Part shown: piece after piece, positions 1 through 64,000 of the stretch
Numbering within the stretch: position 1 is the first letter of the stretch
How the letters are laid out: the number at the start of each line of letters is the position of its first letter
Source: Rhizodiscina lignyota
Lineage: Eukaryota
DNA length: 64,000 bases
Assembly: GCA_010015805.1 (NCBI GenBank)
Contig: ML978130.1
Span: forward strand, 1,240,001-1,304,000
Reading direction: 5' to 3'
Made by a program: the position numbers and the translations under genes
The notes under the pieces: model-generated
What the model was told of the DNA's origin: nothing
Seen by the model: only the letters and a program-made list of their open reading frames with translations
Database searches by the model: none

Positions 1-130
1 GGAACAACATCAGAAACTTCGACGCTCAACTGGACCTGTTGAGACGTAATGCAAAGGGCACCAGGGAGTGAGTAAACTGTACCGTATCCCCTAAAAGCAC
101 ACGCTAAAGACTAGTCCATATTGGCACTAG
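1..130 (+). CDS. 3' end of a gene entering from the left edge, product unknown
   Basis: Open frame from base 3 (NNIRNFDAQLDLLRRNAKGTR), GTGAGT donor at 68, GCTAA branch-like site, TAG acceptor at 114, short last exon ending DPYWH-stop at 130. Confidence 0.35.
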
Positions 131-746
131 CTCAGGCCAAAGTATCTGTTTCGGTTTCACCGGCCCAAAGCCTTCGAGGCATCAGTCTTCCTCACCAACT
201 TTCGCCTCCCCTGGAGCACAGCTACCCATCTGTCACACTTTCTGGTGCGCTTCAGTGCGTCCATCATCCTCTCCTGCGGAGAGCCGATGTCGCGCTTGAA
301 GCGTGCGCGTGGCTATGGAAGCCTCGACGGGGATCAATCATCACAGCATCAAAATATTGCGCCCGAAACGAAGGAAAAGGCACGTTCCTTGAGATCTCCA
401 GTTAATTGGACTCTCTCACCATGAAGAACGATTTATATGTTCCGTCCTAAGCAGCGCATTTCGTGATGGTTCATCTTGCGGGCGCAAGCTCCACCTCAAT
501 GCGCCCTCGATGGCGTCCGAACTGAGACTCGGGCATCTCACCCTTACGCACCAAGCACTCTCTTTAGTCTCAAACAAAGGAGAAGGGAAGCACGATTTCA
601 CATTTCTGGACCTTAATTTTGCAAAGCTAACATTCCTTTATAATTGCCCGTACCTCATGCGCGAAACATCTTGGACCAAAGATGTACTGAGAATACTTAG
701 GCTAATATTAATGTCACCAGCTTTCAAGCCCTAGTAGCGCAAACGA

Positions 747-1283
747 TCATTGCACTGTACATCCCCTTCGATCCTTTCCAGATCCTTCTCCTTCTTTCTC
801 CGTTCCATTTGAGTTAATACTGCTGTTCTTTTCGCCGTGATCAAATTTCTTGATCCCGTAGATCAGCTTCGCGTCCTTGTTTTGTCGCAACAGAGCCCGA
901 CATGCCTGCCACCCATCCTCGTCGTCGATCCGAATCGATTCTGATCTGTGGAAGTAGCAGACGACCATATTGACCGTCGGGTTGCCTTGGAGATGCAGCT
1001 TCTCTGAGTGCTTAAGTGCACGCTTAATCAATAGCTGTTCCAACTCCGCAAAGGTCATTCGTGCTGTTATCACGATCGCGTCTCGTTTCATCTGGTACTT
1101 CTTGGTCTTTGGCAATTTCCATTTGCCGTCTGGCTCGTAGACTACGAATGAGACTACGCATGGTTCACCATCTTCGTCGGTGATGTTGTGATTGTTCGAA
1201 TGAGTTGTATTGTGCTTTGTGGAGATCTTCGTTGATTCTTTGTCGGCGCCTTCGTAGGCTGGTGGTGCATCTGGTTCAACCAT
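747..1283 (-). CDS. Hypothetical 178-aa protein with N-terminal PPAY motif and C-terminal CaaX box
   Basis: ATG-started intronless ORF; PPAY at residues 7-10; ends GKDRRGCTVQ-stop. Confidence 0.7.
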   Translation of the reverse strand: MVEPDAPPAYEGADKESTKISTKHNTTHSNNHNITDEDGEPCVVSFVVYEPDGKWKLPKTKKYQMKRDAIVITARMTFAELEQLLIKRALKHSEKLHLQGNPTVNMVVCYFHRSESIRIDDEDGWQACRALLRQNKDAKLIYGIKKFDHGEKNSSINSNGTEKEGEGSGKDRRGCTVQ

Positions 1284-2040
1284 TATATCCCAAAGAATTT
1301 TAGACCACGTATGTCGTGTATTCTAGACAAGGAAAGACTGGTTAATTAAGTTGATAGAAACAAGCCTTACGCTATGGTAAAGCTATTTGGGCCAATATCG
1401 AAATTAGAAAAATCCGATAGATGAAGGGCTCTGAATTACATACTGGAAACCTGCATAGAATGTGACGACATTTCTTGCACCCTTTGACCGGTGAATACCT
1501 TTCATGACGAATCATCATCAATGCTCCTCCTGCTGCTGCTTACAAGGGTACCATTCCTGACATTAATAGTTAATTTAGATTTGTTCAGAAATGGGCGTTA
1601 TTTGGCCTTCAACCACATGTTTTCTGTGCCGTAGAATGTTCGTGAGCCTGTCCGAAAGTCTGTTGAGCATAAATAAAGCGAAATCCCCCTTGAGATGCCG
1701 GAATTAGGAAATATCGTTATGATGATCGGGATCGCCATGTGATGACGGGATCTTGTCCATATTCTCCGCCCAGTCAGTGCTGGACATGGGTCTCGCACAG
1801 CCACACAGCCACGATCCTTCTCGATTTTCTCCGTACGTGCTTGAGCTCTCCACCCGAACTCAAGCGCGATAGGAGTTGGTTAAATTTTTGTCTTTGCACC
1901 ACACTCCTCCAAACTTAATGCAAATGTCGTTCCGTCCGTTCTCCAACAATAAACTTGGACGCAAGCTACTCTCTCGCCTGTCCGGAAGCCTATGAGGAAG
2001 ACTTCAAAGGTACAGCCGGTATCAGTGACAACATCACGCT

Positions 2041-3588
2041 ATGAATAATGCAGCACATTGCAATAAACTCGCAAACTTCACCAATTCAACAGTCATTCAA
2101 TCATGGATGAACCAACCCAACGCCTCCGATGTAATAGTAGCCCAGGTTACCGAACTCATTGGAGAATGCCCAGCGGTATGCGACACAGTTTACGGGAACG
2201 GCAACCCAGATATGAGCGGGATCGGCGTCTTTATTTCATTCATGGTTCAGGCTGCATACTTTGTGCTGTATAGACCAGTGCTGGGCATCATATTTCTCCT
2301 GATCCCTCAGCGGCATTTGACGGCCAGGGCGAAGCTGAACCTGAAACGGGTCAAGAATCTGTCAGAAGCAATACACGGCACGAGTATATTTCTGACCTTT
2401 AGCACTCTTGTCGCCGGGTCTGTCCGCATCAAACAGTCGCCTCCTGAGTATGAAGTGATATTCCTCTTCCGGTTGTCAAGATATCTCTTCCATCTCGGCC
2501 AATCCTCCTTCATAGTGTCATGCAGCTTCGCTTGTGGTCCCACACGAAGCCGCTATGACAGATGGTACGATCTCTTGGAATTTATAAATACGATTCTGGC
2601 GAACTATGTCAACACCGCTGCATCAAGGCTCCCTCCGAATGTAATGCTTTGGAAATTCGTCTCTCTCATCTGTGCCAAAGACCACCATTTTCCGGCTCCA
2701 ACTTCCTCGAATCAGCCCGTAATGTTGTCTTGGCCAGTTTATCCAGCGGTACACATCACACTTTTCGTAGCTTTGTTTATCGGCGGAATTCTCCTGGCTT
2801 TATTCTTTTCATGGAATAAATGGAAGATCTATGTACTCGTCGGACGTATCTTCAAGGACGGGACAGTTCGTATGATGTTCTTCGGCGCATACAATCTACT
2901 CGTTATTACCTTAACGATACATAACGCATACGAACTTTACGATATTCGATCGAAGATGCTGGCACTGGATCCGGTTGCTGATTCAGACAATGAGTGGAGT
3001 TTCGGTCAAGTTACCGCAGTTCTTCTCTGGGTCCCAATTACGTTGTGGATGGTGCGTAATCTTCTCAGGCTGTTGCCATGGCTGGATATTTTGGCTTGGA
3101 TTATAAAATGTCTTCGGCCGCCAAGGCAAGACCAAGCGAATCCGGACGACGACGAGTCACAAGGTTGGACTCTCTCGGATTCCTATACTTGTATGTCATT
3201 CACTAGGATCCCACTGATGGATGACGGAGAGAGAAGATACTGACCTCTTCTAGTTGGGACAACATTTGCTGCCATAATGATAAACGTGTACCTAGATTCA
3301 GTCGATCCATGTCACGCGGAGGAATCCAAGGACAAGGAGAGAGCTTCACCGCCTCCTCCGTCTGATGAAGAACAGGCCAGCCAAAGTAGAGATGAGATTC
3401 GAGATGTTACAATGAGTGGTGCTCTCGCCGATCGAAGCCGCAATGGGGAAGGAGAAAATACAGATGCTGAAATCGATGCCGAGCACGTTCATGGTGGAGA
3501 TTCAAGCGTGACCAATTCTTATCCTCTTCGAACATTGCCTCCAAGTTCTCTGCAGCGTCGGCAGCTAACCAGGCGAGCAACTGGTTAA
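2041..3588 (+). CDS. Multi-pass membrane protein of unknown function (fungal NPDxxGIGV / WSFGQV type)
   Basis: Several hydrophobic segments; motifs GNGNPDMSGIGV and NEWSFGQVTAVLLW. Intron 3191-3253 (GTATGT...TACTGAC...TAG) joins the 400-aa ORF in frame to the 3277-3588 ORF. Confidence 0.75.
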
Positions 3589-3931
3589 CCTTAGAGACCA
3601 GACGGAGAGGCAGGATTCCGTTTGTTTTATCGTCACGGGACAAGCTTTCAATTATTGCGTAAAGCCGTGGAATCTTGGCCATTTTATCTGAATTTTCGTC
3701 ACGATTGAACAGCTCTTCGAATATTTGTTTGTGGGGCGCCCTTTTAAACTTCAAGGTCAATCATTGGTCAATATGTTCCGAAAAGGGTCGCGGCTTGCAT
3801 TGCTTGCGCCCTCTTCAGCCTTTAGCGCCCCCTCCATCGTCTGACTTCTCATATTAGCAGTCGCATGCCACAAATTTCTTGGTCGATTTTGCTACTCTTT
3901 TCTCCTGGCAGAACGTCTTCCTACAATCGCC

Positions 3932-4729
3932 ATGGATCAAACCCGCGGTGTAAACCATCTTGCGGACGGCCCAGCGTCACCCAAAATGCAGAACGAACAC
4001 CATTTGAATGATACGCTCGCCAACAACCTTGAATTCGACGAAGACTTCTTCAATTCCATTATCGATTGGGAGCCTCTTCCAGGAGCTCAACAGCAATCCT
4101 CCCTTGCGGAAAGCAGTGTCATTAACAACCTGCCTCTTCCGAACGACTTCACGTCTTTAGCTGATGCGAACAACATCACGAACTTCAACTTCGAAGATCT
4201 TGACTTTCAGCAGCATGAGATGTTCGTACCGGACCAGATGCTGCCGAATCTCTTCTCTGCGGCTCAATCTGGGGGATTTGTGCACGCAGATGCGTCTGGC
4301 CAATTGGGTGCCACGCCCTTCTCAGGGGCCGTCATGCACGAAGCCTTACAGCAAGGCAACGGGGCGATGAATCTAGACCAATCTACACCCGCATCTGGCG
4401 CCACAACTGGCGCTGATGTCGGTGAGTAATTTTTTTTGCCTCCATTGCTAACTGAAATATATAAAGCCCTCGAAATCACCAGCAAAGAACCATTCTGCGT
4501 AAGCGAAGCACGCTGCAAATGGGCAGGCTGCGACAAGATATTCACCCGGCACAGCGACGCACAACGGCATTGGGATACTATCCATATGCAAAGGGACAAA
4601 TATTGGTGCCCTATCGCTGGCTGCCGTCGCAGTCAATTTGGCGGTGAAATGCAAGGCGAAGGCAGGCATTTCCCACGTAAGGACAAACGAGACGATCATG
4701 TTAGAAAGGTTCATCGTCTTCATGCCTGA
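3932..4729 (+). CDS. C2H2 zinc-finger transcription factor (two C-terminal fingers, acidic N-terminus)
   Basis: Exons 3932-4421 and 4467-4729 (GTGAGT...GCTAAC...AAG). Fingers CKWAGCDKIFTRHSDAQRHWDTIH and CPIAGC...FPRKDKRDDHVRKVH. Confidence 0.85.
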
Positions 4730-5139
4730 TAGATCAAGGTTCTTAGCTTATTGTGGAAGATGTCTCTTAATTCTTCTGCTGCTGCATGATTGTAGTTGCA
4801 CGAGTATAACCCTCTCACAAGACCTTAAAGGAAGAAATTGAATTCATATGGATTATCCAATTCAGATCGAGAATTTTGTATAGCATAACTTCATTTGTAA
4901 CACTGTGTGTTCTTACATCCATGAGAAGTCGTTGAATTATTGGCCTCCAGTCTCCGAATAAGCCCCATGATACATATACGAGAATAGAGTAGCAAACTGA
5001 TATCTCTTCAGCCTTGCCTGTATGCCCCTTTTCAAGCATGCACACATATATAATTCTACAGCCCCGGGTTCTCAATTTTATCTCTTTCTCCTTCATGTAA
5101 CATCCCTCTTGTCTCTTGCTAATCTCACAGTTTTCCATC

Positions 5140-5773
5140 ATGAACTTCGCCAACCGGTTTATCATTCCCCAGGACATGAGCATGGATCAATTCACGAAGC
5201 CGTACTCCATTGCACCGCAGACGGACGATGAAGCTTTTTGGCTTCAGTATCTCAGAGATCAGCCTCTGGATAGCTCTATAGGTGACAGCCTTGCGGCTCA
5301 GCCGGGCGTTGACTCTTCCATCCATGGAGACATTGCCAACCAGTCAGAGGCCTCGCCTTTTTCTGCAGGCCTCCTGCAGCCTTCCTTCCAAAAAAGCAGC
5401 GGACTACGTCAGCTTTGGTGAACTAACTTCCTCGAGCGTCTTTCAAGCACCTGGACCCATCCTAGCCTCAGTCGATGTGCCTCGCACGGAGTCCAGCGAG
5501 CCCAACAATCATAGCCTTGATACTTTTAATGCCCCGCCCTCTTTTATTGATTTGGCATATAGTGCTCATGCAGGAAGCAATAAGGCGAGGCGGTAAGTTT
5601 TTAAAAAGAAAATAGGCTAAAAATCCTTGGTGGTTTAAATACAATCATCTCACCCACCCGATTTGCCTGTCATGCTGGGCCGCACTGCACGAAGAGTTTA
5701 GACTGACCTCCAGAGGCACTACAACAACATCCACCACATGAACCATTTGCATCTATCTCACCACGCATCTTAG
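5140..5773 (+). pseudogene. Decayed C2H2 zinc-finger gene, probable tandem paralog of 3932-4729
   Basis: Acidic N-terminal ORF shifts frame near an A-run at about 5390; GTAAGT donor at about 5593; then RFACHAGPHCTKS (5659-5697) and, in another frame, TDLQRHYNNIH (5702-5734), i.e. a frameshifted finger. Confidence 0.65.
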
Positions 5774-7505
5774 TGACTATATCTAAATGACAAATCTTCC
5801 TTGTCGGTCACATCATGGCCTTTCTCATAGCTTTGCTGGAAGCCAAGCTGATCCCTCCGTGTGTTTTCTCTCTGACAAAGCCACCAGTATGCCGACGTTG
5901 TACAAATCAGCACACACCATGTGACCAAGCCCAAAATCACACCCTTTCTATACGTAGGCGGCTCAGTCCATGCCTGTGGTGCCCCAATATTACCTACACA
6001 GTAGCCAATGAAGAACATCGTGTTAGTGACCGCCCTTTTAGTGTTGCCTTTGACGTTGGAGGCGAATAACGATAGTAGTACCGACATAATCGTACTAATA
6101 CAGGAGGCAAACCAAGATGCCACGATGAGGCCCCAGCCACCCCTAGAGGAGCTAGGCAGCTTGAAGAGTAAGATATTTCCAGCGAAAGGTGGTATGGTGA
6201 GGGCAAGGATAACTGCGCAACGGTTCCGTGGGAAGAAGTAACAGCCTAGGACGCCGACCCAAATCATAAGGGCTTGAAGAGCGCCTGAGGGCGAGGTATA
6301 GAGCATCGTCTGAAGGCTACTATAGCCGATATTGCTAATAACGAGGGAGGCGAACTGGGGGACGGTTTTAGTCAAGGCGAAGTAGGAAGAGAGAAGACTT
6401 ACTATTAGCACCGGAGCCTGGCATGTAACTAAGATGCCGAAGAAGAAGACGAACCAGGATCGGATATCCATGATGGTCTCCCTCAATTGACGTAACGAGA
6501 AATTGGTCTTATCACCACCGTCATGATCGAGTGCCATCCTAGCAATAAGTACCTCCTTCTCCCTCTTATTCAAGAACCAGGCCTTCTCTGGTGAGCCGGG
6601 GAATAAGAGGAAGAATATAACACCAAAGAAGGATGTAGCACCTCCACACACCTATAGTTATGAAATGCACGTTAGCAAAACACCTAAATCAAGAGACTGT
6701 ACTGCAAGAGTACATACAAGGAATAGCACTCTCCATGATGCTATAGCGAAGTGTCCGTTCTTTGCAATTCCATACATCATAAGGCTCCCACAAATCTGCG
6801 CCAGGGCATTCATAGTAACCCAGCATCCAACCCGGGCAGCGTGCTCGCTTTGGCGGTACCAGATACTACTAAGAGTTACAAACGCAGGAGATACGGCGCC
6901 CTCGGCGAATCCGAGGAGGAATCGGACAGTGGCGAAGCCAGCGAAAGTCTTTGGTATAGCCAAGCACCTGGGCTCGTAAAGTGCAAGTTAGAAACTTTCC
7001 AAAAGCGTAAAAGTCAAACTGTCTATCGAGGGGGACGCACATGCATATGCCACCCCAGACAACGATCGTTACCCCGACGAAGCGTGAGAGAGGTAGCCGG
7101 GACTGTAGATAGATGAAAGGATATTCAGAGATGAGCTGGCCAACGTAGAAAATAGCGGAGGTCCACGAGTATTGGTGCGACGTCAGGTTCAGGTCGCTAA
7201 TCATACCAAAGACAGCGGCGTAGGAGAGGCTCTGCTTGTCGAGGTACTGAAGAAAGAAGACTATGCAGAGCTGCCACGGATCAGATCTTTGGTACAGACG
7301 AATTATAATCAAAGCGCCTCACCAATGGCAAAATTGTAAAATCCATCTTCCTCACGATCCGCCTCTCCTCCTCCTTCGTGTAGGGCAACTCAATCGCAAC
7401 TCCATTCTCAGTCACAGCGGTCTCTCTCACCCCATCAATGTTCATGCCCTTCTCTGATGCTCCTCCACTGACATTAACGGCGGTCTCAGAAGTTTTTCCG
7501 TCCAT
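5770..7505 (-). CDS. MFS transporter, allantoate permease (Dal5)/anion:cation symporter family
   Basis: Multi-exon. Motifs RKMDFTILP, QYLDKQSLSYAAVFG, RFLLGFAEGAV, PEKAWFLNKREK, SNVKGNTKR, DVTDKEDLSFRY. Confidence 0.9.
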
Positions 7506-8442
7506 GGCGTATCAAATAATGCATACGTTGAGGATCAAAATTTCGCTTATTAACAGGGTTGAAAAGCTGGTCTACAGGTTTCATTTAATAAACCAGTTCC
7601 TGCAGGAGCTCGCTATCGAGATAAATACTCGGCTACAACTCCGGACAAGGAAGGTTTGGTGTTCTAGATAAGAGAGGACGTGGCGATCATGACACTGAGG
7701 TCGAAGCGCGGCAGCAAGCTTGCGAATGCCATCAATGTCCATGGTGTCATGGTGGTAGGATCAGTGTGCGCACGAACTAATACGTTCTTGATTTAGGTAA
7801 GTTTGGGTCCAGAGCCTCCGTTCAACATCAATATCGGTAGATCCACCAGTTCATCGTTCAGTCGTTCTTGGACAAGTGAGGTAGGAGTGATCCCGCTAGC
7901 AAGATATCCTCGATAAGCAAAGAGTAATAGTGGTCTTAACGAAAGTGAATTTCGGGTAAAGTTGACTGGAAATTCTAACAAGGATAGTTCGGCGTGCGCC
8001 GTAGAATTGGATCTTTCTAGCGGAGTTTAGACGTACCTCCGTAGGAGCGAGTTGAGGGTGAGCGCCCCAAGCTGTGGCGGTGCAGACTGAGCGGCAGGGT
8101 TGAGCCGGACGTAAAATCCCACAGCGTTACGAGTGGAGGATACGGCGCTAACTCGACAGCACAGCGACAGGGAAGCGGAAAGAGATCACTTGAGTCCACA
8201 TTTACGCGAGCATACTCCTGCAGTCCCGAGTCCTCATTTTCTATCTCTTCCTCCTCCTTCACACAACATCCATTCTTGTCTCTTGCCAGCCTTGGCGGCA
8301 CCTGTTACTATGCTCATTGTCTCAGGCGCTAGGCTCTGCACAGCATCTACCGGTACGGCGATACGCCGCCCACAGGATCAGACAAGGCATGGTATGTCTC
8401 CCTGAGATCAATGAACAAGCCGAACACAGCATACCAATGCTC

Positions 8443-10074
8443 TCACTGTATGTAGCGACTTCTCGCCCTTAATTTAGGGCCCCAATAATAGAGGACGAAG
8501 GGCACAGGAAGTACAGCAATGCTAACGAATGCCCAAAATGACATGGCCCACTTGAATGTCAACTTATCGATCATTTGCACTGAAAACAGCGGGACAACCG
8601 ACGAGCAGCCAAAACGAACAAAGGTGTCAGCAGCAAGCGAAGACGCTCCATAGGTCGCACCGAATGAATCGTTCTTGTAAATGGGGAGGCATATCTTGAT
8701 GAGGGTTTGAGTCAGCGCGGGTCCGCGATTAGTATTTGAGGGTGAATTTAGGTCATTGCATACCTGGACAAGGCTAAATGAGATTCCGTAGAATGCACTG
8801 GCGATAATTGGGACAATCCATGGAATGTCCGAACGAGCTGTCCAAGCGAACCTCGAGCAGAATTAGAATGCGAATGCACAAATCATGAGACGAATGCTTA
8901 CCAGAACAGTGACACAGGACCAAGCACGCTGCCAAGCATGGCCCCCCATAATCGTTCTTCGGGCACTCGGTCGTATCCGTTTGGTTCCGTTTCTGCTTTG
9001 AGGAGCGCTGGCTGATATCTTACTTTTGTGAGAAAGATCGCTATTGGGAGAGCGAGGAAACTCCCGACGAACAGTCCCAGGAACGCCATTCCGACTGAGT
9101 AGAGGGAGAAGTTGTACTGGCTTTGCAGTATAACAGGAAAAGCAAGGTAAAAGAAAAAGAGGACCACCTGTGAGATGGTAACAAGCATTGCCGTTGGGAG
9201 GACAATGGGTTCAAAAATCAACATATGGAGCGGTCGAGACAACGTGGGAATGAGTACATCCTGTATCTTCGGCCTCGGCTTGCCGGCTCGCCTGCGAATG
9301 ATTTCAGGCTGGAATGTTTCTGGCACGGGGATTGCTGTGACGAGTGCTACAGCCAAAAGTATGGCAGAGAGCCAGAAAGTCCAGCGCCAGTCTCGGTCTC
9401 GAACTATTGCCGCTCCCATTGCCGGCCCAACTTCCGAAACCCACGTCAGAAGGAGCGCATAGATCAGTAGGAAGAGGTTCCCAATCAATTCTCCGCTCCT
9501 GAGGTCCCAAAGATCGTTTAATATTCCAAGCGCAATTGTAGAGCAAGGAGCTGCTGTAAGCCCGGCAAACACACGAGCTACGATCAGTGTTCGAAAGTCC
9601 GTTGCCGAGCCGCCGACTATAGTGAACGCAAGCGAAACGAGTAAGAGACCTTTGAAGAGATATTCGCGTCCGAAGAACTCGGAGCCTGCTGTGCCAATAA
9701 CTGGCCCGATGGCGAATCCGACCATGAAAAAGGTGATTGGTGATGCTGCAAAGGTCGTTGAAATGTGGAAATGTGACTGGACGCCGGGTATTGAAGCAAT
9801 GTATATCGAGTTTGCTGTATTACTGCATATCACATTTGTTATTCTGGAGATTCTCAGGAGTACAGTAAAGACTGACATCTACTCACGTCGAGAACGTCAC
9901 AACGAGTGCCACCGCTGAAAGGATTATCCGCCTGCTCCTCTTCCACTGTCTTGGATCCGTTATCGTATCCTCAGTCCTGGTAAACACCGAATCTTTGTCT
10001 TTTTCGTCCGGGGTTTCGCTCTTCAGCGGAACCATCGTGGTAGCGGTGATCGGAGAAGACTCCTGTGATTCCAT
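8443..10074 (-). CDS. MFS drug:H+ antiporter (DHA1-type) efflux transporter
   Basis: Multi-exon. Motifs DPRQW, SEFFGR, WRWTFW, PETFQP, RPLHMLIFEPIV, PEERL; last exon ends YYWGPKLRARSRYIQ-TGA at 8443. Confidence 0.88.
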
Positions 10075-11189
10075 TTAGCAGATGCCGTGGCTTTCCGGAA
10101 TTCGATTGTGGTTTGGTCAAGGAGACTTGATAGACTCCAATCGTACTCATGTACGGCGTGGGTAAAGAGGACGGTCTGAACGTGGAGTAAACCACCGGAC
10201 GGTAATGAGACCACACATTAGCGCGGTCTGAAGCAAATCTTTTTCATTTGAGTCAGCAATCGGATCGGGGGTTTAAGAAAGCATCTGTCATTTACAGCCA
10301 AGAGCCAGCTTGAGATAATTGTTGACGAGTAGCATTGTGAAGTGAATCTTGATAACTGGGGCTTAGGATATGGAGCGCTATGGCGTTCCTAATTGAAGCA
10401 TTGTTGATCTCACTGGTTGCTCTTTTAGGAGAGATGTTTCGCCATTACTACCAGGTATCGTAAGCAGATTAAATTCTGATCAAATACGCATGCTTTGGCG
10501 ACTTTTCCTTCCAAGTCGGCTACCACCTTACGAGGTATAACGCTATCCTTAATGCAAAACTGATAGGCGGTTGGGAAAAGCGGCTATGTTCCCATTTTGT
10601 ACCTAGCGTGACTTCAATCTTACGTTAGCAGCCAAGACAACATATGATGGCGGCGTATCGGAGGATTCTCCCTGCGTTACAATAAACTTAATTGAGACCG
10701 CCACGGAGTTCACAGCCGTGGAACTGGTTTTGCGATGACTGGTGGACTCTTTCAACACTTTAGATCTACCTCAGAGCAATGCCTCGGGTAAGGGTGAGAC
10801 CTCCTAGTGAAGTACCTCCCTCTCCTAAATTTGGCCCATGCTGTACCTAAGACGGGACTATGTTGACATTGCCAGCTCGTACAAGTTATCTGCAACTTCC
10901 TCAAGAGGTATCCACGCTCGCATGCTATGTTTCTGGAATCCTTGCGAGCTGCGCTATCGCTGCTTGAAGCTACCGTGTCCATGAATAATATGAAATTCAG
11001 GAGAGCAGATCACTCCGATGATGTGGCTTGCAGCAGCCGCGGCTTCATCATGAATGACATAGAAAAACATTTGCATATCTTATGCCCTTGTCTTCGTAGG
11101 GCTGGATGGTCAAAGTCAAGGTCCCGGAATATGTTTCTGCATACAACTGGAGCCCCACGATAACATTTTCAACGCTTGGAAAAGGCACG

Positions 11190-14100
11190 ATGGCTGCACC
11201 CGAGAATATGCGCACAGCTGTCGTTGGCATGGCGTGTCGAGTGCCAGGAGCAAACAGCTCAAGCAAGCTTTGGCAGAATATCATCTCAAAGAAAGACCTT
11301 CGACAAGAAATACCGCATGATCGATTTAATGTCAACGCATTTTACCATCCCAATCCGGCAAACAAGGGAACGGTACGCTCTTCCTCCGTCGAGTTGTCAG
11401 TGTCTGTAGCACAAAGATTGATGATTTCTAGATGAATACCAAATATGGATACTTCCTGGACTTTCCTATAGATCACTTCGATGCCGAGTTCTTTGGGATA
11501 TCCGGAAAAGAAGCACAATCCATGGATCCACAGCAGCGTCTGCTGCTTGAAGTTGCATATGAAGCTCTCGAGGACGCTCAAATTTCTTTGGATGAGATCA
11601 GTGGCACAAACACAGCCGTGTATTGTGGAAGCTTGAACGACGACTACCAATCCATAGCGATGGGTGACCCAGAGCAATATCCAACCCACATCGCGACTGG
11701 CGCTGGGCGTACATTTCTGGCAAACCGCATATCGTATCATTTCAATCTCCGCGGACCAAGCGTCTCAATTGATACGGCGTGCTCTTCATCGTTAATATGT
11801 TTCCACATGGGACACCAATCAATCATGTCCGGCGAGTCCGATATTGCCATTGTATGTGGCGCAAACATCATCGCGTATCCAGGCATGCCAGTCATGATGA
11901 GTGACATGGGCTTCTTTTCAAGCGATGGGCGATGCCGCAGCTTCGATGCCGACGGGAGCGGTTACGTGCGAGGTGAGGGCATCTGTGCCGTCGTCCTCCG
12001 GCGCCAGTCTCATGCACTCGAATCTCGGACTAGGATAAGAGCCATCGTAAGCGCAACTGGCTCTGGACACGATGGCAAGAAGAATACCGGGGTCACAGTC
12101 CCATCATCGGAAGCCCAGGAAGCCCTCATTCGGTCTACGTATGAAGAGGCAGATCTGGATCCTGATGATACACAGTTCATAGAGGTATTTGACCTTCCGG
12201 GTTCTTGGAAATGCGCTAATGAATTTTTAGGCACATGGCACCGGAACAAGAGCTGGGGATCCACGCGAAACACGAGCCTTGGGTGCTATATTCGGCACTT
12301 CCACAAGAGCGCACCCAATTTATCTGGGTAGTGTGAAGAGCAACCTTGGTCATCTTGAAAGTATGTTTTGTTTGAGTGTCTAAACTGCCGGAGGCTGGCT
12401 ACTGTTCCCACGGAGAATGCTGAGGCTGACTCCTGCATAACAGGTGCTGCAGGACTTGCCGGCGTCATCAAAACGGTCCTTGCACTGGAAAAGGCGATAA
12501 TACCACCACAAATGCATTTCGCGAAGCCGAATCCGGACATTCACTTTGAAGAGTGGAAGCTCGCTGTGCCCACTACTGAGCTGGAGTGGCCGCCTTCGCG
12601 AACTGGTGTTCGTCGCGCGAGTTGCAGCTCTTATGGATACGGAGGAGCCAATGCCCATGTTGTGTTGGACAGCTACAAGCCAACAGCGCACATGAAAATT
12701 AATGGAGTCAGCCATGTCAACAAATCCGGGGAGGTCAACGGAGTCGATATACCTGATGCATCCATGGAGACTCATGCGTCTATTCAACACAATGGATCTA
12801 TGTATTCCGATTCGAGAGTTCAGCCAAATCTTTTCACCAAGATGACTACCGCGACATCAAACCTTGCGGAAACGCAAAAGCGTCCTTATTTGATTCCCAT
12901 TAGCTCACATTCTCAGTCGGGCGGAGAGTTGACCAAGCAGGCTCTCAAAGCTTACATCAGTGAGAAAACTGGCCTTGATCTTCGAATGCTCTCGCACACT
13001 CTGAGTTCCAATCGGTCATTTCATCGAGTGCGCTCCTTCACTGTTGGCTCCAGTGCAAATGACATTGTCGCAGAGCTGTCCACCCCTCGAGATGCCGCAA
13101 AATGGACAACAGCGCGGCCAGAGAAACCCAACATTGGCTTTGTATTTACGGGACAAGGGGCTCAAACCTTCGATATGGGCCGTCAACTTTTGTCCTGCTC
13201 ACTGTTATTCAAATTGAGACTTGAAAAGTGTGATTCGGTATTGTCCAGTCTTCTAGATGGTCCAACCTGGAGCATTGTCCAGGAATTAAACAAGGATAAA
13301 GCGGAGAGCCGGCTCTCCAAAACTGAATTCTCGCAACCCGTCTGCACAGCACTACAGCTAGCTTTGGTTGACATGCTACGAGCTTGGGGTATTAAGCCAA
13401 AAGCAGTCTGTGGTCATTCTTCTGGTGAAATAGCAGCTGCATATGCCGCAGGCATCCTCTCATTTGAAAAAGCCATCGTCATCGCGTATTATCGTGGTGT
13501 TCACATGGGAGCTGGCCCATTGCGAGGGACGCCTGGCGCTATGATGGCTGTAGGCCTCAACGAGACCGACGCCGCGAGAGAGATGGAGCAGTACAGTGGT
13601 TCCTTAAACATTGCAGCTGTCAACAGCTCCTCGAGCATCACAGTCTCAGGAGACGCAGACTCGATCGACAATCTCCAAGAGACACTATCCGGAAGGGGTA
13701 TCTTTGCTCGCAAACTCCAAGTCGAGCAAGCCTTTCATTCGCATCATATGCGGCCTCTGGCACCTGTATACCGGAATGCCTTAGAGAGTCTCCCAGAATC
13801 TGTGCGCCAATCTGAGCCCCAACTAGACTCATGCCGAATGTTCTCTAGCGTGACTCGCAAATTGGCGGATCCCAATGGCATGGGATCTTTATACTGGGTC
13901 AACAATATGGTGTTACCTGTGTATTTCTCCGACGCTTTGACGGGAATCTTACTCGACGAAGAGGAAAATAATGTCGTCGACGTCCTTATCGAAATCGGTC
14001 CTCATCCGGCTCTCAAGGCACCATCAACCCAAGTCATTGACAGCTTACATCTGGATACTCTCTACCTTGCAACTTTGTACCGTGGAAGGCCAGCCTATGA

Positions 14101-17100
14101 GTGCTTGCTAGAGAGCGCAGGTCAATTGTTTGCACTTGGTTACCCAGTGGACTTATCTGCAGTTAACAAAGACGTCCACCCAGTGAATGGCTCACTCGCG
14201 CCCGAAAATGGTTCTGCATATCTCCAGGATATTCCATCCTACTCCTGGAACCACAAAAGTCATTGGAATCAGGCCACACGCTGGAGCAGAAATTATCTTA
14301 ATCGGCAGTCCAATCACCCGCTACTTGGACACCTTCTACCAAGTGCTACGAGCAAAAATGTCACATGGAGGAAATTCCTGCGCCTGAGCGAGCTGCCTTG
14401 GCTCAAAGACCATGTTATTGATGGATCGGTCATTTTCCCTGGTGCGGGATATATCTCCTGCGCCATCGAAGCCGCTGTGCGGCTAAAGAATCATCCCACC
14501 GGCATATCTAAAATCTTGCTTCGAGACATAGATATCAAGGCAGCTCTAAATCTTCTGGAGGATGACGATGTTGGCGTGGAACTCCTTACTGACATTCGAC
14601 CTCTCACCACATCCCCAAGGAATTTTTCGGATGACTGGCTCGAGTTCAATATTAGCTCATTCGATTCTCAAGAACATTTTACTGAGAATTGCCATGGCTA
14701 CATCTGCATTGAGTATGGGGGAGCAAGTGTAGTGAAGCCATTCGAACACTACCCATCCGCACAAGAGCTGGAAGGTGAGGCCTGCACTCGGGTGAGTGCA
14801 GAGAATTTTTACATGCACCTGGCTGCCACAATGGGTATGCAGTATGGGGAGACCTTTCAACTCTTCACCGGCGACATACTTCAGGGATCCGGATTCTGTG
14901 TTGCTTCGTCACATTTCCAACCGGAGACATATCTTGTCCAGGGGCTACCGGAATACACCATCGTACCTCCAGCTTTACTCGATAACGTTCTTCAAGCAGC
15001 ATGTGCCTCTTCTATATTAACACTTGAAGCCAGTGGCAGGGAGGCTATAATACCGGAGTTCGTAAAGTCTCTCGAGATATCCGGGTTGTTCGCAGAGACC
15101 ATGGCAAAGGGAGAGAGCAGCGACTACAGTATCAGGTCTTTCAGCGTTTGGCTTGATTCTCGGACCATACGACATAAGATGCTGCTGTCGGAGTCTGGTA
15201 GCGACGATATCCTGATCGAGGTCAATGATGTACAATCAAATCTTTTCAGGGCTAGCCAGACAAAGACCGGACCAAGGACGCTCTTTTTCAAGGAACGATG
15301 GGAACCATGCTTCGATTTGCTATCGATCAATGGCAAACAATGTAATCAATCTTACGATGCTGAAATGCTCGTGAGGCTTTACACTTTCCAGCATCCCACT
15401 GCCAGGATATTCCTCGTCTGCAGTAACGTTGAGACTGTCCGGCAAATATTTACAGCTCTTATTCCGGAGAGTATCGGAAGACCATTAGTGAAGCGTTTAT
15501 ACGTCAAAATGTCCGATGATGACGCCTCCGGTCTCCAACAGCTGTGCTCCGAGTATGATGAGCTCCTTGAAGCTGGAGAGCCGACTGGGCCATGTGAGCT
15601 AGTTGCAGTAGTTGGAGCACCCATGTCAGAAAGTTACTCAAAGCATCTGACAGACAATGGTGTTCTCATCGCGGATACCACCTCCAGTGACTCTGACGGC
15701 TTTAACATTACCTCATTCGAACATGCTAGCATCCTTCGGAAGATCAGACACGAGCAAGCACCGAAACATGTCACAGTTATTGTGGCCTCCTCTCGATCAC
15801 CGCAGCGAACAGAATATCTCTTGAAGCAGCTTCAACAAAATGGAGATATCGCTAAAGTTACGGTACTGGATCTACTTGCCTCCGCGACGCAGGACATACC
15901 CGACCATGATATCATCGTCCTGTCTGCATTGGGAAGCAGCATCGGGGTCACTACGGCGGAAGAATTTGCCTCTATTCGTCACCTTCTAACATTGGAAGAG
16001 AAAAATGTTGTTTTTGTTCTTGGTGGAGGTCTCCTAGATGCCCAGGAGCCAGGCCAATCGACGGTAGCAGGTCTACTCCGTTCTGCACGAAATGAGAATG
16101 TGTTGTCACGATTCGTGACACTGGACGTAGAAGAAGAAGCGGCGACGGAACTTGTGGGGATGAACATTATACATGCTCTCGATGAGGCTCTCGAGGAGAG
16201 TGAACTTGCTGTTCGCAATGGTTTAGTTTTCATCCGACGCGTCGAAGAGGACAACTGGCTGAATAGGAAACTCCCTGACGGGACAGGCAACGGCCCTTCG
16301 CTGCAGGCACTATCCAATCAGCCACCGGTCGCACTAAATATTGGAACAGTTGGACTGCTAGAGACGCTGCATTTTGCACCGAATGAGGATATCGTCGGCA
16401 AGAGCATTCGACCCAATGAGATTGAGGTCGACGTCAAGGCTTCGGCACTAAACTTTCGAGATGTCGCAATTGCCATGGGGATCATCCAAGACTGGCGATT
16501 AGGGTTGGAATTCGCTGGAGTTGTCACCAAGATCGGTACAGATGTGGACTCATCTACATTCAAGCTTGGTGACCGCGTCGTTGCCATCGGCGAACTCTCC
16601 ATTGCTAATCGCACACGTGTCGAAATTGGGAACTGTCGAAAGATCCCCGATGACATGTCCTTTGCTCAGGCTGCAAGTTTTCTCACCATAACAATGACGG
16701 CTAACTATTCGCTTGTAGAGCTTGTGAGACTCCGGCCCAATGAGACAGTCTTAATTCATTCCGCCTCTGGAGCTGTAGGTCAGATTGCCGTCCAAATCGC
16801 GCAAAGCATTGGTGCCAAAGTCTTCGCTACATGTTCGGCCCCCAAGAGAGCATTCCTCCGTCAAAGATTCGGTCTCAATGACGCACAGATTTTCTCGTCT
16901 CGCGATGACTCTTTCCGACGTGGGGTAATGGAGGCAACCCATGGCCGCGGCGTGGACGTGATACTGAATAGCTTGTCTGGAAAATTGCTAGAGGCCACTT
17001 GGCAATGTATTGCAAATTTCGGACGGTTTGTGGAAATCGGAAAGCGAGACATTCACGAAAATGCGAGCCTGCCGATGGAGGTATTCAAGCGCAACGTCAG

Positions 17101-19930
17101 CTTCTCTTCTGTCGACATGCAACTCATAAAGCGAGAGAATCCACAGCTCTACCGCCGAGAGATTGATGCCGCATGCCGCAGGGTATTTCAGGAGGGGCTT
17201 GATCTCCCGGAATTACTGGAAGTTCCATTCGGAGACGTCGAAAAAGCATTCCGATTCTTGCAATCTGGGAAGCACATTGGAAAGATTGTCCTTGTTCCGA
17301 CACGAGATGATAAAGTACTAGTTGCTCCTGCGAGTTATAATATGGATCCCCTCTTTCGCCCTGACAAGACGTATCTACTGGTCGGCGGTCTTGGTGGACT
17401 GGGATCAATACTCGCGGAATGGATGTTCTTGAGAGGAGCTCGTCATTTTGCTTTTCATACGCTGTCTGGAATTGTAAAGGAGAGTGCGAAATCTGGGATT
17501 GAGTGGCTCGAGTCCAGAGGCTGTGGAATCTCCATCTACCAAGGGGACGTGGCGGCGCCTACCGACGTGAGTAAGGTCGTGGACGCCATTGGGGATTCTT
17601 TGGCCGGAGTTTTCCATTTGGCCACAGTACTGGCAGTCGTTCCACTTCGCGCAATGTCTTATGATCAATGGGACGCAGCCCTACAGCCCAAATGCGACGG
17701 GACTTGGAATCTCCATCATGCCACTATCGGCCGTCATCTCGATTTTTTCATCTGCTTCTCCTCCATCGCGGCTGTCATTGGCCAGGCCGGGCAGGCCAAC
17801 TACTGCGCAGCGAACTGTTACCAAGATGGACTAATGAAATGGCGCCGCAAGCAAGGACTCGTCGGTTGCAGCATCAACATTGGCGCTGTGCTGCGCGTCG
17901 GTCTGGCGGCAGAGTCGGGCGTGACTTTTGACGAGAATATTACTCCAGCAGAGTTGACGTATTTGGTGGAAGAGGCTATTTTGAGCGAAAGACACTTCGC
18001 TTTGGAGAAGCAGCCTTCCTTTTTGTGCAAACCACTCATCACCGGCCTCAACATCAGAACGGCGGAGAAAATTGCCTCTAACTCTGCTCTCCGCAACATT
18101 TTGGCTAATCGAGATGGAAGAACAACTACTGTGGGAACAAGTAAAAGCCTGACACGGCTTCTTGCTAGCACCCCGGAGGAAAGTGATCGAGTTGCACTCC
18201 TGTTGGACGCTTTTGCCGCGAAAACATCAGCCGTATTAGGTGTTAGCGCAAGCTCCATTGATCATAGTAATCCTTTGGTTGCGTACGGCCTGGACTCCAT
18301 TGTTGCCATCGAGCTTCGTAAGTGGTTGAAGGATACGACTGGTGTGGACCTACCGCTATTTGAGATTCTCAGCACGAAGCCTATCAAGGTGCTCCTCCAG
18401 AAAGTCGTATCTGAGATGGTAGTTACTGTTCCCGGATTGGACAAAGACAACTCTATGGTGCATGCCAAAACCCAGTCTGACGGCATCCAACACGCTGCAA
18501 CGACAAGCGATCAACGTATCGGACAGCACATTGAGCATTCAGACGGACTTGTTGCGACTCGCATCTCCACCTTCCAAGCACGGTATTACAACCTTCATGA
18601 GCTGCTGGAAGAAAAGTGGCGTCTTAACATACCAACCGTCATGCGCTTCGCAGCAGACAGTCCAGAAGAGCCTGCTGCGAAATGCTTTGCTTTGCTTACG
18701 CAACATTATCCGATTCTGAGCGCTGCATTCGTCAAAGTTGGACAATTCGTCGAACAAAGGACCGTTCCCCAATCCCGACACAGCTTTGCAGTTGTCGACC
18801 TGTCAGAGTATGAGAATGCCTCGGAAAAGTTGGAGCAACTTAAAGACTCGTACACTCGTACGGAGCTTGACATTGAGCATGGCCAGACCTGGATGGCCCG
18901 GCTCGCGAGGATGCCAGGCGGCGAGTATATCCTGGTGTCTGTATTCCATCATCTCGTAACAGACGGATATGGAGGCAAGCTCTTGATCGCACACTGGTTG
19001 AAACTCTTTGATGCGATTGTCTCGGGAAGACCAACTGCGTCAATCCCGATTCCACGGATCAATTACTTTGATTTCACAGTCTGGCATAATGCATTTCTCG
19101 AGTCTGATGGGATGGCGGAACACCGAGACTTCTGGCGTTCGTACCTCGAGGGTATACCGACAAACAGCACGCTCCTGCCTTTCTCCAAACGCCCTACGAG
19201 ACCTCTGACCTTCAATTCCGACCGAGGAACTTGCTCAACGATGATATCGCCCAACTATGTGAAGCGCATGAAACGCATCTGTCAACAACTCAATGCGACG
19301 CCATTTCACTTTATCGTCGCCGCGCTACGATCATACATCTTCCGCTACACTGCCGAACGTGACATTGTGATTTGCATGATGGAGATGATCCGGCCTCACG
19401 TCGATGTGGAGGACGTCCCAGGCTGTTTCTCCAACGTCATCCCCCTTCGTTTCAACAGTGCCGAGCTTTCAGGCGGACTGTTCGCCGACTTGGTCAAGAC
19501 GACGGCTGAGAACTGCATTACTGCCATCTCACATAAAATGCTGCCATATCAGGAAATTGCCAAACTGGTTGACACAGATACGAAACCCGGATGCATGCCG
19601 CTCGGGCAGGTGGCCATCAACTACGACATGGACGATCCTGAGAGCGGGCTCCGAGCGAAGCATGTGGACATTCGGAGGATCCAGCACTATGGGGCGAAAG
19701 AGGCATGGGACTATACGCTCGGAGTCAGTAAAGGCCAAGACCCCGACTCGATGCAGGTCAGCTTTACGTACTCGCTTGCATTATACAGTGAAAGGGACAT
19801 GGAGCAGTTCCTGCGCGGCTTTGTCCTGTTTCTCGTGTCTGTAATAAGGGATTGCCATCAAATTGTTGGAGAGATCGCCGCAGACATTGAGGTAGAGATT
19901 ATCATGGGGTATGATAGTCTGTGTGGATAG
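11190..19930 (+). CDS. Iterative highly reducing type I PKS with terminal condensation domain (KS-AT-DH-psiMT-ER-KR-ACP-C)
   Basis: Exons 11190-11372, 11432-12184, 12231-12360, 12444-19930 (alternative ATG at 11106). [97 protein letters not shown] domain [24 protein letters not shown]. Confidence 0.95.
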
Positions 19931-20283
19931 TTTTTTTTTTAGAAATCTAATATCCCAGATTTTCGAAGCAGAAACATACGAAATTGCGAGTTGTACAACG
20001 TCACCACCACTCGTTTGAATATATCAGGAGAGCAGTTCCACAAGCTGCGGCATTGCCGCACCGCACCATAGTACTAGCACAAGTAACTCACTAATCAAAA
20101 GCTCTCTGTATGCAAAAGTATAGATCGCAGGCATAAACACATTCGGCGCAGCCAAGAGCAACGTTCGCTGGCCCCTATTTAAACAGATCGGGAGGCAGCC
20201 TCTGAGGACTGATCCAGTATTGTTTTCTACAGGACGCTAATGTCCGCGCTACTCTTGTACAATGCCCATGCTATGCCACCCAT

Positions 20284-22057
20284 CTATTCTCTAAATTCCT
20301 GATCCACTTTCTCAAAATTATCTAAGAATGCCTTAAATGCCTTTACTCCCAGACCCGGATCCTCCGCACCGGTCATCGCACGAATGCTATGCATACTCAG
20401 CTGCGCCATACCAGCATCAATCGCCCGGACTCCCATCGCCGCACTCAACATCGGGCCAACGGTGCCACCGCTCCTTGAATCGTTCCTGATTTGGAAGACT
20501 TGCAGTTTCTGGCCAGCGATATCACAGCAGCGGGTCAAGATTGCCGTCGATACAGCGTCGGTGGTCATGTGACCGTTGCTGTCGGCGGCGACGGTGAGGC
20601 CTGTGTTTAGGCGTGGGGAGTGGTGCTCGAGGTATGAGCCGAGGAAGTTGGGGTTCACGGCGTGCGTGACATCAGACGAAACCATGAAGGAGTTGGCGTA
20701 TGTCTGGAGGATCAGCTGTGGCGTGGAGCTGTCGAAGCTCGTGACAACCCTCTCTATAACAGACGGAAGGTAGTTTCCTCTCGCGCCTTGTCGGAGCAGC
20801 GACCCGATTTCCTCGTCGTCGAATAGGCCCACGAGTTTGATGATGCTGGAGTTGGGGTCGTCGACGCTCTCTAGAAGACCTTGGATGGCGGACCACGAAC
20901 ACAGCTTGTCGTCGATACGGCAGGCAGATATGAATTCCTTGTCGATGCCAAGGAGCGTGGCGGGCTGGACGTCGAAGAGCTCAAGCTCCCAGTTTACGAT
21001 AGTGGAGTAGTCGGAGATATTGAGCTCGCCGGCGATTGCCCTGACGAGCTTCTCGGGTTGGGTAGATGTGAATGTAGAGGGGGCTAAAGAGGGAGATGGC
21101 TGGAAAGCGGGCTCAGCTGAGGAGGTAGATGAGGAGCTTAAGTCGATACCGATGATCGGAACCATCTGCGTTTCCTTGTTGAATGGGCCAGCTGCTGCTG
21201 CACCAAAGTGAGGCGCCAATGTCGGTATACGCGCAACTATGGATTCAGTCAGTCATCAGATGTAATCCGTTCTTAGCCAAGACAAACATACTGGGCCAAT
21301 CCAGCTTCACTAGCTTCGTAGCGATCTTCCCGGAACTCTCTTTCACTAGGACCCTCCCACCAATCCCCAAGTCTCTATCCCACCAAGTACTGTTCAACGA
21401 GCCAGCGTAAGGCGCCACGCCCAACATATCATAACCCGCAACAGTGCTCTTCTTCGGGACGGGCTTCAGTTTCGCCGTCAACGCATCAACATGTCCTGCC
21501 AGTATCGCAACGCCATTACCAGGCTCGTAGTGCGCGCCAACTTCAAACGCAATCAACGCCGAGCCATTGCGCTCGACATAGTATTTCCCACCACGCTTCG
21601 GCTTCCAGACATCTCGTTCTGAGAGCTTAGTGAAGCCAGCGGAAGAGAGGTCTGAAGCGATGCTGGAGACGGCGTGGAAGACGGTCGGGTTATTCGTGAG
21701 GAAGTCGCAGAAGGGTTTAGCGTATGCTTTTGTGTTCGTGGACGCGATTTTGGAAGATGGCTTCGGCGGAGATGCTACGGCAGGTTGCAAGAAAGGATTG
21801 AAGGGCGCATGTTGACTGTATTGGCTGCCTGCTGGGGAGACGAGTCTCTCGAACATCGTCACCTCGCTCTCAGTATGTCTACCAGAGCTTGACCGCGCTT
21901 CTGCTCTGAGCAGGTCTCGCATCGGTGTCTCGTTTTCGCGTCTATTCTCAAGCTCTGAGCGACGATCTTCGAAATCAAAAAGCGATGGCTCGGCCGCAGC
22001 ACGACTGATGTCGAGCGTCGAGAAGGCTTTGCGCACGGTGTGAACGTTCCTGGTCAT
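20284..22057 (-). CDS. APE1: M18 family vacuolar aminopeptidase I (Ape1/Lap4-like)
   Basis: Two exons (intron 21237-21291). Motifs NPTVFHAV, GHVDA, WWDRDLG, IPTLAPHFG, DDEEIGS, DVTHAVNPN, QLSMHSIR; long N-terminal propeptide-like extension. Confidence 0.9.
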
Positions 22058-22865
22058 TTTCGAAAAGTCTAGGGGAAACAGGAACGATATACACAGCTCT
22101 AAAATGAAAAGGAAATATCAATGGCAAGCAACGATGGGTATCTTGACAGGATGGAAAAGAGAGGAGGGAGTGTGAGATAGCTTATCACGAGGTTGCTTCG
22201 GCGACGCTTCACGCGACCGCAGCTCACATCATCTGCCGCCGGGAGCCTCGCTGCTTTACTCAGCCCCAGCTCGCACGTAGTTTTATTAAGTATAATAGAA
22301 TACAGAGAGCTGAACAGGGGGTTATAGGAAGAAAAGGTATTTAAACCTAAACTATAAATATTAGTTAATTTGTATCTGTTGAATGCAGGCGATGTTTTAG
22401 ATATCTGCAGTTGCTCTCAGGCTTTCCCGGCCCGCCATCACATTTCCCTTGTAAATATCCCAGGCTTTAAATCGATCAAAAGCGAAAGTGTTGAAAGAGC
22501 ACACTCAATAAACGGAGTTGGTTGATCGAAGGAAGGAAGCTCTACAGGAAAAGGAGGTGCCTATATACACGCTAGGCGCACTGAACACTATCTGACAGAA
22601 AGTGCATATCAGTCTCCTTTAGCCTCTCGATTGCATAGTTAATATCCTCCGACTTGATCATTTCAACAATAAGCGTCACTTTATGCTCAGCGAAGGGATC
22701 TAGTGCCTCTTATATATCTTCTACACTACCTAGATTATCCGTCATAAACATATATTTGCATTGCAACGCCAAAAGCACAGCCTGCCAGGTGCAAATAGAA
22801 AAAAGGGCTAGCTCAGTGGACTTGCTATGCTCACGTTACAAGCCTCCAGCCAGTTATCGCAGCTA

Positions 22866-24320
22866 TCAAAGCCATTCAGGCTTCGAAGAACCTATGGGAC
22901 TGATGATCGGATCCGCCCAGTATTCTGGTGTTTCAGACATCTCGATTTGAGAGCCCAGACGGGTAAACTCCCCGAACGCCGTCTGCCCTGTTTGGAGGTT
23001 AGGCGGGACGGGTTTGTGGTCGGGCCCCATATTATCCATATCAAGAAGCGCACTGTTTTCGACGAGCCCGAGTGCTTGCTCAAACATGACGGTCTGCGAT
23101 AGGGTAACAGTCACCAGATAACTGCCACCTTCGGCAGCACGTCGCAGCAATGCGGCTTGGACCCCAATCGATCCTAGATAGCCGGTCAAGAAGTCGCAAA
23201 CCACGTTCACGCCGTGCGGTAACTGAGGTTGATCCGAAGACCCGATGTCGCACAATATCCCGCTTAGGCCGGCAGCCGTGAAATCATACCCCATCCAGTC
23301 TGCCCAAGGCCCGGTTGGTGTGTTCAGTTTCACCTTGACGTAAATGATTCCCGGTCGATACTGTGCTAGAGTTTGTGCGGAAAATCCTTGCTTGTCCGCC
23401 AAATGTGGACGTAGATTCTCGACGAACACGTCCGCGTCCTTTACGAGGTTGTAAACTGCCTTGCGATTCCCGTCAACACGTGGGTCCAGATAGGCTTCGC
23501 GCGAACCCGCTTGACACTGCCAAAACATTGTAGGTTCTTCTATCCAGTTCAAGGTGTTGAGGTTCAGGCAATCTGCACCTTGTGCAGCTAGTTGTCGCAG
23601 AACTGCCGGTCCGGCGACCACATGCACCATACCGAGAGCTCGGATGCCCGAGAGCGGCCGAGAGCCGGGGGGAAAAGGCTCGGGTTTGCTGTCGCCGATT
23701 TTCTCGATGTGAATGAGCGGCGCTGAGGCGTGGTGCTGGTACTGTTCGGTGGCTTGGAATTCCTGTCGAGTCCGGCAGATGACTAGTGGCACGCCTGCGT
23801 CTTGTGCTGCGTTCTCCAAGTCGATCGCATCCCACTTTCGCGTCGCTCGCTCAAGCTGCTTTGGCAACGTGCCACTGTCCAGCAACTGCATGACTCTTTC
23901 GGTGTTTGAGCTGTAAAGCGAGGTCAAAATGACGAAACGACCGTCCCTCGTTGGCAGGATGTGGCTGCCCAGCTCGCCAACGTTTCCGCCAAACATTTGC
24001 GACGTGCCGTTGACTAACGTGCAGTTGACGAGAACGTCTTGCCAGGGACTCTGGATGGTATAAGCCTTCCTGAGATCGATGTGGATGTCTTGGCTCTGGC
24101 CTGATCGCTTCTTCCAAATGATAGCAGATGCGATCGCATTTGCACCGCCCACGGCCGCCGAAGCACAACCGACCTTGATGTGCGTCGGACGAATGGGATC
24201 CATCCCCTCGAAAGTTATCTGCCCACCGAAATCACTGCGGGCTAGACCGGCCTCTTGTAGGAGGCCATCCACCACGGCCAGCAGATCTTCGTGGTTGTTT
24301 ACTGGTTGATAAGGGAACAT
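22866..24320 (-). CDS. Family III CoA-transferase (CaiB/BaiF-like)
   Basis: Intronless, about 484 aa. RPLSGIRAL...HVVAGP...LAAQGAD, DADVFVENLRP, and GYDF at the position of the catalytic Asp. Confidence 0.85.
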   Translation of the reverse strand: MFPYQPVNNHEDLLAVVDGLLQEAGLARSDFGGQITFEGMDPIRPTHIKVGCASAAVGGANAIASAIIWKKRSGQSQDIHIDLRKAYTIQSPWQDVLVNCTLVNGTSQMFGGNVGELGSHILPTRDGRFVILTSLYSSNTERVMQLLDSGTLPKQLERATRKWDAIDLENAAQDAGVPLVICRTRQEFQATEQYQHHASAPLIHIEKIGDSKPEPFPPGSRPLSGIRALGMVHVVAGPAVLRQLAAQGADCLNLNTLNWIEEPTMFWQCQAGSREAYLDPRVDGNRKAVYNLVKDADVFVENLRPHLADKQGFSAQTLAQYRPGIIYVKVKLNTPTGPWADWMGYDFTAAGLSGILCDIGSSDQPQLPHGVNVVCDFLTGYLGSIGVQAALLRRAAEGGSYLVTVTLSQTVMFEQALGLVENSALLDMDNMGPDHKPVPPNLQTGQTAFGEFTRLGSQIEMSETPEYWADPIISPIGSSKPEWL

Positions 24321-25880
24321 CACGTCGGCGGTCTCTCGTGTTTGAAGTTATGGAAAACTTATCAGCTTCTTGAAGGGGGAGAATGGGAGCCGATAATGTC
24401 TTTCTTCGCGGACTTTGTCTTTAACTATGACTAATATTTTTGAAGGAGTGGGAGAGGGTAGTAAGAAGGTAGAATTAACGAAACTGGGGAAACGAAGTGG
24501 TGTACTTATACACTGGCTGCTTGGTGCTGGTGTCGCGTCTAGTATCGATGCTGTATGAGCCATTCTCGTGTTCAAGAATGGAACAAGACCAGTAGTATGC
24601 TACCTCAGGTCTCATTTACGTTAAGACGTTTGCTTGGTGACGTGTGGGTGTGCCCTGAGATCCCTGCTACGAGCAAGAGCATGTTAGAAAGTCGCTTGGA
24701 TCAGGATCGAGAAGACGGCACCTACAAGCAGATCATGCAGACATTGCCTGTCGAACAGTCGCACTACATAACCGGCCGATACAGGTATTAGTCTATTAGC
24801 TATAGAAGCGAGTGTGGCGTTGTAGCAAGCCAAGTCAACCAGAAAACGTCGGTAGAAGTTCGAATTGCATACCGGCCGGGGCAAGTAATCAACTGTCAGC
24901 CGTAGCAAGCGATTGTGGCGTTGTAGAAATCCTAGTCAATTGGCCGGTTCAGGGTCTGGGGTTTCTTGGCAAACTTTCGGCCGAGTGCTAGCACGTCTTT
25001 CGCAAACGCTTAATCCTACTTTACTTCTGCATTGTAGTACCGAAGGGACATGCAGAATAGAACCAGATTCCGCCAACCAAAACCGCGTCGCCCGCTACTC
25101 CTTCAAACACAATGTCGAGCAGGAAATGAAAGCTGAGGTTGGAGAATGCCGGTATATACCTAGACATGTGCAAAAGGGACCGGCTACTTTGGTGCGCTGC
25201 GCTGCGCCTGTGAGATGGAAATCTTGAGACAGAAGCAATAAGAGAATCGACAGACTTGTAAAGACCGATTGAAGAGGTTGACGAAATGAGAAAGGGTCAT
25301 AAGCGTTGAATCTTCGCGAAGGATTGAGACAGTACATTGGAGGTTATTTCACCGACATCTTTGAGAATGTCAAAAGTAAAGCTTCTACCCTGGTATGTGA
25401 TGCAAAAGGTACCTTACTTCCGGGAGTGGAAGTCGAAATGGAAGTCAAGTTGAAGTGGAAGTCGAAGTCGAAGCCGAAGTGGAGTGAAAAGTGGCTGGTT
25501 GTGGCGGTGGCCGCTCGCTAGGGCGAGTCGAGCCCGCTCGGGGCGCTGGCCGCGATGATATCAAAGCAATGCATTCAGCCGGTCCATACCCCACAAACGC
25601 TATCCTTCTTCCACCGCCGCTACTTTCCAGAGACGCGGCGATGCCCTGACAAGAGTGGAAACGACTCATGAACACATCTGTTCCCCTCATTGTGGGCAAT
25701 TCAGCCGCGAGATGGAGGAGCTCTCTCCGTCAAGACGGAAAACCAGCACCAGCCTCGACAGAGCGGAGAAGGCGACCTCTAAGAGATGGCACTGCACTAT
25801 ATACAGCCCGACAACATGACGAAAGGCTTGCGGGGTCGTCGAGCTGTCCCACCTCCTTCTGTTGAGCAATTTGGACGACA

Positions 25881-28061
25881 ATGGCACACCAACGTCGAAT
25901 GGGCGTCGTCCTGCTTGCGCTTTCGCTGCCGTGGACCACTCTTGCAGCGCTGAACTCCACTATCAGCATCTTAGTTGCGGATGATTTGATCAGTTCGTAC
26001 CTCCTACTCTTGAATTAGTGCGTTGATTAACACCTGCAGACAATGACAAGACCAATGCTGCCATTCTGCTAAGCTCGCCAACCACGTACTCAGCAGCTCT
26101 CGACGCTTGCAGCTCCATAAGCGAGGCTTTGTGGTCGCCGACACAGCAAGACTTCACCGCAGGACTGAACAGCTCCTTGGCGTACGAGGTGTTCGCCGGT
26201 CGTGCATCAAGCAGCCAGCTTTTTTGGGTAGACTCGGGATCGCAAGCCGGAGCACCTCGTCGTCGACAAAAGGCTTGTGCGGCAATCGATGCCTCTGGAA
26301 CTAGTTGCGAGGTCGATTGCAGCGAGCTGCTCGCGGCTCTTTGCACTCAGAGCGCACCAGCCTCAAATGAATCATTTGCCGACACTTCCTCTCGCTTTCA
26401 GATTGCCCAGAATGTTGGCAACCAGACTCTAGTAGGCTATCGGGACTTCTTGACGTTTCGGTTTATGGGCGTACGCTTTGCAGAGGAACCAGAGCGGTTC
26501 ACCTACTCCACAGTTTATAGCGGCACCGGAATAAATAACGCGCTTACTCCTGCACCAGAGTGCCTACAGCCTCCTAACAACGGAAGCACAGATTGCTTGT
26601 TTCTGAATGTGTGGACGACAAGCCTCCCGCTCGCCGGAAGCCAGCCGAAGCTGAAGCCGGTGATGGTGTACATCTACGGCGGAGGCCTTCAGACGGGCTC
26701 TGCGAACTCCGCCACTACCGATGGCGGCCATCTTGCGGCTCGTGGGGACGTCGTTGTCGTCGACATAGCGTATCGTCTCGGGACGCTAGGCTTCCTTACC
26801 CTCAATGATAGCGTTCACACCGGCAACTACTGGATGTCCGACTTGATTTCCGCCTTGATATGGATACAGAAAAACATTGCTGACCTCGGCGGAGATCCGA
26901 ACCATTTAATGATCTTTGGCGAGTCGGCTGGTGCGCAATCCGTGCAGGCGCTTCTGGCCTCGCCGGAAGCTAAAGGCCTCTTTCAAGGAGCTTTGTTGCA
27001 GAGCAGCTACATCGAACCGTACATTCCCATCTGGTACGCGAACCAGCAGCTGTCGGACCCGATCCTGCAAGAAACTGGGTGCGCTTCGGCTGCAGATCAG
27101 CTCGCGTGCTTGGTTGCGTACAACGCTACAGCTCTGATCGATTTGCCTACCAAGCATTCGTAAGTCGGGCAGAACCTAGAATGTCGTAGCAAGAAGAGCA
27201 CCGCTGATTTCGAGAAACAGTCTGCCTGTCATAGACGGAAAATATCTGAAGACTCAATATATCGATCTCAACGCCACGTCCACGACTACCAATTCCGTCC
27301 CAGTCATTATGGGGTACCTGCGCGACGAAGGCGCGGTCCTCTACCCGCTAGTCGACACTACAGATCTCGCCACTGGAATCACTCAGATGACAGAAACCGA
27401 TTTTCTGAACGAGAACATAACTATAGCCAACGCTACCGAAGTCATAGCATCTGGTGCCTTCCCGTTGGGTGACGGAACTAACATGACCGTGCGCGTCTTC
27501 AACACCACCACGAGGATCTATACCGACAGCAACATGCACTGCGAGGGCGAGTACACGGCGTACGCCGGCGTCAAGGGCGGCATCCTACCAAATATATGGT
27601 ACTACGAATTCAACCGCTCGTACCAGGATCCGGGATACAACATCAACGACCTCTGCCAGGCACCCGTGACCGAATCGCACCCGTATGGCGACCCGTCGAT
27701 GGAGTACTTCAAGTGTCACGCGGGAGAGCTCCCATTCACGCACGGCACCTTTTATTCGCGCCTCGGTTTCCCGATTCGCGACGAGAACGATATTCCATTC
27801 TCGCAGCTTGTCGTGGATTACTGGACGGCTTTTGGCAGGACTTTCGATCCGAATCCGGACCCTGAGTACCTCAAGGCCCGAGGCTACTGGAACACGCTGA
27901 ATCAGGTTACAGTCTCTGGGCCGTGGAAGCCGGTTGATGATTGCGACCCGCAGATGATAGAACTGCAGTGGAATTCGGTCATGGTGCCGTTCCCGGATAG
28001 GGAGCAGTGTGACGTCCTACACCAGCCTATCGACTATCTTTATCAATGGCCGTCAACTTGA
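25881..28061 (+). CDS. Secreted type-B carboxylesterase (cholinesterase-like alpha/beta hydrolase)
   Basis: Signal-like N-terminus MAHQRRMGVVLLALSLPW. Introns about 25993-26039 and 27160-27220. Motifs DCLFLNVW, YGGG, YRLGTLGFL, FGESAG (catalytic Ser), RDEG, CHAGE. Confidence 0.9.
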
Positions 28062-28615
28062 GAGCAGCTCCTGCCACGATACAAAAGTATATATGATCTA
28101 GCCTGTAGATAGAGAAATGCTATACTATTAAAAATAGTGTCATTTTAGCACGTTCTTTATATAAGACCCTAAGGAACAATTGTTTTAGAATGATCATTGC
28201 TCACGAGAACTTCGTACGGCTGATAACTCTCTGTGCATAGCCATACTCTACAGAGTATATGTAAGTACGATCGAATTCGCAGTTCCAACGCAGTCCTATT
28301 TCAGACATTTTTCAGCTCTTAGTATTGTCACATAGAGGATGCTTGCCAGATCTATTGAGACGAAGGAAATAACTATGTAGACCGCAAATACACGATATTT
28401 TCCTACCGATTCCTTATTAGAGTATACCTTAGGTCCGAGACTAAGGCGTCCCCTCTCCACGGACCAATCAGATTGAGAAGAGTGTCTGGGCTACGTAGTA
28501 CAGGTCGAGCAGTAGTTGTTCTGCCATCCCACAGCTCGCAACATCTCATCTAACCTCTGGACTCCCACCAACTTTTATCTTCCAAGCAACTCTTTGGGAA
28601 ACCCCGCAGCGAGCC

Positions 28616-30658
28616 ATGGGCAGCTTCCGCGATGCATTACAACTCGGGAAAAAGCGGCCTGGGCCACCTCGCGAAGGTGTATATTCTTCAATGCTTCAGC
28701 TTCGCCTGGAGCCGGATGAAGAACCCATCTTCATACCGTACGACTATCCGATTTGCGTTTGTCAACACCTTGGGACACGTGATATTCCAGGAGACCGGAG
28801 CAAATCAACGCTCTCGGGCTATGATACGATTCTAGAGTTCCCAGAACCAGACTGTGCTTTCTGCGCCCTTGTGTTGTGAGCCTGCAAACTTTTAAGGTTT
28901 GACAGTGACGATGAGATCCGTATCAGAGTGGGCGGCTCAGAGGACCCGTGGCTTCAAGTCGGACCCTTCGACAACCGGAAAGCTTCATTGAGAATTTTTC
29001 CCTTCTCTGGCGCTACCTTCCCCAATATGGGGCATACCGCCAGCATTGCTCCTTCCGCAGGGTCAGAGAATGGGATGACATTCATAAAGGAGGTCGTAAG
29101 TGAATGTTTGAAGCATCACGAGGAATGCCGAAAACAAAGCGACACAGTCCCAACTAGACTGTTGTATATTGGATCAAACCTCTTGCCAATGAAGATTATT
29201 CTACCGAACAGGTCTGACAAGATGCTCTATGCTGCCTTAAGTCATTGTTGGGGAGGCCTGAAATCACTCCGACTGACGGTGGATAACGAAGAATCACTCA
29301 GAACGCATATCGAATGGGAATCACTACCACGAACTTATCAGGATGCTGTGATCGTGTGCAGAGAACTTGGCCTTGAGTACCTGTGGATAGATTCGCTCTG
29401 CATTATCCAAGAGGGAGACAATAAGTTGGACTGGGCTGCCGAATCTTCGCGAATGACCGACATATACGCAAACGCATACGTCGTAATCGGCGCTTCCTCA
29501 GCTTCGAATCCGGAAGAATCCATCCTAGCATCCCGAACTAATTGGAGATGTAAGACACATGTCATAGCGTGGGGTGGCGGTGAACTGGCAGAGCGTCTGT
29601 TGTGTGCCCGGATAGAACCAGCCTTGGGCCACCATGACAATGTGGACGATAGCCAACGCGACCCATTGGACCTGCGGGCATGGGCATTTCAGGAATTCCA
29701 GCTGGCGAGGAGATGTATCAACTTCACCTCCGACGAGATCCAGTGGTTCTGCAGGGGAGGACAAAAATGCGAGTGCTCGAGCAAGTGGGAACCCTCCTTC
29801 ACACGATTTGAGATATTCGGCGATGCGAAAACTGAAGATTGGACCGATATTGTATGGAACTATTCGTTTCGCATGCTGAGTTTACCTCAGGACAAGCTAG
29901 CAGCATTGTCCGGGCTAGCGGCAAGATTTCAGCAGAACCACAAAGATGTAGAATATGTCGCGGGATTGTGGAGAAATGTCGATCTCCCGTTCCAATTAGG
30001 TTGGAGAGTTCAGGAGGCGCCAGGCAGTGTATATACGGAGTCCCGAGCTCCGTCATTCTCATGGGCTTCTGTCGATGGAAGGGTAGGTTGGCCTCCCCAT
30101 ATGCATAATCTCTCCTTGGAGCATTGTGAGCGGCAATATTGCATAAACATTCTGGCCGTATCTTGCACGACTAAGACCAGCAATCCTTTTGGAGAAGTCT
30201 AATCCGCACATATTTGCCTGCAGGCCCAGATAATGACGACAATCTTGACTTTCTCAGAAGGGAGGTATGTCTTGGATTTCAAGCAGTTCAACACTGGTAC
30301 TACAGATATACCGGGTGTTATCGTGGAATTCTATGCTGACACCTCCATCGCACTCGGAAAAGGAGTTCTACCAAGCGGGGAGATGACACCAACCGCCCAG
30401 CGTGCAATCACTCGGACCGTTCCAGAGGAATTTGCAGTGCCTGTATCATGTCTCAGGCTGCACACGTATAAAGCCTACAAGTACGAGGTTTGCATAGTTC
30501 TTGGTCGCTCTGCCCATCATGCCGGTGCCTATGAGCGTCTTGGATACGTGGAAATGTTTCAAACGGCTATTATTGACCGTCGTCGCTCCGCAAAGCTGCC
30601 TTGGGAAGGAGTATGGAATACAGTGTCAGTGCCTTACAGAGAGATTACTCTCGTATGA
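28616..30658 (+). pseudogene. HET-domain protein gene with two in-frame stop codons
   Basis: HET motifs YAALSHCWG, LWIDSLCIIQ, MTDIYANA, RAWAFQE, PSFSWAS. Three ORFs share one frame and are separated only by TGA 28877-28879 and TAA 30200-30202. Confidence 0.8.
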
Positions 30659-30905
30659 TATTAGTATTAGTGTAGCTAACGAAGGCAATCGCATGATACC
30701 TTAGCTGATGATGTGATTATGTGAATGAACGACTCCGGGAAGAATGAAGGCGTACCATGATGGTAGCTCTGCGTAACTGTACTATGAACTCGTCATCGAG
30801 TACATAATCACTGTAAGCAGGGCGTATTAAACAGAGGCAACAGGCTGCCCAGACACAGTGACCGTGATTTCGCTCTCCCTCCCCCGATTATTGCGAATCA
30901 GCTCC

Positions 30906-33079
30906 TCAGCCAATCCTCATAGTTTCCAGCTCCGCCTCATGCTCCGGCCAAAATTCCCCGTCCATAGCACCCTCAATCCACGCCCAAGCCTTCAGCTTAT
31001 AAGTATCATCCTCTTTCCTCGCAATATATGGACATCTCGCGCCCTCGAGAAGCAAGATATGATCCCCAGACCGCACTTGGTCCGACGCCAAACACGCCCT
31101 TCCAGTCGATGTTGAACATAACGAGAAATGCTCGAGCATCTGCGCCATCTCCTCAGGGACCTCCATCCATGAGGTCGGTTTCTGACCAATTAACCAGCGC
31201 GCAATTCTTGTGTCGCGCTCATCTTCGAAACTGAGGCCGTTGGATTCATTGCCGATTCTCCCCTCTGGTGCAGCCATCTCTTCCTGAACTTGCTTCACCA
31301 TATCATCGGTCGCTCCGTCCAGCTTCGTTATTGCGTTGTACCACATTTCGCAGAGCATTGTGCCGGAGTCCTTATAGTCATCACTAATCTCATCACCCCT
31401 GGGCAATCTCCGAAGTTCGGGGTCCCACATCTCCGCAAAGACGAGCTTGTAGAGATATAAGGCGATCGGGAATCCCGACGGCAGCCATTTACGAAGAGCG
31501 TTGAATCGGAGAAACGCAAGTGTTGTTTCAGAAACTTCAGCTCTTACTGCGTCTTCCGAGCCTGCTCTCTTTGGTCTCCTCTTCAGGATTATGTGGCCTA
31601 TGACAGCGCCTCGGAGAACTAGTTGCCCATTGACGTTGGAGATCTTCGGGTTACTCGGGTTGTTAACCTCATTGCGTTCGGCAATGAACGGACGGCCTAC
31701 CGTAAACTTAACCTGACACGGAATGACATATGACCCATCGTCTGACCATCGGAGCGGTAACGCTTTTTGAAAGACCCGCCGAACAGTGTAATAGTCGTAT
31801 GAACTGTCCCAATCAATCGTCCATGAAGGGAGATCGTTACCATGCGGCGTCGGCGCAAAAGCGAAGAAATCAAGGTATTGGCAAAACTCTAGAACAGCAA
31901 CAGTGGCATCTTGATACACCTGTGACACTGTTTTGCCGTAGTCTGGATCGACGAGTTTGAGTCCACAGCGTTGCGCCAGACCGTGAAGCGCGTAAACTTT
32001 GTCTTTCGCATCGGTGGTCGAGCTACCCCAAGCGCCGTTCACTAATATTTCAACCACTTTATGCGGCGGCCGGCCTACTGGTCCATTGAAGGTCAGGCTC
32101 AGAGACTCCCGACGGAATCGCCACGGACTCCATGACCCTTCATTATCTTCGTTGATGAAGATGTTTGATGAGGGATCGCGTCTGGGCCCGCGCTCTTTAA
32201 CATAGTCTAGAATGTGCCACAGGACTTCTGACGATCCGACAAGCATCACGCATTTCTGAGCTAGTACCATTTCCTGGGCGGTCCAGAGGCGTTTCCAGAT
32301 ATCGCTCTCCCAGATGCGAGAGTCGTCTGGCGGAGAGGTGTTCCCTATCGGGGCCGGTATCATGTCTGAAATCCCGTTAGCGCACCAGCGTCATGCGACA
32401 TCATGAATACGGCCTTACCATTGGCAACCAGAGCGGTGTAATTCATGACAGAGTCACGCGCTTGGCCTAGTGCACTCCGTGGATCGAATGCAGTTCGATT
32501 GCCCTCCAGTCTCGGGGGCTTCCGCTGCTCCGATGTGCTCAACCACACCAGCACTTCATTCGCCTTGCTGTAGACGTCCGCCATAAGTTTAACCTGCTCA
32601 TTCCGTTCCAAAATGTCATTTTGGTTGATGCATATCGCATCTATCCAGAGAATGTGTTCCTCTTTCGACGTCCGCTGTCGCTTGCGAATCTGCTGTAGCG
32701 CGTCGTAGCAATTCCTGGTCACTCGTATTTGCTTCCCGCTGCAATAAACAGAATGAGGTGGATCTTTAGCGCCCCAGACGTAGGAGAGGGCTTTGTAGCA
32801 CAGCGCTTCATACGTGTATTCGTTCTTGATTGGTCTTTTGATCGCGTACTGAACGGGTGGCCGCACTCGATCATCCAGGGTCAGATCGAGCTCGAAGTGA
32901 GGGCTGTCGTCCTTGAATCCCATCGAGTGTGTATATTTCTTTGGATTGTCGTCGAGGCTCAGCTCAGAAATATTGATTTCAATTCTATCGCGTTTGTGAA
33001 ACCATCTAGGCGTCAGTAACCGAAAGACGCGAATAGTGCGATCTCTGCTGAGCGGCGTGTATTTGTATGTTGTCTCCAT
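30906..33079 (-). CDS. HET-domain protein (HET-6-like)
   Basis: YKALSYVWG, LWIDAICINQ...ERNEQV, MADVYSKA, RLWTAQE, DKVYALHGL, LPSWTIDW. Intron 32366-32418 (GTAAGG...GCTAAC...CAG) joins the two ORFs in frame. Confidence 0.88.
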
Positions 33080-33741
33080 TCCGCTCAAAAGATCTGCGCA
33101 TACGGAGTATTTTGACCGGAAACAAATCGGAATGTAGAAAAGGAAGAAGGCAATGTTTGAAGTTATATCTCGAGACTCAAGACTCGAGTCATGCAGGGTG
33201 CGGCTCAGAGAGGAAGGTACTTGCGGATGAGGCTGAGTCCGTATACTTTATATGCATGTGTAAAGAGCTAATCCTCTGACCTATGCGCCTGGGTAAGTTG
33301 AGAAACAATGGCCTGAAATTTGGCGCGCCTAATTCCTGCACCACAATGCGCCTTCTTTTTTGGCACATTCGCTCAGCACATTTGGCTACGCTCACTAGAT
33401 GGCACGGCAATACTTCGAGGTTTGTTTGAGGGACACGTTCTAGTCCGCTCTATGAAATAAAAGAGCTCTAGTACTTGAGTAATTCAGGGAGCTGGGATAT
33501 CTATACGTCAGCAAACCGACTTTCGAATAGTATATACATGAACGAAATCCTCTACCGGACGCTACATTTCCCACGCTATGGCGTTATTTGCAGCCACATT
33601 TTGAGTGCTCTCGAGGCCATCTCGCTCCTTGTGCTCTTTACCAAGTCTTCATGCTTCTTGCTCTTTTGCAGTATAGCCGCACCAATGCCGTGAAAGGCTG
33701 GCTCAAATAGACCGCGTCCGGTGTCCTCCCTCTGTTCTATC

Positions 33742-34451
33742 CTATTTCTTTTCAAAGTCACTCGCTTGCATATTCCTTGTCATACTAGGTAATTTGACAA
33801 CCAAACCATCTAGCTCCTTACTCATCTTCACCTGGCAGCCCAACCGACTCGTCTCTGTCAGCCCAAATGCCAAATCCAGCATGTCGTTCTCATCGTCATC
33901 AGGCTCTTCCATCTTATCATAGTAATCTTGGTCTGTTACAATGACATGGCATGTTGAACAGGCACAGGATCCACCGCATGCACCTTCCATCTCAACGTCG
34001 TTGGCTTGCGCAATGTCGAGGAGATTGTCTCCGTCGGCAACGGTGAATTCGTGGGAGTCGCCTTCTTTGTCGATGAAGGTAACTTTACGTCTAAGGTCGA
34101 TATGTTAGCTTTCAGCTATCTGGACATGTGTAATTTATGGCTGGGGACGTACTCTTCTCCTGGTTTTGGTGGAGTCAAGTGCGCATGATGTTGAATCGGA
34201 GAGCTCGAGAATCGCCGCCGTGAGCGCGCAAAAGCAGTGATTCGCGGAACATCGCTTGGTCGACATTGGTTAAGGTGTATACAGCTGTTCCCAGATGCTG
34301 ATAGCCACGATATCCTAGGTAGAGGTTGAGATTGCATGGAGTATGCTCTACGACATGACGTCTGCGGAGCCGCGGATATGGGTATTCGAGAGGCGCAACA
34401 TCGCTGAGAGAATGTAGAAAATGTCTGATAAAATCTCCATGGGCCAGACAT
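33742..34451 (-). CDS. YAH1: Mitochondrial 2Fe-2S ferredoxin (adrenodoxin-like)
   Basis: EGACGGSCACSTCHVIV, DMLDLAFGLTETSRLGCQ; Arg/Ser-rich presequence; one intron at about 34092-34151. Confidence 0.95.
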
Positions 34452-34647
34452 CTCCAATATCGTACAAGAGAGCCCAAAAATGAATGAATTGAGGTTGTAC
34501 GGCAGCCAGAGACTGATATGGGTATGGAGTTCGGCGATAGAAAAGTTCCCTTGCGCATGGACGATCTTCACGAGCTAACCCGCGTCAATCCCGCATCACC
34601 ACCAACTCCTCTTCCCTGAAACACCCTCTCTATCCATTACCGCTATA

Positions 34648-36525
34648 ATGGCGGCTATGGAGCAAGACTCATCGCCGTATGCTTCGTTCCGTACAATGAC
34701 AACGTCAAGCGATGCGCCCAACCCGCTCCGACCCTACTACATTCCACCGTCAGTAGGCCTACCTCCCGATCCCGTACCTCCAGGCAATGCCTCGACGCCG
34801 TCGAAATACCCATCGAGATCATTATCCCCACCGAGAACAAAGACTTCAAGTTTCCGGAGCTCAGCAAGAGAATATCTGTCGGATCTGGACTATGGAGACT
34901 ATCTGCCCGAACGCTCACCTTCAATCAGCGAATATGTGAAAAAGTTGATGGACCAAGCAATATGGAATTACACTTCCGTACTGTTGGCACAACCATTCGA
35001 GGTCGCAAAAACAATATTACAAGTACATCTTGCGACCGGTGGGCCAGGCGTTGTCCAGCCAAACCCCAAATTGCAAGTACGTCACAAAAGTTCGGGCAGG
35101 CGGGAACGAGATAGAGACGGGTATAATTACGGCAATGGCAGGCCAGGTCGAGATGGATACGGGCAAGATGTGCGTCCTTCGTCCCCAATCCTCCTACGCA
35201 TGAATACCGGGACAGGACTCACTCCAGGCGCCCCACAGAGCTCATACTACCAAGTCGAAGAACCCGAAACAGAAGCAAATCCATACCACTCCGACGAATC
35301 CGATAACGACTCACCATCCTATTTCACCTCCGTCCCGCTACGAGAATCATCATATTCTAGCTCATCTCACGCATATCCGACTCCTTCATCACATCCTTCA
35401 TCCCAGTATCACGACCACGACTATGACGACCGCAACCCCCCATCTCGCTCACACTCCACAACACCAACGCCCAACTCCTCACGCGCGCAAGCTGCTCTCA
35501 AAGACCATAAGATCCACCTCCGCCGCTCCGATGCCGTGCTCGAAGTAATCGGTCAACTATGGCAGAAAGAAGCCGCCTGGGGCGTATGGAAAGGCACAAA
35601 CGCAACTTTCATGTACAACCTGCTCCTGCGCACTTTGGAATCATGGATCCGCTCCGTTTTAGCAGCGCTCATCAACCTCCCCGAGTCCGCGACACTCTCC
35701 ATGGGAGGGGCCGGTCTCGCCGCATCTGCTGGAGCAGCCGCCGGCGCAGCTGGTAGTCTCGACATACTGGACTCACCAAACCCATTAGCCGCTCTCGGTG
35801 TCGCGGTCGCTGCGGCAGGGATAACAGGCCTTCTCCTCTCTCCATTAGACGTCGTCCGCACGCGGCTGATCGTCACCCCGACGACTTCACAACCAAGGAC
35901 TATTCCACCTTCAATACGCCTCCTTCCTCCTTTCTTATCGTTACAAAAGGCACTCTTTCCAATCACACTACTCCACTCAACCATCCCATCTCTCTTCTCA
36001 AATTCCGCGCCAATAGTTCTCCGCTCAGTATTCGGCCTCGACCCAGTCATCACCCCCGGAAGCTACAGCGTCGCGTCCTTCGGCGCCGCAGTCGGCGAGC
36101 TGTTCGTTCGTCTACCACTAGAAACCGTATTACGGAGAGGACAAGTCGCCGTACTACAAGCCGAGTCACGCCGACGCATCGACGTTGTAAGACGCGAGCA
36201 GCTCAACTCCTTCCGCGAAGGCGGGCGCGGACGAAGTCGCGAAACGAGTAAGAATAGAACGGATGAGCAAGAGTTGAAGACGGTGGTAGATGTTGGCCCT
36301 TACAGGGGCGTGCTAGGGAGTCTATGGTTTATCGTGCGCGAGGAGGGGATTTCAGTTGTGGGCTCTGGCTCTAATGCGAAAGCGAAAGCGCTGAGTGTGA
36401 CGAAGACGAGAAAAGGGCAGGGTGTCAACGGTTTGTGGAGAGGTTGGAGAGTTGGCTTTGGTGGGCTGCTGGGCGTTTGGGGCGCTGCGGCGCTGAATAG
36501 TGGGCCTGTGGGGACGGAATTTTGA
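34648..36525 (+). CDS. UGO1: Mitochondrial outer-membrane fusion protein Ugo1 (carrier-like fold)
   Basis: PNPLRPYYIPP, QPFEVAKTILQV, SPLDVVRTRL, LPLETVLRRGQ, GLWRGWRVG. Start may be 34648, 34657 or 34696; a stop-free intron near 35170-35238 is possible. Confidence 0.88.
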   Translation: MAAMEQDSSPYASFRTMTTSSDAPNPLRPYYIPPSVGLPPDPVPPGNASTPSKYPSRSLSPPRTKTSSFRSSAREYLSDLDYGDYLPERSPSISEYVKKLMDQAIWNYTSVLLAQPFEVAKTILQVHLATGGPGVVQPNPKLQVRHKSSGRRERDRDGYNYGNGRPGRDGYGQDVRPSSPILLRMNTGTGLTPGAPQSSYYQVEEPETEANPYHSDESDNDSPSYFTSVPLRESSYSSSSHAYPTPSSHPSSQYHDHDYDDRNPPSRSHSTTPTPNSSRAQAALKDHKIHLRRSDAVLEVIGQLWQKEAAWGVWKGTNATFMYNLLLRTLESWIRSVLAALINLPESATLSMGGAGLAASAGAAAGAAGSLDILDSPNPLAALGVAVAAAGITGLLLSPLDVVRTRLIVTPTTSQPRTIPPSIRLLPPFLSLQKALFPITLLHSTIPSLFSNSAPIVLRSVFGLDPVITPGSYSVASFGAAVGELFVRLPLETVLRRGQVAVLQAESRRRIDVVRREQLNSFREGGRGRSRETSKNRTDEQELKTVVDVGPYRGVLGSLWFIVREEGISVVGSGSNAKAKALSVTKTRKGQGVNGLWRGWRVGFGGLLGVWGAAALNSGPVGTEF

Positions 36526-36975
36526 TTTAATGAGAAGTTGAAGAGGGCAATGGAGGTAAGGAGATTGTATGATTGTAATACTAAGCTAATGTTTGTATTC
36601 GTGGGCGTGGAATGGGCTCACTCTTTGTTCCTTCATGGTAAGAATGTTATGAGGTACGCACCAATATTTAGGACGACAGACGGGATTGGATATATGGATA
36701 CCACACTCAGTTTCAATTGGAATTATTGTTTGCATTGCGTTTTAATTTATGGCTGCTCTCGCTGGAGAGGATACCAAGACGTGTATTAGTGGGAACTATT
36801 GAGCACGACTTCAAACAACGACGAGTATGCACAACTCTGGGACTATCGAGCAACTGCATCAAACACAACGAGCATGCTCTCCACCAGTCCCCTTCCTTTT
36901 TGCATCTCCCTCGCGACAATTAGTGCGGAGATGAACATAGGAAGAAACCACCAGTGGCCATGAGCCGCTCAAACA

Positions 36976-38403
36976 CTACATCTCCGCGTCGACACTCATC
37001 ATACTCTGATCCGCCGTCGAGAACATATTCTTGGACTGGACATTCGAATGCGAAGCACCGTTCCTCGGCGGCGAGTAACCCCCATTGCTCGCTCTAAGCC
37101 CCGTCAGCGTCGCCGCAACGTCAACCTCAAGCGCGCTCGCCATGGGATCATGTGGTACAGGATCGACAAACTGATCCACGCATGGACAGCGACCATCCGC
37201 ATCGCAATTACCACAGCCCATTGGGCCCTGGTGCTGGGGCATCCCCATACCACCAACAGGTCCATCGAGCGGTGAATGTGGATGATGTGGCGGCGTAATA
37301 GGGCTGCGGCGTTGGCCCGCTAGGACGGCGTTGTTCATCATCGCTATGGCATCAGGCATCAGCTCATTGTTGACATTGCCGAACTGGTAGTTGAGCGCTT
37401 GCGTTGGGATGCTCAGTCCCGGAACGCTGCGCTTCATGTTGCTCAGCACGCTAGCCTGCGTCTTGATGATGTCCTCGCGACGCTCGAGAAGCTTATGCAG
37501 ATCGTGCACCTGCTTCTCAAGGTTTGCGCGTTCGTTCTCCAGGGCGTCGATGGCATTGTCGCGTGCATGGAGATCGTTCGTGAGCTCCTCGATCCGCTTA
37601 TCGGCGGTTTCCTTCTGAGAGGTGAGCTCGTTCAGCTTGTGCGTCTTGACGGCGAGGTGGGCCTTCAGGTCCTCGGCCACAGAATTGAGCGACGCGACGT
37701 CCTGCTTCAACTCGGTCGTGTGCGCGACCTTGCGCTCGCGGAAGGCCCTCTGCGCCTCGCGGTTCTGTGCCTTGCGCTTCTCAGACGGCTTGTCGGTCGC
37801 GGGCTTTCGTCCTGGCTTTGGACGAGGTGGGATGGCCCACTCTTTGCGTGCGCCGAACGGCACGGCGGGAGCATCGTCGGAGGGAGACATCGAAGCGGAT
37901 GCCGAGAGCCCATGGTGCTGACCGTCCCCGGCGCCGTCGAGCGTAGAGCCCGGCGTCGATGGTCGCGAGGCCGTTGTGGGTTGCTGTGCGGGGAGGATGT
38001 TCTGGCGGGTGCCGGGGATGAGAGCCTTGTCCTTGGGCAGCAAGAGCTGGGCGTCGTGGGAGGAGCGCTTGCGCGGGACGATGGAGCTGGTGGAGCTCGC
38101 GGATAGTCGGTGTGATTGTGTGTCGCACTCACTGCTTGTGGTGACGGCGCTCTCTGGGGTGTCGGTGGTGTGCGGGACGGACGACCAATTTTCCTGCTGG
38201 AAGTGCGGGTCAACGGAAGAGTCAGTGCGGATATGGAGTTGTGGATGCGGCTGCTGTACTGCTGCAGCGTAAAAGTGGGTGTTGTCGAGGTCGTGGTGGT
38301 TGGTGTCGAGGGGAAGTTGGGCGTTGAAGGTGTCGGTCATGTTATCGAAGCCCTGCCAATCGAAATTGGTCTCCAAGAAGGGGTTCGTCCAGTATCCGGA
38401 CAT
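36976..38403 (-). CDS. hapX: HapX-like bZIP transcription factor (Hap4-like motif, bZIP, one Cys-rich region)
   Basis: KEWAIPPRPKPGRKP directly before the basic region KRKAQNREAQRAFRERK, a coiled coil, then GCGNCDADGRCPC. Confidence 0.75.
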   Translation of the reverse strand: MSGYWTNPFLETNFDWQGFDNMTDTFNAQLPLDTNHHDLDNTHFYAAAVQQPHPQLHIRTDSSVDPHFQQENWSSVPHTTDTPESAVTTSSECDTQSHRLSASSTSSIVPRKRSSHDAQLLLPKDKALIPGTRQNILPAQQPTTASRPSTPGSTLDGAGDGQHHGLSASASMSPSDDAPAVPFGARKEWAIPPRPKPGRKPATDKPSEKRKAQNREAQRAFRERKVAHTTELKQDVASLNSVAEDLKAHLAVKTHKLNELTSQKETADKRIEELTNDLHARDNAIDALENERANLEKQVHDLHKLLERREDIIKTQASVLSNMKRSVPGLSIPTQALNYQFGNVNNELMPDAIAMMNNAVLAGQRRSPITPPHHPHSPLDGPVGGMGMPQHQGPMGCGNCDADGRCPCVDQFVDPVPHDPMASALEVDVAATLTGLRASNGGYSPPRNGASHSNVQSKNMFSTADQSMMSVDAEM

Positions 38404-38412
38404 GGCGCTGTC

Positions 38413-38421
38413 TTATCTGAT
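38413..38421 (-). promoter_or_regulatory. Putative SreA (iron GATA repressor) site ATCAGATAA; one-mismatch site ATCTGATAT at 38509-38517
   Basis: Exact match to the ATCWGATAA consensus known for Aspergillus SreA, immediately upstream of a HapX-like gene. Confidence 0.55.
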
Positions 38422-40645
38422 TGATCTTAACTGATCCCGCTCGCTGACTCAGCCTCGATTGCGATGTCGGCCTTGGCTCGGATGCCGGATGCGCGACACG
38501 GCAGAATGATCTGATATGCCTATTCGGGGAAAGCGCGCTGACAGCACAAACAGGGCCGCTGACGTCCTATTCCGGAAACGTCGTCGACGTGCTCGACGTC
38601 CGAGAAGTAGCTCGATGGACGATGAGAATGGGGTGACTTATGGCTGCGCGGATAGCAATTCGAAGTACGATGTGTAAGACGAAATCTGGCAGTGCGAAAG
38701 AATGAAATGAGAAGAAGAGGAGAGGGAGAACTAGCGGACGTTTGGAAGATACTTAAGTTGTTGTGCGACCAGAGGAAAGCGTCTACAACGCTTCGTCCCA
38801 ACCAACCTTTACTAGCTCCCATTCCACTGGTCGCTCCTGCTCTCATCATGCCTGTGCTCTCCAGCTTCACCTAGGTGTCCGCGAGCAGCAGCTCTGGTCG
38901 AGAGAGCAGTGGAGGCTTGTGAAAGTCCGGCGGGCCGCGATTTCGAATCGCCTCGCTGATGGTGGGAAGAAACAGCACCCCTTGCTCGAAATCAGCTCAG
39001 AGATGGATATGGGAAGATCCCCATTTCAGTTAAAAGTGCATTTAGTTCCCAACTTCTATTGGAATCCCATCTTTTCCTTATCTTGCCCCCGCTCGTCCTC
39101 TCCTCTCCTCCCTCCAACAATCCATTGTGCGGCTCTTTCTCTGACACATCTCATCCAAACCTCACACAGTCACGCTCCTGTTCATGGTACACTAGGACAA
39201 TACCCCTCCATCCGCCACAACCGCACCTGCTCCTGCTCCTCCTCTGAACGCCTGTGCTTCTTCTGGCTGAGGCACTAACCCACACTCTCGGGTCGCACCG
39301 ATTCCGCATGCAGCAACAACCATGCCAAGACGCTGCTGAAGCTGCTGAAGCTGATCTGCTCTCGGCCATCAGCGGCTAGTGGAACTTGCTCGCCGCGGAG
39401 TTTATCTACAGCTGCCTTCATGGGGAAGCTCTACAGCTATGCCTGAAGCAGACGTGAGGATTTCCGCGTGCCTGGTACCTGGAATCCGGAGGGAAATCCG
39501 CTGAGACAGCGGACCTACCCCGCTGTGCGCGATTCTCAATTGCCTCGCAACGAATGGACGAAGCTTTCGCAGCTATCAAAGAGTTGGGAATTTTCGGCCC
39601 TTTTCCATGGTTTGTATGAACATCGTCGAGTCACGTGTAATTGCACTCATCACCTACCGAACACGTCCTCCTAGCAATCCTAGCCGCATTCGCACAGCAT
39701 ACAAACCATGATTGCTTGGCCTTCCGGAAGCGGATTCTACGGTACCCCATGATGCAAGCCGCGGGGACTGAACCAGAGAGATCTCGAGTGCAACGGCGAC
39801 CTCAGAGGATCTCGCGGTGCAACGTTATCGAGTGGCAATTCGACCGCAGCTGTGGCGTATCTGTGGCGTCATTGCGCTTGTACACTATGCATGCCTCAAT
39901 GCCGTCAAGATTCCCAAGTACCGTGGAGAGCAACTCAACACATCACGATAGCGTCGAATTGATAGACTCCAACTTCAACTTCTCGTAAGTTGCCAATAGA
40001 TGCGTTTTGCAACGCCTCGCGAACAATTGCAACCTGGCAATCGTAGCGGATTGTGGTTGCCTTAGTTGTAAGGCCTTCAGTGGAGCATTGCAGGTTGAAA
40101 CAGGTATAGCGCCTGTAAGTGCTGGTACTCCAGGACTTTAGACCACGGGAACCAGAAGTCAGCCACTACGCTTTCTGACTATAAACAGAGCTAGAAAACA
40201 GCTAAACCAGTCTCAGTCTCTCAGTGGTCCGGGCACCTGCCTTACTGGTCCAAGTGCCTGCAGTTGTCTCGAGACAGGTTGCAAAACGCATCACTGCTGT
40301 CTCAGACTGGATATGTGTGATCAGCTCAAGCTTGGCCGCTAGAAAGTAGGATCCCCTGGAAATCAGCGGCCCGTGAATTTACTGGATTCCGGAAGTTGAC
40401 GGCGGGGTTGCATCAATTTTCCTTATCAATGTATCCAGAATACTCCGTAGCGCGAGACATTTATTCGCTCGGCTTCGACATTTCTGATTAGGCTCAGATA
40501 GTCTTCTTGGCGGATCTTTCTCGACATGAAGTCGTAATTGACCTGCATTGCATCTTTAGTGCTTGCTAGGGCTTTCTCGGTAAGGTAAGGTAATACACCT
40601 GCATGAAACCTAACCTTTTTGGTAGCAGCCCTGCGATCTTCCGAT

Positions 40646-40853
40646 CCGCACTGCAATTTTTAGCCCCAACGAAGACTCTACCTCTATCGCCAAGATACAG
40701 CCTCTGGAGCAGCACCCATGGACTTCAGCCTTTCTATCAACTCTATAAAACACTTAGCCTCGATATGACGCTCAAGCCGCCAATCGCAAACGCCGAGTCA
40801 CGACACGTGCAGTGGTGCACGCTTCGCCCTTCAGCCGGACACCAATCCGCTTT
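40646..40853 (+). repeat. Oriented intergenic element, copy 1 (long form)
   Basis: CCGCACTGCAATTTTTAGCCCCAACGAAG followed by about 180 bp alignable to 44594-44811, and TATCGCCAAGATACAGCCT alignable to copy 5. Confidence 0.85.
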
Positions 40854-40880
40854 TGAGAGGAGAGCCGACTGAATGTGGTC

Positions 40881-43084
40881 ATGTATGACTCTCGTGTTAA
40901 CGCCATCCTACGCGACGCCGGTATTTCTCCAAATCAGCAGCCTCAGTGTCACGCCTGTGTTGACCTTGACCGGCAACTTCTGAGATTATTCAATGTGAGG
41001 CGTGGTTTTGGCGAAAATGCCGTTCGCATTTCAGCAGTCAATGCTGGCTCCAGCGGAGGTTGTCAAGCTTGCGCGATGCTGCTTAAAGCGGTTAAAGCTT
41101 TCTTAGATGACCTTCAAGAACCGCTTTTGATCCAAGTGCACGATGGGGACACCATCACGCTTAGTGATACCCTCACTCTTACCGTCGTTCCACTGAATGA
41201 AGATGAAACTCTTCAGTATGACAGTTCTAGACATATCCGGCTCGAGATATTCTCGCTTCCCGGTATCATAAACTACTCCGAGTGAATGTATTACAGAGAA
41301 ATCTCTAATGATTGCTCACAGGCAGCCTCCCTTCAAAGTGGGATATAATAAGGCTAGCAAACATCGTCGCTCGCGATGCCTCTTCACCAGAGAGCGTCGA
41401 ATTCGTTCAAAGGCACGTCAATTCCTGTACTACCGTCAGTACAGGCCATTCCGGCTGCGCCTCTTCCAGGAGTTTTCCTCTACCGACGAGAGTTTTGCGC
41501 GTAGGTGATGATCATAACCATCCTTACCTTTACGAGTCCCAGGGCGAATCAATCAAGTACATCGCGTTGAGCCATTGCTGGGGAGGAGTGTCTCCTCTAA
41601 TCACCACTAAAGCGACACTAGATCAAAGGAAACAAGCTATCCCTTACTTCAGTCTGCCAAAAACTTTTCAAGACGCCGTTTGCATCACTCGGAAACTAGG
41701 AGTCGAATATCTATGGATAGACTCCTTGTGCATCATCCAGGACTCTCCCGAAGATTGGGCAAGGGAATCTGCAAGAATGGGCAGCCTCTACTCAAATTCC
41801 TGGATCACAATTGCCGCAGATGCTGCAGAGGATTCTAATACAGGCTTTCTGAGACCTCAGCAACGCGTCACGAAAGTCGTTGAGATCCCCTGCGAAAGTT
41901 CTGACGGTGCTGAAACATATGTTTATGTGCGCGAGAAGGGTAGTTATGCAAACCGAGCTCGTGCAGATCTCATAGACCCCGACACTGGTTATGTCCTCGA
42001 CAACGCGGAGATCACGCATAGAAGAAAACAGCGACACCGTTCGAGATTGTCCACGAGGGCGTGGGTCTTCCAAGAACGGCTACTCGCACCAAGGACTGTC
42101 CACTACTCTCTGGAAGAGACAGCGTATGAGTGCAGATCAGGCAGGTGGTGCGAGTGCACGATTTCCGAGAGAGTAGTTCCGCAACTTCCAGGAAGACGTC
42201 GGAATCGACTGTTCAAGGACATGTTACGCGACAAATGGAATTGGATTGTATTGGAATACACGAGGCTGAATTTGACATATGGCACAGATCGATTGCCTGC
42301 ACTGTCTGGCATTGCATCCTATCACCAAGAACGTATTGCGGCGTCGGGTGAGAACGATGAATATCTTGCTGGCTTGTGGAGAAAGGACCTTGCCATGGGA
42401 CTACTTTGGCGGGTGTACACAGACGATGACATATCTTCCCCCACTAGTTCGAGGCTGTCGAAGTACTGCGCGCCGTCGTGGTCATGGGCGTCTGTGACCG
42501 GAACTGTCCATTGGGAGGACGAGTACCAAATCTCGACATCGTTTGTCATTCTTGACAGTGTGTGTACGCCAGATGGACCGAATCGTTTCGGAAATGTCTG
42601 TAACGGTTATGTCAAAGTTCAAGGCTACATCGCTGCAGTGCAACTAGAAGCAGACATTTCTGTTGCTTTGCCGGCCGGGGACGACTTCCGCGGTGAAACA
42701 CCGATCAATGTGACCAGTGTTCAAACCCTCACAGAGCCGGATTTATCAACAACTGTTTTCTATCCTGATGTATGCGGAGCTGCCGTTGAAGTGTCGCCGA
42801 CAGTTGAATACCACTTCCTCTTGATATCAGAAGGCATTCCTGACTTGGGCAACGAACTGGCACCTGCAGGCCTGATATTGAAACGCAGCCCGAGTGATCC
42901 TTCAGTGTTCTCAAGAGTTGGATACGCCTGCACCGTGATTGAGGCCGAGCATTTCTGGCGCATCCAGACAAGCGAGGATGGACTTGACGATGATATCGAT
43001 GAGATACGTAAGGTTGCTGCGTATAGGAAATCGTGGAAGATGTGGATTGATGTTGCATCTCGGGAGATTCTGACCATAGTCTGA
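40881..43084 (+). CDS. HET-domain protein with N-terminal CxxC pairs
   Basis: Exons 40881-41262 and 41322-43084. CHAC/CQAC; YIALSHCWG, LWIDSLCIIQD, LSTRAWVFQERLLAPR, DRLPALSG, YLAGLW, APSWSWAS. Confidence 0.9.
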
Positions 43085-43410
43085 GGACAGACATGTTAGT
43101 ATGTGTGAGTTGCCAGTCTTGAGTGCACAGGCACTGGAGCACATATACAATCGCAAGAATAACTGCTCTGAACGTTGTCCTCCCTATGATAGGGGTACTG
43201 AGGGAGTATTTACACGATTGTGTATTGAAGCACAGAAATTGCGTAACAAGACAGAGATCATGCATTAAGCATGCCTCGGGGCATCTCAACAACAATTCAA
43301 CTCGCCTTAATTATTCTCGGTCCCTCCCTTTCTCCGTCATGCTTTGGTCTTCCTCACTTTCAGTCGTTCCCCACGCGTGTCTGCCTTTGCTAAAGCTAGA
43401 TGTAGCCACA

Positions 43411-43830
43411 TCAAGCAAAATTGAGCGAGAGGAAGCTAGCTCCAGTCGCTACGGTATGACAGTTGGTGGGATTGTTCGTCAAATCCTGGTTCCCACCCGA
43501 CGACGCTATCGTGCAACTGGAATCCTCCCAATACATGATCTTCAGGTTTCGCTTAAAGAGTGACTGACTAACATCCAACGTGCGCCCGCTGAAAACGATC
43601 CTGCCGTCCGAAATCCCGAAGCATTGGCCCGGCTCAGTGAAGAATATTGCGTCATTCGATTCGGCGTTGTCTGAAGGCGCGAAGGGGACTGGGCAGCCTT
43701 CGCTTTGACTGCCGCAGCAGTTGTTGGACTCCCAAAGTTGGACTATGACAGATCCTTGGGCAGCGACGTACAGTTTAAAGGTGGAGAAGAGGACAAGAGG
43801 TACTAGGGAGGCAGATTGTATAAGCTGCAT
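43411..43830 (-). CDS. Small secreted cysteine-containing protein (effector-like)
   Basis: 139 aa, hydrophobic N-terminal signal ending about VAA-Q, six Cys in the mature part, no recognisable domain. Confidence 0.75.
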   Translation of the reverse strand: MQLIQSASLVPLVLFSTFKLYVAAQGSVIVQLWESNNCCGSQSEGCPVPFAPSDNAESNDAIFFTEPGQCFGISDGRIVFSGRTLDVSQSLFKRNLKIMYWEDSSCTIASSGGNQDLTNNPTNCHTVATGASFLSLNFA

Positions 43831-44475
43831 ATTGGGCTTCTTCTTTCTTTTCTTGAGAAGTAGAGGACAAGTGGACAGGAGACTCCAGATGAATCTGGAT
43901 TTTAAGAGTTTTTGGGTTCCAAGATCTCTTATATAGACCCATTCAATCCTACATTGACCTGTTCGTCCATTAACGTTCTAATCACTCCTCTAAAAGGGTT
44001 AATGACAAGGGTAGAAGAACAGGAATTTTAAAACGCGACACAGTCTGTCATTGTGAACTCTATTAGAAGAGAGCTCTAAGATCTAGTTCTATTGGGGCTA
44101 GCAATACTGGTGGACTTACCGAAGAGGAGCAATGGTCTAACACTCTAAGCTAAAAGGGGATATTGAACGCTTACTTCAGCTATACAGTTAAGAGCAACAC
44201 TGTCCAGGAATCGCTAACGCTAGTGTATTAGATGAAATCTCAAGTCATTCGGGAGCTGTACGTCACCACATTTACTGGTTCGGTAAAAGGCAGCCTTTAT
44301 CTTCCATATGCTAAACCAGTTATGACATGTGTGGTTATACCGCTTTGATAAGTGGAGTCCCCTCCTTACGCTAAATAATCATGGAAGGGATCGAAGGACG
44401 CCAAAATAGGCAATGTTGAGGGTGCTCGTCGACTGAGGGCACATGTAGTAGCAAATTTGTCTTGAGGTTCATGCT

Positions 44476-44552
44476 ACACTGCAATTTTAGCCTCAGCGAA
44501 CGTTTCCTTACTTCTAGCCTCTCAAGAAGCGACAATTTATCGGATATTAGCC
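44476..44552 (+). repeat. Oriented intergenic element, copy 2
   Basis: ACACTGCAATTTTAGCCTCAGCGAAC, then TTTATCGGATATTAGCCTC. Confidence 0.8.
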
Positions 44553-44593
44553 TCGCTGTGGGACAGTCGTATAGCCCCTGAGGTGGTGGCGCT

Positions 44594-44811
44594 GCACTGC
44601 AATTTTAGCCCCTGCCAAGGCTCTTCCTCCGCCCTTCAAGCAGGGCTCTAAAGTACTTCATACATAACTCTACCTCAGCCTTTCCGTCAAATCATTAACA
44701 AATCGCATTAGCCTCGGCATGTCGGACGCTCATGCCCACCAATCGCAATCGGCGACAAGCACCACATGTAATAGCTCACTTTCGAGCTGCAGTCGGGCGC
44801 GAATGCACTTT
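44594..44811 (+). repeat. Oriented intergenic element, copy 3 (long form)
   Basis: GCACTGCAATTTTAGCCCCTGCCAAGG; shares TCAGCCTTTC, TTAGCCTCG, GACGCTCA and CCAATCGCAA in the same order with copy 1. Confidence 0.85.
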
Positions 44812-45484
44812 CCGCATCTCGGGAGAAAGCTATGATAAGCCTACTAATGTATTGCACATGAAATCACGCATTTCGGGAACGTGGGCGTGTCAGTTTTCCT
44901 GCTGGCCTGTGATATCTCAGCCTTATTCGCCGAGGTGAATCACGACTTCGATGTAGATGAAATTTCCGCGCTTACGACTACTCTTGTTTTGAGTGCATTT
45001 TGCTATTGAGCGCTGAAGTCTGCTAATTCTACTAGACATTCCTTTCTGAATCTCTTTTCGGCGTAAAGGTTTTGTAGAACAAGGCTGAAAATTAATCGTC
45101 GGCAACTTTTACAGCTCAAACTTGGCCAGGCTGAGATATTTTAAACCCCTCGCAGGGCAAGTCGCTCCAATAGGAGCTGCAGAGTCAATTACGCCATGTC
45201 GTGTAACCTTGAAAATTACTCTTCACGTCGAGACCAGGTCACACGGCATATCGATCAACCGGACTGTCGACAGTGAATGGTGAACAGTGAAATACCGAAA
45301 CTGGCCGATCAGTAGATCACAGCCTCGCGGAAAGTTTTGGTGATGTGCTTGATCATACCTGCCTCTGAAGGCTGCCATGGAGGAAAGGCTTGGAGCTGTT
45401 TCTCAGGCTGCACCTTTCTTTTCTCTCCTCTACCTTGGTTAATATAGCAGAGATCGAGCCGAATACCCACCTGCCCGATTTCCA

Positions 45485-47658
45485 ATGGATGAGGACCCGT
45501 TTCACTCATCGCGCCGTTCGGCGTTGGACTCAGATTCGGGAGGAACTCTTGTTCCACTTTCGATTATAGAGCCTGAGTCCAGTGCCCAGCCTCTGATAAA
45601 CTCATCAGGCTCACATCTATTGGGTCACGATTCAACTTCGACAAGATTCCGAAGTCATTGGAGCCCCACTTCAAGCACTCTACCGCCCACCAAGGAAGCA
45701 CGTTCTGAGCATAGATATCGGAAGTTCAACATCATTGCATGGGCTCTTGAAATAATTGCTTTATTCATAAGCATTGCATCCATGGCTGCCATTGTAGCAG
45801 TACTACGAGTTGAAGATAAGCGACCACTTACCGCATGGACATTCGCAACGTCGGTCAATACCGTCGTGTCAACTTTAGGGACAATCTCGAGAGCTACTCT
45901 AGCATTCGCCATCAGTGCTTGCATTGGACAGCAAAAGTGGAATTGGCTTAAGCGACACCCAGACCGTACGGTTGCTTTTGTCAGATTTGATGAGGCCAGT
46001 CGAGGTCCTTGGGGAAGCGCTCGACTTCTTTTTTGGCTCAATATCCGGTATGTACGACCCTGGTACATTCAATATCTTGCTGACGTTAAAATAGGCATTG
46101 GGCATCAGTTGGCGCTTTAGTCACTATCGCTTTCCTAGCCTTCGACCCATTTCTCCAAGCGATAATCTCCTACCCTGGTCAGCTTGATCCAATCTCTGAT
46201 GGTGGAATGCCGGCGATTTGGCGCACCGACTACTTGAACATTGGAAAACTACAAGACGTGACCGCAGACGGTGGATTTGGCACGGCAGAATTGGGAGGAC
46301 CTGATGGTAGTTCTACTGAGGCTCATCTATTTCTCACGAAGGCCGATTTCAACACTGTCGCAGCAGTCAACAACGGGTTCTCGAATATGTCAGAGTCAAG
46401 CATCATCTCTCCAAGGTTCTCTTGCCGGACTGGAAATTGCACATTTTCGTCTTATACTTCATTGGCATTCTGCAGTTCTTGCCATGACGTCTCCGGGTAT
46501 ATTCGAACATCTCATGGCAACGCTAGCACCATTACGGAGGGAACCGATTTTGCACAACCCGACAACATCGGAGGCCCGGCCGGACCTTATACACAGTATA
46601 GCCTGCCATACTCTCACATTAAGAATTATGATGGGCTTTCGGGAACAGGAGTAACGGATCCTGGAACCATATCTTACACACTGATCACGGTCGGGGTTAC
46701 TGCGAACTATTCGCAAACTGTGAGCTTCCAAAAAAGCGACACGATGCTGATTGCATTTGCCGTTATGAGAGCAAATGAAGGCTACATCAACAACAAGACG
46801 ACGTGGGAGAACTCAAAACCGATAGCGACGGAGTGTGCCTTATACTTCTGCGTCAACGCCTACGACGCAAACATTCAGGATGGAAAATTGAACGAAACCG
46901 TCACAGGATCGTGGGCCTCTCGATCACCATCTTCTTGGAAAGACTACCAATCAAGCGACTACGCTAGCAATGTCACCGACAGCTCAGCAGTAGTGAATTC
47001 TTTGAATACGGACAGCCATGAGCCACTCTACAGTAATGACACCATGCTACCTCGAACCGATCTCCAGCTTCTTATTCCAGACGATCATCCAACGGGACTG
47101 CCCCGAAATTTGAGCGGTCCATTCAACATCACCCAAGCCACGGTCCAGAGCACAAGCTCATTCCTCATACAATGGTCTGTTGGGACTGCCGGAACTTTAC
47201 TGGTCAACGAAAGTCCATATGGAGACAACAGCCCGGTGCCATCGGTTCTCGACGCCCTTCAAAACTCTACAAACCTAACCACGACCTTTGCCAACGTTGC
47301 TCAGAGCATGACGTATCAGATCCGATCGTCCTCGTCCGTCCCTCACAATGGTATTTCACAGCTGTGGGTGACGCACATCAGAGTCCAATGGACTTACCTT
47401 GTGTTACCTGCGGTCGCCTTGCTTGGTGGTTGCGTTTACGTTATCCTCACGCTCATTGAGACGTTGCACCTCAAGCTGCCTGCTTGGAAGGAAAGTGCGC
47501 TGGCGACATTGAGCTACGGTCTGTCGGAGGAAACTCAGGATTTGCTGAGAGAAGCAGATGCAACTGGTGACATCGACGCGGCTGCACAAGGGATTTCAAT
47601 TCGGCTGGCGGAAGATGGGGATGGGTTGCGGCTTCAAACTGTTTCCAATCGACCTTGA
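45485..47658 (+). CDS. DUF3176-like membrane protein with large luminal glycosylated region
   Basis: IGQQKWNW, FDEASRGPWGS; intron 46048-46094 gives HWASVGALVTIAFLAFDPFLQ; CRTGNCTFSSYTSLAFCSSC; ECALYFCV; WKESALA; many N-x-S/T sites. Confidence 0.85.
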
Positions 47659-47808
47659 CAGGAGTTTATCTGGACCTTGAGCATCCGGGGCGGATCATTT
47701 CTAGTTGATACACATGAGATAGTACGATACAACATGATACCTACATACTCATTGACCATACCCATTTCTATTTCCGCTAGCAGACCTGAGAATGTGTGCC
47801 AAATAGGC

Positions 47809-49390
47809 TCATGCATTCTTTGGAGAAATTATGTAACAGTACTGATTGGAGTAGTAGACATTGTTCTCCACAGACCCCATGGGCTCAAGAATCGGACATA
47901 CCGATTTCCATTGGTTCGCTTCGCCTTCTTGCACAAACTTCGCCCCAAACTGGCTGAAGATGGCGGTCTCCTGTTGCATTTCTTCCTTGTTGTATGTGGT
48001 GAACAAAGTGGGATGCGGGGCATTGGCAAGATAGCGAATTGTTGGCATCCAATCTTCCCTTGCTTCCTGGGAGAATCCAGATTGAAACGCGACTGCTAGG
48101 TCAGGCCGGTCGTAGTGTTTCGTGCCAACAAAATCATGGTATGGACCACGATATAGGAAGATTGATCGTGTGCGGTCCAGAGAGGAGCAACTCGAGCAGC
48201 ATCCTAGCATTAATACATCCGCAGACACTGCTTCTTCTGGGATACCCGGGCCAACAAGAGTCATATGAAGTTTCTTCAGTGAGGGCAGGAGATGTAAGAT
48301 TTCCTCGAATACCATCAAACGCTCCAATTCCCATGGATCTGCTCCAAGGAGGTGAAGGTTAATGGACGTTCGGGTGCCGAGATCCGGGAAGAGTCTTTCC
48401 AATGCAGCGAGGATTGTAAGTGGGATGGTCGTTGCCCGAGTACCGTATCGCAAGAAGCCCGCAGCTGCCAGTTCTTGGGGGTCATTTGAACCAGGCCTGA
48501 GATCTGCTGTGACCTGAACACCACTCAAGTCTTTGTCTGATATCCGCGTGTAGTATTCGTACCAGCCTCCGGCGGCAGAGAGTGGAAGATAGGTGTCCCT
48601 GGGGCTTTGCGTACATACTATTGTCAAGGTGGGCTGATTTGCCTCTCTTTGCCTTTTGTTGTGTTCTATCATCCACTTCTCGTCCTCTGCGAGTTCTTGA
48701 AACGCTTGGCATTCGTCAAGAGAATGCTTTTGCGGACAGTCAGAGCAAAACGCGGCAATTTGACAGGCATTGCAATGTTTGAGTTCAGTCGTTCCACCGA
48801 GCTGAGATTGTCTTCGATAACAGTGGGAACAAAAGAACTCGTATCTGATGTTACCATTAGTGATCAGCTAGGTATATGGGAATATTATGAAGACATTGGC
48901 TCATTGGTGTTATTGAGATGAGACAATTAGGGGAGACCCGCATTTCAATGAATGGAAACAATGAACTGTGTCAAAACTTACAAGATGAGTCGTTCTAAAT
49001 TTTTATCAAAGTCTGGGGTCTGCGCTTTCAAAGTTCGAATCTCGCTAATCTAAAATGAAAAATGAAAAATTAGAGAGATCTAACAGGTGGAGTCGCTGTA
49101 GGCACCTTTTCATCGAAGAAAACCTCCCAGTTCCTTCCAGTTGGAGGCGTTGATGTCCTCGTCTTATTCGAGGCAACTAGAAATTTACACGTCTTCTTAT
49201 GACTGCTCTTCCAGTCCTTCTTCTGGCACTCTGGGGAGCAGTAAGACACACGTTTACATGCTGCGCACTTCTTCAGCTGTGAGGCGGATTTCCAGCAGGA
49301 AAAACAGCTGCCTTGTTTGAGGGCGAGTATTGGGGTGAGAAGGGCTGGCTGGCCTGCCGGTGGGTGCCCCGTATTGCGTGTAACCTCCAT
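47809..49390 (-). CDS. MYND zinc-finger protein with MSS51-like C-terminal domain
   Basis: CFSC...CAACKRVSYCSPECQKKDWKSSHKKTC; downstream exon has TIPLTILAAL, LHLLGA, FEEILHLLP, PDLAVAFQSG, FTTYNKEE; multi-exon. Confidence 0.85.
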
Positions 49391-49859
49391 TCTCAATAGT
49401 CTTTATCGTTATAAATGGAATAGAAGAAGAGATGGTGCTAGATAGATGAAGATGAACAAACTGAGGATGAGAATCATGAAACGAAGAGAGTGGGGCGAAA
49501 AAGAGGACCGTGCTCACCGGTCTTCTCTGAGTCTGCACCTTCACTCTTGACACTTCAAGAGCAACAACAAATTATCTACGGCTCCTTTCCCATTTATCAT
49601 CATTATGATGGCTCAAGCGACATAACGAACTTTGAAAGTTGGGTACAATCGACTCCGAACGCAAACCACACCAACACACCCGAATATCAAGGATATACTC
49701 TACCTGCTGTCATGCTTCATAGCCCGAGCATTCACGGAGCATTCAGATGTGTATTTGCTACCACAGCCTATCAGAACGAGGCCCTCTTTTCTGACTAAGA
49801 AGCGGAGCTCAATCCTAATTGGTAGCTAGAAATCCGTGTTTGAAGCCCAATTCAGGGTC

Positions 49860-49923
49860 GCCGCACTGCAATTTTAGCACCAGCGAAGGCAGTATCGTAG
49901 GTGGGTTATCAGGCTTCAGCCTC
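49860..49923 (+). repeat. Oriented intergenic element, copy 4
   Basis: GCCGCACTGCAATTTTAGCACCAGCGAAGGC, then TTATCAGGCTTCAGCCTC. Confidence 0.85.
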
Positions 49924-50153
49924 GTCCAACTTCAAAACAGGAGCGACACATAAATCGCTCAAAGTCAATCAATAAGGCATACCGGCATAAGGCTCATGCA
50001 TCCTTCCAAAGACATTTCAGGCATTAAAGAAGAACCCTGGTAACGAATGATATTTGAGGCATCCAAATATATTTCATTTTGGATTTCAGGCACCTTATCA
50101 CCATTAACACATATGTTCTAACTCTTTCCCTTATAGATTGGACGAAGGGATTA

Positions 50154-51582
50154 TCAATGAAGCTCCAGGCTATGAGATCCGTTCTCCTGCACGCTGCCAG
50201 ATTGCTCTATCGTTTCCTTCCAGACGTTCCCTATATCGTTTGAGTAAATCCACGCCATGTCTTTACCACCTCTAATGACCTTGACTCTAACTCTATCCTC
50301 CTCACTCGGAAGTTCAAGGGCTTCCAACCGAGCAGCTCTCAATTTCGCCTCAGATTCGAGATGTGCGTACATCCTGCGATAGTAAGGGAGTCTAATTTCA
50401 TTGAAAAGTCTCAATGCTTTGACCAAATCATTCCTGAAATATGACAGAGCTTGAGCAAGGATCCATCCATCTTCCATTGCGAACCCAGCCCCGGATCCAA
50501 ATGCACCGGAAAGAGCATGGGAGGAGTCCCCGACAAGGGCAATCTTGCCCCAAGCAGTCAAGTCCGATAGCTCAGGCCCTGAAAAGGCTGCAAATTCTCG
50601 CCAAGCGCCAGTTTCTATTTCCTTTAGCGCCGTTTGGATTTCTGGGAGATATTGCTGTATGATCTGGTCAGCGATTTCGTGTTTGAGAACATTTGCTCCT
50701 AAATACGAACAGTGAAATGCGATTCGACGTATTCATTCGTCACTGGCACGCCCCAAGCTGATTTGCTCGCTCCATGGATTGCAGGATTTTGATATTCCCG
50801 TGCGGCGATCTCACTTATGCCCTCTCCTACCGGGGAGAAGTAGACATGAGAGGTCGGAAGGTGCCACCAGGCGGTGGTGTCAAATAGCGGATGAAGAGCT
50901 TTGAGTTCGTTCCGTGGAAGTAGAGCGCGTCATATTGTTGTGCCTGTAAATTTAATATCGTAGCCTGGCCATGCGCTGTCTCGAACGACCTGAAACATAC
51001 AATATCAGCAACAATATCATGCGAGGAGAGTGATCTTTCAGAGACGCACAGACCGAATGCCATCGGCTCCAATGACAAGGTCTGCAATATCGGTTGTTCC
51101 ATCAGCAAAGAATAGTTGAACTCCGTGCTGTCCGAGGTCTTCAATCCGCTCCAGCCTTTTCGAGAGCTGGAGGACTCCGGGCTTTACGTGCGATAGTAAA
51201 GTGGACTGCAGCTTTGTGCGTTGAATCCGGACTGATGTGAAGCGTCCTCCATCTGGACGTTCAGCACGATATAATTCTTCACCAGTTCTTCCGTTGCTTC
51301 ACGAGCATGCTCAGCTTCTGTACAGTTCTCGTGACAAAGGACTTACAGATTCAAGACCGTCAGGGTAGGATGGCCGCCGGTCAGCGATTCAGCGACTCCC
51401 AGTGAATCCAAGACATTCCAGGTATTCCTCCCAATACTGATGCCAGCGCCAACTTCGCGGAGTATTTTTGCCTTTTCATAAATGACCACATCAACGTTAG
51501 GAACCTTTGAAAGTGCAATGGACGTTGCCAACCCGCCAGGACCGCCGCCGACGATGGCCACTTTGAGCGGTCGAACAGGCAT
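50154..51582 (-). pseudogene. FAD-dependent monooxygenase (salicylate hydroxylase-like) with one in-frame TGA
   Basis: Four exons. GGGPGG, REVGAGI, VIGADGIRS, LVGDSSHALSGAFGSGAGFAMEDG. Exon 3 reads KFTGTTI-TGA-RALLP (stop at 50930-50932); the rest of the frame is open. Confidence 0.75.
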
Positions 51583-52008
51583 ATCGATACTCGTCGTGAT
51601 TCATGATGATCTTTAAATTTGGCCAATTTTTCCTTAAGATTTAGCATTTTGAAGCCATCTCTTGATAAGTGACAGAGCGTCATCAATCACGTGAATTGCG
51701 TGCGCTGATACCTGGAACCTTAAGGTGGGTCGTCCATTTCGGTACCCTCGATTCCAGCCCATCAGCATCTGATTTCATGCGTTCTGAGAGGTAACCTTGT
51801 CCCTATCACCGCTATCACTGACAAAGGTGGTAAATTTGGGGTTAGATGTTACCTCTTGACGCCAGTTGTAGATCACATGCACCGAATTATAGTAGTACCG
51901 ACGTTCTCGTTGCCTTGGTGGATAGCTATTCTGGTTCCATTTAGCACTCAGCGAAGGCTGTCTGCTGAACCTGGACTCTTGTGGTATGGCAGTACGCCGT
52001 AGTTCACA

Positions 52009-52060
52009 GCACTGCAATTTTAGCTCCAACGAAGGCTTTATCACCAAGATTCAGCCTTAG
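52009..52060 (+). repeat. Oriented intergenic element, copy 5
   Basis: GCACTGCAATTTTAGCTCCAACGAAGGCTTTATCACCAAGATTCAGCCTT; a partial copy TTTAGCACTCAGCGAAGGC lies at 51940-51958. Confidence 0.85.
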
Positions 52061-52118
52061 AGTTAGGACTCAGGAATCTGACCAATCGGTTTCAAGGAGC
52101 TGACTGTTGTAAGGTGCA

Positions 52119-52145
52119 GCCGCACTGCAATTTTAGCGCTAGAGG
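52119..52145 (+). repeat. Oriented intergenic element, copy 6 (core only)
   Basis: GCCGCACTGCAATTTTAGCGCTAGAGG. Confidence 0.8.
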
Positions 52146-52980
52146 ACGTTTGTCGTCAGGCAGTACCCTTCACCTTGCAGCATCACGGCGACAACGCAAG
52201 AAATCGAACGTACAGGACGACCATATGAGTTAGATGTCAGTAGCTGAGAAACTAGAAAGCATGTACGAGACTCCATGTATCTAGATAGTCTTATGTTTGA
52301 GACAAAGCTCCGATAGCACGCCCAGCCACCATGAGACTGCATCTTTCTCCGCAAAGTTGGAATCCATCTCTGATTTTGGATTTTGGGGTTGCAGTTCATT
52401 CGGAATGAGAGATAGTTGTAGGCTCGTCTTCAAGAGCGAAATTGCACATCGAACAGTCATCAGCATAGCATTCAAAGTCCCTAGTTGTACAGCCCTAGAG
52501 TACAAAAGCTGGCTCCCCCAGAGAATGCAAGAAAGCAAAAGAAGCAACGCTCCTCCACCGAAACTCCTTCTCAGAACCGTCACCAGACGAGTCTGGTGTA
52601 AGATCCTTCGGGTGCCTCGGGAGAAGATGCAAGCCGCCGCACCGAAATGCCAGAAAAAAACATCGTGAAAATGCATTGCCCATGTTGCCGAATTCTCCCC
52701 GCTTCCCATTCCCGGAAAGCATTGGCGCCAGCATATCGCAGAGGAACACCGGTGATTATGCCGCTTGTTGAATGCCGTGAGGGAGAAATGAAGTAAAATG
52801 CTTGTGCGCAGAAGCGAGAAAAGTCAAAGCACAAGCAGAACAGCTTGCATATGAAGAAGAAAAAAGGAAAATGTCATCCGTAGACACATCAGTCCGTCTC
52901 CGTATTAGGCCGTCGAACACCATTTTTAACCGTTCCATGGCTTTTTTTCCCATCATAGGTTCGCCGGTAACAGAAAGTCC

Positions 52981-55900
52981 TTACGCCAGAAAATCATCCA
53001 TCTCTACATCCGCCTTTATGCCATCACCTTCAGCCTCCGGTGCATCGGCGCCAAAATTAAGGTCAGCCGTGCTCGTCAGACCAAGTGCCTCACCTGCCAT
53101 GCTGGCAAAGTATCCAGGCTCATCTTGACTCGCCTCGCCACCCACATTGGCAGCCTCGCCGTCAAAGCCACTGAAGCTCGGTGCAGGACCTGCATCGCTA
53201 ATGTTGCGCTTGTGTCCAGGCTGGTGCGCAGTCGGACTGGTGGAGCCAGGATCGAACAGTGCAGGGTCGATTGCTGCGCCCGCTTCAGCGGGCGAGCCAG
53301 AGGTACGGATGAATCCTGCCGAGGCTCCAGTGAACATACTGTTGTCATCATAATCCACACGCGCAGGGGCGGGTGCGAAACCAAAGCCAGAAACGGCAGA
53401 CTCGCGACGACTGCCAGGGACTGAGGCGCCTTGAGGCGCGGGCTTGTTGGCTCGGAAGGCCGGCGGTTCGCCAGGAGGTGTGCGAGCACCGGGAGCGAAT
53501 GGCGGTGGCTCGCCGGGTGGCGTGTGGCTTCTGCTGTTCGTCTTCACGACCGTCTGGCCCTGTACACCAACTTTGCTGTCCTTTCCAAGCGCATCAGAGT
53601 TCTTCCGTGGGATCTTCTTGGTCCTCAGATGCACGGGAAGATCATCAGGATTTTCGATGCCCATCTCCTTCATCATCTTCTGCTGCTTCGTGGGACGAGG
53701 CTTGCGAGTGCTTAAGGAGTGCTCAATCTGGGGCGGTGCGTTTGGAGCGACCGGGGCCCAGCGATGTAGCTCTCTTCGAAGGAAGTTCGTTTCGTCAACA
53801 AGCAGGACATCAGCACCTTCAATCTTGCGAAGATAGAAGCGCTGAACAGAGAGTTCGTCTGGAGTCGACATCATTGGGTTCATGAGGTGAGTGATGTGGC
53901 TGCGGAATTGCGAAGCTTGATCGACAATATTGTTGAGGCACTCCTCCTCATCAGGCTGGAACGGAAGACCAGATAGTTCATCCTGCCAAGCCATGAGGTC
54001 CTCGAGCTTAGGACGAGCCGCATCGCGAGGGATCTTGACGCGGTAGTCGCAAATAGGACAAGTGTATTTGTCGTCCTCCTTGATCTTTCCGCGAGCGATC
54101 TTGAGGCATTTGCCGTGGTACCTATAAATACTTCTCTTAAAATCGAATGGAACTCCAATGATAATTGCAGTTGGAAAATAGGGGGGAACTTACCACTCAT
54201 GACAGATTTCGCACTCGATCATCATGCCAGCTTCCGGCTTGCGGCAGATGCAGAAGACATCGCGGTTGGGGTCTGCGACATCCATTTCGTGGTCTTCGGT
54301 AGGAGAGTTTGCTCGAGATGAAGGTTCGACGGGCATCCGGGGAGTGTCTCTCAGGTCGAAGCAGGCCTCGTTGCGAGACTCAACCCACTGCATGTGCTGA
54401 AGTAGGATGTGTAACGGCGCATTCGCTTTACCAAAGAGCTTCTTACCACGACGCATCCAGTCCTCATGCCTCTTCTGTTCTCGCTCCAAGTCCAGCGTTC
54501 CAGGTGGACGGCCAGTAAGCTCAGAGAGACCCTCCATAGCTTCCTTGACTTCCTTATAGGTGGGTCGTTGTCGCAGGTCTGGGTTTTTGCTCGCTTCGTA
54601 GAGGGCGACGATCTTCTCTTGAGCATCGCGCTGCTTCTTCAGAATGGAATCGACGTCTGCGAGAGTTTCGCGAGAGACAGGAAGGTCTGCGGCTTGAGTC
54701 GAGAGCGCATCCAGTTGCTGGTAATGTACGTTTTCAGCAGCCATGATTTCTTTGGCTTTGGCTTCCCAGAACTCGCCTAGGCTCTTTTTCTCCTTGAAGC
54801 GCACAATAAAGCCGTCCGTCTCAGGAATTTCCAGGTCGAGGCCTTGCTGAATGAAGTCTGAGATTTCCTGCAGCGTGCCGATCTTCCCAGGTTTTTGGCG
54901 TTCAGTGGCATGCTCGTACCACTGCAGTTGCTTGACCAATTTCTCGAGCTGATCGACTTCAGGAATGTCGACATTGTAAGAGCGGCCGAGCTCGGCTAAA
55001 TCTTCTAGCTCGGCCAAACTTCGGGACTGCGGCGTGCTCATGACCTCAACGGCTTGCTGCTGGAAGCTGGCAATGTTTTCAGCCTTTTCTCGCAGGACAC
55101 CAATCTCCGGGCAGTCGAAACCAATGTCTTCGGCGGAGCGAAGTAACTTCCGGATGTTGTCAACATTGCGAAGTTCCTTGTCGCGCTCTTCTTGCTCTGC
55201 CGCCTTTGCTATGCTTTGTTTGCGCCAGGCCCGCTCGTTCTTTCTGCGATTCTGCTGTTTTCTCGTCGTATAGTTGGTAGCTTCCTCGACCCACTCCTGA
55301 CAGCGGTCCACGAATTTCCGAAGATCAGGGAGCTCCTTCAGCTCCCACTGGGTGTTGATCTTCTCGCCATCAGCAAGGATTGTTCGCAAGCTCTTGAGAG
55401 GCGGCGCCTGATCTTCTTCCAGCAGCGTATCAAGCTTCTCCAGCCATGTCTCCGGTGTCCGGGCAACGTCAACAACTTTCTGAACTGTAGTCTTGAGCTC
55501 CTTGTCTGTCAGGCGGAGCTGGAGAACATGGTGTCCACCGGCAGCCGAGAAGCGCTCTTCAGCCGGCAAGTCGCAGCACTCGTACTGGCCTGCATGCTCC
55601 AAGCACATGACCTTATCTGTCTTTTTGCAAATGTACCTTGACAGATAGCTGAATGATTTGCAGAAAGCGCAAACGCAGTCGTCATCGCTGATTTCCGCTG
55701 GATAATCTTGCACGGCAAGGTCGCATTGTGGGTCGGTTGCATGAGGCTCGTCCAGTGGGCAGGAGTGTTCCTTTGTGGCCTTGTGAGCTTTCACGTATTC
55801 CGATCGAACCCTCATTTCCTCGTCCATCATCCGCTCAAGAGCGGGTCCAAGCCACCTGGCGGTCTTGATGGAATGGTCACGCGATGCCGCAGAAAGTAAA

Positions 55901-58534
55901 AGCTCGTCATGACAGAATACTGGCTGTCGCCTGAACATGCGCAGTCTACGCACAGCCTCCTCACCATACGGCTCCCAGTCCTGCGGCGCAAAATTGACTG
56001 CTTCGTTGAAGTTGAAACCATGATTGAAGCCTGCATGATAAGCCTGCGGGAATGTGATGACGAACTGGCCGGCTCTCTGATCGAGCGCGTATACCCTGAC
56101 ACCAGCCTTGCGAAGTCTCTCCGGAGTGAACAGGGTGGTCAACTGATACAACAAATCAGGATTTGATTCGAAGAGCTCCGGGACCAAATCACGCATCGCA
56201 TTCTCGAGCTTCTCAGCATCTTCGGCCGGTACGCCATACCATGTCTTAGTTGCACCGAAATGCTGATAGTTGGCAGAATACGTGCTGTGGTCCTCTGCAT
56301 GCCAGCAAAAGCACGAAAAGCACATGCCAACGTACAGCCACGGCACGGTCATGCCGGAAATGTCCGTTTTGATATGTCGGAACAGTGAATCCTTATCCAG
56401 GGGCAAGTTGTTCAGGTTCCACGCATCGGAAGCGTATGCGTCCCGAGGGTTCTTCTCCAAGGTTGGGAAGCCGCTACCGCTGATGTGCGAGTGGATGTCC
56501 GCGCCATACTCCACTTCAACAGTCTCAGTCAAGCTCTCGGTCAATCTCCAGAACTCGCGCTCGATATCATCCTCGGTAGTGGGGCGCTTGTTGTTTATTA
56601 CCGGGTCGAAAGGCATTATTGGGTCGAAGTGCTGATTTTTGAAGAGTTGCGCGCGATACTGAAATTGTCGAAGGGAATAAGTACCGCCCTCCTCGAAACC
56701 AAAATCACCGCTTCCGACCAAGCACCGGGGACAGAACCAGTCTCTCGGTGGCATTGCTGGCAGCGGAGGATCGAGACACTGGGGATGGTATCCGAAATCG
56801 CATCCATCACACAGGGCCAATGAGTACGAATCTCCAGGTCCGCCACAACTTTCGCACCTTGTGCCAGGTTTGTCGTTAGGTCCACGAGGAGGTAAGAGAC
56901 GAGGTGCTGCTAGCCGAGGCTGGGTCATGTGCGATCCAGCTACGGTTGGTGCACCATCTTTCTTCAGGCGCTTGCTCCTTCGTCCAGCTTCCGAGTCACC
57001 ATTTATCATAGGTTCACCATCGACGGAGAGCGGTCGCTTCATCGGGCTTGGATTGAACGGCTGCATGTTCGGAACAGATGAGTGCGTAATGGCGGAGGGT
57101 GCGAGATTGGGAGTATTAGCAGCAGACAATTGTGGACTCTCGAAGGACCTTTGTGGCGTTGCATTGTTCGATTCGGTTTTGTGAATTCCATTTGTCGCAT
57201 TGATTGCAGAAAAACCTGATGTTGGCGGCGCAGCATTTACAGCGGTGAATCCTGAATTGACAGCAGTAAAGCCGGAGTTTACGGCAGTAAAGCCAGACGA
57301 TGACCTCGGTGGCTCTGGAGGTCGCGCTGGAACAGTGGGAGGCGCTGGAGGTGCTTCATGAGCAATCGGTGGAACTAACTCTGGAGGGAGGATCGGCTGT
57401 TGCGGGGATGCGCCATGCATCGAAGCATTGAGCGCATTTGAAGCGCGCATTGCCGGGGAATCAGCGCCAAGACTCGAAGGAGTGTGCTGGTGAACTTTGA
57501 GTGGCGACCTTGAAGGCGACGGCGTGTATGGGCCACCATTTTCGAACTCCTGCTGCTGGCGCACTCCAGGCTTGACCTGCGCAAGATAATCTTCGAACGG
57601 CAGCAGCCACTTCTGATATGAGTTCTTGAGCGACGTTGACAAGGAAGACATAATCTTCCCACTATAGCCAAGGAGTCGTCCGATTTCTGCCCACTTCTTG
57701 CCCTTGCATACCCGCTCGAATCCTCCTTGCGCCTCGACAAGGTTCTTCAGTTTGTACAGGTCGAGAGGACGCTTATCGACGCTTGGAAATCGGTTCAAAT
57801 TCGTGCCATTGCGCTGTTTGTGGAACTTTGCAAGTTGATCGAGATAGTTGAGATTCGCGCGAGTGCCTACATAGTCATCTGTTTCAGTAAGGCAGTTCAA
57901 CAAGGTGGGAGGATCAATTTTGTTTGTACCTCCTTCAACGATATTGAGCTCCTGTCGACGTGTTCGGAAATGGAAGCGCTGCGAGTGAATTAGCATGGGG
58001 GCATTAGCCTAAAGAAACTGAAAAAGAAACATCTCGTCGGAATGAAGAGAACGCAGTTAGAAGTGTTACGAAGAAATAGTTTGCATGCGAATCTGAGTAA
58101 TGACGTACCTCAGTATCGATGGCAAGGTCCGGATTCCAGCTATCAGGCGGTATGATTTTGACGATACCGTACTTCCTGCCCTCTTCCGCAATGCTCTTGA
58201 TGAATTCAATCGGGTTCCTGAACTGTTCTTCAGTTGGCCTATATGTCGGGGCCTCCTGCAAACCAAAGAGGCGTTGTGGTTTGGTATATTCCCTCGCCAT
58301 ATTAGGCTGTCCTCGTCGCTCGACCGTCGCCATGTCCAGCTTCTGCGCCTTGAGCGAGCTCAGTGGCTTCGGAATCGTCCCGTTGGTCGTCGCATTCATT
58401 AGGGGACCTCCGCCCATGCGGCCCATTCTGCCCTGCGGAGTGCTGGCACCAGGAGTACCGTTGGCAGGGCTGTTTCGCATGGCGGATGCGCCCATCGTGG
58501 AGGACGAGCCTCCGACTGCAGGTGCATGCACCAT
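52981..58534 (-). CDS. KDM5: KDM5/JARID1-family H3K4 demethylase (JmjN-ARID-PHD-JmjC-C5HC2-PLU1-PHD)
   Basis: JmjN APTYRPTEEQF...YGIVKIIPP; ARID LDLYKLK...KKWAEIG; PHD CESC...CDGC...HPQC...WFCPRC; JmjC CWHAEDH, AYHAGFNHG; second PHD FCICR...CEICHEWYH. Introns about 57979-58108, 57867-57929, 54122-54193. Confidence 0.96.
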
Positions 58535-59405
58535 CTTTTACTCCAAGGCCGCTAGCCGGCCCAGCTCAAGTTGATATCCGCAGGATGTATGGAATGGTGG
58601 TGATAATGGTATGTGTAGTAGACGGCCGCCTCCGTGTCTCTCTGTGAACTAATTCTCGACACCTCTCCCGGCTCTCTCACAAGCTTTCTTGACACATGTA
58701 TGCTCCGCCAAGGGTGCTTGCTGGCTCGGCACACGCATGCGATAAAACGAATGGACGGGGTGAAGGTGCGTCGATCGGGGGTCGGCGTGGTCAGTCTCGT
58801 GAAGTCGTCGGGCGGTGGTGGACGATGGGGGACGAGAGTTTAGCGGTGCGGAGTGCGGGAGAGGTTGGAGAGAGACGGCGCTGATGTGGGCTTCTGCGCA
58901 TAAAGCTCCTTCGCTGCTTGAGGCTCGTCGCGCTAGCCCCCTTTCGGCCGTCCCGATCGGAGGACGAACGCTTTCTAGCAAATCTAGCACTTCGCCCATG
59001 AATAAGCGCATATTTTCCGATCAGCAATTTCTGCATCTTTGGGGCGTTGTTTTGGAATATCGGTCCTTGTTAAGACGCAAGTTTTATTGTGCGGACGAGA
59101 GAAAAATAGCTTTCATCTGCTCTGTGGGAGCTCTGGCAATCACATTCCCAGGGTTAGGGTTTTGCGCTGTACGCCTAGCGCGCCGCCAACATGGAATCAT
59201 TCTCAACGCAAATCGAGTATGACGACAACGTCCAAGGCAGCTGAAAGTTCCATGCATGTGCTGTCATTTATCTGACATCTCCATTTTTGGATAATCGACC
59301 GAAATATGTACAGGAAGGAACTTATATACAAGAACAGAAGTCAACGACAATTTGCAAACCAGCTTCCCCCACTCATTGTGAGTGCCACACAGAGTACACT
59401 GTGCT

Positions 59406-60830
59406 CTATATCTTCGCCGCTGCAGTAGAGCAGCTAACACATCCACCAGGTCCATTCTTGGCACTAATGGCCTGGACACCGGGGAAGTACATCGTCGGTA
59501 TAGCAGGAATCGGGATGCTCATTGTTGTGCCGAAATCGGTGCTGAGATCCGCCGCCATAGTTGGAGCCGCATAGCCGCTCGGCGTCGCGGTAATGGTACT
59601 TGTCACAGCATCATATTCGCCCGAACCAGACTCTAGACACCCGCCGGTGCCGTGTGCCGAGCGGCAGATTTCGTACTCAGAGGTCCCTGTCTCAGTCCAC
59701 ATGGCGAAATCGACCACTTGCATATTTGTGCAAGGAGCCCCATCTGCGCACTTGAATTGCATCGGACCGCGCTGGATGCCGTTCGAGCAGGTGCCTGTCC
59801 AGTTCGAGAACGTGATGTTGTCGAGCTGCACACCGTCACCGGCGACAGGGCTCATGCTGGCCCAGTACTGGTCGACATTCAGGCTGTAGGCATTGCCATG
59901 GCCAATGAAGTTTTCGAGGACGACATCTTTCATGGTGCCAGAGCCGCCGTTTGACTTGATCATGAGCATCTGGTTCGAGCCCCAGGTGTACACGTTGCGG
60001 TAGATGATATCGCTGATGTCTACGTCTGCCCCAAGAGAGCCGAAGGCACAGCCGCCGGAGAGGTTGCAATAGATGTTTTCGATGAGGATATTCTGAGCAG
60101 GCGATTTGACGGTGACGCATTCGTCTTTATTCGTGACCATGACCTTTCATTCACGTTAGTCAAAATCCTCATGTGAGTGTGAGCAAGCGGAACTCACATC
60201 ATGGATCCAGATGTTGGTCGACCAGACATCGACTCCATCTAAGCCTCCGGAGTTGCCGCCTCGGATAGCCACGTTATAAACCTCTCCGTTGGAGCACGTA
60301 TCCATCGTGAAGTGGAAAGCAGGAGAATCAACCAATGCAATATCATGAACTGAAAAGTCTTGGACCTCGTAGAACCTCAAGAGACGTGGGCCACTCAAGC
60401 TTCCCTGCTGGTGGAAAATATACCCATTCCCTTGAATCGCACCTCTACCCGTTCCACTCATAAACTCAATGTCCGAGCTGTGCTCAATCATGATCATATT
60501 GCCACCGTCCGTACCGGTTCTGTTGATGACTCCATCAAGCCGAATGACCACACCCGTCCCGCCGGTGAGCGTTACCCAGGTATTCATCGCCCAAGTCCCG
60601 CTTCCGATATAAATTGCGCCGCCCGATTTGCAGTCGTTCCATGCCGCAGAGAGTGCTGGTCCGATGTCTGTCTTGCCGTCCGCTTTCGCACCGTAGGCCG
60701 TCACAGCGCAGACCTTCTTGCGTTTATCCGCGTAGGACGTCGTGGGGCCAACGGAGCCAGAGAGCTGTGCGGCGGTGAAGGGAAGGAGAAAAGAAGAGAG
60801 CAAAAAGAGTGACTCGAAGTTGAAACGCAT
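59406..60830 (-). CDS. rhgA: GH28 endo-rhamnogalacturonase A
   Basis: Signal peptide then [57 protein letters not shown]; intron 60144-60197. Confidence 0.92.
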
Positions 60831-61423
60831 GGTGAAAACGGGCCAGCCGTGAAGACGGCTGCTGAATGAATGGCAAAGAATGGAAAAGAGGACGAATGCT
60901 CAACCTACCAAAGAGATCGGGATGCCTTGAACTTCATATTGCACATGTGCTTCATCTAGGTACTCCGTAATGTGCGGTCGGGCGAGAGCATCCTTGAGAG
61001 AATCAGTCGGCTTATGATTTGAGAGCGGTTACGCGTAATTGCGGCGAAGAATTACAGTACCTATTACGGGCGTTCAAATGCCCTAGCGATATGACGGCTT
61101 AAAGCTGAGGTCGAGGCGACGCCGATAATTTGAGGCTTTGGCGTAGCCGCTTTCGGTTAGAGATCGTCGTCCGTTTCAATCTCGCGTGTTTGATGTTTAG
61201 TCGACCAGCCGCAGGGGCTGGCAGCATCTCCTTTAGCGGCATGTCTTTATTCTATCTGAGAATGACCCTTGACCGGACGTCCATCTATATATCAATACCC
61301 TTCCAAGGTGGTAGGGTAGGTAGCGAGGACGGAACATGCACTCAATCTTAGTCCACTTGGCCTAGGTCACGTGATAGCCTTTGAGACGTGGACACGTGCA
61401 CTGAGACCGCAGTCTGTCAAAGT

Positions 61424-61492
61424 GCACTGCGATTTTAGCCCCAGCAGAAGGCTTCGTCCGCCACACCAACCTTTTGAAAGTGCTAAAGATTC
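61424..61492 (+). repeat. Oriented intergenic element, copy 7
   Basis: GCACTGCGATTTTAGCCCCAGCAGAAGGCTTCGTCCGCC; the tail resembles copy 3 (CTTCCTCCGCC, CTAAAG). Confidence 0.75.
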
Positions 61493-61546
61493 ACTGCAGC
61501 CCCCGAAGTACGCAACTTTCTTTCAGTTTAAAGTAGCTAGTACTGC

Positions 61547-63265
61547 TCAGAGGCGCGCTCCACTCTCAGGAAGCAACAATGTCTCCATCTTCTCTTTCCA
61601 TTTTCCGACCCATTCCTCATCCATAATACTCGCATCGTAAGAGACGCTGAAAATCAAGCCGTAGGGTAAAGTCATGCTTCCGACGAGGAATTCACCTTCC
61701 CTTGCTCTCACTCCGCTACGAGAATTCTTCCAGCGAGCCTCCAGGTCCCAACTCCTTTCCTGGACTGGCACAGAATGTGCCTTGTCATCGAAGAAGTGCT
61801 TCAGCGAGCCAACACTACTAACCCCATTCGTAGACCAGCTTGGGTCTTTGCTTGATGGGTAGTCCCCCTGTGGGTTGAACGGAGACCTTCGCAAGCCGTT
61901 TGGTCGTTTCATGTTCCATCCTCCGTCCAGTTGAGCGATATAGCCACTTGCCAGCAATCTTGACGGACTGTATGCTGCAAGACTGAGTTTCTCAGATGGA
62001 CTTCTAATCCTCTTCTGATACATCCCCAGCTTCCTCTGGCATTGCTTCAGCAGCAATCGAAAGCGGCCGACTTTATCGAGTTCCGACGACAGGAACGGCA
62101 GGGTGAAGCTTGAGCCGAAGCTGAGCATGCATGACTCCGAGGGTTTGTTGTATCCGAAATACGGCTTGGGATTCAGCGGGAACGATATGATCATTGGCTT
62201 CCGCTCCGCAAGCGACACATTGGGATGTCGTTCCTCTTCAAGCTCCATCATTGCGAGCGCAACGAGAGCGAAGCAGGCGGCTCCAACCGTACCGCCAGCA
62301 TTGCGGGTTATCTCCCTGAGATTTTGAAACGCACTGGGCGGGAGTTGGATGAGGCAGTGTCCGGTTTTGAGTGGTGGCCTACGCTCTTCAGAATAGTCAA
62401 GCACGTCGGAATACTTTGGCTCAAGGGTTGGGAATGTTCGTTGCTCGTTTTGAAGCGGGTTTTCGAAGCCGGCTGGAAGAGGTCGTCTCACATGCCGAAG
62501 TATTCGTGCAATGGCCCAGAACCAGCGTTGCCTCGCTTTGCTGCCAGGAATTTGTGGATACAAATCTTCCTGAGCGACGGGAAGGCGGGATTCTATCTCT
62601 GTATGCATGCAATGCTTTTTCAGGTTCTCCAAAAGCTGATACTTCTTGGTATTGAGCAGCCGAATAAAGTGGGACATCCAATGGTAAGTAGACATCCCGT
62701 CCGAAATCTCATGGCCGACGGTCAGGACAAGTTTTAGTGTCGCCTCTCCTTCCCCTCGTTGCTCCCAAGGTAGAACAAATAGTCTCGACAAGCATTTGGA
62801 GGCATCCAAGACACGCGCCGTGTTTGCGCAATGATGGTAGAAGTCGTTGAGATCTACGGCAGTTCCACGCTCTTCTAAGAATGATAGATTCTGTTTAGCC
62901 TCTCGGACTACTTGGTTCACATTCTCGGGTACCCCGATGACAAAGGACCTCTGCTTTTCTGGTCCCTCTTCGACGACTCGAGACATCAGCAGTACATGCT
63001 GAAGTCTCAAGCTTGCCCATGCAAGAAGAACCTTTAGTCGCAGTTGTGCATATGTAAGACGTTGATGCTTCAAATCCAGTGTCAACCCAAAGCTTATGTC
63101 GGCTCTGCCTTCACGGTCTGTTCCGTCATAGCTGAAGAAGTTTTCGACAAGTCCATGAGGTCTCTTGAACGTTGTTCGGCCTTCCTCGTCGACATCCGTT
63201 CGCCAGCGGTAGTAGTTCTTCGCGTATCTGGAGAGCCAATGAGCTTGTGTCGCTTCCGTCGCCAT
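61547..63265 (-). CDS. CoA-dependent acyltransferase fold protein (alcohol acetyltransferase-like)
   Basis: 572-aa intronless ORF; AWASLRLQHVLL and an HxxxDG motif in GHEISDG. Confidence 0.65.
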   Translation of the reverse strand: MATEATQAHWLSRYAKNYYRWRTDVDEEGRTTFKRPHGLVENFFSYDGTDREGRADISFGLTLDLKHQRLTYAQLRLKVLLAWASLRLQHVLLMSRVVEEGPEKQRSFVIGVPENVNQVVREAKQNLSFLEERGTAVDLNDFYHHCANTARVLDASKCLSRLFVLPWEQRGEGEATLKLVLTVGHEISDGMSTYHWMSHFIRLLNTKKYQLLENLKKHCMHTEIESRLPVAQEDLYPQIPGSKARQRWFWAIARILRHVRRPLPAGFENPLQNEQRTFPTLEPKYSDVLDYSEERRPPLKTGHCLIQLPPSAFQNLREITRNAGGTVGAACFALVALAMMELEEERHPNVSLAERKPMIISFPLNPKPYFGYNKPSESCMLSFGSSFTLPFLSSELDKVGRFRLLLKQCQRKLGMYQKRIRSPSEKLSLAAYSPSRLLASGYIAQLDGGWNMKRPNGLRRSPFNPQGDYPSSKDPSWSTNGVSSVGSLKHFFDDKAHSVPVQERSWDLEARWKNSRSGVRAREGEFLVGSMTLPYGLIFSVSYDASIMDEEWVGKWKEKMETLLLPESGARL

Positions 63266-64000
63266 CTTTCAGATATCACCATGATTATTAGCGGTATTTT
63301 CGTTGAGATGGAGATGTGCGGAGTTTTGGTGGGTGTACATATGCACGAGATGTCGTGATGAGCCGACTCCGCCTTTCCTGTGCAACTGATTGGGGAACAG
63401 TGAAAATCTGACATCAATATATGTACCACCGGCCGCCAAACGTCCATTTTTGGAATGAAGTTTTTGAATTAGTCGATCGAATTGAGAGTTTTTCTACGTG
63501 ATCATTTTTCTCCGGTTCTTAAAGAAGTTTCCCGATCGGCAAGGCATCCAAATGGACAAAGCTAACAGCCGGTTTTGAAGACAATTAACGAGTACTAAAT
63601 CGAGCATTTATGAGCGCATCTAGTTTTATTCTCTCTACGTATCTAGAAATATTTCAGCTTTAATCCGTTATCCAGCCACATACTTTCACAAACGACCAAC
63701 CCTAACCCTAAGCCACTGCTTTACACGGACCGAACGTACCTAGCTATGACAACGAACGTCCGTTAATCTGCCTTTGAGAGGCCCACACCTGAGAAACAAA
63801 TCAACTGAAACGGACCGAATGGAGCAACAGCGGAGGAAAGCAAAGCCAACAGTTCTCCACATCCAGCGCACCTGCTCATCGGTCTTATTTCCGGGCTGAG
63901 CCCGTCGCCCCTCACTCCTATTGGGGACATTCCTCAACGTCAATCCTATTGCTTCCGGCGAATTCCTCTCCTTGGCTCCCAAGGAGCCCCAAACTCATGG

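Follow-up and report, generated by a model that had tools for sequence, protein, structure and literature searches.

A short motif that recurs between genes in the 64-kb window (the whole stretch of DNA that was analysed) is, with a probability that we put at about 0.6, the conserved 5'-terminal head of I/Tad-type LINEs of filamentous fungi. The head is probably an internal promoter of these elements, and the copies in the window would be body-less fragments of them. The motif family itself is real and widespread, and sequence comparison links it to LINE ORF1 in two lineages, on contigs of other fungi. From these data we infer the promoter function, the origin of orphan heads and arrays, and the presence of the head on this genome's own LINEs.

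Seven copies of GCACTGCAATTTTAGC with a semi-conserved 12-nt tail lie on the + strand between positions 40648 and 61452 of the window (Table 1). The head consensus is about 28 nt long and reads GCACTGCAATTTTAGC followed by N-Y-C-N-N-C-G-R-R-G-R-G. A search for GCACTGCAATTTTAGC with up to two mismatches gave six matches (44476, 44594, 49863, 52009, 52122 and 61424), all on the + strand; the expectation from shuffled sequences is 0.03, and six matches were reached in none of 100 shuffles. The 27-nt consensus with up to three mismatches has four matches in the window versus 0.00 expected. A weight matrix of 29 columns, built from 142 metagenome instances among the matches listed, revealed no further copies on either strand of the window, including its first 40 kb.

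These results bear out the first-pass annotation, which reported seven co-oriented copies, none of them reversed and none in the first 40 kb: the shuffles predict about zero copies, and the motif search and the weight matrix agree on where copies are absent. The sharp left edge and the rightward decay of similarity that it described are also seen in our alignments of the copies. Three of its start positions (40646, 49860 and 52119) were 2–3 nt too far to the left, and its partial copy at 51940 is real but strongly reduced. The candidate at 40545 scores 10.6 with the weight matrix versus 12.6 for the best of 20 shuffles, i.e., at noise level, and has 74% identity within family D2.

Table 1. Motif copies and related features in the window
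Feature	Position	Strand	Remarks
Possible decayed head	40545..40573	+	103 nt upstream of copy 1; a candidate by position and strand only
Head copy 1	40648..40676	+	Core whose T-run is one T longer, and tail
Unit 1, head and body	40648..40854	+	Homologous to the 44594 unit from base 1, ~205 nt
Head copy 2	44476..44503	+	A at position 1
Head copy 3 (44594–44621) and body	44594..44812	+	~218-nt body homologous to unit 1
Head copy 4	49863..49890	+	Singleton; exact match to the 27-nt consensus
Decayed head	51930..51957	+	Recognisable from 51940, TTTAGC and tail only; 79 nt before copy 5
Head copy 5	52009..52036	+	Exact consensus match
Head copy 6	52122..52149	+	113 nt after copy 5; core exact, tail diverged
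Head copy 7	61424..61452	+	One core mismatch, one extra tail base
Partial head without AATTTTA	61492..61508	+	68 nt downstream of copy 7; identified by direct reading

The window copies form five intergenic clusters, in which every unit is truncated where the next one starts. For example, the unit of copy 2 ends after 118 nt, where copy 3 begins. Most pairs of window copies have 28–41 nt in common. Copies 40648 and 52009 share 56 nt, and copies 40648 and 44594 share about 205–218 nt from base 1 (local alignment 63 versus 27 for the best of 30 shuffles). A 41-nt look-alike of copy 5, starting at the same base, was found on another contig (303 kb) of run X1, and in the comparison of copy 5 with its second copy elsewhere in the genome the homology is loose-ended exactly before 52009. 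Whenever homology between two copies extends beyond the motif, it begins at motif base 1. The same holds for families from other loci: L052, L019, L095 and L106 are 95–98% identical over 250–320 nt and have unrelated upstream flanks, L036 and L079 are homologous over 314 nt, L035, L065 and L104 over 86 nt, and L059 and L118 over 78 nt. Several families thus agree with the earlier suggestion of a one-ended element terminus. Among the matches listed, 10 of 203 interior boundaries of cross-locus homology have a motif edge no more than 4 nt away in both partners.

In a metagenome scan the 28-nt motif turned up on dozens of contigs that look fungal, near core and accessory genes alike. The core with the NYC pattern occurs in at least 123 metagenome stretches. 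The 16-nt core was imposed by the search pattern, and its invariance across the metagenome matches is therefore by construction. At least four of the six unforced tail features are present in 73 of 106 distinct instances among the matches listed, versus 4 of 35 in a control scan of viral contigs and about 14% by chance. Information content is limited to motif positions −1 to +27 among the matches listed.

The motif often occurs in dense, mostly co-oriented arrays, whose gene-free units are irregular (mostly 47–300 nt) and differ in type; arrays with spacers of 47–150 nt, again without genes, are among them. L024 contains 18 core matches with up to two mismatches within 2.5 kb, 17 of which share a strand. 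Adjacent motifs among the matches listed form 76 same-strand and 16 opposite-strand pairs (eight convergent, eight divergent), with a median spacing of 128 nt. This strand bias speaks against a DNA-level mobile element whose terminus is the motif, be it a TIR transposon, a MITE or a rolling-circle element that conserves a single end. Such an element would explain the sharp outer edge, the convergent pair 370 nt apart at L026, and the MITE-like unit of 70–78 nt shared by L059 and L118, in which two inverted heads form both bounds and the flanks differ. However, k-mer and homology searches revealed no conserved second end, no target-site duplications were found, and the window contains neither an inverted partner nor, in the ORFs scanned, a transposase or Rep/helicase domain. 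We regard this explanation as improbable. A TIR transposon or MITE in particular should have an inverted partner terminus at element-length distance and a target-site duplication; neither was found, with the L059/L118 units as the exception. The first-pass annotation had likewise seen no inverted partner end or transposase in the window, in agreement with our motif, weight-matrix and domain searches.

The first-pass annotation had also proposed that the copies separate gene cassettes. Pfam searches in the window identified HET, DUF3176, MYND with MSS51_C, KDM5, GH28 and a HapX-like bZIP with the Hap4 motif. Its labels HET, DUF3176, MYND, KDM5 and HapX-like are thereby supported, and the label of FAD monooxygenase is weak (FAD_binding_3, E 0.076; a GxGxxG-type N-terminus). 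The four minus-strand ATGs that it named are present. The first 40 kb cannot be treated as plain core DNA: a PKS-NRPS-type gene, an MFS gene and two more HET genes are located there without any motif copy.

An integron-like system that inserts such cassettes and uses the copies as recombination sites is very improbable. The idea draws on the common orientation of all window copies, on the motifs bounding units, and on the L036/L079 homology, which stops just after a second motif. However, five clusters would share one strand with a probability of 1 in 16 by chance (simple arithmetic), and the L036 break falls where an AT-rich insertion beginning with TG starts. Most inter-motif units contain no gene. 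In other fungi the motif is found beside core genes as well (RFC-like, DNA polymerase epsilon subunit B, MetRS, eisosome and HbrB). The HET genes at 28.9–33.2 kb have no copy. The motif is not palindromic, and the copies have no common fold (Z-scores from −2.2 to +1.7). No integrase, transposase or reverse-transcriptase domains, and no recombinase domain, were detected in the approximately 50 window ORFs scanned. Integron attC sites and cassette arrays likewise combine repeated sites of one orientation with variable intervening DNA, but here dyad symmetry and an integrase in the window are lacking, most "cassettes" lack genes and measure about 100 nt, and the host is a eukaryote.

The link to LINEs comes from metagenome contigs, the only place where a gag-like ORF1 is found directly downstream of the motif. 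In the four copies of the L052 family, an ORF starts at +64 of the motif, 63 nt after it, and corresponds to the N-terminus of proteins P0001 and P0002. A coiled coil and three CCHC knuckles give P0002 the make-up of a LINE ORF1; the relative P0004 has a Pfam zf-CCHC match above the curated cut-off. The 15 longer ORF1 homologues all come from named Aspergillus, Penicillium, Trichophyton and Talaromyces records. Exo_endo_phos, RVT_1 and/or RNase H domains are present in 13 of them, and RVT_1 in 10. The ORF2 domains come from the longer homologues; at the head-bearing loci the contigs end too early for an ORF2 to be seen. L025 has a typical head and, at about +290, a degenerate piece of ORF1 coiled coil of the distant P0004 type (HMM E 0.001). 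The ORF1 proteins of the two head-bearing LINE lineages are only about 28% identical, yet both lineages, and many body-less units, have the same first nucleotides. The first-pass annotation would have given up its reading for a match to a known mobile-element fragment, and in spirit this is what was found: the motif heads LINE copies.

LINE coding sequence follows the motif at five loci of two lineages, and more than 90% of heads among the matches listed have none that is recognisable. A search of the window for LINE ORF1 or ORF2 found neither. Ordinary LINE copies lose the 5' end and not the 3' end. The head copies have a common 5' end and a variable 3' end, the reverse of the usual truncation. 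Accompanying marks of LINE insertion, namely target-site duplications, a 3' tail and 5'-truncated copies sharing a 3' end, were not observed. Flank matches of at least 9 nt surround 3 of 148 heads among the matches listed, versus 4 in the control, and the 3' ends of units are not A-rich and have no compositional asymmetry. If the motif were a LINE target site, junctions with 5'-truncated LINEs would be expected, but no motif copy among the matches listed abuts such a LINE.

Alternatively, the motif may belong to the host and have its own function as the binding site of a sequence-specific protein or as a start-site signal, beside which LINEs insert site-specifically or which they captured by 5' transduction; the orphan copies would then be the primary, selected form. 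We consider this possible but unlikely. Orphan heads far outnumber LINE-linked ones, and CCAAT is mildly enriched at +25 to +75 of the motif. Copy 1 is located 233 nt before 40881, the first in-frame ATG of the ORF preceding the HET ORF, and the L054 head 53 nt before an ORF leading into an RFC-like ORF. The core is also better kept than the bodies: it is intact in copies 1 and 3, whose bodies are 68% identical, and it differs at 1 of 32 positions (hand count) between L036 and L079, which may be orthologous, against a background identity of about 84%. These better-kept cores could reflect selection on the genomic copies themselves. Against a host origin, homology starts at motif base 1 in several families, which would not be the case for duplicated promoter segments; the tail of the L052 family is part of the repeated unit and resembles the tail of the motif family; and the abutting 5'-truncated LINEs mentioned above are absent. 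Nor do the copies have the consistent orientation and distance to genes of a host promoter module. Among 104 instances in the matches listed, 16 have a downstream neighbour that shares their strand and 22 one that does not; for upstream neighbours the counts are 20 and 32, respectively. At L063 the motif lies between convergent genes. The lack of an orientation rule fits insertion better than promoter design. The other reading of the first-pass annotation, an oriented cis-regulatory module, is a possibility; a LINE 5' head would be expected to serve as an internal promoter.

Several known systems resemble the LINE heads proposed here. The 5' end of mouse L1 carries tandem promoter monomers, which are regular and precede the L1 body. 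The fungal units similarly form co-oriented arrays of LINE 5' units with a predicted promoter, but they are irregular (47–300 nt), of mixed types and mostly body-less. The I/Tad1-type LINEs of Pezizomycotina have an ORF1 homologous to the ORF that follows the head, and their fused gene models include endonuclease, reverse transcriptase and RNase H domains; the window differs from them in containing heads only, without ORF1 or ORF2, 5' truncation, target-site duplication or 3' tail.

The LINE heads also resemble the Pr77 hallmark of trypanosomatid non-LTR retroposons (L1Tc/NARTc, ingi/RIME, DIRE and SIDER). PMC1874656, PMC4748587 and PMC8190864 describe it as the first 77 nt common to LINEs, SINE-like, SIDER and DIRE elements and as an internal promoter; according to PMC3185411 it also folds as an HDV-like ribozyme. 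As here, a short LINE 5' end is conserved and is also found on many short or degenerate non-coding relatives between genes. The differences are that only about 28 nt are conserved in the fungal head, that its host is a fungus and its LINE clade another one, and that its promoter role is predicted. An HDV-like ribozyme at the LINE 5' end, a nested double pseudoknot with its first helix beginning at base 1, finds no support in the fungal motif. With a limit of E up to 1, Rfam gave no ribozyme match for the head. A first-helix partner, complementary to the first 6–7 nt, occurs in 14 of 146 instances among the matches listed and at scattered positions, and the copies have no common fold.

A LINE needs its own promoter, located downstream of its transcription start. 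Because the element must carry this promoter itself, the head is most likely an internal promoter, a start-site signal or a 5' RNA signal that serves the element's own proteins. Such a function would account for the conservation of the head in an otherwise divergent 5' region. The window copies would then be orphan heads that start at head base 1 and run for 47 to about 220 nt without a LINE body. Their cluster layout is what would be expected if the LINE reverse transcriptase, on reaching the 5' end of its RNA, jumped to another RNA; PMC8594491 and PMC8857657 describe non-LTR reverse transcriptases that perform serial template jumping. Unequal recombination between heads might produce the same layout.

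A broader and rather doubtful version of the LINE-head reading would make the head a portable start-defining signal of fungal I/Tad LINEs, the equivalent of Pr77 in fungi, with orphans selected as promoters, antisense promoters or boundary elements, and arrays spread by retroposition of 5' ends only. Copy 1, upstream of the HET ORF, is an example of a possible kept promoter.

For annotation, the repeats do not mark gene cassettes, and a tempting false lead is removed. Short head-only units, and the co-oriented arrays that they form, are the converse of ordinary LINE relics, which are truncated at the 5' end. If the LINE-head reading is true, they point to genomic copying of RNA 5' ends, which is undescribed for fungi. 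Fungal LINEs would then carry a short, deeply conserved 5' signature that remains constant across highly diverged ORF1 lineages. This signature could be used to find full-length LINEs and would aid the mapping of their internal promoter and of the host factor recognising it.

The repeated motif described in the window by the first-pass annotation is confirmed. We use the term "head" for this sequence of about 28 nt, which consists of a 16-nt core and a semi-conserved 12-nt tail. A scan with the core, GCACTGCAATTTTAGC, allowing up to two mismatches gave six matches, all on the + strand, against 0.03 expected from shuffled sequences. The 27-nt consensus with up to three mismatches gave four matches against 0.00 expected. 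Together with a copy that has an altered core, the six matches make up the seven co-oriented copies that had been claimed, and the partial copy reported with them is real. Every window copy is intergenic, as had been stated. The statement that no copy is reversed and that none lies in the first 40 kb agrees with a scan by a weight matrix derived from metagenome instances, which found nothing on the minus strand of the window or in its first 40 kb. Counted together with the partial copies and the candidate decayed head, the heads form five clusters; four of these contain at least two heads each, with 68–118 nt between heads. The chance probability that five clusters all lie on one strand is 1 in 16.

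Copies of the head and related features in the window
Feature	Window position	Strand	Remarks
Copy 1	40648	+	core with one extra T
Copy 2	44476	+	core match, ≤2-mismatch scan
Copy 3	44594	+	core match, ≤2-mismatch scan
Copy 4	49863	+	core match, ≤2-mismatch scan
Copy 5	52009	+	core match, ≤2-mismatch scan
Copy 6	52122	+	core match, ≤2-mismatch scan
Copy 7	61424	+	core match, ≤2-mismatch scan
Partial copy	near 51940	+	TTTAGC and tail alone retained
Truncated head	61492-61508	+	AATTTTA missing
Candidate decayed head	40545	+	noise-level in weight-matrix scan

The first 40 kb cannot be taken as "core" DNA alone. This part contains a large hybrid polyketide synthase gene of PKS-NRPS type (11432-19927; KS, AT, DH, ER, KR and ACP, then a condensation domain), a nearby MFS transporter gene (6.9–9.9 kb) and two further HET-domain genes (28880-30199 on the + strand and 32363-33247 on the - strand), all without a motif copy. 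Directly downstream of copy 7 there is a 573-codon open frame (61547-63268, - strand) for which Pfam gives no match up to E 5.

When the core plus NYC was used to scan metagenome contigs, at least 123 stretches were returned, of which 119 were examined as loci. About 20 loci that represent one coding stretch of gut bacteria, and in addition a few other bacterial contigs, were set aside by eye and with Pfam. The gut-bacterial matches to the 19-nt pattern (L002, L004, L009 and about 18 similar loci) are due to chance: they represent a conserved coding stretch without the family tail. Among the metagenome matches listed, the remaining loci are mostly fungal-looking, and the neighbouring ORFs match Eisosome1, HbrB, HET, an RFC-type AAA domain, DNA polymerase epsilon subunit B, MetRS, MFS and ZIP. 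At least four of the six tail features left free by the search pattern are present in 73 of the 106 distinct instances among the matches listed, compared with 4 of 35 in a viral-contig control (drawn from 53 chance matches to the motif without the tail) and a chance expectation of about 14%. Information content is limited to positions -1 (A or T) through +27, and no conservation was found left of -1 or right of +27. The invariance of the core among these matches is by construction, as the exact core served as the search pattern; in relaxed scans the first two positions vary, with G at position 1 in 74–86% of instances. The motif represents a widespread fungal family. Past the motif, the window has no nucleotide similarity to the metagenome loci. 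In three loci of related contigs (L054:3001-3060, L040, and L033 on the minus strand near 3019) the head is followed at about 40 nt by a telomere-repeat-like run (CCCTAACCC); the L054 head also stands 53 nt before an ORF leading into an RFC-like ORF.

Where copies share sequence past the motif, the shared stretch always opens at its first base. Within the window, copies 1 and 3 have about 205–218 nt in common (score 63; highest shuffle score 27), and copies 1 and 5 have 56 nt. Alignment of the contigs of sequencing run X1 to 41600-61550 revealed, besides the source contig, one other contig of the genome that matches 52009-52049 (41 nt, at head 5) and has its loose end exactly before 52009; the aligner misses 28-nt matches, so this comparison gives no copy number. 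The four loci of the L052 family (L052, L019, L095 and L106) are 95–98% identical over 250–320 nt from base 1, with unrelated upstream flanks. Shared stretches from base 1 also join L036 and L079 (314 nt), L035, L065 and L104 (86 nt), and L059 and L118 (78 nt). Homology boundaries lie within 4 nt of a motif edge in both partners in 10 of 203 interior cross-locus boundaries, and within arrays each unit is truncated by the start of the next one. This pattern is the mark of a unit that has the motif as its 5' end. A binding site lying inside duplicated promoters would not produce the base-1 starts and the truncation in arrays. Few unit bodies form dispersed families, and cross-contig matches mostly come from duplicate or orthologous contigs. 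The core is better preserved than the body in copies 1 and 3; similarly, L036 and L079 differ at one of 32 core positions at an overall identity of about 84%. Such preservation fits selection on source elements and, equally, selection on genomic copies.

Local co-orientation is a trait of the motif family, since 76 adjacent pairs are on the same strand and 16 on opposite strands (164 accepted motifs in 72 loci). The median spacing of same-strand pairs is 128 nt, the opposite-strand pairs comprise eight divergent and eight convergent ones, and 11 same-strand and five opposite-strand pairs are more than 400 nt apart. Single-strand arrays include L057 (eight matches) and L064 (seven), while L049, L011 and L059 are mixed-strand arrays. 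L024 contains 18 core matches (up to two mismatches) within 2.5 kb, and 17 of these share a strand. Nearly the whole of this contig (L024:1-2493) is an array of 17–18 heads in which unit types, about four in number, recur in a higher-order repeat; it also has a 164-nt inverted duplication at 398-561. Relative to ORFs of at least 150 aa no orientation rule was found (n = 104 instances): the downstream neighbour shares the motif's strand in 16 cases and has the opposite one in 22; for the upstream neighbour these figures are 20 and 32. The motif in L063 is flanked by convergent genes.

The nature of the units is suggested by the L052 family, in which an ORF beginning 63 nt after the motif start is the N-terminus of the LINE ORF1-type proteins P0001 and P0002. 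P0002, a protein of 427 aa, combines a coiled coil with three CCHC knuckles, and its relative P0004 has a Pfam zf-CCHC match above the curated cut-off. Exo_endo_phos, RVT_1 and/or RNase H domains are found in 13 of the 15 longer homologues (RVT_1 in 10), which are named fungal proteins of Aspergillus, Penicillium, Trichophyton and Talaromyces. I/Tad-type non-LTR retrotransposons have this domain make-up. An HMM built on the ORF1 region retrieves L025 as well (E 0.001); this locus has a head with a typical tail and, about 290 nt further on, a frameshifted coiled-coil piece. The same head opens two distant LINE lineages, because this piece is closest to P0004, which is only 28% identical to P0002. 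In general, an ORF of at least 60 codons follows the motif in 15 of 173 instances compared with 3 of 120 controls; of these 15, three belong to the LINE family and two to bacteria. The first ATGs after the motif cluster weakly at +29 to +47. A search of viral contigs for LINE ORF1 relatives, meant to sample 5' ends without reliance on the motif, turned up 42 matches to the pattern, none of which was confirmed.

We therefore regard the window copies as probable orphan 5' heads of I/Tad-type LINEs (probability about 0.6), the LINE link coming from contigs of other fungi. The same 5' junction would be expected if the motif were a host sequence targeted by a site-specific LINE that inserts beside it, but this seems rather unlikely. 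All four copies of the L052 family have a tail that belongs to the repeat itself and, apart from a shift of one base, looks like the family tail. In L025 LINE sequence follows a complete typical head, which would mean a different "insertion point". Moreover, no motif copy abuts a 5'-truncated LINE, and truncated copies normally predominate among LINEs. A 70–78-nt unit bounded by two inverted heads in different flanks (L059:1372-1448 and L118:251-320) looks MITE-like and is a misfit with a simple LINE origin.

The first-pass annotation had also proposed an integron-like array of gene cassettes. This finds no support: the motif adjoins core genes, most "cassettes" amount to some 100 nt of non-coding DNA, and about 50 window ORFs scanned include no transposase, integrase or reverse-transcriptase domain. 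It had rightly seen no transposase, and the window contains no inverted partner of the motif. The single breakpoint found just after a motif (L036 against L079) falls at the start of an AT-rich insertion beginning with TG. The stretch directly after that head (L036:2038-3246) looks RIP-mutated and, relative to L079, may be an LTR-element insertion. Rfam gave no match in the 40–62 kb part of the window at E up to 1. No common fold was found in 100-nt folds of six window heads and one LINE head (Z-scores -2.2 to +1.7), and an HDV-like first helix is absent at the heads. A CCAAT box after the motif is mildly enriched, and strand composition around it is flat.

Over 90% of heads lack a LINE body. 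Target-site duplications at heads do not exceed the control, and A-rich ends of head units are absent. Ordinary LINE relics retain the 3' end; orphan heads, on the contrary, retain the 5' end. Orphan heads may have arisen in one of several ways: the reverse transcriptase may have jumped serially, leaving the 5' end of one RNA for short 5' transcripts; short cDNAs may have been captured at DNA breaks; or heads may have recombined unequally. Excerpts of two papers cover the enzymology of serial template jumping by reverse transcriptase (PMC8594491, PMC8857657).

In full-text literature neither the motif nor its reverse complement gave anything relevant among the matches listed. In the listed literature on internal promoters of Tad1, no conserved 5' end is described. 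According to excerpts of PMC1874656, PMC4748587 and PMC8190864, trypanosomatid LINEs have their first 77 nt, called Pr77, in common with SINE-like, SIDER and DIRE relatives; Pr77 acts as an internal promoter. Pr77 is the closest analogue of the fungal head. The latter is shorter than 77 nt, comes from another LINE clade and gives no sign of a ribozyme. A putative regulatory role of the heads is possible.
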